64,000 bases of DNA from Lepidodermella squamata (GCA_047495785.1 JBLDXI010000024.1:2108001-2172000); one strand, 5' to 3'; numbered from the stretch's first letter, positions 1-64,000 are shown. Numbers and translations: made by a program. Notes: a model not told the origin generated them from the letters alone.

Positions 1-534
1 ATCACAGTCCCTGCCTTCGATTCGGCGATACGCGATGCGGTAAACCCGCCTTAAAGCTTCAAGATAATCTCGCCTAGACTGGTCCAAATTTTCCGGAATA
101 TATTCGTAGCACGTTGAATACGCCTTGACAGATTTAACTTTCGGCAATTTCGACCCTTCAACTTCAACAGTTCGATGCTTGACGACTAGCACGAAATCGA
201 CGTCATTTTCCAGTGAATTAATGTCGACCTTCTCCGGAATTTTGTAGAATTTCAACCGCCGTAGCAGCAGCTTGAACCCGCCCTCGAACGTCTCATTCGT
301 CTCGCGCGCTGTTTGGACGGGTGTCGATTTTTTGCTATTTTTCGGCGCAACAGAAATGATTGTTTTCTCGCTGTTTTCGGACGATGTTGACGATTTGTGC
401 TTCACAACAGCGGCCGCAGCGATGCGAGTCGGCTGTTTCGGCTTTGAAGGTCCAGCTTGGTCGCTGATTTGACCCGGTAATGAGGGCGAATCCTTGCCCT
501 TGTTTGCCCAGGCTTCCTTTTTGGAAGAAGCCAT
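1..534 (-). CDS. Uncharacterised protein, 5' part (runs off window start)
   Basis: ATG at 534, open to position 1 (MASSKKEAWANKGKDSPSLP...EALRRVYRIAYRRIEGRDCD); missing from the ORF track because no stop lies inside the window. Low-complexity N-terminus; no family recognised. Confidence 0.55.
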   Translation of the reverse strand, partial: MASSKKEAWANKGKDSPSLPGQISDQAGPSKPKQPTRIAAAAVVKHKSSTSSENSEKTIISVAPKNSKKSTPVQTARETNETFEGGFKLLLRRLKFYKIPEKVDINSLENDVDFVLVVKHRTVEVEGSKLPKVKSVKAYSTCYEYIPENLDQSRRDYLEALRRVYRIAYRRIEGRDCD

Positions 535-1234
535 TCTCGACTATGCTAAGCTACGACATGGATAATTATTACTAAAAAAATGTGTGCAATATAGGAAAAT
601 TGATTGATTATTTTTTACCAACTGTCTAGTTGGATTAAATATTTATTGGTGGCAATTCATTTTTTTACTACGACTGAATGCTGAGGGATGAGTATTTAAC
701 ATGCAACTATGGTAGCGCAAGGTGAATGAATGCATTTTTGTACATATATGTTCTTTCCTATATGTAAGTACTATACAGGGAAATTCGTGCTGTGTTGCTT
801 ATATTCATCCGCCATGCGAGGCTGTATTAAGGCACTGAGTGAGGTACATAAATGCTGAGCCAGCGGTCACTCTTAGCGCGTGTTTTTGAGACGCGCGCAA
901 TCTTGTTGTTTTGCACCTGTGCGCTCTTGTTACGATCCGGGACATGCATGCACACGTGGCTGCAATATAAATAGCCGGCTGAATTAGGAAACGAAATATC
1001 GATCTAAACTGATCCGATCAAATTGCCGGCGTTATAAAGACAGCTTTCATTCATCCTTCATCCTTCAAGCATTTACTCAAGCGCAGTATTATCGAGGAGA
1101 GACCGATCTTTTGATATCGGAAAATGATTCAATAAGATTTACCGAATTTCCCAAATTTTTAAATTTTTATAAATTTGAGAAAAAAGGTTTTAAAAACATC
1201 AGAATAAAATCAGATATAAAATGGTTGGTTGTAC

Positions 1235-1607
1235 GACTTTTCAGCAGTGACATTTCATCAAATGAGGGTCAAATGAACAGCGACATTTGAGCTGCGACAT
1301 TTGCGCAGTGACAAATCATCAGTGACAAATCAGCAGTGATTTTTGATAGTTTATCCTAAATTGTTCTAAATTTATTATCTTTAACTCGGTGACATTCGCG
1401 CAGTGACATTTCAGCGGAGACATTTCATCAACAGAATTCCAGCCGTATTCAGCTGGGCGCTTCATTGACTTTGAGCTCATAAAGTGCAAGTTCAATTCCC
1501 GAGATAAATGAATAAAAATTGATGAAGTGTCACTTGCTCATTTGTCACTGATGAAAAGTCACTGCTGATTTGACCCTCATTTGCTGAAGTGTCACTGCTG
1601 AAAAGTC
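1235..1607. mobile_element. MITE/foldback-like non-autonomous element
   Basis: About 40-bp inverted termini: GACTTTTCAGCAGTGACATTTCATCAAATGAGGGTCAAAT at 1235 and its near-perfect reverse complement ending at 1607; internal CAGTGACA(A/T) subrepeats. No clear TSD. Confidence 0.7.
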
Positions 1608-2242
1608 TGACCGCGATTATTTTTAATTTATTAAAAAATTAGTAAACAAAATAATAAGAAATCGCATAATTAGCTCAATCCATGCGCGATTGAAGGAGCT
1701 CATCCAGCCCCAAAAGCGCTATTATCGACATCGATTATAGCTTCATTGCTATATTGTGAATCGGGAGGCTGTTAATAGTCGGTTTGTTTCAATTCTTCAA
1801 CTTCGACTGGAGTTGGGTCGATGGATTTGAATGTTTTTGCACGTGTTACGGAATTTATATTTTGCGCTTTTGTTTACTTTGCGCACATTTGTTTGTTTTG
1901 CGCGTTTATTGAATTGATTTACGCGACGCCTGTTGAAGAGTCGCATAGTTTTTTTTAATTTAATTTCGTAACGAAGAGCGCTTGCTTATCTTTTGAAAGT
2001 TACAACATTTCTGCGCAAACTGGACGCAAAAAAGTGCGTAATTTTTCGTCAACTGATTTTTGCCGTGTGGTTGGCAACATTAAACATTCATTCAGTCATA
2101 TCCAGCTAAAACGTTCAGTTTAGTTATTCAGCTATCCCCAAACTTGGTTGCTAATCGATAAATCGCCCGATCGGACCACGCAACACGTCAACGCATCACC
2201 CTCGCATCACATAATGCGTGTATAGTCATTGTTTCGAAAAAA

Positions 2243-3457
2243 ATGATTCCACCGCACTATTTTAAAAACTTGCCCTATTTCTTTTTGTTAATTGGCATCG
2301 CCGTATTGTCCTTACACGCGTTTTACCAAATTAAAATACGCTACTATACGGAGACGAAACATGACCCATGGAGCAAGGCCCCCGCGTTCACCCTTATTGT
2401 CCGCCTATGGCATGGATCAGCTTCCGAGTACTGGCAGGTATTCGCACCTTCCTACATGCTATTCTGGCCGGCAAAGCATTGGAAGAACTCGAAGTTGCTC
2501 CTTGTTTTCGATGAAGAATCGAACAGAGATCACGCGGTTGCTACCACCCTAGCGCTACTACCTCCATATCCTGGTATCAAGTTCGAAAAATCCCCTCCCG
2601 ATGGGACGTTATGCTCAAACTGGAGAAGTATCGGCTACTCGCGGCAGATCTTCTCAAATTTCTACAGCGACCAACTGGCAGATTCGGAGTACATCGGCAT
2701 CGCTGATACAGACTCATTCTTCTCGACAAAGATTATCCCTGAAGATTTGTTCGAAAATGGGAAGCCGAGAATTCTAGGCTACAACGCGTGTTGTCTTGGC
2801 TGGGAGAAACCGGCTGCGACAATAAGTAACGGCAAAACGTATGGGGAATTTATGATCGTACTAGGGTTCCCTTTCATCGTTAAAAGGTCCCACTTTGCAC
2901 CGTTTCGGGACTATGTGAAAGCTGTTTATAACTCGACATTTGAAAAGGCCTTTAACAACATTTGTTCGAAGTTTCCAGAGTACACTCAGTTTGACCTGCT
3001 GGCTTACTACCTCTTCATGCAACATCGCGATGAGTATAGCTGGCACATCCGAGACAACAAAGATGCTGGCCATCCTTCTTTGAACAGAGGCAGGATGAGT
3101 GAAGACCCTGAGGTGTTAGCTCGATCGGCCCCGAAAATCGGCGTGATGAAGCATGCTGGTCATAGTGGGGTTGAAGTAACCCCGTGGATCCTGTACGACT
3201 ACGTTTGCTGGGAGACAAATTTCACAGCTGGATCTTGTCCTCGAGAACCAGCCAACTACAGAGATCCGATAGCTAAATCGGTCGAGTTGAATTTGTTGAC
3301 CGATTTCCTTGTGCCAACTGCCTTTTGGTCGGCCAGGAAGCTACCCGAAACGGCTATGTTACGGTCCTCTGGTGAGAAAGTTCCGCAAAACGCGGATGCC
3401 TTACTGCGACAGCGGCATTTAGCTCACAAAAAGTATATAGGTTCCTGGCACTGGTAA
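2243..3457 (+). CDS. Type II membrane GT-A glycosyltransferase-like protein (DUF6492-like), paralog 1
   Basis: Intronless 404-aa ORF; N-terminal TM anchor; GYSRQ...EYIGIADTDSFF...PEDLFENGKPR contains a DxD motif; paralogous to 8429 and 28019. Confidence 0.75.
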   Translation: MIPPHYFKNLPYFFLLIGIAVLSLHAFYQIKIRYYTETKHDPWSKAPAFTLIVRLWHGSASEYWQVFAPSYMLFWPAKHWKNSKLLLVFDEESNRDHAVATTLALLPPYPGIKFEKSPPDGTLCSNWRSIGYSRQIFSNFYSDQLADSEYIGIADTDSFFSTKIIPEDLFENGKPRILGYNACCLGWEKPAATISNGKTYGEFMIVLGFPFIVKRSHFAPFRDYVKAVYNSTFEKAFNNICSKFPEYTQFDLLAYYLFMQHRDEYSWHIRDNKDAGHPSLNRGRMSEDPEVLARSAPKIGVMKHAGHSGVEVTPWILYDYVCWETNFTAGSCPREPANYRDPIAKSVELNLLTDFLVPTAFWSARKLPETAMLRSSGEKVPQNADALLRQRHLAHKKYIGSWHW

Positions 3458-4177
3458 CAATCCTTTGCTTAATCTTATTTCGGATTTCTGTATAGGTTAT
3501 AATCAATTTCAAATAAAAAAGAATGTGGATTTGGACTATTTTTGTTCTTTTTATCAAGGTCAAATTTGAAATGAGACGACTAAATTCTGGGGTTAAATTT
3601 TCTTGATGCTTCAGGGACAAATTTAAATTGTAGATGATCATCTAAATTCGAACCCGGCTGACCAGTAAGAAGTAAGACGTCTGTTAATTTTATACGCTTC
3701 ATTTCATTAAAACTGCTGGGACGAAATTCTCAATTTTAGCCAAATACCCAGTAAAATGACTTAAATCGGTGACATTTACCGGACTTTTATTCCCAGGTCC
3801 ATGGGCTATGGGAGATCGATAGGAGTATATAGGATAAAGCTGATACGCTATACCCTATTCCCTATTTAAGCCATTCCATGCTGTTAATTTAATTGTCTCG
3901 GCACTATTTCAGTTCAATTACATAAGTGCGCTGAGGCCCGATGTGACGGTGAGAAATGCTTTTTAGCTGTCACTGCCTGTTACTGTTAATGGGACCTAAA
4001 CGTGGATTGAGGATGACTTCCTGACGTCTGAGTTCCCACTCGGGTACTCGTACATTGTCCAAGGTGTGGGAGATGATGGCTGAATTATAGGCCAAATTAA
4101 CCAATAACTAGGCCACCATCAATCGCAGCGGTCAAGGTCCACGTAACCCGAAACGGTTTCACGTGGAATTCTCCTAG

Positions 4178-4184
4178 TATAAAA
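4178..4184 (+). promoter_or_regulatory. Candidate TATA box
   Basis: TATAAAA about 58 nt upstream of the nuclear receptor ATG. Confidence 0.35.
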
Positions 4185-4235
4185 AAACACTTTTGTCCTC
4201 AAATATTTTCATCTGGTAAAACCTCGCTCGTGAAA

Positions 4236-5299
4236 ATGAGCTGTTTGGTGTGCGAGTATCCGTTGAGTCAGCCATCCATAAGATACTCTCTGCGCCATTG
4301 CCAAGCTTGTCAGGTAAAGCAATCCAATTTGAAACCGCTCAAAACTAGGCTTTCCTTACAGAAATTTTTCAACCGCTGTCTGGAGGCGTTTAAGAAAGAT
4401 CCGAGGCCTCGCTTGAATTGCTCATCCGGAACGAAACGGTGTCCTGTGAGTTTCAAGCAGTGCCGTTATGTCAATTCCGGAGCTTTCTGGCGTGTTTCGT
4501 GCCGTCGATGTCGCTTCGATAAGTGCTTGTCAACACGCACGTCTCAAAATCAGAGCAGCTTCGATCAAGTGGTTCCAAATGGTTCCCTCACACAGATGAG
4601 CGAAAGTGGTTTGGTAGCAGAAGAGACAATCCATCTAGTCGCTGCAGTGAAGACGGTGAGACAATCCTAACACTTATCAAATATCTTAAATATAAATATC
4701 AATCAGATTCCAGTCTTAAACGAAACCAATATGACGAAAGAGAGTATTGGTCGAATTCTAGTTGCGAGTTTTGATGCAGCGTCAAGAGCCGTAGCTAAAT
4801 TCTGCTTAGCACAATCTGAGTTCACAGCGTTGCCGATTTCAAAACGCCGGGATGTTTTCGTAGAAACTTTTGCACCCATTTCACTGGCCTGCATTGCATT
4901 TTCCAGCTCTGTAAGAACCGGGCAAATACCTGCAATTGTTGCTCGAATGGTAAGCTTTATTAGAGACACTTTTCATTATATTCTTCATTTGATTTTAAGA
5001 TGGAGGGAACGCCCGTTGCTGCTGCGTTTTCAACGCTGAGCAACGTAAACATGACTGAGAACGATCTCGAGTGTCTGCTCAAAAGTATATTGAGAACGAA
5101 TATTTCTGGAAACTTGGACATCAGCTCTCAACTTATGGCCAACGTTGGAAAATTGATCGTAGATGCTGGAAAATACTTCAATCAAGTCGTGGAGGTCTTA
5201 TGGATCGAATACCCTGAAAAACTATTTCCTACTCGTAGCTCTTTGTTTGATGAATTTTGTTCCTCTTTAGTTTTGCTAAGGGATAATTCAACAAAATAG
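4236..5299 (+). CDS. Divergent nuclear hormone receptor (C4 zinc-finger DBD plus short LBD-like region), about 304 aa
   Basis: Exons 4236-4313, 4362-4655, 4707-4949, 5000-5299, all phase-0 GT-AG. Spliced protein reads CLVC..CQACQKFFNRC..C..C..CRRCRFDKCL; AVAKFCLAQSEFTALPISKRRDVF resembles the LBD helix 3-5 signature. Confidence 0.75.
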
Positions 5300-6622
5300 G
5301 AAACAGTCCATTAGCGTAGGAAAAGGTTCATCTTTCAGCAAACGGCAGTTGAAATATGTGTAGTGGAAGAAAATAAAATATTTACATTCAAAAAGTTAAC
5401 TGAAAGCAACTAGTAGATCTCACATATTCTCCGACAAAGCCAGGGCAGCTATCAGTTCAAATTTAAGGTAGAACCATCATGAAAGCATATCGACCACCTG
5501 ACATTCCAGCATTGTGACAAATGAGTGTTGCAGCGACTTGAAAAACAAAAAGTTGACGATTGCTTTACTATCGATCGCTATCACTACCTACGTCAAACCA
5601 CTTAGGCCCCACATTGAATTTACTGCATATATCCCAATATGAAGAGTTGCAGGTGACAGATTGAAGGAGTTAGATCTGCCTAAACCCAAAGCCACCTTGA
5701 ACTGCCCGTTTTTTCTTCGGAAAGAACCTTATGTATACCTTATGTATAGGTTATGTACACCTTATGGTATATGGTATAGAACTTTCGAATAATGTTCATG
5801 TGTGGCACCGTGACGCTATAATCACTACAAAGTAAAACCTCATTCACCTCGTTGAACTAGAAATTATGATAAAAACTGGACTGTAAGTCGTATTCATCTC
5901 TACTTATTCAATTTGCGATTTCTGATTCGCAACTGCTAACTTTGCTAACTGCAATGTGAAATCATATTGCATTTCCTCTTCCGATATTTGCAAATTTCAT
6001 AAAGCCACAGCGTGTTAGTATTTGCTTGGAGTCCATAGCGCCCAAGTTGCGAATAAGGCTGTAGTAAGTTTGCTTTTCCTGTATCTATACTATGCTGCTT
6101 GTAGGGTAGTGGAACCCGCAAACAAATTTCCCAGTGCCGCGGATTTATAATAACATCACACACCGAGGGTTCTGCTCTAAATAGTGACAACATATGGCAT
6201 TGGGGGGTTCGTTTTTCTCGATTGATCTAAGTAAAAACCTACATTCAACAACTCGATCGCAGCATTTAATGCCTCTTAATCCTTATCTTCAGCGTTTGAT
6301 TGGCTTTTATCGGAGCCTTAAAAATAAGTCCGTAGTTGATTTACACGATCGTTAGAAACGATTAGCAAAAAATGAGAGGTGAGATTATCCCTCGAGAATA
6401 TTTGAATTAATTGCACAATTATAGCTATAAGAGTTCGTCGCTTTAAATGTAATAGACTCCGTATTTCAGGTATTTGCCATCTTATTTATAATAAGCCTAT
6501 GCTGTCTATTTGCCGTGTTTTCATCTAGCTGTTTTTCCACTCCGAGAAACAGCTGCGAAAACTTAATGCGATCCATTAATTTCCGGCGATATCTTGCTAG
6601 CCACTGTGCATCTGCATCCGTC

Positions 6623-8106
6623 ATGTCTCTATCCCACTGTCGTCCGATTATCCTGAAAGCAGCAATATGCGCGACTCTGCTCGCCTCCTCGAGTTTTTTC
6701 TACCTCAATTTTCTTGCAACGGAGGAAGTAATGTCCTATCAAATGCATGGGCAAACCAGCCAGGCCCAGGATTCAATCCTCCTTGAAATCGACGCAATTT
6801 TATCCGCGAACGTTTGCAATCTAAACTACACCTTCTCAGGTAGATGCAAAGTGGAAGATAACCAAATTCCTTACCTGATAACTGGGGTGAAGAACGTGGC
6901 ATCTGCTCGGATGAAAGCTCAACGAATTCATGCTCAGAGTGCATTGGTGATAACCTTCAATTTCGCCAGAAATTACTACGTCGCGCCATTTCTTTACGCC
7001 CTACTCAGCCCATTTTTCGCCGACGTTAGATTCTGCGGACCATCTCACTCAAGAAAAATATTTTCCGATGCCATTGAATCTGTTTGGCCAATAAGCATTG
7101 CTGAGACATTAGGAGGTCTTTATATGGATTACACTAAAGGCCAAAGCGAACATTATGTTGATCATGGCGAGATGATTTACTCATGCGTGAATTTAGCGCT
7201 CAAAGCCGTGGAAATATCGAAGCCTAAGCTTTATGAAAATCTGGATGGGATATGGCTGATTCAAGACGATGTGATCTTCAATTTTTGGCACCTTTTCCTC
7301 TCATCTGTGGTCTATGACCCGAATAGGAGCTATGTCATGCCCTGGCTTACAGTCTACGACATATCGACTCTGAACCGTTGCTCAAATGATACGGAGGTCT
7401 ATTTTGGCGGTAGAAAGACTGGCCCGATTTCGCAGGGAGAATGTGACCAAAAAGCAGTATGGGACTACTATCCTGAGATATATAAGGAACAGGTTCAATC
7501 TTTCCATCGAGTGAGTCATTGCGCCTAGCCGTATTTTATGATAATCTTCTTCTATTACAGGAACTCTATGAATCAAAAGACCCAGTTTTCGTTGCCTCGA
7601 GAAAATTGCTGGAAAAGAATTCCGCCGGTCCAAATCGAATTTTCGCAGGGCTTGCTGATATCTTCTACGTCAGCAAACAAGATTTCGGCTATATTTTGCC
7701 TATTTTTGAATTGGCACATAAAAATAGACTTTTCGCGGAGATAGCTGTAGCAACTGCCTTTCACGGCTGCCGACCTCTTGATTCTTTTGATATCATCGAC
7801 AGCGGTGGCTGGTCTCAGTATTACAAGGTAGTTCAGTTATTATTAATTCTAAAAATATCATTTCTTTCATATTTTTAGATGCCAAATGGTAAATACAACA
7901 GAATCCCTATCCGTGACGTTTATGACGCGAATCGGTTCTTATTCGGGCATCCTTTCAAACTAGGAGGCGTTGCATTGGGGACATTGCGAAACGACGAGAT
8001 CGTTCGAAATCAAAGCAATGCGGAACGCTGTATTTTCTGTGAAATTTACGAATATTCCCTTAGTCTACGGCGCACATTGATGTCTGACTTTCTGTTTTCG
8101 CGGTGA
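6623..8106 (+). CDS. STELLO C-terminal-domain-like glycosyltransferase, paralog 1
   Basis: Exons 6623-7510, 7561-7827, 7879-8106; TM anchor; motifs LVITFNF, FFADVRFCG, GIWLIQDDVIFNFWHL, GLADIFYV, EIAV, FGHPFKL. Start taken at MSLSHC. Confidence 0.75.
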
Positions 8107-8428
8107 TATGGTATTATGAATGAAGACACTAAAAGGTCGATATACGACATTATCATTTGCACCCTTTGGGCATCTAAAATACTCAAATGAGTGAAACATT
8201 TTTTAACCATCCCATGACTCGCGGAATCATCCACCTTAAAAGATATTATGCGAGCTATCGACAGCGTAATATCGGTAAATATTTACTCTAAGACCCGTTA
8301 TAAGCGTTACAACAGAGTTCATGCAAATTTCATATACAGTGTCAGTACACATCGAAAGTGTCTCAGATTTATTCATGCGTCCCATACGTATACCTGGTAT
8401 ACCTGGTATCCCGACACATATAGAGGCA

Positions 8429-9676
8429 ATGAATCGAGCATATATGCTTGGACTTGGTTTCATTTTGACTATGGTTTCATTTAGTTTTTTCTACTTTGTT
8501 ATTGCATCAAACAAAAATGCTGAAACTCGATCTCGCGAACGCGGCTCAAGACTCCGCGGGTCACCTGGCGTTTTCGAAACGTGGCCATCGAATAGCAGAA
8601 ATCAAGCGTCTAATCCTGAATTAGACACCCTATGGTCCAAAGCGCCAAATTTGACGCTGCTTATCAGACTTTGGCACGGTTCTGTCGACGAATATTGGCG
8701 CGTTTTTGTTCCGAGTTACCTGCTGTTCTGGCCTAAAAATCGATGGCTTAACTCCGACTTGGCCCTAGTTTTCGATGACGAATCGTTTGAGGATAAACAA
8801 GCAGCTACTGTCATGTCCTTACTACCCCCATACCCGAAAATCGTGTTTGAAACAGCGCCACGCGGCACTTTTTGCCCTTACTTTCGATCTTACGGCTATT
8901 CTAGGCAGATTTACTCGAATTTTTACCTGGATCTACACTCTCAAGCCGAATTTATCGCAATTGCCGATGCTGATGCTTATTTTACGACGAAAGTTATCCC
9001 TGAGGATTTATTTGAAAACGGCAAGCCTAGGATGATAGGCTACAACGGCTGTTGCCAGGGTTTCGAAAATTCGGCGGCTGAAATTGTTGGCGGGAAAAAA
9101 TTGGGCGAATTCATGATCGGTTTAACTTTCCCATTTATCATGCGGCGGAAACACATGGCGCCGTTTCGTGATCACGTGACTCGCGTTTTCGGGAAATCTT
9201 CATTCGAATCAGCTTTCCGTCATATTTGCGCAAAATATACGCATAAATTAGGCGTTTACAGCCAATTTGACCTCATGGCTTATTACCTGTTCTACCACCA
9301 TCGGGATGAATATTCTTGGCATATTCACGACGTAACAGGAAGTGGTCATCATGTTCTAAACAAGGGTCGAATGACGGATGATCCGGAGGTTTTGGCGTAT
9401 TCGAAACCGAAAATAGGAGTTATGAAACATTCCGGGCACGAGGGCATCGACAAATTGTTATCCGTCGATTTCTACAAATACTTATGTGTAGCCGCAAATT
9501 TTTCAGAGTCAGTTGGTTCATGCGCATCGGAGCGGGAAAGGGAGGAGGTTCGGCATTTCGTCAGTCAAAATTTGCTCAACGACGAGGAACGGGAAAAGCC
9601 GCCTAAGGACGGTGATCAAATGATAAGGGATCGAGACTTGTTGCTGCGCAAATACAATGGATCATGGAATTGGTGA
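8429..9676 (+). CDS. Type II membrane GT-A glycosyltransferase-like protein (DUF6492-like), paralog 2
   Basis: Intronless; start taken at MNRAYMLG just before the TM; IADADAYF...PEDLFENGKPR; clear paralog of 2243. Confidence 0.75.
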   Translation: MNRAYMLGLGFILTMVSFSFFYFVIASNKNAETRSRERGSRLRGSPGVFETWPSNSRNQASNPELDTLWSKAPNLTLLIRLWHGSVDEYWRVFVPSYLLFWPKNRWLNSDLALVFDDESFEDKQAATVMSLLPPYPKIVFETAPRGTFCPYFRSYGYSRQIYSNFYLDLHSQAEFIAIADADAYFTTKVIPEDLFENGKPRMIGYNGCCQGFENSAAEIVGGKKLGEFMIGLTFPFIMRRKHMAPFRDHVTRVFGKSSFESAFRHICAKYTHKLGVYSQFDLMAYYLFYHHRDEYSWHIHDVTGSGHHVLNKGRMTDDPEVLAYSKPKIGVMKHSGHEGIDKLLSVDFYKYLCVAANFSESVGSCASEREREEVRHFVSQNLLNDEEREKPPKDGDQMIRDRDLLLRKYNGSWNW

Positions 9677-10187
9677 CCTGTCCACTTGAAAGATTTCTGA
9701 TGATTTTTTGTGATCAAATCTCAACTTCATTAATAAATTTCAAAATTCACATATTTATTTGATACTTTTCATTAATGTCAAGGCGGAAAAGTATAGGTTG
9801 GATATCAATGAAAGCAGGGGGAGCCTTTGATCCTAAAATGTGGTGCTGAAATGATCCAAAAGCTTGAGTGTCCTACTTCGCACATGCGATAAGGAGAACG
9901 CAAGAAAATAGGACGCCGGATTGCTGGAGTCGTCTAGCAGCTGTCAGTTGTCTATACCTAGTCGAATTTCATTTTTGAGGGCAGACTACAGCCTTAGACA
10001 TGTCTGTTTTGCGCGGGAAAACAGACGGCTGAGGCTATTAAGAAGCCTAATTAAATAGAGGCAGAAATAAACTAGTTGCGCTGATTCAGTGAGAGTCATG
10101 CCTGCCAAGACACGAGACAGTATTTAAGCTTCCCTCAGATAGTCCTTATAGTCAATTTATCAATATGTTTCTCCTTGAATTATAGCA

Positions 10188-12603
10188 ATGATTTTAAGTT
10201 TCATAATGATGCAGGCGATCTGGCCGACTACAATGGCTATCAAACCTTACACGATGACAGTGATGACGATTATTCAGGAGTCACCTATCCGTCCTCAAAA
10301 TGGCAAAACATGCCGAGCAGCTACCAGCCTAGTTGCTGATGTCATCAACAGCCGCAAAGATATTCTACCCGATTATCACATCGAACTCAACTTTGAGGAG
10401 GAAGAATTGGGCACGGCACCTGCGCGACTGGTGACATCATTCAGCCAAAGCTTCGAACAAACATCCAATGCTTCAAAGATGAAATCACCCTTAATCGTAG
10501 GCCCTTTTGTGTCAACTGGTTGCAAAGCCATGGGTGCTATTTTGCACTACCTTAACTTTGTTGCAATTAGCATTAATTGCGCAGCTACGGCATTGACAGA
10601 ACATGCGCGCTTCCCGAACTTGTACCTGATGTTCGATACCGGAAATATCCCTGCAACAACAGTTGAATTTGTGGCTAGTTACGGTATGATAAATTCACCA
10701 AAAATACTAGCGTTTTTATTTCTTGCCTGAAATAGGTAACTGGAGAAGGATTGCGATTTTGACCAGTGCTACGAACTTGAATGACTACTACACCGCCTTA
10801 AACATGCAAAAGCTAGCAATTGCTGCCAATGTCTCTGTACCTTGGTTCAATGTCATCGTTGAGCTCGAAGATGAAGTCATCGAATCTCTAAAAGCAAGCG
10901 ATTCCAGAATAATAATGATTTACATCGGAACAGAGCGCGTTACTTGGAGATTTTTATGCATGGCCTATCAGCACGGCATTACTGGGCCAAGGTACCTTTT
11001 CTTGATTAACGAAGTAAGTTTCAGTGACCCTCGCAACATCCCCGAAACATCGCTATCTGACTGTAGTAGAGACGAATTGATAGAGCAAGTTAAATTTTCA
11101 GTCTGGATAGGAGGCCGACCTACAATTGACAACAACTTGATGTCAGATATCGGCCTAAATGTCTCAACTTTTCAAAGATCTCTTGATAATGATTACCTCA
11201 ACCATTCAATTCCGGGGGATTATCAAAATAGATTCCTTTGCCACGACGCCATGCTGCGAGGTCTTATGTCTCTCGACAGGGCTGATCGAGCTTTGAGATT
11301 GCGAAATCTAACATTTAAAGATTACGGCTCATTTCCGAGAGAAGTCATGCTTATCGTCAACAAATCAGTTTTGGAATCTGACGTAGCAGGATTAGGTCGA
11401 TTATCTCGAATGAAATACACCGAATTAGGCAAAGACACTCTGAATTTCATGGCCATGTCTTATTGGACCCCTGTAACGGGTATGAACATGGTTTGGCTGC
11501 CAGAGAGTTCGAAAATCTTCCTTAATAGTAGTCAGATGCTTCGAAATATTACGAAATTCACGTGGACGGGTTGGGATGGAAAGCCTCCGAAAGACGGGCC
11601 CATCTTCATTCACAAGTACGTCGACGTGGCTGATGAAGTGTTCGAAACGGTATCTGTCATTTTCCCAATAGCAGCGGCCTTTCAAATGGGCCTAATATTC
11701 ATGTTCATCACGATGAGGTCCAAATTTGTATCCGGTAATTCTTTTCCTGAGAGCAAATGCGTTGGGTTACTAGGTTGTATCGTCGCCAACATATCAGCTT
11801 TCACCTTGGTCTACAGGGTTGACACTGTAGATCTCCACTTCGCCGGGATAATTAGTTCCTTACGTATCGTCCTTTTAGTTATAGGAATGAGCCTCACTAA
11901 TGGGGTCATTTCGTTGTATCCTGTCGTTTTGTATCGAATGGGGCATGCCGCTTATATCTCTTCCGTAAAATCCGCAGGAGTATTGGCGTATACTGTACCG
12001 AAGATGTATTATGGCACAAGGGCTCAGCCCAAAGCCAAAGCGGATGCGAGAAGATTGAAAGCTGGTCTTCAGAGTATGTCCAAGGTATCACAGAAAGCAG
12101 ACCGTTTAACCGCGATTGCAACGATTGCTTTCGGCGGATTGAATGCCGCTATTTTGTTAAGTTGGTTCATCGGCGATCCTACAATTTGTTCGCTGGAAAT
12201 TGTTAAAGTGTTGAGTGGATATTCTCCTGTGTCTGATGTACATTTTAAGACTTTCGCTTTGGATTGTACATCGGAGCATCTACTCGCCTGGATAACAGCG
12301 ATATGCGGCAACCAGATTGCAGCTTGTCTGCTCGGGGGGTTCCATTTGTTCTGCTTTAAGAGAAAGCCGATGCTACGGCATGGTTATGAAGAATTTTTCT
12401 ACGCAGTTTCTTCCTTGATAAATTCCGCCACCTTATTACTGTTCGCGATTCTCACGCTTGTGGTCGTGGGAAAACAAAAGACTCAACGTACTATTTTGGC
12501 TTTTCTGCTGTTGGCTTTCTCAATGTCTTCGGCTTTTCTGTGGATCCGTCCGCATCGCAATGAAATGCGAAAAATTGTTCAACCATTGAGGCAAATGGTG
12601 TAA
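10188..12603 (+). CDS. Class C GPCR, GABA-B receptor-like (Venus flytrap plus 7TM), about 787 aa
   Basis: Exons 10188-10683 and 10736-12603 (52-nt phase-1 intron). Signal peptide; INSRKDILPDYHIEL, RFPNLY, GNWRRIAIL, LKASDSRII, CMAYQHGITGPRYLF, KPPKD; seven hydrophobic helices with WFIGDP and ECL2 LDCTS. Confidence 0.8.
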
Positions 12604-12849
12604 AAGTAAACTTGCAGATGAACCTCAACCCTTTTTCGGCCGATTTCTAAACATCAATTACACGGTTATATTTCGTAAATGTCTGTGAGAACGAAAGATC
12701 TACCTATCAATTATAGATATGATAATAAATACCTAAAAATTGAGATTACTGGGAGAGATTAATATCGGTTAAAATGGTTGTCGATTTTGGATTTGATTGG
12801 ATTCCACTAGCTAAGTGCCCTTATCAAAAATATCCCGGAAACACTCAAC

Positions 12850-24346: not shown

Positions 24347-25140
24347 TGATTGAATGCTGCTGCTGTAGTTACTTGCTCCGCCTTATTTGCTGAGATGTGC
24401 CTTTCGTCGTCGTCGTCGTAGTCGTTTTCTTTCGCTCGGCGGCGTCAGATAATGCTGTGTTTTTCTCAGCCGGCGCGCCGCTCGCGGTAGAACAAATTAG
24501 CCTATACAGTCGTCACAGCCGCAGACCGACAGCCTGGATGCTTGCTTGCTCGCTCGTTCGCTGAAATTTTCTACAATTCGGTGTTGTGGTTGTGGCCTGA
24601 TTCTACGACTCGACCCGATATTCGAATTGCAACAATATTTAATGAAAAAATTCGACTATTTTTAGAAAAAATGAAGTGAAGTTGAGAAAGAAATCAGGTC
24701 AAATATTGAGCAAGGCAAAAATCAATGACTAACTCTTTGATTCCGCCTGAAATAATTAGCCTTTACCTCAAGCTAAAATCTCAAGTAAATGATTGGATGG
24801 CTGGTAAGGTGTAAAAAATTGAAAAATAATCGGCAGAAGGCGCCAATTTGTTTTTCTAATAATTTTCTAATAATTTATATTTTTCTAATTTTTACTAGTA
24901 AAAGCAAATAGATATTATGGGCCGAAGCTACAAAATATATACGATATGAAACATGTGAAATCAATCCCGGAGCCAAGTTTTTCTCAAGATTTCATAATAG
25001 AAGTAGTATTTGACAATTGCTTTCTGGGAATATCCTATATCGATAATCAATTTTACCAATATCCAAGGCTTTCAGCCATTAATGAGCTATATCATCTGAT
25101 TTTGACCTTTTGAAGCGATAACGTCATTAAACATTATCTC

Positions 25141-25224
25141 GTCAGGATGGCCGAGCGGTCTAAGGCGCCAGACTCAAGATCTGGTCCTCGAAAGAGGGCG
25201 TGGGTTCGAACCCCACTTCTGACA
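25141..25224 (+). tRNA. tRNA-Leu(CAA), intronless
   Basis: Full cloverleaf followed by CCATTTTT. Confidence 0.93.
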
Positions 25225-25308
25225 CCATTTTTCGCATTTTTCCAACAATTTTTTGTTAATTAAGTTTTACAAAAAATAGAGCGATCAGTTCTTGAAAAAA
25301 GTGCCAAC

Positions 25309-25380
25309 TGGAGGCATCGGGGATTGAACCCGAGACCTTCACAATGCGAATGAGACGCTCTACCACTGAGCTATGCCCCC
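25309..25380 (-). tRNA. tRNA-Ala(CGC)
   Basis: Identical to the other Ala copies. Confidence 0.92.
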
Positions 25381-27285
25381 TAGGCTACAAGATACGAATT
25401 AAATGGTAACCATAAACCATAAGTATCACAAGTTCAAGCCTGAAGCACCCTAAATTCAAGGTTCCAGCGCTAATTTAGAGGCGCAAGCATATATTTTTTT
25501 TCGAATATCACTTTTCCCCTAGAATGTCCTTTAGAGGCTTTGTACCTATTGGAATGTACTTTACAGGCTTAAGAGCGATAGTTCAGTCATGAAATTAGGA
25601 ATATTTTTTCCCCTTGCCTAATAATTGTTTGCGAGGGTTTGTTGAAATGTTTTAGGGTTGTTTTTGGTTAGGGCACGTCGAAACGACTCAACAGTAGTTT
25701 AAAGCTTAAACCATCAAGCTAAGGAATAATGAGTTTGATTTTCGGCCAAGCAGCTGCCTAGAAATTCATGGGTTGACAATTTCCCCCTGAAAATGTGTTT
25801 ATGGTTCGAAGATAATATCGAGAGTTTAAATTAATTCGCCAGATTATAGCTATATCGATAATCATAATAATTTGGCAGAAGTTTTGGCGGTGAGCCGACT
25901 AGGTTTGAATAAAGTAATAGGATTGCTATTAAAGCCTAATATGGGCCAGTAATATTTTTCTTAAAATCGATAAGTTAATTGTGACCTATACTTAAAGACA
26001 GGAAACTTGGGTTACTTGGGTTAAATCATCTGATTCGACAAAAAAATATCGCACCTTTAGATTATTTCCGATTACGCTACGCCGTTTCTTTCGGAAACAC
26101 AGACTTCGGTCTATTAACTAATGGGCCTATATAACCTCTACATCAATTTGTATAATGAAAATAAAATCCTAGAAAATGTAACTTTTGTCCAAGGTATAGG
26201 CTAAATATAGCTGGAAAGATCGTCTGTATAGTATTAAATTTTATATATTCGAAATTGTTGATTCTTGTTTGCTGTAAAAAACACCGACATGTTTGATAGC
26301 GGGAATGACTATATACATGGCGGAATTCTTCATTTTACGAATGATATATACAAAAATAATTGCGTCTATAGCCGAAAGCGGGCGTGAATTTATTGGCAAA
26401 ACGCGATTTGAGAAGATGTTTACCTAGATCTACGCGCGTTACTTCAAATCAAAAATTGTCTCTATTGAAGCTCAAAATTCGCAACGTAAATTAATTCAAC
26501 TATTTTAGATTATAAAAATGCTGTAAAATCTGAAAAATATCGTTCGAAGTTGCTGCAAAATGGCGGAGTTGAGATGATATTATAAACGCGACTCTATATA
26601 AATCGAAATATTCTCGTGATAGTCACCCGATAATTAGCCGTATAAGTCAGCCTTAGGACTTGAATATTGAATGGCTGATTTTCTTAGCCGATGGCTAGCT
26701 TTGAGATAATCATCATTTTGAGCTAGCGAAAAAACTGTCTCGAATAATGAGAGGCCCCGGAATAATGTAATAATAATAGAATTTCGGCGTCGGTCGCTGC
26801 TGGTATGCTGGTACGGCAACATCAACAATTGGGCGGCATTTTTCATGACGATTTTTCTCCGAGTTTTAGACAATGGAGAAGGACCGCGCGGCGCCCAGAG
26901 AGCACTTTGCCGGGCGCGGCGTGGCTATACATCATGATGTACGTATAAGAAGTCATTTGCATAACCGATAATTTACTAACTGTTGCGTCTCAAATAAAAT
27001 ATAAAGTAATAGGATGATATTCATCGTGTTGTGTGTGTTTTAACAATGCGGCGCCGATAAATTTTTGGCGCCGTGTTATATTATTACTCGCCTCGATGCT
27101 CGTTTTGTTTTTCATCACGTTATATGTAATATATGATGGCATTGTTCTTTTTGTAGCCAATTCTTGGCTCATATTAGAGACCCGAAAAATGCGATTCCAA
27201 AATTGAAAAAATGAGTCAATTACGAATATCCAGTATATTAAAGATCAATGATTATAATGAGAATTTTCAAATTTCAGATAAAGAA

Positions 27286-27454
27286 TTCGGCAGACAGCCA
27301 TAACAGCAAATACCCAAAACAGCAAACGCGACAAAACAGCAAAGAATTGCTATGTATAAGATGAATTGTGTTTAGCTGTTATGGCACATAGAAAAATTAG
27401 CTGTTTTGTCGCTTTCGCTGTTCCGCGCCATAGCTGTTTTGGCACCCTGCCGAA
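27286..27454. mobile_element. Short MITE-like element
   Basis: Inverted ends TTCGGCAG..GCCATAACAGC and GCTGTTTTGGC..CTGCCGAA; internal AAAACAGC/GCTGTTTT subrepeats. Confidence 0.6.
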
Positions 27455-27519
27455 AATTCAGAATTAATGTTGGAAATTTGGAAACTCAAGTACTGAGAGA
27501 ATATTCCATCCTTTATAAG

Positions 27520-27625
27520 CGGTTTAACCGAAGAAATAAAAAATTTAACGTTGAAACTTGGAAAACCCCGATGGTAACTGGTTCGGTAATTTCCGGTGTT
27601 TTACCCGGTTGGACCGAATTCCCCC
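27520..27625 (-). repeat. Dispersed repeat of about 100 bp (ACCGAAAATTACCGAACCAGTTACCATCGGG family)
   Basis: Reverse complement of 34795-34901; other copies near 34945-35035, 61630-61700, 18950-19000 and 21830-21880. Confidence 0.75.
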
Positions 27626-28018
27626 GGAATTAAATGGAACGCGCTGTATTACGGCACCTCGGCAAATTTTCTCAAATTTATGTATCCCACTTTCATTTTT
27701 GAAATTTTGAAAATTTCGAATATTCAAGTAGCTCAAAACAGAATTGAATTGTCGGCAATTTTTTTATGGATTCTCAGAGTTTATCTTCGAATAAAAATTG
27801 GAAATCGAAAAATTGGAAATCGAATAAAAATTCGAATAAAAATTTCAAAATTGGTCATCGATAGTGAAAGACAATTTTTTTTAATCAATGATTAGGGCGT
27901 GAATTTCACGTTCAAACTGGCATAAAAAAATCGATCACGGGTCAATTTTTTCGAAGCTTGTGCTGAATAAAATTATCCACGCCCTGCTCATGAGGGTTTG
28001 AACTTAATAAAATAAAGA

Positions 28019-29218
28019 ATGAATTTACGTTATCATTGCAAAAATGTTCCGTTGATTGTTACAATCATCATCCTAACAGTTTTAAATTATTTGAACTTAT
28101 ACGCATTTAATCATGTAAAATTGCATGATCCATGGAGCAATGCTCCATCGCTAACAATCTTGATTCGCATGTACCACAGATCGGTGGCTGAGTACTGGCA
28201 AGTTTTCGCACCTTCCTACATGCTATTCTGGCCGGCAAAGCACTGGAAGAACTCCAAATTGCTCCTTGTTTTCGATAAAGAATCGAACAAAGACCACGCA
28301 GCTGCGACCATTCTATCTCTTTTGCCGCCATTTCCTGAGGTCAAGTTCGAAAAATTCCCTCGAAAAGTGACACTCTGCTCGAAATGGAGGCGTATTGGCT
28401 ACTCGCGGCAGATCTTCTCGAATTTCTACAGCGATCAACTGGCAGATTCGGAGTATATCGGCATCGCTGATACTGACACATTCTTCGCGACAAAGGTTAT
28501 ACCTGAAGATTTGTTCGAAAATGGGAAGCCGAGAATTATTGGCTACAACGCATGCTGTGTTGGCTGGGAGAAAACGGCTGCGACAATAAGTAATGGCAAA
28601 AGTTATGGGGAATTTATGATCGTCCTCGGGTTCCCGTTCATCGTTAAAAGGTCCCACTTTGCCCCGTTTCGGGAGCATGTGAAAGCTGTTTATAACTCAA
28701 CATTCGAACAGGCTTTTAACAGCATTTGTTCGAAGTTTCCGGAGTACACTCAATTTGACCTTTTAGCTTACTACCTATTCATGCATCATCGCGATGAGTA
28801 TAGCTGGCATATTCGAGACAACAAAGATGCCGGCAATCCTCATTTCACCAAAGGCAGAATGACCGATGATCCTGAGGTGTTAGCCCGATCGTCGCCGAAA
28901 ATTGGCGTGATGAAGAATGCTGGCCATGTCGGGGTTGAACGTACCCCGTTCGTTTTGTACGATTACCTCTGCGTTGGTTCGAATTTTACAGCTGGGTCTT
29001 GCCCTCGTGAACCGGCTAACTACAGAGAAGCGATATCGAATTCGGTTGAGTACAATTTGGTGACGTCGTTTCTGGTGCCAAATGCTTACTGGTGGAAGAG
29101 GCGCATGCCGAAACTGGCCATGCTGCGCCGTCCTCTCGAAAAAAGGCCACACAATGCCGACGCCCTGTTCAAGGAACGTAAATTTGCTCTTGAAAAATAC
29201 GCGGGATCTTGGACATAA
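28019..29218 (+). CDS. Type II membrane GT-A glycosyltransferase-like protein (DUF6492-like), paralog 3
   Basis: Intronless 399 aa; long near-identical stretches shared with 2243; IADTD DxD motif. Confidence 0.75.
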   Translation: MNLRYHCKNVPLIVTIIILTVLNYLNLYAFNHVKLHDPWSNAPSLTILIRMYHRSVAEYWQVFAPSYMLFWPAKHWKNSKLLLVFDKESNKDHAAATILSLLPPFPEVKFEKFPRKVTLCSKWRRIGYSRQIFSNFYSDQLADSEYIGIADTDTFFATKVIPEDLFENGKPRIIGYNACCVGWEKTAATISNGKSYGEFMIVLGFPFIVKRSHFAPFREHVKAVYNSTFEQAFNSICSKFPEYTQFDLLAYYLFMHHRDEYSWHIRDNKDAGNPHFTKGRMTDDPEVLARSSPKIGVMKNAGHVGVERTPFVLYDYLCVGSNFTAGSCPREPANYREAISNSVEYNLVTSFLVPNAYWWKRRMPKLAMLRRPLEKRPHNADALFKERKFALEKYAGSWT

Positions 29219-29778
29219 TGAATTATGAATAAAATTATAGAATTTTTGTTACAATTGTTTTTTTTTGTAAAAGCTCATAAAAAAGAAAGGCGCCAATGTT
29301 CAATGGCGTAAATATTTTTAAAGATACCTAAATACAAATTCCGGGGTAGTTGACGTTTTAAGCGCCATTTTCAAGGTCAAAGTCCGACATGTGGGTCCAA
29401 ATATTGGATCCAGATTTTAGACCCAGATACTGGCTCTAAGCATTTAACTCACAAATCTGGATCCAATCTGGATCTAAATCCTGGAGATCGGGTCACTTAT
29501 TTGAACTTGAAGTGCTATTTGATAAGACAATGTTTTTCGAAGTCTGAAACTTCATTTTCTTAAATTCTGCTTTCGAGCTAAGGTATAATTCCTAATTTTC
29601 CGGCAATTTATTGTTCGTATTTTTCCATTTTGACCTGATTTTAATTGGGTCAATAAATAATTGATGGGTGATTTTTTATGAGTGAAAAAAATTAAATGGC
29701 ATAAAATTCTCCGTAATTTTTTGAGAATTAGGAAGGCAAAATCTTTTTTATTCTCTAAATTTAGAAAATTATGAAAAA

Positions 29779-31255
29779 TCAATGGTATGTAGCTAATTTA
29801 TTGAAATATTTAGAAAATACGCAAAATAAGCAAGTCTCAGCTGACTGTTTATGCTCAATTTTGCCGAAGATTGCCGCTGCTATGCCGCTCATTTTAACAG
29901 GGTGACCAAATAAAAAGCGATGCGTGTCGTAAATGTCCCAAATATCGTGCCGACCAGCTGTACCATTTATTTTCTAAAATTGAAAATAATTTAAATTTGA
30001 CGCAATTCATCGCAGTAATAAGTCGACTCACAAAATGCCTACTCCAACCTCGGCTGTCAATAATGCCGAACGAGCCGTGTTCCAGACATCCGTGAAAAGC
30101 TAAAGCGACAGAATTTTCCTGCCAAACTCGATGTTTCCTCGCAAAAGCAAACATAGGCAAGACTACCGAGAAATCACGTCTGGCCACGTAAAATATATCA
30201 GCAAGACCTCCGAAAACACGCCGATTGCCTTTCATATTTTTCCGAAAATTAATTGAGCAGATTTTAATTGAGGAATTTCTCTTCGATTCGTAAGATAAAT
30301 GCTGTAAATCATAAAAAAAATTCAAAATTACTGGATATTTTTTAAATTATACCTGTAACATGCTGAGTACAGGAAGTTGGTGAGTCATAGCAAGGGTCCA
30401 AGGATTTACATGGCTGCAAGTCCTATTGTCGATTGGCCCATCGCTTCGATCGCCAAAGTACAAATCAGTTTGATTGTTACAACTTCTCAGGGTGTCTACA
30501 TCGTAAACAACCATCCATGGCATCACGTGACTACGAGTCAAGTCATATTTTTCAGATTCGATCAGTAGCTTCCATAGATGGAACATCACATCGTCATGCA
30601 TGAGCCAAATACCCTCGACACGCTTGAATAGCTCAGGTCGTTCATTTTCGACGGTTTTAATGGCTAAATTAACGCAGTAACTAGTCGCCTCACCCGCCCC
30701 AGGTACAAAGGGTGCCTTTCCTTCGTCGTAGCTCAGGTAATAAGGCCCCATTTCCGAGGCTATTTCATCACCCCATAGAGTCGCGATTTGACTTTCGAAG
30801 ATTTTACCGTCATTTGTCGATCCGCAAAATCGAATGTCAGCGAAAAATGGCCCGTAAAGAGCTAATAGGAGAGGAGCATGTTCGAACGCGTTGAAATTGA
30901 AAGGAATGACTAGAAGAATTGATTGGCGTAATTTTGTCGCAATTTCCGCCAGTATTTTTTCATCACCGAAATTCGGCGGCAAGTGGCGATGTTCATAAGA
31001 ACAATTAGAGGTTATTGATTCGTTGCAAAATGAGTCGATAATTCCGCCAATTCGAGGTAAAATATCCAGAAGAGTGTAATTTCTGGTCTGGTTTAGGCCA
31101 GCAGTCTCCTCAACTTCGACTTTTTCGTCAGATTTCGGCGGAATAGGACGAATAACTGCGGATTTGGGCGATATTAGGCCAATAAAAATCGGGTAAAGTG
31201 AGAGGCAGAAAGCGATCGAGACGAAAATTGATTTTCGAATAAAAGAGCTAACCAT
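29779..31255 (-). CDS. STELLO C-terminal-domain-like glycosyltransferase, paralog 2
   Basis: Exons 31255-30353, 30301-30032, 29973-29779; GIWLMHDDVMFHLW, GLADIFYV, FLFGHPVK; same intron positions as paralog 1. Confidence 0.75.
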
Positions 31256-32301
31256 AATTTTTGCACAGCCATCAGAAGCTACTACAAATTTTATTTATTT
31301 TATTTCTTTTTCACCTGTCAATGAGTAAGAATCCTAGCCTTATTGAGACTTATTGAGCCAACTTTCTTCATTCATCCATTCATAAATAGCCAATGCAGTC
31401 CCATTGATTTTCCAAAGAAATGGATGACGAGCAAATTTTCAAAATTCAAATTTTATTCGTTTAATTGTTATTTTATCATTTTTCATCACAGGACCCCAGT
31501 TTCAACCATTAATAAGCTGAGTTTGAAAATGCAAATTTTATTCGTTTTTTCATTTTTTTTATGAAAATTAAATGCGTCTGAAGTTGAGACAAAATTACAG
31601 CCGAAAGCTGTATCGTTTCCGGCCGAAGGCTATCGAAGGCATTTTTGATAAATTCAATTTTCATATTTTATTTATGCATCCAATATCGATTTTTTTTATG
31701 CCAATCGCAATATTGCGCCTTCCTCCTCTCTCACACCATCGGAAATTGTTGCTAATTTAGCCCCGTAATTTTTTACGTCCAGGAATATAGCTCCTCTCAA
31801 GCTATATCGAGTTCTTTTCCTGATTCAGATTTTTCACAAATATTCTTGCCTATAATTTTTGGTCGTACACCAGCGTCGTCGATAATTATTGCGCCCGCTC
31901 ACTCGCACTCGCGCGCGCGGTGATAAAGACGAGAGGATAGGAAATCTGTCTTCTCATTACACACAATAATATTTTGCTTTAGATAGCGAAGGCATGCATG
32001 CCACTCAGCACCACATACTATACAACAATGAAGGAGAAAAATAATTCAATATTTATTATTGATATGAATATGACAGACAGTTGGCTGGTGGTGTGTAGTA
32101 TGCAATTTTAGAATATAAAATCAGGCGCGAATGTTGTGTTTTATTAACCATAAATAAATAACTGCAAAAATACACCGGCAAGCCTATTTTGATTTTTATA
32201 TAATAGTATCTCAAGAACCAAATCGAGCGTATTATTTTTCCTTGAAATTTCAAATTAATATTTTTTCCATGAAAATTAGGCATCCTTCACGTGACCATCG
32301 C

Positions 32302-33742
32302 ATGCGATTTAGTCGCTTCACCCGGATTTTTTTCTTCTTCGCTGTTATAATAGCCGTAATTTACGGGTTGCTACTGACTGTATCAACACGCCGGTTAAAA
32401 TACCGCATCAAAACCGCCCATACACGGGGCTATCCTGATTTCTACGATTCAGAAACCGAAAATTGGTACGACTTCAAAAAATTCCGGAATAATTCGACTA
32501 CGGCAAATGAAATCGACATTGAAAGTCAGGTTTCGGCAATCGTGGCCGCTTTCAACGATAAATACGTCGCGAATGTCCGTAACTGGGTCACGCAGTTGTT
32601 GTCACGTGACTCGGAGGTGATAAATCGTGCGCGCAATAGCTATCACGTTATTCAATACCGATGCGATTCGCAGTTCAAATGCGGCGATTTTAGCCAACGA
32701 CTTCGCGGTCTAGTTGCCGTATTCTACCTCGCCCTACTCAGTGGCGATTCAATTTTCGACATTCAATGGCTGCACCCGGATAGCCTTGATCGGTATTTTT
32801 CGATAAATGCCGATTTCTACGGATTTTCGAGAGATGAAAATCAACTGGAGAAAGCGTTATACGACCGGCAAGATCTCAGTTTTTATGACTGCAGTTTTGT
32901 CGATGATAATCGAAAAATTGAACGCGAATTTATTGCTTTCACTAAGCTCATTAAACGCCATGTGATGACACGGTTACGCCTCAATTCACTGCTGCCTTTA
33001 CAAATCATGCGACAACATTCGAGCTTTCAAACTCAAATCAGGTAGAAAATAAAAATCCTCCTTAATTAATAAAAAAATAATTAAGAATTTATTTAGGGAC
33101 TACAATTTAAAGGAGGTGCCTTTCAATGCCTGGATTTCTGCGGCTCTTCGGTTCATTTTTTCTAATCCTTCGCCTAAAATCTCGCACGAAGTCGACAGAA
33201 CAATCGAAAAAATTGCTCAAAATTCTGCGGAAAAATTCATAAAAATCGGCGTCTATTTTCGTCCCAGCGATAATTTGTTTGAAATTGATTGCTACGCCTC
33301 AGAGGTTCATCAAATTGTTGCGGAAATTTCGAAAGGAGCGAAAGAATCTGCATTGAAATTCGCCCTTTACGTTATTGTCAAGTCGGCGGCTTTGACGGAT
33401 CAATTTCTCTCAAAATTCAACGATATCGTGAGAAATTCCCAGATTTCGAACCTCGTAGATATTTATCCGGCAGAAGGTCATGATAACCGAACGGAAAAAG
33501 AGGATGACGAAGAGGATGAGGAGTCTTTTTCAAACGACTCAGAGAAGAATTCGGCTCTTTTTGTGGACTGGCTAGTTCTGACGAAAATGGACCGGCTGGT
33601 TATAGGCGGCAGTAGTGGTTTCGGCGAAATGGCTGCCCTTTTCTCGCTCAAGCCAACACGCCGATTCCGATCGGTAAATATCGGAAATGTAACGCAAGCG
33701 TGTGATTTCGAAGACTTTAGAACAATCGATCTTAAAACATGA
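32302..33742 (+). CDS. Fucosyltransferase-like GT-B protein (FUT8/NodZ/O-FucT-like), paralog 1
   Basis: Exons 32302-33041 and 33097-33742; TM anchor; YRC..KCGDFSQRLRGLVAVFYLALL, IGVYFRPSD, DWLVLTKMD..GSSGFG match the FucT motifs. Confidence 0.7.
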
Positions 33743-33878
33743 TTTATTCTATTGATTTTGAAGAAATAAATTGTTATTGTTTTTCGAAAAAAATATCGCG
33801 TGGTCAGAAGCACGCGATTCGAATTTTAACGCAATTTTTCTAGTTTCATTCATTTCAAAGATTTTTGTTTCCGAAAAA

Positions 33879-35822
33879 ATGACTCCGAGGAATAACCAAT
33901 TTCTATCGCAAAATCCGGCTTTCAAAAAATGCCTGATAATTATTGCCTGGGCTTTGGCGACCTTTTACTGCCACAATTATGGCAATCAAATTTTTGCAGC
34001 AGTTCGTCACGCTCTGTTGGATTCGACCGATGTGGTGCCGCCATGTCGAGATAGCGTAATTTTGTTCAGCGTATTACTGCTCACCCTGTTTCAAATCGGA
34101 CTCGGTGGAATTTTACTCGCTCAAATCGAAAATCTGGTGAAATTTTGGCGCGAGTTACGCTTGAGTGAACGGCGCAATTTTTTGGCCTCGGAATCGTCGA
34201 TTCTACCGATTTCTGCCTCAATCGAGCCGCGATTCAACAGTTTCTCGGCGCCTTCGACCCCGCACAAGTCGGCGTCATTTGCGACGCTGGTTGACCTGAA
34301 GTCATTCGACCGTGACGATATTACGCATTTCTCACCTCAAACGATTCAGCACAGCTTCTCTGTTTCGGCGCTCAACTCGGCGGATTCGACTAGAATTTCA
34401 CTGAGGTTGCAATGTAACATGGCTTTGATGCATCTCTTCGGCACGCTGGCGACTAATGGAGCAATCGCTTATTCAGGGCCAGTCCTTACTTTTGCGATCA
34501 AATCGATGGAGCCGTTGATTAGCTCGATTATTTCGGCTCTGATTTGGCGCAACTACAACGCAGTTGAGATGCGTGGGTTATGTCTGCTGCCGGTCATGAT
34601 GTAAGAAAAATTTACATTATAATATACATCGGGTCCCTCGAGGAACACAAGCAAAGAAAATACACGGAAAAAGGTTCAGAAACTCTAAAATGAGTGGCCA
34701 AGTCACATCTCATGGCCAGAAAATTGTTAAACAAAATTCAAAAAATCACGGGAATAGTAATCAGTGTGGCTCTTTTTATGGGATTTCAAACTCCCGGAGA
34801 AGTTTGCTCCAACCGGGTAAAATACCGAAAAATACCAAACCAGTTACCATCGGGTTTTCCCGGTTTTCTCAGGAAATATTTTATTTCTTCGGTTAAATCG
34901 GTTAATAAAGCATTTAACTTGTTAATGTGATTAAAAAGATCCGGAGAAATTGGGTAAAACCGGTTAAAATACCGAAAATTACCGAACCAGTTACCATCGG
35001 GTTTTTCCGGGTTTTCTCCGGGAAATTTCGGGTAAATCGTGGATGAAAGGTGAAATATTCACTCGGTAGGTTAATTTAAAAAAGTAGCTGCATTTCCTAA
35101 AAACAAATTGCAAAATTTTTTAAAATAGTTGCGAAATTAATTGGTTATTTATAAGTTATTTATTAAATTATTATTTTGATGTGAAATCAAAAAATTATCA
35201 TTAATTTCTGACTAGTTGATTTATTCTTTCTCTTAGAATTGGAGCAATCGGAGCAAGTTGCCGTTTGGCTGATCTGACCCTCCCACTTATGGGCGGAATT
35301 GCAATGGCTTTTGCTTCAAACGTTTTCTTCGCATTTCGCGACCTAGCCTTGAAAAAAGCCGCAATTCGCGATGGGCAAAGCTACGCATCGCTCACGTCTC
35401 GTCTCCACATCACCGCGTTGATGTCAGTTTCAGCTATGATGCTGCTGGTCTGGCTGGTCCTAGGTCACGTGACCTATCAACCCAACGTAGCTTTTTACTA
35501 TTTCACAGCTAACGGAGGGTCAGAAGCGTTGGTTAAAAGCGTGCTATCCGGCCTGTTGCATTTCGCGTCTTCTGTCATCGGAATCCTATTAGTCACCCTG
35601 TCGATGGGTTCGAAATCAATTTTCGAAAAAATCAGCCATCAGCCTAATTACTCGATCACGGCGCCGACGGTGTGGCAAAAAACGGCTGGGTTAATTGCTG
35701 GTCTGGCGGTTTTTGCGGCTTTTATTGCCGTCCAAGCGATGAAAAGCCCAATTACATTGCAAAGCCTAGCTTTCGGGCTGATTTACATTATCGGATTCGC
35801 TCTATTTATTTCGAGGCAATAA
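33879..35822 (+). CDS. Triose-phosphate/nucleotide-sugar transporter family protein (SLC35E-like)
   Basis: Exons 33879-34600 and 35237-35822 (phase 2); multi-TM; LTFAIKSMEPL and GIAMAFASNVFFAFRD..KK match TPT-family motifs. Confidence 0.7.
34795..35035 (+). repeat. Two adjacent copies of the ACCGAAAATTACCGAACCAG dispersed repeat (intronic)
   Basis: AAATACCGAAAA(A/T)TACC(A/G)AACCAGTTACCATCGGGTTTT occurs at about 34820 and about 34967. Confidence 0.75.
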
Positions 35823-36063
35823 AACGAGAATTATTGAAGTTGCTATTGACGCATCTTATACCATTGTCTCATAATACAATCAATGGAGCTATTTTAGAGC
35901 TTCCGCTCATGAATATTCATCAAATCAATGCTTGGATCCTATATACAAGTATGATAAGACCAGACATACACATTGAAGTTTTTGCCGCTTGGCACCTGGT
36001 CTGAGCTTTTAAGGCGCACTAGATCTCATAATGAAAAAGATTTATTATTATTACCTATACAAA

Positions 36064-38490
36064 ATGAGCGTATCCAGGCGAGCCTTACCTTCGAATTACC
36101 GGACCCTAGGCTTAACAGCTTGTGGCCTAATTTTATTTTGCGGTCTGTATTTCTCTGGAAACGGCCAGAATTCAGCAACGAAACATGTCGATACAGCTCA
36201 TTTGATATCGCATAATTCAGACCATGCCGAGGTTAAGGAGGTCATCAAAACAGAGAGCAAGATTCCCAGTTTTAAATACTGGTGGCAGCCGAAGCCTATG
36301 CATGAAAAATTCAACTCTGATGTTGATGAGTTGGTGCTGTCATTGGAGAACAATTACGTAACCAGTATGCGAAACGACCTGCTCAATCGGCGGCTGGCGA
36401 AAACGCGAAAAGTCGTCGTTTACGCGTGCGATCGCAATCACGTCGTTAATGTGAGAAAATCTATTATAGTTTAATTCTTTGAAATTAATGAGTACCTTGC
36501 TGAAAAAGCGCAGAGAATCCTCAAGTATGAATTCCTCAAATTACTTGAAAATTAGCATTTTTTATTAATTTTTTATTCCATGCTTCCAAAGCTTTATTTG
36601 AGGCGATTAAAGGTGGGCAAGGTGGTAACCGATTCTTCTGCAAAGTTTCAGAATTTTTCAATTTTCCCCCGACTTTCGATGCATTTTTGACAATTTTTGA
36701 AGCTCTGAGATTTGCCTCTTAAATTTTTTTACAATTCAAAAAATGCAACAAAATTTCCGAAAAATTCCAAAAAAATTAGCAATAGTTTTATTTATTCAAA
36801 ATTGTTTTACTTTAATTGTTGAAATAAATTTAATTTTGTTCAGCAAATAGGTTGCGGAACTTGGATCGAACGAGTTCAAGGCATGATATCTGCATTCTAC
36901 CTCGCTGTGGCAAACGAAGCTGTATTTTTGATACAGAGCTCATATCCCGACAATTTCGAAGCGTATTTCGAAAACCTATTCGCTCCTTCAGTCGTGCGTG
37001 AAGTAATAACAAACGCTGGCAAAAGCTTCTCCGACTACGTTGACGGCGATCACGTGATATTCAAAGGCAAAAATCCGGTTGATTTTATCAAAGCAAAACA
37101 AGTTACGAGGATGAAAGTGCGATCGCTCGAACATTTCGATAAATTACTCAATCGAACGCGAAAGGGCGTGTCGTGGCGGTTGAAATTCGCCAACCGTGAC
37201 GTCATGCTAAGCGCGGCGTTACGGCTAATTTTCGTCAAGCAAATGACGTCGAAAATGTCATCGCTCGTACAATCTTACCTGGAGCAGATGAATCGATTAG
37301 GGCAGGAGAATGTGTTCCGATTAGGAATTCACATTAGATTTGGTCGCATGGAATGGGGCGAACAGGATAGGATCACTTTCGGCCAAATTGACTGCTTAAT
37401 TCATGAGGCGACGGCAATTTCCGGCCAGTTGGCTGGTCTATCTTCAAAAATGCGACATTTCCAACATTCCCTGGGTAAGTATTTATATATTTTAAAAATT
37501 GGAAAGTTTGGCAAAATTATTCAGAAAAAATGGGCCGAAATTAAGTACCAATTAAGTACCAATTAAGGCGCTCACCTTAAAATGTGAGGCTTCGGCACAA
37601 GATTTCTTAAAATATAGCTTTCTGAGTATTCTGTCTGATGAAAAAATTTGTCTCTCTCCAAAAATAGGATATTAATTATCAATTTTTGCAAACAATGCAA
37701 CGATTATCTCATTGAACACCATCGCGTCAGGATGGCCGAGCGGTCTAAGGCGCCAGACTCAAGATCTGGTCCTCGAAAGAGGGCGTGGGTTCGAACCCCA
37801 CTTCTGACAACATTTTTCGCAATTTCCAACAATTTTTTTTATCAAGTCTTACAAAAAATAGAGTGATCAGTTCTCGAAAAAAGTGCCAACTGGAGGCATC
37901 GGGGATTGAACCCGAGACCTTCACAATGCGAATGAGACGCTCTACCACTGAGCTATGCCCCCTAGGCTACAAGATAAAGCTTAAATGGTAACCATAATTA
38001 TCAAAAGATTGAGCCAAATGGACATCCTTAATTTAAAATTTTGAGGCTTTAGCACTATACTTCCCAAAATATTTTTCTCGAATTTTACTTCTGATAGAAA
38101 ATTGCAAACACCAGGGTCCTAGATGCTCGTTTTTCACTATTATATGCATTTTTAGCTATTTTTGTGGCATCTGATTCGCAAGATGCAGCCGAATATGCTG
38201 TCGAAGAATTCGGAAAACGAGGAGCCGCTGCCTTTATAATTCCCGGCCAACCGACAAATTTCGATAAAAGCGATTTCGGGTCAAATAAAGACGACATGTG
38301 GGCGCTGAATTCAAAAACCTTCGCCGACTGGCTGCTTCTCGGTGAAATGGACGCTTTGCTAATGTCGCCGGGGCCAAGTTTATTCGGTGAAACCGCAATG
38401 TTGATGAAAGGGAAACCAGCTATGAAACTCATCCTTAATCCTGAAGACATTTGCAAATTCCAAAATGTATCGATTAATGCTTTCCAATAA
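36064..38490 (+). CDS. Fucosyltransferase-like GT-B protein, paralog 2
   Basis: Exons 36064-36450, 36844-37474, 38156-38490; YAC..GCGTWIERVQGMISAFYLA, LGIHIRFG, IFVASD, DWLLLGEMD..SLFG. Confidence 0.75.
37726..37809 (+). tRNA. tRNA-Leu(CAA), intronless, intronic location
   Basis: Full cloverleaf inside intron 37475-38155. Confidence 0.93.
37891..37962 (-). tRNA. tRNA-Ala(CGC), intronic location
   Basis: Identical to the other Ala copies. Confidence 0.92.
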
Positions 38491-38498
38491 AAATTTTA

Positions 38499-40679
38499 TC
38501 ATAATTTATTTAATAGCATTTTTTGAAAATTATTCGAATATTCTACCAAGGAGCAGTACAAACATAAGATATCCTTATTATTCTCCTTAGTTTCATTTCG
38601 GTCTGATTTTCCAAAGGCTGCTCTGACGTGTTCCGACAATTTGAAAGGATGAGTTATTATAAAACGAGTGGCATCATAATCTTGATAGGTCGTATTTCGC
38701 CGCCAGCCGCCATACTCGTCTTTGTAGTAGCCAACCCAGCCGTCATTAGGTACGATCCGCAACGAAGAAGGGTCCAGACAGCCGTAGTAGACGAGAGGCC
38801 CGGCAATTTCTTGCCAAACGCGTAATTTCCGCGTCATTTCGAACATTGGTAGTATCAAGTCGAAGTCTTCCTTTGTGACGTAGAGAAAATCAACCAGGCC
38901 GCCGATAGCTCGCCTTCGGCCCATTGTTGCCGTTTGCAGAGTTGACCAACATTTAGAGTGCAAGGTAGAATTTCGCGCTTTATACTCCAATTCCTGTAAA
39001 TTTCATTTTGAGTGAATCAAATGGCCATTTTCAATTATCAAAAAATTTTCAAAAAAATTGTTAACCTTAAACATGGTACTCAAAATGAGGTGCAAAGTGT
39101 AAGTCCTAACCCTACATATAAGGTTCCAATTAGGTTCCAATTAAGGTTCCAGCTAAATCTGAGACTCCAGAGATTACCCTAAAATGAGGTTTTTCGAATT
39201 TCATTTCCTAATATTATAGAATCTTCAAATGGTTTTATATTAATTTTCAAGCCATTTTGAAGAATTTAAAAAAAATTGGAATTTTTTTGATATTAAGAAA
39301 TTTCAATTAGTAGTGAATTATTCATTTTTTAAGGTTTTCTAGCCGACTTGACCCCTCAATCCTAGGCTACTATTAGTGATCGGCGATTATAAGCGACTGT
39401 GTTACTCGTTGGATATTGGAAAAAATGAGGTAAATGCGAATTATGCGCATGATTTGATCTGAACTTTCGGCAAAGTCGTTAGAAATTCCATGTATCGATT
39501 TTACAAATCAGTGATTTTTGCGATGTCAACAGTCTTGGATCAATTTGTTATGACATCGACCAAGTTGCTCGGTAATTCAGCTCAATAAAATACTTGGAAC
39601 CACTGATTTTCCGCTGAGTTTTAAATTATTTTCGGGAATTCGTCGATTTCCTATCGCCATTCGATTTATTGATCGAGCATTGGAATTTTTTATTGATTTT
39701 CTAAATTTGCTGCTTAATCAGAACGGCTGAGCTAAACAATTTCATGATTTGAAAATTTTCTAGACAATTTTTTCAGAATTTCTGTATTTCTTACCTCGAA
39801 ATAGCGCAGCACCGGAAATTTGTATTGTTTTGGGTAGTAGAGCCACGGATTTATCGAAGAGCAAGGCCCGTCACTCAGGCCGTTCAAATCCTCACTACAA
39901 GCCTTCAGTGTATCAATATCGTAAACAACAATAGGCGACAGAATGTGGCTTTTCGCTAGATTCAGGTGAAAAGTTGTAAACTGATCTTCCTGGAAAAGGC
40001 GCCAATAATTGAACATCACATCGTCATGAAGCAGCAAAACGCCGGTGAGCTTGTCGTAGAAATCTGTATTTTCCACCGATTTCACGGCTAAATTGATACA
40101 GTAGTAAACGCCCTCCCCTCGTTCGGCCAACAACGGCCTCTGATCCGCCTCGTAATCGAGGTAAAACTGCGAGAAAATATCCGCCCGATAGCGGCCCCAA
40201 TATCGCTGAATTTCGGTGCGAAACAGCATTCTGCTAGGCCCGCAAAATCGAGTTTGAGCAAATAGCGGGCTGTACATGGCGTGGACAAGTGGAGCTGTTG
40301 CCGAGTTTTTAGCGTTGTTGTACACAATGATGAGCAAAGTAGATTGGCGTAGTTGATCCGCAAATTTTGACTGAGCTTCGGACAACTTTTTCGGAATTGG
40401 AGGCGGGATGTGCTCTGGTTTTTGAGGACACTCTGTCAGTTTTCTGCGTAATTTATCTGTAAAATCAGCTCGAATGCCTGGAATTAGGCTGTTCAATGGC
40501 GAAGATGACGGTAATTGCTTCAATTTCGGAGTAGTTGAGGCGTTAGTTGGAGGTTTTTTTGCGGGCTCATCTGTTGTAGTCACCCTAATATTATTCGACC
40601 ATCTCCAGAGTGCGATAAGGGCGAAATTGCAAATTAAACCGAGAGTAAGAGTTGGAGATATTGCTCCGCTAAATTTCAT
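38499..40679 (-). CDS. STELLO C-terminal-domain-like glycosyltransferase, paralog 3
   Basis: Exons 40679-39795 and 38993-38499; GVLLLHDDVMFNYW, GLVDFLYV, WQEIA, THPFKL. Confidence 0.75.
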
Positions 40680-41094
40680 TGGCTAATATTCCTTCATTTT
40701 TCAGGGTCAAAAATGCGAATAAGTTATAACTTTACATTAACAGCATGTTAGCCACTTATTTATTTCACCATGCCCTCTTTTCATGCTCGCTTCGCCTTTC
40801 AGGACGTCCGTCAATGGCGTGGGATTTTAAAATAGATAACGAGACCGAGTAGCAGTCGTAAATAATACCCCATTGATGTTAATGCCATTGAACCTAGAAA
40901 ATTGCCTAAAATTCGATCCGAAAATTGGTAACCGCTCACTCTACATCAAAATTAAACGATGAGGCATTCAAATAATATTTTCCTTTTTTGAATGTTCAAA
41001 TGGAATAGAAATAAGCAATGTGGCAGTGAAATTGAAATTTGAAGAAGATGATTTTTCTGAAAATTGCGTTGTTTATTTCTGGACTAAAAATGTA

Positions 41095-42326
41095 TCACTT
41101 CAACATCATTTCACGGCTTCGCTTTCTAGCTCGAATAATAGCTTCTTCGACCTCGATTTTTAAATCCAGCGCGATGTCAGGACTAGTCGTTTGAATTACA
41201 TCATTCAACAGGATGCAAACTGGGTCAGCGCTGGATAACAGCTGACTTTGCGGCTGCTGAGCCGCTGTCTGAGCCTGCGCCAGCGCCGCGTCCTTTTTCA
41301 TTTGCTTCATCACCAGCTCAGCCAATAGACTAGTTCCCTGCTCGACAACACCGTAATCATGGCCATTCGTCCTATTATTTCCAGTTGACTCGCGCGTATG
41401 GTGGCTTGCTACTGATGGCGCAGGCAAGATGTCGGGATTTCGCTCGGGATTCACCGAATTTTGCGAGGAAATAGGCAGGTCAAATCGGTTATTTCCGGTT
41501 CCTGAATGGGGCGAACTGGGCCCGCCGCCCTCTGATAAGTCAGGCCAGGAAGAACTTTCGTTGTCCGAGTCCAAATTTACATAAATTTCACCGCCAGAAT
41601 TAGTCATCAGAGACCTAAAAAAATAGGAAAAATTCAATAAAAAGCTTAAAAATATTCAAAATTATTCAATTTCAATTTTAATTACCGCAGGCGGAAAAGA
41701 GGTCAAGCGAATTTTGTTTTTTTTTATATTTAGTGGCAAGTTTGCAAATTCACGAAGCAGCAGAAGCATTTGAAGGAAGCTTTCTGGAAAAATTCTGAAA
41801 ATTCAGGTAAAATTTGTAAAATATCCAAAAAATGCAGACTTATAAGAAATTACCCTCCCAACATTGCCCCGAAATATCACAATTTTCGGATTTAAAACTG
41901 ATTTTTAATAATAAAAAATATGGTTTTGTCCCAAATTACCTCACTTCACCAAAAAATATGGAAAAATAGGTAAAAAATTGTAACTCACTGGTCTCTGACG
42001 ATGACGGGATCTAAAAAGGACATTGCCTTTTTATGCCGCCACTCCTTCTGGCGCCTTCGCCTCATTCGAAACGCATCTGTCTGTTCACCTTCGGGCAGTT
42101 TTTTCGGCGCAATTTGCCGTTGTGTGTAGTAATTTTTCAGGCCGTCCCACTTTTGCCGCGCCGTTTTGCCATCCTCGAGATGCAACCGCTGGGCTATATC
42201 AGCCCAGGCTAGGTCAACTTTGTCGATCCGGCGATGATCAGGATCGGCTGGGTCCCATAACAGGCCTCGTTCTCGCACCAATTCGATCAATTTCGCCTTC
42301 TCAGGGTCGGACAGTTTTTCTCGCAT
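41095..42326 (-). CDS. MADF (Myb/SANT-like) DNA-binding protein with BESS-like C-terminus
   Basis: Exons 42326-41989 and 41614-41095 (phase 2); LIELVRERGLLWDP..AWADIA..KWDGLKNYY..W...MSFL; C-terminal DPVCILL..LKIEVEEAI. Confidence 0.8.
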
Positions 42327-42955
42327 TTTCGCGAAGAAATTCTTTGGTTGTAACTGAGTTTCGCAAAGGCTTTTCTGTTTAAAATATACGTACGCAGCCT
42401 TGTATGTTTCTACGTAAGAAGTTGGGTATAGAACGCATAAAGATAAAGCATTCAGAATAATATAATATGAAAGAGCCCCCTGCTAGAATATTACAGCAGC
42501 GCGCGCTTATCTTCACATTCTATTCATGAGGCCGCGAATTTTGTTTACACGCGAACATATTTGCTATAAAATATACTTCTTACTTTTATAATACGACCGC
42601 TTGATATATTATTATTATTATTATATGCTGTGCAGAAAGATATGAAAAATAATGCGTGTGTGTGTGCGTGCTTATCTTTTATGTTCTATGCTCGCGCAGT
42701 TGTAGAAGCCGGGTCGAATATTTTAAGCATATGGTTGGAAACGAGAGACGGAAATCGATCGACTTCTTTCTAAAGCTGCTTCTAAATTTAGTAGCTCGTA
42801 ATAGGAGAGTAAAAAATGTATTAAACAACATCTTCCGTCAAACAATTCTTTGAAGATCCAAAAGCGCAAATTTATAAAAAATCCTCCTTAATAATTAAAA
42901 AATGCGATTTATTGTTCAGCACCTTTAAAAATTATAAACACCGAAAAAATACAAT

Positions 42956-44152
42956 TTAAAATTTTTTTCTCTTCCGGAATTTTTCAGATCTCGCTGGTTT
43001 TTTCGGTTTCGTAACATTTTTGGCATTCGGTGGATAGAAAATCGGGTTCGACGGTAAGGTGTAATTGAAGAGCGTAAAATCCGGCAAGTAAGCTTGGAAT
43101 AAAGCCCGGACAATCTCCACCGAGATTCCATCGACCTTTTCCAGCCTAAAATCAATCGAACTGCGGCCTGAAGATGACCCGAAATATTTCGGCAAATGAA
43201 TGTGACCCTGGCCATTTGTCAGCAGGCGAATTAAGTAGTCGGAATCATTCAAAATCGTCTCGAATTTTCCGATGTAGTCGTAGGGTATTAAACAGGGTGC
43301 ACACAATCTGTACTGCTGAAGCCAGTGAACATCGGAGAAACTTCCTTGCTGTAATTCAGAGTGGATAAATCGGAGAAATTCATCGATTTTCACGCCGGTT
43401 CCAGGTTCGATTTCATCTTCTGATGCATTAGCCCTATAGGTTCTAAGTATCGCTCGACCATAGACCTTGTTGTAATAAGGATTATTGGCGAGTTGAAACT
43501 TCGACCGGAAAGCTGAATAAAGCCTTTGAAAAGGTTCTCGAACCCACATAACCTTGGTAAATAGTTCCAACATAACCCGTTGATCTTTTTTAGAATACGA
43601 GCTCAAAGTTCGAAATAGCAGCTTTCCGTTAGGTCCGTAAATGAATTCATCGCTAAAATTATCTGGGCTGGTCGCATAGTCGGAATAAGGACCAAATGAT
43701 AGCAGAATCTTCCGCCAACTTGTGCTTGCAACTTTGGGCGGAGCGCATAGCAGTAGTTGAGTTTTCTCTTCGACTAGAATGTAACGAGCAGCTTCGATAT
43801 AGGGTTCGAGCTTGATGTCCGTTTTCCGGTGATAGGGTGAACGCCTCGAGCTAGGAATGTCGAAGCACCCAGCAGCAAGTTTGTCGCGGCGCTGCGCGAA
43901 TTCCGCCTCCATCTCGTTGTCAATCAAGGTGGCGTTGAAAATTGTGCGATTCCAGCGTGGAATAATAACTGATGAATCATCATCATCGTTATCGATAGGC
44001 ATATCCTGGGCTGGCTCCATTAACATGTAGATCGCTTCTTTATTTCGTAGAATAATGTTACTGTTGATCGTCATTATCGCGGTAAAAATGGCTAAAATGA
44101 CTGTTAGTGTGATAAATTTCTCAACCGGCTGCATTATTTTTTTCGATCGCAT
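42956..44152 (-). CDS. Golgi carbohydrate sulfotransferase (Sulfotransfer_2; CHST11/HNK-1-like)
   Basis: TM anchor after MRSKKIM; 5'PSB PKVASTSW, 3'PB VREPFQRLYSAF, HW....LC.PC..YD.IGKFET, Y..DF.LFNY. Intronless. Confidence 0.88.
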   Translation of the reverse strand: MRSKKIMQPVEKFITLTVILAIFTAIMTINSNIILRNKEAIYMLMEPAQDMPIDNDDDDSSVIIPRWNRTIFNATLIDNEMEAEFAQRRDKLAAGCFDIPSSRRSPYHRKTDIKLEPYIEAARYILVEEKTQLLLCAPPKVASTSWRKILLSFGPYSDYATSPDNFSDEFIYGPNGKLLFRTLSSYSKKDQRVMLELFTKVMWVREPFQRLYSAFRSKFQLANNPYYNKVYGRAILRTYRANASEDEIEPGTGVKIDEFLRFIHSELQQGSFSDVHWLQQYRLCAPCLIPYDYIGKFETILNDSDYLIRLLTNGQGHIHLPKYFGSSSGRSSIDFRLEKVDGISVEIVRALFQAYLPDFTLFNYTLPSNPIFYPPNAKNVTKPKKPARSEKFRKRKKF

Positions 44153-45367
44153 ATCAAATAATAAAAAATTTGTCGAATTTGCCGCGGTAATTTTTGCCCC
44201 AATTTTAATGCGCACCTTTGGGTTAATTAATTTTTCATGTCCCTCCCTTGCTTGAGGGATGCAGCGCGTTAGTTTCAAACAGCCCCCGGCTGAGAGAATG
44301 TTCTTGCAGCAGAGACTGTAAAAAACGGTTAGAGGTGAGAAAAAATACGCGTAATCGATTAATTTGCGCAAATTAAGGGAGTCATATGATCGCGCATTGT
44401 TTCGCCATATAAATGGTATGTAATAATCAATAGGTCCTATTGCTAGACGAACCCGACAGGTGGAGTCATGTGACATAAACTTCTGCGTAAATGGTAACAT
44501 TTATTTCAACTAATTCGATCGAAAGAGGAAAGTCAAGATCAATAAATGTTTAGACGCTAATTTGCATGTACTTAGCAGCGACATCGAGAGTTCCCGAGAG
44601 TTAGATCTTGAAAAATTGAGTTTCAGGTTATGTTTGCGGAAAATTTCGACGTGATACATTTTTGAGATGAATCGCCACGAAAAAACTGGAAACCAGTTTG
44701 AATGACTCCAATTTTGAATGGCTCCAATTGAACTTTATTAGGAAATAAATATATGAAATAATTGTTTGGAAAAAATGAGTTTCTACGCGCTTCAATAAAA
44801 CTATTCATATTATGCTAATGAGGTGTTCGAGATTTACACCTTATTTGTGTCCAATAATTCAATACCTGCAACAATTTTTATAAAATCGAGGTAAAGTGAG
44901 AACATTTTGAATTTGTTCACAGCCATTGGATATCGACTCTCCTCTCTTATAACCCGAAAATTAAAAAATTATCATAATTCTTTCCGATTTTTTCTGATCC
45001 GAAAAGAGCATAACTTTTCTTCAACATGAAACTCACGGCACTCCAATCTCCAATCATCTTGAGTTTTATCGAAAAAGAAAGCTGTTGAAGCGGAAAATTC
45101 AATCTAATTTCATATTTAGAACCCCTTGAAAGCAAATTGCCGGCGAAGGAAAACAAGCTATCTCTATCCACAATCACCTTGCAGCTCAGTAATATGAAGA
45201 AATTCTTGCAAACGCGAAACAATCCTCTAAAATCGAATATGATGTAACACTCGATGGCGTTTCAATTTGTTTCGTAATTTTTCCTTTTCTTTGTCATCTC
45301 GGGAAAGAAAGAAAAAGAAATCCATCTCAGTCATTATTAATTTCCATCTCAGTCATATATCGTCAAC

Positions 45368-48300
45368 ATGCAAAACTATTTCTTCCTGCTATTTTTAGCA
45401 ACAACAACTGGCGTTCTCAGCCAGTACCAGCTGAGTTACCCGCTGGAAAACCGGCCTCAAGATGGCATGATCGTCGAACAAGTCGGCGATGCGACTAAAA
45501 TCACACTGGATGCAAATTCGACCGGGCGCCTCATCAAACAAATGATCGAAATTGGCATCGATTTGAACAAATACCGCCTGCCTTTAGTCGCTTTCCCTCT
45601 TCCAAGTGGCATTTCGATCGATCCACGCCAATTGCTGGCTAGTGAGAGCTGCTTGGAAACGAGATTTCTCAGCTTTGAAGACTTGAAATCGCGAGATAAG
45701 GTACAAATAATTTTTCTAAATTTTTTGAATTTTTTGAATTTTTTTTGAATTTTGAATTTAATTTTCAAATTTGAATTTCCAAATTTTTTAATTTTTTTCT
45801 TAATTTTTTCTAAATTTTTAGGTACCACACAACGGCCTTGTGATTCTCGCGGACGACAAGGTCGATACGTTGTCTGAAGTTCGCCAGAACCTTCAAGTAA
45901 AATCGGCTAAAATCGGCTTTTCTAAGCGCTTCAAGCCTCTGAATGGCAACATTCGAAACGCCCTGATCGAAGCTAAAATCCCGTACTTCGAGAATCTAGC
46001 CATCCCCGATTCGATCGACCTGTTATCAGCTGTTCGAGACAACCGGAAATACTACACTTTCATGTCAGTTTTTTCGCCTTTCAAAAACGGCACAATTCTT
46101 CCCAGTGGTCATCTACTAGCTGGTAAAGTCCTGATCAACCTCGTCGAACTAGCTTTGGTTGAATCGAATGCGGAATGGGACGCGATCTGTTTGAGTTGCA
46201 AGAATGCGACAACATTCAAACATGACCTAGTTTCGGACAATTTTCCAGTACCGCCCACCGTCGAATTGCCGCATTTTGTCGTAAAATCTCCGAATAACGA
46301 ATTTTGGCTTCGATTTTCGGGTATTACCGGGACGAGTTTGGTATCACCCCGCCAGTTCGATGAAACCAAGTCAAGCGTGTCGGAGTTGATGACGAAAACT
46401 GTCATGGCGCCCTGTGTTATCGTCAACCTACCATTTGGTGACAGGTCGAATTTCAAAATCACAAAGGGACATATTGAGCAATGGGAAAAGGACAACAACA
46501 TCCAGTTGGAATCTGGCAGTTTCCTGCTCATCAACACTGGTTTTTGGCAAAAATGGTCGTCGCCAAGTGACTACGTCGAAAAGTACCCGAGTTTGGACGT
46601 TGATGCCGTGAAATGGCTGGTCGAGGAGCGTCACGTGATTGGCATCGGTATGGACACCCTGGCTCTGGACGACGCGTCCCTGGTGCGCAGCAATCAATGG
46701 CCAAGTCACGGTTACCTGGCGAAACGGGACATTCCCGTATTCAACAATTTGAACTTCGAAAAGCATGAAAATGAAAATCTACCGAAACGACGACGAATTT
46801 TGCTATCGGTTCTCAACATTTTTGGCGGTACTGCTGCTCCGCTGGCTCTTTTCGGCCTACCTGGCGCTGAGGTGGTTGCTGGCGGTAAAATGATTGCTGA
46901 CGTTGTTAAAATGGGCCGCGTCTCGACCGATCGTTGGCAACTTGGTTCGGTGATTTCGAATAATGCGGCTGATTGTGCGTGCACGGTTCGCCCGGTCGAG
47001 TGGCTGGTCTATAAGAGCTTGTCGTCAACGCGAAAGGAGCCGATTGTTGCGAATGAAGTCTCGTTGTCGATTGACCCGACGAAAAATAGGGTGACTACCC
47101 TCACCCAGCCGGGCGCGACTACGGTCAACTCGACGGAAGGCTGCGTCGAAGTGATTTTCATCAAAGAATCGGATATTCGGGTCATCAAGAACAAAATCGA
47201 ACAGGTAACACTTAAGTTAAAGAAATTTTAGCTGAATTCTATATTTGAGAACTTGAGATTAGAAAATTGAAAATTGATAATATTGAATTTAAAATTAAAT
47301 TTCAATAATTTTTGAAATTCGCGTTTTAAATTTTTGAAATTTGAAATTTGAATACTTTTTTTCAAATTATCAGAAAAATCGGTTCTATGCTAATTGCGCA
47401 AACGAAAATATAGCACGGGCTTTAGAGCAAAACGACAAAAGAGCAAAATGAAATTAGAGCAAGTTGAAATTTGAGCAAAACGACAGAAGAGCAAATTACA
47501 ATAAGAGCTAAAATTAGTTATCAAATTTGCTCTTTTTCATTTTTCTCTATTGTCGTTGCTCTTTTTTCGTTTTGCTCCTTTTTTCGTTGCTCTTTTTCAG
47601 TTTGCTCTATTGTCGATTGTCGTTGCTCTTTTTTCGTTTTGCTCCTTTTTTCGTTGCGCAATTTTCGCGTTAAAATTAATGGTCGGGTGTCACTGACTCA
47701 CTATACTGATATACATATAGTCTTCAAACTTGAATAAAATTTAGTGCTGCTTAGTTTTCTTGCATTCCTGCGTTATTGTCGCTTACGAAATGTCGCCAGC
47801 TAATTTGTCGCAAAGAAATATGTTATTTTCGCACGTGCAGCGCTTTTGTCGCAGGCGTAATGGTCGCCAGCTATATTGTTACCCACAGAAATTCAAATAA
47901 GGCTATCTTGTCGCGGGCTAATTTGTCGCTGGAGTTTTAGGGATAACTTGACGCCGGACTGAATTGTCGGGGCGTAATCTTTACGGACTTTCTTGTCGCG
48001 CACCGATTTGTCGCCACACCAAATTAATAATAAAATGTGCTCTTTTGTCGTTTTTCTCTTTCGTTTGCGCAATTAGCATAGAACCAAAAATCAGAAATCA
48101 ACTTACCTTTAATCTTTGAAATTTTTTAAAAAATTTCAAAAATTATAGTTTTAATGTTTTTTAATTTTTTTATAAGGTGCGTCCCAATATGTTGATCATC
48201 TTCCTGGCGCCGAATTTCCTCACGCTTAACGATCAAGATTTAATCAAATCAATGGAGGCCAAGACAGTAACCCTCGGCTTCTTCTACGACAATTCCCCGC

Positions 48301-49310
48301 CAGCTGAAATTCGCAATAAACTGCTCATCCACAACATTCCATTCTTCGAAAATCTCCAACGCCCCGACATCACGTCTTTTGGCCATGTCGACGAAAGCCG
48401 CATTTTCTACGGCTTCAAATTCGTCTTCGCACCGATGGGCGTTGAAACTTCGCTGCCAGCTTCGTTGAACGCAATGTCTCCAACTCGAAAAATTAACCTA
48501 GCTGATTTGGTCGTTTTCTCGGCCGATAATCTCGCAATTACGCAGCGATGCTCGAAAAAGGCCTACGCGATCATGTCCCAAAAGTGGGGCCCGGCCGAAC
48601 AGATTCCAGTCCAAACCGGGGTTCAACGGCCTGAGCTGTTCGATAACGACCAGAAAATGAAGTTTTCCGATCACTTCGGCACTCACATCGATTTCCCGAG
48701 CCATTTCGATCACAAGAAATTCGACGCAACACAAATGCCGACAAAACTTGACCACCCAGTCTGCTACCGAGTTTCGATACCTTTCAACCAACTGCCGAGC
48801 TTTTCGATTTCGAAAACTGATTTCTTGAACTGGGAGAAAAACAACTCGAAAATCGTTGAAAATTCAATGCTGCTAATTGACACTGGCTACGCTTTGTCGA
48901 AATGGGCCATTATGGATAAGTACATCGAAAACTACCCTGGAATCTCGCTGGAAGCTGCTCATTTTCTGGTTGAAGAGCGAAAAATCGCAGCGATTGGCAT
49001 CGACAGCCTGGCGATTGATGACTTCTCGCTGACGAGCCAGCTCAAATTTCCGGCCAGTTCGTACTTCGCCTCGAACAACATCCCGGTCCTCGTCAATCTC
49101 GGCGGGCAGTTGGACAAATTTCCGGCTGCTGATGGCATTTGCATCATGGCTTATATTCGAATTGAGAAGGGCACTGGGGGTCAAGTGTCGCTTTTTGGCC
49201 TATTGCCAGATGGTACTTTGATCAAAGAAGCTGCTCAACCGAGTTCGGCGGCTTACATGGGATCTATCCGGGTTCTGATCATTCTGGCCTATTTTACTAA
49301 CATTTTTTGA
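45368..49310 (+). CDS. Secreted, probably GPI-anchored protein with four tandem cyclase/kynurenine-formamidase-like repeats, about 949 aa
   Basis: Exons 45368-45700, 45822-47204, 48177-49310 (phase 0). Signal peptide; HFGTHIDFPSHF, LLIxTG, YP.L..A..LVEER..IGxD; hydrophobic C-terminal tail. Confidence 0.75.
47381..48085. mobile_element. MITE/foldback element with a nested second repeat, intronic
   Basis: Perfect 27-bp TIR GGTTCTATGCTAATTGCGCAAACGAAA; AAAAATC duplicated on both sides (47374-47380, 48086-48092); GAGCAAAA/TTGCTC subrepeats; TTGTCGC-periodic segment at about 47770-48020. Confidence 0.8.
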
Positions 49311-49503
49311 TAATTAATCTAACATTTCTTTGTAAAAAAATACGCTTCTTTCAAATAAAAAATTGCTCATATTCGCCGATTTTTTTATTCGAAAAGTCGA
49401 ATTTCAGTGATAATACTATTTCAGATTCCAGAATGAAAATTAGAAAAAAAATAGTTCGAAGCAGATCTTGGAACTAGCTAAAGGGCTGAATCTTTCGAGC
49501 AAG

Positions 49504-50266
49504 CTATTCGTCCTTGCAATCTTCCAGGTAGCCGAACATGAAATAGACGAATTCTAGAAAATAATCCTAAATTTTAATTTTAGCAATTTTTTTCGAAGAT
49601 TACCGTCGAAATTGATCTGGCCATCGCCGTCGAGATCAGCTTCGAAAATGAGAAATTCGACCTCTTCGTCGGTCATTTTTTCGCCCAACATGTTCGTCAT
49701 AACTTGCTTCATTTCAACAGCTGTTATGAAGCCATTCCCATCCTATATAATATAGGAATTATAGCATGATGGAATTTTTTTTAAATATTTTCCTAACCTT
49801 GTCGAAAATTTTGAAGGCCTGTTTGACCTCGCGGAGGTACTCGCGCTTTCTGCGCTGTTGAGCCATGACCTTGAGAAACTCAGGGAAATCTATGCTGCCC
49901 GAGTCATTCGAGTCGATCATTGTCAACATTTCGCGAACTTCAATTTCCGACTTTGCCTGGCCGATCGACATGAGAACATGCGCGATTTCGCTTATACTGA
50001 TTGTCCCGCTTGAGTCACGGTCAAAGTAACAAAACGCATCGTAGTACTCCTCGATTTGCTCCTCGGACAGCTCTTTGCTCTAAAAATTCGAAAAATATCA
50101 TCAAAATTATCTTAAAATTCCACCTTAAAAATATTTAAATCGGAAGATTAGGATTTTATTATTATTTCCTAATCTGACCTATTTTTGCGTGAATTTAAAT
50201 TGCAGGGTGTCTAATTTTTTGCAGGCAAATTATAGGAATTATGAAAGTAGAACTCACCCAATCCAT
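49504..50266 (-). CDS. Calmodulin-like protein A (4 EF hands)
   Basis: Exons 50266-50258, 50079-49798, 49742-49604, 49553-49504; loops [48 protein letters not shown]. Confidence 0.85.
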
Positions 50267-50929
50267 AGCGGCGAAAGCTTGCTTTAGATTCGGCCCGCGT
50301 TTCAATGACATAATAATGAGTCTCGCTTTAAATAGCACGTGTATCTACCAAGTGTTTGCCTTGATAGGTCTATTATTAACGCAACAACTGGCTTGAGATG
50401 TGTATGAACCCTGCTCTTATCGCCTACGCCTTCAGCCTCTTAATTTGGTAATATTAATCACAACAGTAGGTAACAAAATTTATATATTAGGCTCGATTGG
50501 CAGATAATTATAGCCAAAGCCTGGCACGTGAAGGGTACTACTAATTGGCAATGTTTATCGTCATGCTATATTTCCTAATTTTCCAAGATATATATTAGGA
50601 TCGAGAAAGCTCGGCAATAAAAAGGATATGGAATTACGACACAAAAGCTATAATAATCAAGTGAATATTACACCAGTGCCGCCGGTCGCAGAAAAATAGT
50701 CGAGCACGTCGTGCATTGTCTTTTTTTTCAGCTATGTGGTATATTTATACCGTGATCATCTAAATAATAATAGCTATAATAATGCAATAGCGATTGTTTA
50801 CCTCCCTAGAAACCTGATTCGCGGCCGTCATCTTCAAATGTAGCGCGCTTATCGTCCTTTGTTTTCCGCATTAGCCGCACGTGAATTAAACGGCTTTAGT
50901 CTAAAAGATTTCCGTTATATACTTGCGAT

Positions 50930-51259
50930 TTACTGTGTGCATAGCAGCGTTGTATGGAGGCTACCATGATGATTCATCTGACGCGAAAATTGGAACTCTA
51001 ACAGGGTTGTGATTGATCGAAAGAAAAGTGCAAACTTTGAGTCCTGAAAACATTTCAATGGGTGATCCCGGCGGGCCAATTTTTCTACCAGAGGTATGGC
51101 TAACGCCAGGTAAAATTTAGCTTTTATCGGGTCGTTCATTGTTGCGTAATAAAATGCAGAAACCAATGAGGCGTGACAAAAACGAATTTTCGGCAAAATC
51201 GAGCTGGAAGTACACTTTTCGACCAAGTCTATACAAGTTTGACTGATACTATCAACCAT
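50930..51259 (-). CDS. Possible small helical protein or isolated exon
   Basis: 109-aa ORF preceded by a TTTTTATAG acceptor-like site near 51272; no family recognised. Confidence 0.25.
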   Translation of the reverse strand: MVDSISQTCIDLVEKCTSSSILPKIRFCHASLVSAFYYATMNDPIKAKFYLALAIPLVEKLARRDHPLKCFQDSKFALFFRSITTLLEFQFSRQMNHHGSLHTTLLCTQ

Positions 51260-51499
51260 GTAAAAGTTAACCTATAAAAAAGGACATTTTCGGTTTCGGG
51301 TATTATCGGTCGATAAATTGATATTCGGCATTTCTGCAATAACATCAAATTCAAAGATCAAACCGGAAATTAGCACATTTTGAATATTTATATCTCACGT
51401 TGATTTGCCCACGATTTCTTATGCTGGCACCTAAATGACTGTGTTGCATTTTCAATCAATTAACTATACTTTTATTGAGTAAAACTTAACTCTAGAACT

Positions 51500-51918
51500 A
51501 AAAGTGTCCTTAAACGGTTCTTAAGGCGAATCGATGCAGAAGCAGAATTGATTTTACTAAATGCAGAGCCTCGAATTCACACCTTCAAATGTTCTTATTC
51601 CCCCCACGTTTCTACTCACCTGGGAATAGGTTTGCTTTTTGGCTCCTACGTAAAGTTGTCGTTTAATAAAAAATGTTGTTCTCGAAGAATCTTGAAGACG
51701 TTTTATCTGTCAACGCGCGAGGCATTGAACTTGGATCAATCAATAAAGCCTTCAGATTCATCAATAATTTATTGAAAAAGGACCAATCGGGCAAGAAGAC
51801 TTATATTAGGATGGTCTATATGTCTCGGAATTCCAGACTTCCCGATTTCGCTGTAACTTTGAGCCTGCTTATCGTGCTAGCTGTATCGAAGACGAAGAAA
51901 GAGGAAAGTTGCAGATGA
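51500..51918 (+). pseudogene. Dead duplicate of the upstream region and signal-peptide start of lectin gene 1
   Basis: MSRNSRLPDFAVTLSLLIVLAVSKTKKEESCR* versus MSHYSRLPAFAVTLGLFIVLALSQTKNEESWV; the upstream module recurs at about 51960-52200 and 56290-56550. Confidence 0.7.
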
Positions 51919-52276
51919 GATCCACGAAAAAGGTCTTGTTCATTTACGTATTATCCATGTCATCAAGGTTAATCGATGAAGTCTGGTTTATTGATTCGAC
52001 CACAAATACAGCCTCGAATTCGCACCTGAAATTGTTTGCACCTCGCTTCTCCCCTGGGGATACGTTGGCTTGGTGGCTATCGCGTAACCATGTCTTGGAT
52101 TATTCTTGAATAATCGCGAAGCATAGGATGAGACGCATTTAGCTTGAATCGATCAATAAACCCTTAGCTTCATCCATAATTCACTACATAGAGAACCCAT
52201 CTTCAAGAAGCGTCAACACTCCGGTCCAAGTTATACTGGTTGCCATTGAACAATTCATGTATTTTTAGCGGTTCAT

Positions 52277-55240
52277 ATGTCTCACTATTCAAGACTTCCC
52301 GCTTTCGCTGTAACGTTAGGCCTATTCATCGTGCTGGCATTGTCGCAGACTAAGAACGAGGAAAGTTGGGTAACAAGGCCCGAATTCGCGAACTCTCTGC
52401 CGGATGATGTAGAACCGATACTCGAAACTAAAACACAGACTTCAGGAGAATGTTTCGTCTTATGCCAGCTGAATAAGAAGTGTGACAGCGTTGCTTACAG
52501 CGAAAGGGTCAAGTCCTGCAAGCTGTACCGCCACGATGATGGGCTCGTCACTCCATTACCACCACTGAGACTCGATGACAAGTTTCAGCATCGAATGTAT
52601 CACAGGAAACAGTTCTGTCCGCCTGGTTGGGTCAAAGATTCCTCGACTAACATGTGTTATTTCCTGAGCAATACAACTGTACCCGTTGATCGGAGCGCCG
52701 CTTGGAAGTTCTGCGAGGAGAAATTTGCTTCGAATTTGGTCACGTTTGAATCGGCAGAACAGCGCGTCAATCTGTATAATGTAAGCCGAATTTCCATCAT
52801 GATTCTAAATTCTAACTATGGACACAATTTCTGTTATAGGTCCTGAGGAATGGCTATAGCCAAGTTCCGAAATGGTGGACAGGGTACGCTATGTTCGATT
52901 CAAACCTGTGGATCCGACCAGTTGAGCAGATTCAAGGCTATGATAAACGAAGAGGCGAATGCGCTGGCAATGACATTTTGACCCCTTGCAGGAACGTTTC
53001 CGTTTTGGAATGCGCCAATCTATGCGATCGAATCTACGGCAGCCAATGCGTTGCATTCACGTACAGCAAATTGGACTCGAAATGCTGCCCGAAGTACAGG
53101 TCATGCGAGAATCCGAGTTCCGATCTCTCAGCCGAGATTTGGACCTATGAGAAAGTTCATTCAGACAGACCTCCTGCAGCTTTGCTGTCAAACTCGGCTT
53201 GCAACGGGGGAGATATCAAATCGTTTTCTGGAGTCAGCCAGGCCCAATGTTATGAAGCCTGCCGTAATACCCTTAGCTGTGTAGCTTACTCTTACACTAC
53301 GGGGCGTGGTTGCTGGATCAAGCATAAAACTTGCGCCGATGTACAACGTGCCTCGGGTTATAACCCTCCGCTGGTTTACTACGAGTTTCGAGACGCGAAC
53401 CCGGGGCCGTGTCCTTATGGTATCAGATATCGCGATTTATGCCTGTATCTTCACAAGACCGCCACTGTCTACGCCTCAGCGCCAGATAATTGTCGCAAAA
53501 TGGGTGGCAAATTGGTCACTCCGACTGGCTTGAGAAAGCAGGCTCTTAGCTACTTTATGCTAGCGAGGTTAAATGTGAGAAATGCTTTCATTGACTGGCT
53601 TGATCAGGGTCACGAGGGTTATTGGACGACTGCAAGTGGCTTAAACCTATCCGACCCGTTCTACGAAATATGGCGCTGGGGGTATGTTGCGTACTGAGAA
53701 ATTTTTTTTATCTTTTATCTTTTATCTCTTTCAAATACACTTTTCATTTAATTTTACGTAGATCTTCCGAGCCACGAGGTGGAGTGAATGAAAACCAAGT
53801 GGTGATAGCAACAACCAGAGGCCTCGTAGTCGATGGAATTCGACTTTATGGAATGGCCGATGTATCTGCATCGACTGCAAATTGGGCCATTTGCGAAGCG
53901 CGTGAGTTTCACATTGTAATTTTGATGATCAATCAAAATGTACTGAATGCAGCCGTATCAATGTCGTGGCCTGAAACATGCCGCTTCACCCCGAATGGTC
54001 GCGAATATTACGGCAGCCTGGCGACGACTGTCAGTGGGGCGGCATGTCGATCTTGGGACAATGCCAACAATGCTTACCGCAATAATTGGCAAGCTTATCC
54101 CGACTGGTATGTGACGCATTCGTACTGCCGCAATCCAGACCCAGATGTGTTCAACAACACTGTTTGGTGCTACCGAAGCGATAACGGCCAACCTGAGGCT
54201 TGCAACGTGCCAATGTGTCGTAAGTTATAGCTAAATTTTGGAAACATTCAATGCGTTCTAATGTTACTTTCATCAACTGCTTCGGAAACATCCCAAGTTT
54301 TAGCCACCGAAGTTGCGTAATCGTTGACAAATTTGTAGATTTTCGTTCACATACGCGTGCGCTTCGGACAGTGCGACGCCCATTGTTCTCACTTGGGGCA
54401 ATGAAGGCTGGTTTCGATCCTAACTTTCAGTGATTCTCGTAATATATTTACCTTATAACGGGGGTAACTGTCATAAATTTGTCTTTTCGTTTATTCCAAA
54501 TTTACAGCGATTCTAACACCACATGATATGGGACCTTAGCGGGAGATTATGGGAGACAGAGGAACTTAATCGCTTTTGAAATTGCGAGGGAACTGTTTTC
54601 AAGAGGTTTTAATCAGAAATCATTTTTATTCAAGCCGAGTCTGACTGGGCCGATGGTCAAATCTTCACAACTGTCAACTTTCCGCATGCCGCAATCACGA
54701 AAAGCCCATCCGCCAGCGACGGCTACGACTGGACCACCGAGCCTTTGAATGGGGTTGCGAATCCTATCTGCGCCATGAAGACTGACGATTGGTGCCCGAA
54801 CTACTTCAAAGGCAGCTGCTACAAGGTGTACCCGACGATAGCTAACTACGACGAAGCCAATGCCATCTGCAAGTCCCACGGCTGGCACCTTGCCTCAATC
54901 ACTAGTTACGACGAGCAAATGTTTGTTCAAAGCTTGACAATGAACGCTGGAAGTCAGTCTGAACTTTCTAAGGAAGTGAATTTTAATACTGAATTTTGAA
55001 TGTTTTCCAGGTCTTTATTTCACACCTACGCTGTACTGGATCGGTATTAAGGCATATGCTAATGTTCCAGCGAAGGTTTGGGAGAACGGCGAGCCGGCAA
55101 TCTCGCAGTGGTGGAATTCGGGTGAGCCGAACGCTGGCGGGACATCTTGTGGCGCAATTTGGCATAGCGCTGGATTGTGGGGCGATACCGCCTGTACCGA
55201 AAAGTGGTTTTTTATTTGTGAAATCGAGATCGGCAAATGA
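52277..55240 (+). CDS. Secreted PAN/apple - C-type lectin - kringle mosaic protein, copy 1
   Basis: Exons 52277-52780, 52840-53681, 53762-53901, 53953-54219, 54635-54952, 55011-55240; PAN (ECFVLC..CDSVAY..CKLY), kringle (YCRNPD..WCY), final CTLD with YWIG, EPN and WGD. Confidence 0.85.
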
Positions 55241-55659
55241 ACATGTCCTGCTTGCATGACAATATAGCTATAGCTTAGATTACAATATAAATATTATCGG
55301 ACTGTGCCTGTGTATAATAGTAATTAATTTGTAATTTGTAATCAATTATAAATGTGACATTTCGGATGAGCATTGTTGATCTGTCAATAATATATGACCT
55401 TTGCCAAGCGAATTTCGCAAATCGAAACGAGATTACTGAAACCAGTGCAAATTAATCGAAGTGGCTGTATTGATTCGCAAGGAAATTTTGTTTGCCCTTA
55501 TTACGGACAAATTATTGATCAGCTTCATAGCTTGAATCGTTGATGGCTATATTCCTTCTTCTTGTTACATTATTTGATCCTATTCACTTATTAGCTTTCT
55601 CTAACCTTATTGCTTCTACAAGTGTTTACATTACGCCTAGTAGCGTAACAACGTTAACG

Positions 55660-56165
55660 TTAGCGAGAAAAAAGTGAAGCACTGGGAATTAACAATTCTC
55701 AAGTTGATGTAATGATCAATAAAGTCGAGAAGGAATTCGACTATCGAGCCGTGGAGAAGGTTTCCCAATCAATACATCAGAATTTTCGAGTGTTTCTCTC
55801 AAAAGCCGGACAACCCCTGGTTAAATGCACATTTCGACAAACTACATTAATCTTGAATAGCTTTGACACGGTGTAAATAATTAACGTAATAGTCTTCAAT
55901 TTTCAATAGGCTTTGATGGTCCTTAAACGAACTTTGAGTAACGAATTTTGTCGTTGAGTAAAAGAAAAAGACTCCAGCATTAGGGTGGCTATAGCAGTGC
56001 TTTGGTGTACTAATGAAGACGAAACACATTTCAGCTATATTAACCAGGCGACCTTTGGCCCTGAATGCGATAATCATGCTAACCTTGTCACAGCCACCAC
56101 TCAGGGATTGATGGATCACAAGACCAGAATACTCGAGCTCTCTGAAGTTTGGACCCGATTTTCGA
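55660..56165 (+). pseudogene. Dead duplicate of the upstream region and first-exon start of lectin gene 2
   Basis: Aligns with about 56745-57230 (GCTTTGGTG.ACTAA.GAAG.CGAAACA..., CCTTGTCACAGCC, ATGGATCAC.AGACCAGAAT); ATG lost. Confidence 0.65.
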
Positions 56166-57120
56166 AGCCAAGGCCCAAAAACGTTTTCACCTCAGTAAAT
56201 TTTTAAAGCGGCTACCAACGATTGACTTACTAAAAGCTTATAGCTAATAATTCCTTGCATTTAACATCTATCATATACACATATATCGGAAGCAAAGTGT
56301 CCTTGAATGAATTTACAATTGGATCGATGAACATCTGAAGGATTGATTTGGCTAAATGCAGCCATGAATTCACACCCGAAATTGTTCACACCTTGCGTTC
56401 CTTCTCACCTGGGAATAAGTCAGTTTTGTGGCCTATGCCTACTGGAGAATGGCGAAGAATTAGATTTTATTTCCGTCTGGTAAGACGCATTTAACTTGAA
56501 TCAATCAAAAAAAGCATAAGATCCATCAATAATTTACTGAAAAGAAGACTGGCAAATTGTTGGCTTAACGCTTATGGTTTGATGAGCCATGGGCAGAAAC
56601 TTGTGCTCAGCTAATTGAGGTTCAAAATCCGCCTTTATTGATCAAATTGCGTTTTGAGTCATAGCGATGGGTAGTCTTTCTTTTTGTTATAAAATTGTCC
56701 CCATTCATCGTCCAACATAGTTTCGACAAGCAATATTTACCTTGTTAGCGAAGAAACTACGTCATAGAGAGCGGGAACAAGGAGACACAGTGGGCTTCAA
56801 CCATTTTCGAAGTCGGCCTGGTGATGGGTGTTGAAGTCGAGAAAAATGTCGGTCACCATTATAAACCGTGAAGAAAGCTGCCTGCCAATCAATAACGCGA
56901 AAATTCAAGATATCCTTACGAAAGCTTGCAACTGCAAGCTATATTAATTTAAATAGCTTAGAGAGGAAGTAAATAATTAATGCAAGTCGTTTTTGCAACA
57001 TCCCGTGACATTGGTGGTTGAAATTCATTATACATTCTTGAGTAAACTTTAGAGAAAAAGGAACGACTTTGGCTTTGGTGCACTAACGAAGGCGAAACAT
57101 ATTTTTAAAGAAAAAAAGGC

Positions 57121-59856
57121 ATGATCAGACGAGCTTTAGCCCTGAGTGCGGTGATCACGCTAGCCTTGTCACAGCCGGCACCCGGGGATCAATGGATCAC
57201 GAGACCAGAATTTTCGAACTCTCTGCCGGATGATTTAGAACCGATACTCGAAACTAAAACACAGACTTCAGGGGAATGTTTCGTTTTATGCCAGCTGAAT
57301 AAGAAGTGTGACAGCGTTGCTTATAGCGAAAGGGCCAAGTCCTGCAAGCTGTACCGCCACGATGATGGCCTCGTGACTCCACTGCCACCTCTGAAACGGG
57401 ATGACGAGTTTCAGCATCGAATGTATCACAGGAAACAGTTCTGTCCGCCTGGTTGGGTTAAAGACTCCGCGATCAACACGTGCTATTTCGTGAGCAATTC
57501 AACGACGCCCGTTGATCGGAACGTCGCTTGGAGGTTCTGCGAGGAGAAATTCGCCTCGAATTTGGTCACGTTTGAATCTGCAGAGCAACGCATCAATTTA
57601 TATAATGTAATCCGAGTTTCCTTGCGCTTTCTTGATGGTCATTTTTGCTGTTACAGATCTTAAGGAATGGCTACAGCCAAGTATCGAAATGGTGGACAGG
57701 GTACGCCATGTTCGATTCGAACTTATGGAGCCGACCTGTTGAGCAGATTCAAGGCTATGCTAAAAGAAGAGGCGAATGCGCTGGCAATGACATTTTGACC
57801 CCTTGCAGAAACGTTTCTCTTTTTGAATGCGCCAATCTATGCGATCGAATCTACGGCAGCCAATGCGTTGCCTTTACCTACAGCAAATTTACTTCGAGAT
57901 GTTGTCCGAAGTACAGGTCTTGCGAAAGTCCGAATTCAGCGCTAAACTCCGAGATTTGGACATACGAAAAGGTGCATGCTGATAGACCTCCGTCTGCTTT
58001 ACTCGGCAACTCAGGCTGTAGTGGCGGAGATATAAAAACGATTACCGGAGTCACTCAGGCCCAATGTGATGAAGCTTGCCGTAATACTCTTAGCTGTGTA
58101 GCTTATGCTTACAACACAGCAAAGGCCTGCTCGATCAAATATAAATCGTGCTATGATATTCAGCGAATTTCCACCTTTGACCCGCCAATAGTTTATTACG
58201 AGTTACGAGATGCAAACCCGGGGCCGTGTCCGTTTGGTCGGAGATATCGCGACGTGTGCCTCTATCGTCATCAAACCGCAAGCTACTACCCCCCGGCACC
58301 TGGAAATTGCCGAAAAATGGGAGGGAAATTAATGACTCCAAGTGGCTTGATCAAGCAATCTCTGACTTATTTCTTGCTTATGAGACTGAATCTAAGAAAT
58401 GGTTGGGTTGACTGGCAAGATCTGGACCATGAAGATTACTGGACAACGTCTGATCAGTCATTGAACCTGACCGATCCGTTTTACGACAGATGGCGTTGGG
58501 GGTAAGTTAAATCTTAATATTTTCTTGATTTCGTTAATGTTACGCATTTGTAGTACTAATGAGCCGTCTGGTGGAGCCACTGAAAATTATGCTGTTGCCG
58601 GAATATCCAAAGGGCTTACGATAGATGGGGCTCGGATTTACGGAATGGCTGACGCACCCCCAGGTGCAGCTAACTTTTGGCCCCTTTGCGAAACGCGTGA
58701 GTTGCCACATATTACGTCTCCACTAATTTCACGATTTTAAACTTAGCCGTATCAATGTCATGGCCTGAAACATGCCGCTTCACCCCGAATGGTCGCGAAT
58801 ATTACGGTAACCTGGCGACGACTGTCAGTGGGGCAGCATGCCGGTCCTGGGACAATACCAACAATGCTTACCGCAATAATTGGCAAGCTTACCCCGACTG
58901 GTATGTGACGCATTCGTCCTGCCGTAATCCAGACCCAGACGTGTTCAACAACACTGTTTGGTGTTACCGAAGCGATAACGGCCAACCTGAGGCTTGCAAC
59001 GTGCCGATGTGTCGTAAGTTAAGGCCAAGATCAATTTAATTTTTGAGACATTCAATCTATGCTTAACTCATCGATGCAAGCAGTGAACTAGTAAAAGCTG
59101 TCTTAAGAAGGTTTTTAGCTCCAAACTTCCATTTATCTTCATAGATATTATAATGGGGGTGATCGTAGACAGGGAACAGGGGAGACTTGAAGGCTACTGG
59201 CATTGCGGGTGACTATTTCTTGAACGGTTTTAATGTGAAATCATCCTTTCCAGCTGAGTCTGACTGGGCCGATGGTCAAATTTTCACGAGTGTAAACTTT
59301 CCGCATGCCGCCATCACGAAGAATCCATCCGCTACCGACGGCTACGACTGGACCACCGAGCCTTTGAATGGGGTTGCGAATCCTATCTGTGCCATGAAAA
59401 CGGACGACTGGTGCCCGAACTACTTCAAAGGCAGCTGCTACAAGGTGTACTCGACTACAGCTAACTACGACGAAGCCAATGCCATCTGCAAGTCCCACGG
59501 CTGGCACCTCGCCTCTATCACTAGTTACGACGAGCAAATGTTTGTTCAAAGCCTGACATTGAACGCTGGAAGTCAGTTATCAATTTCGAAGGGAGTGATT
59601 TAAAATGTTGACTTGATTTTTTCCAGGTCTTTATTTCACGCCTACGCTGTTTTGGATCGGGATTAAGGCTTACGGTAATGTCCCAGCAAAAGTTTGGGAA
59701 AACGGCGAGCCGGCAACCTCGCAGTGGTGGAATTCCGGTGAGCCTAACGCTGGCGGTACTTCATGTGGCGGAATTTGGCTTACCGCTGGATTATGGGGCG
59801 ACAATGCATGTACCGAAAAGTGGTTTTTCATTTGCGAAATCGAGATCGGCAAATAA
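57121..59856 (+). CDS. Secreted PAN/apple - C-type lectin - kringle mosaic protein, copy 2
   Basis: Exons 57121-57606, 57657-58501, 58554-58696, 58747-59013, 59254-59571, 59627-59856; same architecture and intron phases as copy 1. Confidence 0.85.
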
Positions 59857-60543
59857 TGCAATGATACAAAGTCTCTTATGAAGAAACATTCCATCCTGTC
59901 ACTCTAATATAATTTTCTTATGACTAAACTGAAAACGTATCAACCTTGTGGGAATGATATGCAAAATGGGTCTTAATTTTACCGGAACAGTGATTGGAAC
60001 CTAATTTGCTGTAGTTCAGAAATGTTAAATGGGTCATCTAAAACTATACTTTTCGCTTTCGGTACATATGTATACTAAATGAGGTCAATTGCAGGTCAAT
60101 TGCCTGAATTCCTAATAATTCCATTACGAATTCCTAATTCGCATTATACTAATAAACCATTACAATTATTGAACACTGTGAGCCATTATATCTCGATTCT
60201 TAGTGTCAAATCAAGGTTCCGGCCCTAGAGTATTCCCTATATGGTTCCGGCTTTGGTGTTCGCTAAAGCAAGACAGCATTATTAGCGTTGCATATCGTTT
60301 TTTTTACGTTTTTTATTGAACTTTAATGAACAAAAGCATGCATTTTTAACATTTCTGTATTAATCGGCTTGAAAATGGAGGATATAAACTAAATATTTTT
60401 TTATGGTTTTTCATACCGCGCAAGTCAAGACGAATCTTGTTCACTCGAATATAGCCGGAATATCAAAGATGTAATAAAACAAAAAAATTAATTTTTAGCT
60501 GGCATGGGCAATGAAATTTGCGGATCTTATCATCGGAATTTCA

Positions 60544-62520
60544 TCAAAACTTGTCGACCTCTTTCGAATCTTCGAAATAACCGAACATAAATTGCACGAA
60601 TTCTACACAAATCTAAAATAAATTATTATTTTTGGGAAATTAGAACAAATTACCGTCGAAATTAATTTGACCGTCGCCATCGAGATCGGCTTCGAAAATG
60701 AGTGCTTCGACCTCGTCATCGGTCATTTTTTCGCCCAACATGTTCACCATGACCTGCCGCATTTCGACCGAAGTGATAAACCCGTTTCCATCCTTGAACA
60801 AATAAATGTTAAAATTTAATCATTAAAAGGAAAAAATTATTGTTACCTTATCGAAAATTTTAAACGCTTGCCGCACATCTCGCAGGAATTCTCGTTTGCG
60901 ACGCTGTTGAGCCATGACCTTGAGAAATTCCGGGAAATCGATGCTACCCGAGTCATTGGTGTCGATGAGAGAAAGCATTTCGCGAACTTCAACTTCGGAC
61001 GTAGCTTGGCCGATCGAAATTAGAACCTGGGCAATTTCGCCCATGCTGATTGTACCACTCATGTCCCGATCGAAAAAGCAGAACGCGTCGTAGTACTCGG
61101 CGATCTGATCTTCCGTCAGTTCTTTACTCTAAAAAAATTAAAAAACCAGAAATAAAAAAACTAATTTTTGATGACGGACGAATCTGGATCAAATCATTTC
61201 CTTATTTGTCCTGAAAGTTTCGACCCACGTTTTTAAGTTGGATTTTTGGCGGATCAAACATGCCAAGGGTATCCCATCAATTATCCTTACCGAAGAGAAA
61301 CTTGGATAAACCCGATGATATTAAGCTGGTTATTGTCGATAATTTTACCAATAGGACCGAATTTCCAGATTTTTCCTTCTGACCTTTTTCATGGCTTTCA
61401 TGGCATGTTGGAATGTTTCAAATGCATGAAAAAGGGGCTTCGAACCTCATTTTAGACTTTTTTATTCAATTTTCGTGTATTTCCTTCAGTTTTCTCACTT
61501 GGGACCTGATGAATATTTCCTTAATTTTCCGGTTCAATTAATTGGGAATTTTCGGAAATCGAGGATTGAATCATATTCGAAGCTCCTAGCTTTCATGGGA
61601 AGCTATAAAAATTTTCAGAGAAAATCCCGTTGAAACTGGTAAAATACCGAAAATTACCGAATATTCCCAATCGGGTTTTACCGGGGTTTTTCGGTGAATT
61701 TCTAGTTTCTTCAGAGAAATTGGTAAGAAAGGATTCAAATTCTTTCAAGTTAAGAAAACAATTGGAATTTTACGCTTGGAATTTCGAGCAATTAATTTTA
61801 AAGCAATTTTCGAGTAAATAAATTGATTGGGAATTTCGGGAATAATTGCTAAATAAAGCCTTACGTAATCCATTCCAGCTGTGTTATCCAGGATTGTGGC
61901 AGCCTTTTCAAACGGATCGCGGTCTTGTTTCTTCTCCTTGAAATAGTAAGGCTCTTCCTCGTCCTCCTCCTCGATGTTGACCTGATCGTTTGGAACCGAT
62001 ATAGACGGCGATGATGGCGCCTCTGTCGCTGAACTGATACGACTTAGGCGTCGATTCGACGAAGCTAGCCGGCTATCAGCTGATGTTACAACGTAACACG
62101 TCGGCGGCTTCAATGAACTGCCATCACTAGGCGGTGTGTAGTGCAGCAAATGTCGATTCGCTCCACTTGACAAAGTACCATTACTGGTAAGGGACACTTG
62201 CCTTTGATGAGACAACGGCATTTGCTGCTGGCAAAAAAAACAGGATCGGGTGTGAAATTATTGCTAATAATAACGCCGCTGTTATTATTACTATTATTGC
62301 TATTGCTCACCTGCTGCTGTTGTAATAAGTTTGACTCGTTCTGCACGTCCGACGCCCAATGCACGTTGCGACGGGTTATTTTCGGGCTACTTGCGCTGTC
62401 AATTGACAGGCGACTAGCCGCCGTAGCCAGCCAGTCGTTGATATAGCCGCTATTATTAGCCGCGTAATAACCAGTCGCTATGACATCTCTCGAATCTGCT
62501 GCTACCTCCATTTTATGCAT
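60544..62520 (-). CDS. Calmodulin-like protein B with a low-complexity N-terminal extension of about 190 aa
   Basis: Exons 62520-62311, 62227-61865, 61128-60847, 60792-60654, 60602-60544. The EF-hand part is secure; the extension is supported by in-phase GT-AG junctions only. Confidence 0.75.
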
Positions 62521-63119
62521 GACTGGATGCGAAGGCACACAATAAATCGCACGCTCTAAAGAGGCTGTAAAAATCTTATCTTTTATAACACCGCGATGAG
62601 AGCTATGCGAGAATATCGTATTTTTGCGCCTTTTAATAAGAAAGCGGCCGCGTCATACGCCGGATGTGACTCGGTAGGTTATTTATTTCTACATACTTTT
62701 TATTTGCGCAGACATCTCTATTATTATTTCTGAGTCATCATCATCATGTTGTCTTATAACGGCCATAGCAGGGTGACTAAAATAGCTCACTTCAGTAGGT
62801 GCCGCATTCACACGGTAAAGCGAAAAAAAATCCGAACAAATATTGTTTTTTTTCAAGAAAAACATTTTATTTTTCAAGAAAATACGCAAAAATTCACCGA
62901 GCTGTTGTGTTTTTCTGCGGGTCATCTTTGGATCCCTCCTATATCAGATAATAATAACATGGAATAACGTGCACGAAAAATTATTATTATTATTCAAGGT
63001 TAGCGCAATATTAAAACCGGGTATTACAAGACTCACGATTTTTCGAAAGAAAAAAAATTGAAATATTTCGAAAAAAACTATCAAAAAAAATTGATCATCA
63101 GTCATTCGTGGCAGGTAGG

Positions 63120-63698
63120 CTATTTTTTGATGCCGTCGTGATAACCGAACATAAATTTCACGAATTCTGCAAAAAAAATTGAAATAAATAAAAATTAACG
63201 AAATTAATGAGAGATTAACCGTCGAAATTAATTTGCCCATCACCGTCAAGATCGGCTTCGGTAATTAGAGCTTCGACCTCTTCGTCTGACATTCGTTCGC
63301 CGAGCATGTTGCCGATAACTTGCTTCATCTCGACGGACGTAATAAAACCATTCCCGTCCTTGAAAAAATTAGTTAATGAAAGAAATTAATTTATCAAATT
63401 TTCGCATTTTTACCTTGTCGAAAATTTTGAAGCATTGCCGAATGTCGCGAAGAAAGTCCTTTTTACGACGTTGTTGAGCCATGACCTTGAGAAATTCGGG
63501 GAAATCGATGCCGGACGTGCTGTTAGTCGTGTCGATTGTCTGCAGCATTTCACAAACCTCCTGCTCGGACGCGGCTTGCCCTGACGAAATGAGCACCTGG
63601 GCAATTTCATGCGTGCTTATCGTGCCGCTTCGGTCACGGTCGAAGAAGCAGAAAGCGTCGTAATACTCTGATATTTGATCTTCAGTCAACTCTTTGCT
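63120..63698 (-). CDS. Calmodulin-like protein C (first exon not located, probably beyond the window)
   Basis: Exons 63698-63414, 63358-63220, 63166-63120; same intron positions as A and B. Confidence 0.82.
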
Positions 63699-64000
63699 CT
63701 ATTTAAAAAATGTCAAAAAATTTCATTTTACAATTTTTTAAATTATTATTATTTTTCTGGAGAGAATTCGAAAATCTCAGCAAAATCTTTTTCGATTTAA
63801 TTTGAGCTGGTTTTAATTAATTTAATTAAATAAAAAATTTACAAAAAATGGAAATTCCACCTTAATTTCTTGTACAAGTAATTTTTTGTTAACAAAAATA
63901 GTTTTTCGTGATTTCTCAAAGGGCTATTTTTCAAATAACTCGGCGGTTTTTCTACGAAGAGGCAATATATCATCGATTTTATAGTATTATGGAGTCCTTG

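Follow-up and report, generated by a model that had tools for sequence, protein, structure and literature searches.

Glycosylation genes of different families have already been found side by side in an animal. Indeed, in C. elegans, three glycogene clusters (C13A2.1-12, K06H6.1-6 and T15D6.1-12; Paschinger et al. 2023, PMC7614267) bring together members of different CAZy families, and NDP-sugar transporters, methyltransferases and DUFs are found among them. The genes of these clusters show correlated expression, nhr-77 lies inside one of them, and SL trans-splicing and operons are features of the species (PMC7614267). With such mixed clusters published, the preliminary description of the locus reported here goes too far in its premise that glycosylation genes of animals are as a rule scattered.

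The locus lies in a window of 64,000 nucleotides (the whole stretch of DNA that was analysed) from Lepidodermella squamata. Its core is a run of eight consecutive genes (28019-44500), seven of which are of glycosylation type and come from five different families: a DxD GT-A gene (A3), two STELLO-like genes (S2 and S3), two genes of the fucosyltransferase fold (F1 and F2), a TPT-like permease (T) and a PAPS sulfotransferase (ST), with a MADF gene as the sole non-glycosylation member. This composition, seven genes in eight from five unrelated families, had been claimed at first reading and is borne out by Pfam, fold and feature searches, the permease being weakly supported. All eight genes are intact when their spliced ORFs are read, an N-terminal membrane anchor is present in each of the six enzymes, and the catalytic-type motifs are kept (DxD in A, DD in S, motif-I Arg and SGFGE in F1 and F2, PAPS motifs in ST). 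The enzymes belong to four families (GT-A/DUF6492-like, STELLO-like, GT37/GT23-like fucosyltransferase fold and Sulfotransfer_2), completed by the DMT/TPT-like permease; the two families missed by Pfam (A, and F via its homologue P0010) are supported by their predicted folds, and a comparison of the A profile with the S profile by hhalign showed them to be unrelated (probability 0.1%). The genes occupy both strands, and the GC content of the cluster is that of its flanks.

The locus is thus a real lineage-specific glycogene cluster of the kind already described in C. elegans. As in the worm, putative type II Golgi enzymes of different CAZy-type families adjoin one another, with several members per family. 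The permease between F1 and F2 would correspond to the NDP-sugar transporters of the worm clusters; it has feature-level support, and its Pfam TPT score of 21.9 bits stays below the cut-off of 30. Unlike the worm clusters, it is found in a different phylum (probably Gastrotricha) and its family set differs, with DUF6492-like GT-A, STELLO-like, GT37-like fold and Sulfotransfer_2 members and no methyltransferase; furthermore, it is for the worm clusters that correlated expression has been shown. The side-by-side arrangement of non-homologous enzymes and a transporter is also reminiscent of bacterial polysaccharide and O-antigen loci and of plant and fungal metabolic gene clusters, but here both strands are used and the linkage is not kept in a relative.

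Regarding the GT-A genes, A3 (28019-29218, + strand) is a single-exon gene encoding a type II protein of 399 aa with a GT-A fold and a TM segment at residues 7-25. A3 has no Pfam match even at E 10, and A1-A3 all miss the DUF6492 cut-off. The AlphaFold (AF2) model of A3 has a pLDDT of 81, and Foldseek against the PDB returned 279 matches at E<=1e-3, the 50 matches listed all being GT-A glycosyltransferases; D151xD153 is invariant among 12 homologues. In the fold search for this family, a cnidarian cluster was found at TM 0.68 and phage DUF6492 at TM 0.53/0.85; the DUF6492 resemblance of A1-A3 is one of features and fold and not of a Pfam-level score. The three proteins have the Rossmann-like GT-A fold together with the DxD motif. 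The paralogues A1 (2243-3457, + strand) and A2 (8321-9676, + strand) lie outside the run, A1 and A3 being 73% identical and A2 53% identical to either. Together with the STELLO-like paralogue S1 (6515-8103, + strand, 3 exons), they confirm the two further GT-A genes and one further STELLO-like gene that had been claimed at 2-10 kb. Homologues of A stand alone at five other loci.

The STELLO-like genes encode type II proteins of about 450-490 aa. S2 (29782-31255, - strand) has 3 exons (31255-~30350, ~30346-~29980 and ~29973-29782) and is convergent with A3, while S3 (38499-40679, - strand) has 2 exons (40679-39735 and ~39002-38502) and is convergent with F2, its stop codon lying 8 nt from that of F2. 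With a gathering cut-off of 27.8 bits for STELLO (PF03385), S2 (E 3.4e-7, 29.9 bits) and S1 (28.0 bits) score above it and S3 below it (E 1.8e-5, 24.2 bits); S3 is nevertheless homologous to S1 and S2 (BLAST, 1e-39 to 1e-45). Mutual identities are 34-48%, and a DD at 221-222 is invariant in the family. S1-S3 resemble STELLO/DUF288 (PF03385; Arabidopsis STL1/2, PMC4906169) in that their Pfam scores lie close to or above the cut-off and in their type II Golgi-type topology, but their match is confined to the central part of the 387-position profile (about 163-308).

At the other end of the run, ST (42956-44182, - strand) is a single-exon type II carbohydrate sulfotransferase of about 408 aa, counted from Met-107 of a 514-aa ORF, with a TM segment at residues 23-41. 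It matches Sulfotransfer_2 (PF03567) at E 2.8e-37 (129.7 bits, cut-off 22), its best named matches are crustacean CHST11-like proteins (29-31%), and its PAPS motifs are readable as PKxxSTSW and an RxPxxRxxS-type motif. Its neighbour, the MADF-domain gene (41095-42326, - strand, 2 exons), is assigned by Pfam (MADF_DNA_bdg, E 8.7e-13), and its C-terminal exon gave no family in the Pfam search. Outside the run, a divergent nuclear-receptor-like gene (4230-4979, + strand) is located between A1 and S1. This ORF has no Pfam match at E 0.01, so that the nuclear receptor announced in the preliminary description is not recognised as such by Pfam; it is however 36% identical over 81 aa to a gene of a relative (L025:8323-9150) that carries zf-C4 at E 5e-11 and adjoins an F-family gene, and is homologous to it. 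It is a speculation, by analogy with nhr-77, that the MADF or the nuclear-receptor-like gene might regulate the cluster. As genomic context, the window contains a sugar porter (19745-23604, - strand; Sugar_tr, Pfam E 3.8e-50). The porter reported at 19-24 kb is therefore real (19.7-23.6 kb), but it is not altered as had been thought, its Cys-rich loop exon being 79.5% identical in the relative.

The two F genes and the permease between them form a tight triad. F1 (32269-33742, + strand) encodes a type II protein of 472 aa with a GT37/GT23-like fucosyltransferase fold in 2 exons, separated by a 55-nt GT..AG intron at 33042-33096, and its spliced ORF is intact. F2 (36031-38490, + strand), of the same fold, has 3 exons (36031-~36474, ~36850-~37566 and ~38150-38490). 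Its last intron carries a divergent tRNA-Leu(CAA)/tRNA-Ala(CGC) pair (37726-37962, no strand assigned to the pair); the 5' portion of tRNA-Leu falls in the segment 37721-37763 of this intron, and the pair is present in four copies in the window. No Pfam family was reached by F1 or F2, XG_FTase giving 20.5 bits against a cut-off of 23.4 on the homologue P0019. P0010, a full-length homologue matched by both exons of F1 (at E 7e-18 and 4e-13) and to which F1 and F2 are only 25-34% identical, has a predicted fold (pLDDT 82) matching AtFUT1, FUT8, NodZ and POFUT1, with a best E of 1.7e-13 at TM 0.53. On the basis of this model, built on P0010 and not on F1 itself, F1 and F2 are predicted to fall in the GT37/GT23-type fucosyltransferase fold. 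The family thereby resembles AtFUT1 (GT37), FUT8/NodZ (GT23) and POFUT1 (GT65), with fold matches of E 1.7e-13 to 1e-5 and TM 0.4-0.53, but differs from them in that it reaches no Pfam model cut-off and in that F1 lacks two conserved positions.

F1 and F2 are old paralogues, alignable only at the C-terminus, F2 being homologous to F1, to P0010 and to the L008 gene of the relative. The family shares an N-terminal CGGxGDR, the motif-I Arg and a C-terminal SGFGE; the family motif KIGxQxR corresponds in the alignment to KIGVYFR of F1 and to LGIHIR of F2. In GT37/GT23-type fucosyltransferases, the motif-I Arg binds the GDP phosphate. F1 is devoid of the family-conserved 'SD' and 'HID' positions and is therefore possibly non-catalytic. 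The family is rare: 1.84 billion representatives yielded 17 matches, including one chytrid protein.

The permease (33888-35822, + strand, 432 aa, 2 exons, intron 34601-35236) is a DMT-superfamily protein, TPT/nucleotide-sugar-transporter-like, with about 9-10 hydrophobic segments. Its Pfam TPT match (E 1.3e-4) supports the assignment weakly, and its language-model features approach the TPT/Nuc_sug_transp/EamA clusters at 0.93 for the N-terminal half, the C-terminal half reaching only 0.85-0.88. F1, the permease and F2 follow one another on one strand, with spacers of 145 nt from the F1 stop to the permease and of about 208-241 nt thereafter, an AATAAA being found downstream of F1. If any part of the cluster acts as a functional unit, this triad is the likeliest one.

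Conserved linkage, whose lack would, by the preliminary description, speak against the proposed pathway, is not seen in the one usable relative, a metagenomic one whose sugar porter (L004/L008) is 74-85% identical to that of the window. Its three F-family genes are at three separate loci (L008, L025 and L027), and neither tblastn nor the S-family HMM retrieved an A, S, transporter or sulfotransferase homologue within +/-10 kb of them, several neighbours at these loci having no Pfam family. At L004/L008 an F homologue lies 2.7 kb from the sugar porter, the order at L008 being sugar porter, F, and then Arf, UQ_con, DDX23 and TAF2; L025 and L027 carry lone F genes. The adjacency of sugar porter and F is the only one common to the window and the relative. 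Regarding chance, about 0.002 spans of 16 kb with five unrelated families are expected per 122-Mb genome, on the assumption of uniform gene placement and 700 independent loci. The claim of non-random clustering thus holds under uniform placement, where chance falls short by orders of magnitude as long as the genome has fewer than 1500 independent glycosylation loci. A k-mer test of ten upstream regions revealed no shared upstream motif above shuffles.

The explanation that we favor, to which we give an even chance, is a lineage-specific glycogene cluster produced by stepwise duplications, with some of its sub-modules cooperating on a secreted or surface glycan. In line with the different ages of the paralogues, repeated single-gene duplications of differing age would have built the cluster, the duplicates being added beside an older neighbourhood of sugar porter and F gene. 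A shared pathway for the cluster genes is plausible, and at least some sub-modules probably cooperate in decorating such a glycan. If the animal trans-splices, the triad may be one transcription unit for a putative nucleotide-sugar importer and a pair of enzymes of fucosyltransferase type. Addition or extension of sugars would fall to the GT-A and STELLO-like enzymes, and the product would be sulfated from PAPS by the sulfotransferase. The donor and acceptor chemistry (fucose, the target of the sulfate) is a prediction from folds.

A serious alternative, falling somewhat short of an even chance, is co-location without a shared pathway, in which expanded secretory-pathway families interleave in a duplication-prone, fast-evolving region, like nematode chromosome arms, each gene serving its own route. 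The very different paralogue ages, which argue that no module was duplicated as a whole, the missing common promoter motif and the relative devoid of the cluster, with its F genes dispersed among housekeeping genes, all speak for it. Besides two tandem cyclases and two PAN/kringle duplicates, the window holds a transposon, part of a LINE, a GPCR of class C and the four copies of the tRNA pair, and the unrelated tandem duplicates and transposons make the region duplication-prone in general. On the other hand, uniform chance is excluded within the bound given above, every gene is intact and catalytic-type motifs are present, only 145-240 nt separate the permease from the F gene on either side, and expression is correlated within the comparable clusters of C. 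elegans (PMC7614267).

A more far-reaching reading, which we consider unlikely, is that this animal, as a trans-splicing one, has operon-like multi-family units for glycan biosynthesis: the triad would be a polycistron coupling nucleotide-sugar import to use, and the whole 16 kb one co-expressed pathway whose product is a surface or adhesive glycan of sulfated, fucose type. Such units would be the animal equivalent of the polysaccharide loci of bacteria, and their assembly in this genome would be recent and repeated. Very improbable, finally, is the acquisition by horizontal transfer of A (phage/giant-virus DUF6492-like), F (plant/chytrid GT37-like) and STELLO (plant-like) as a block later domesticated: proteins of phages and Nucleocytoviricota do occur in the nearest fold clusters of A, the F family is rare with one chytrid member, A3 and ST are intronless, and the compact, intron-poor contig L002 has an A homologue 1.1 kb from a piece of a STELLO-family gene, but the S HMM fails to detect this L002 gene, the S, F and permease genes have spliceosomal introns, GC equals that of the flanks, the paralogues are old and of differing ages, A homologues occur in eukaryotic (cnidarian, mollusc) clusters, and arrival as a block is contradicted by the relative, where an F gene is already present at the syntenic position while the other families are missing there.

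If the genes of the cluster do cooperate, the locus would offer a compact and testable entry to the building of surface or adhesive glycans in a little-studied phylum, and would provide candidate functions for animal families that are still poorly understood, namely the DUF6492-like GT-A, STELLO-like and GT37-like proteins. If true, and taken together with the C. elegans clusters, it would lend support to the idea of a tendency of glycosylation genes to assemble in compact, trans-splicing genomes.

The glycosylation genes of Lepidodermella squamata described here form a real, statistically non-random and lineage-specific glycogene cluster of intact genes. In compact eukaryotic DNA (~40% GC, with short GT..AG introns such as the 55-nt intron of F1), eight genes follow each other in a row from 28019 to 44500 of the window: the DxD GT-A gene A3 (28019-29218, +), the STELLO-like S2 (31255-29782, -), the fucosyltransferase-fold gene F1 (32269-33742, +), the transporter-like permease T (33888-35822, +), F2 (36031-38490, +), S3 (40679-38499, -), a gene with a clear MADF domain (42326-41095, -; Pfam, E 8.7e-13) and the PAPS sulfotransferase ST, a clear member of Sulfotransfer_2 (44182-42956, -; Pfam, E 2.8e-37). 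Once spliced, all eight have intact reading frames, and each of the six enzymes carries a single hydrophobic segment in its first ~40 residues, i.e., a type II Golgi layout. No additional convincing ORF was found between the eight genes or in the 23.6-28 kb interval. S2 and F1 point away from each other across a spacer of 1.0 kb, and F2 and S3 converge with their stop codons only 8 nt apart (38488-38501), so that their 3' ends or UTRs must overlap on opposite strands. The preliminary description had counted seven of the eight genes as glycosylation-type, from five families; Pfam, homology and folds uphold these families, T being only a probable member of its own. The further paralogues that it placed at 2-10 kb, A1, S1 and A2, are likewise present.

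Several of these assignments had to be reached through predicted structures. For A1-A3, Pfam gave no match even at E 10, a sequence search of the PDB returned nothing useful and only nine database homologues were found. With these nine homologues, an AlphaFold model of A3 was built (pLDDT 81), for which Foldseek retrieved 279 PDB matches at E<=1e-3; all 50 of the matches listed are GT-A glycosyltransferases, TarP, glycogenin, LgtC and alpha-3-GalT being among them. D151xD153 is invariant in 12 homologues, and the closest predicted folds are those of a cnidarian cluster (TM 0.68) and of phage DUF6492 proteins. By profile-profile comparison, the A and S families are unrelated. S1 and S2 stand barely above the Pfam STELLO cut-off and S3 slightly under it, yet S3 is homologous to both; a PDB profile search with S found nothing, and a protein homologue search with exon 1 of S2 gave no match and no synteny lead. 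For ST, the homologue search returned only crustacean CHST11-like proteins (~30% identity), again with no synteny lead.

Regarding F1 and F2, neither has a Pfam match; relaxing Pfam to E 10, for these as for T, and searching PDB sequences were of no use. When 1.84 billion representatives were searched exhaustively with HMMER, only 17 relatives came up, among them P0010 (433 aa), which aligns to both exons of F1. The model of this protein (pLDDT 82) finds its best match in Arabidopsis FUT1 (E 1.7e-13, TM 0.53), followed by FUT8, NodZ and POFUT1; F1 and F2 are thus assigned a predicted fucosyltransferase fold, taken from the model of this homologue. The family keeps CGGxGDR, the motif-I Arg and a C-terminal SGFGE, and F1 is without two positions otherwise conserved among its members. 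Two longer database proteins of 750-800 aa, P0015 and P0023, bear the C-terminal motif of the family at their far end, and in P0023 the F-like domain is preceded by a weak match to GT6.

T is the weakest of the family calls and is a probable TPT-like nucleotide-sugar transporter. It scores 21.9 bits against Pfam TPT, under the cut-off of 30, and has no match in a PDB sequence search. It contains 9-10 hydrophobic segments, and language-model features place its N-terminal half at 0.93 to TPT/NST/EamA clusters and its C-terminal half only weakly so. F1, T and F2 lie on the same strand, separated by spacers of 145 nt and 208-241 nt, with an AATAAA just 3' of F1. As the GDP-fucose transporter SLC35C1 belongs to Pfam TPT, the position of T between two fucosyltransferase-fold genes is the most suggestive pairing of the locus. 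In the 636-nt intron of T, a repeat of ~90 nt occurs twice (34775-34867 and 34922-35014) and reappears in translated form before A3 (about 27545-27736); it may be a MITE-like element.

Could such an assemblage have arisen by chance? Were genes placed uniformly in a 122-Mb genome with as many as 700 independent glyco loci, ~0.002 spans of 16 kb holding five independent ones would be expected, and the expectation falls to ~1e-6 if the five families are named and each counts 50 loci. Under this same model, chance becomes plausible only above ~1500-3000 independent loci. The proposal that the clustering goes beyond chance is hence borne out against uniform placement, and the physical clustering of the glyco genes is real, its cause being possibly function, possibly the dynamics of this genome region. 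Duplication of an A-S module is ruled out because the ages of the paralogues differ: A1 and A3 share 73% identity, A1/A3 and A2 53%, the S proteins 34-48%, and F1 and F2 are barely alignable. These unequal ages point to an assembly of the cluster in separate steps, with an older neighbourhood of the sugar porter and an F gene as its core. No common upstream motif, sought as 7-9-mers in the upstream regions of ten glyco genes, exceeded shuffled sequences, this being a weak test.

The sugar porter at 19.7-23.6 kb had been described as altered. The gene is indeed present, but this reading was dropped because its loop exon is kept in a relative, a metagenomic animal whose porter is 74-85% identical (contigs L004/L005/L008); it is an ordinary, highly conserved gene. 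A fragment at 12969-13223 (+), whose translation shares 69% identity with the porter's N-terminal exon in the relative, looks like a partial porter duplicate right next to the transposon region (13.6-18.4 kb). Over the whole window, Rfam and ARAGORN locate four copies of a divergent tRNA-Leu(CAA)/tRNA-Ala(CGC) pair in 20 kb (18499-18739, 22134-22368, 25141-25380 and 37726-37962), one of them in an intron of the porter and another in an intron of F2, where 37721-37763 covers the 5' part of tRNA-Leu(CAA) and lies outside the coding exons used here. The pair seems to spread into introns as a unit, since the porter exons matching its site are almost contiguous in the relative (L008). Right after the cluster, two tandem genes (45840-49310) match "putative cyclase" (PF04199) and have long N-terminal parts without match. 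Elsewhere, the window contains a class-C GPCR, a LINE fragment, a transposon and duplicated PAN/kringle genes.

In the relative, the porter has an F-family gene (P0010/P0032) at a distance of 2.7 kb, the two being oriented to each other as they are in the window; beyond the F gene come those for Arf, UQ_con, DDX23 and TAF2. No homologue of A, S, T or ST was detected by tblastn or the S-family HMM within 10 kb of this locus. The same samples gave two further F-family genes, one beside a nuclear-receptor gene and genes without known family (L025), the other next to ODAD1 and 4.4 kb from a GT31 gene (L027), and the same searches showed no A, S, T or ST within 10 kb at either locus. Conserved linkage of the cluster as a whole is therefore not found at the loci of this one relative. 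At L025:8323-10966, the gene directly adjoining the F-family gene is a zf-C4 nuclear receptor homologous to the window ORF at 4230-4979; this ORF, previously called a nuclear receptor, fails in Pfam and is nuclear-receptor-like through this homology. A homologues stand alone at twenty other loci, L002 being the exception: at L001, L003, L007 and L009, as well as at 15 loci from metagenomes (L010-L024), tblastn and the S-family HMM revealed no other cluster family beside them. At 4994-7642 of L002, a compact, intron-poor Logan contig of 7.6 kb, an A homologue of 46% identity lies near a Peptidase_S74 gene, with a convergent piece of a STELLO-family gene (E 6.9e-24) 1.1 kb downstream. This adjacency is a hint only, because the piece covers another part of the Pfam profile than the S genes of the window and is missed by the S HMM. 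An interpretation of L002 as two A-S pairs was rejected.

The premise that animal glycosylation genes are normally scattered has to be qualified, as C. elegans possesses "glycogene clusters" in which members of different CAZy families are mixed with genes for methyltransferases, NDP-sugar transporters and DUF proteins; these clusters show similar expression profiles and possible operons and, in one instance, include nhr-77 (PMC7614267), which the nuclear-receptor gene beside the F gene of L025 echoes. The published L. squamata assembly comprises 122 Mbp in 157 contigs with 43% GC, and its paper does not mention glycosyltransferases (PMC11660948). The C. elegans clusters are the closest known system, from which the present one differs by phylum and by its set of families; it adds a new example to a kind known from nematodes. 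Its members are candidates for a shared pathway, a proposal to which we give an even chance and which is strongest for F1, T and F2.
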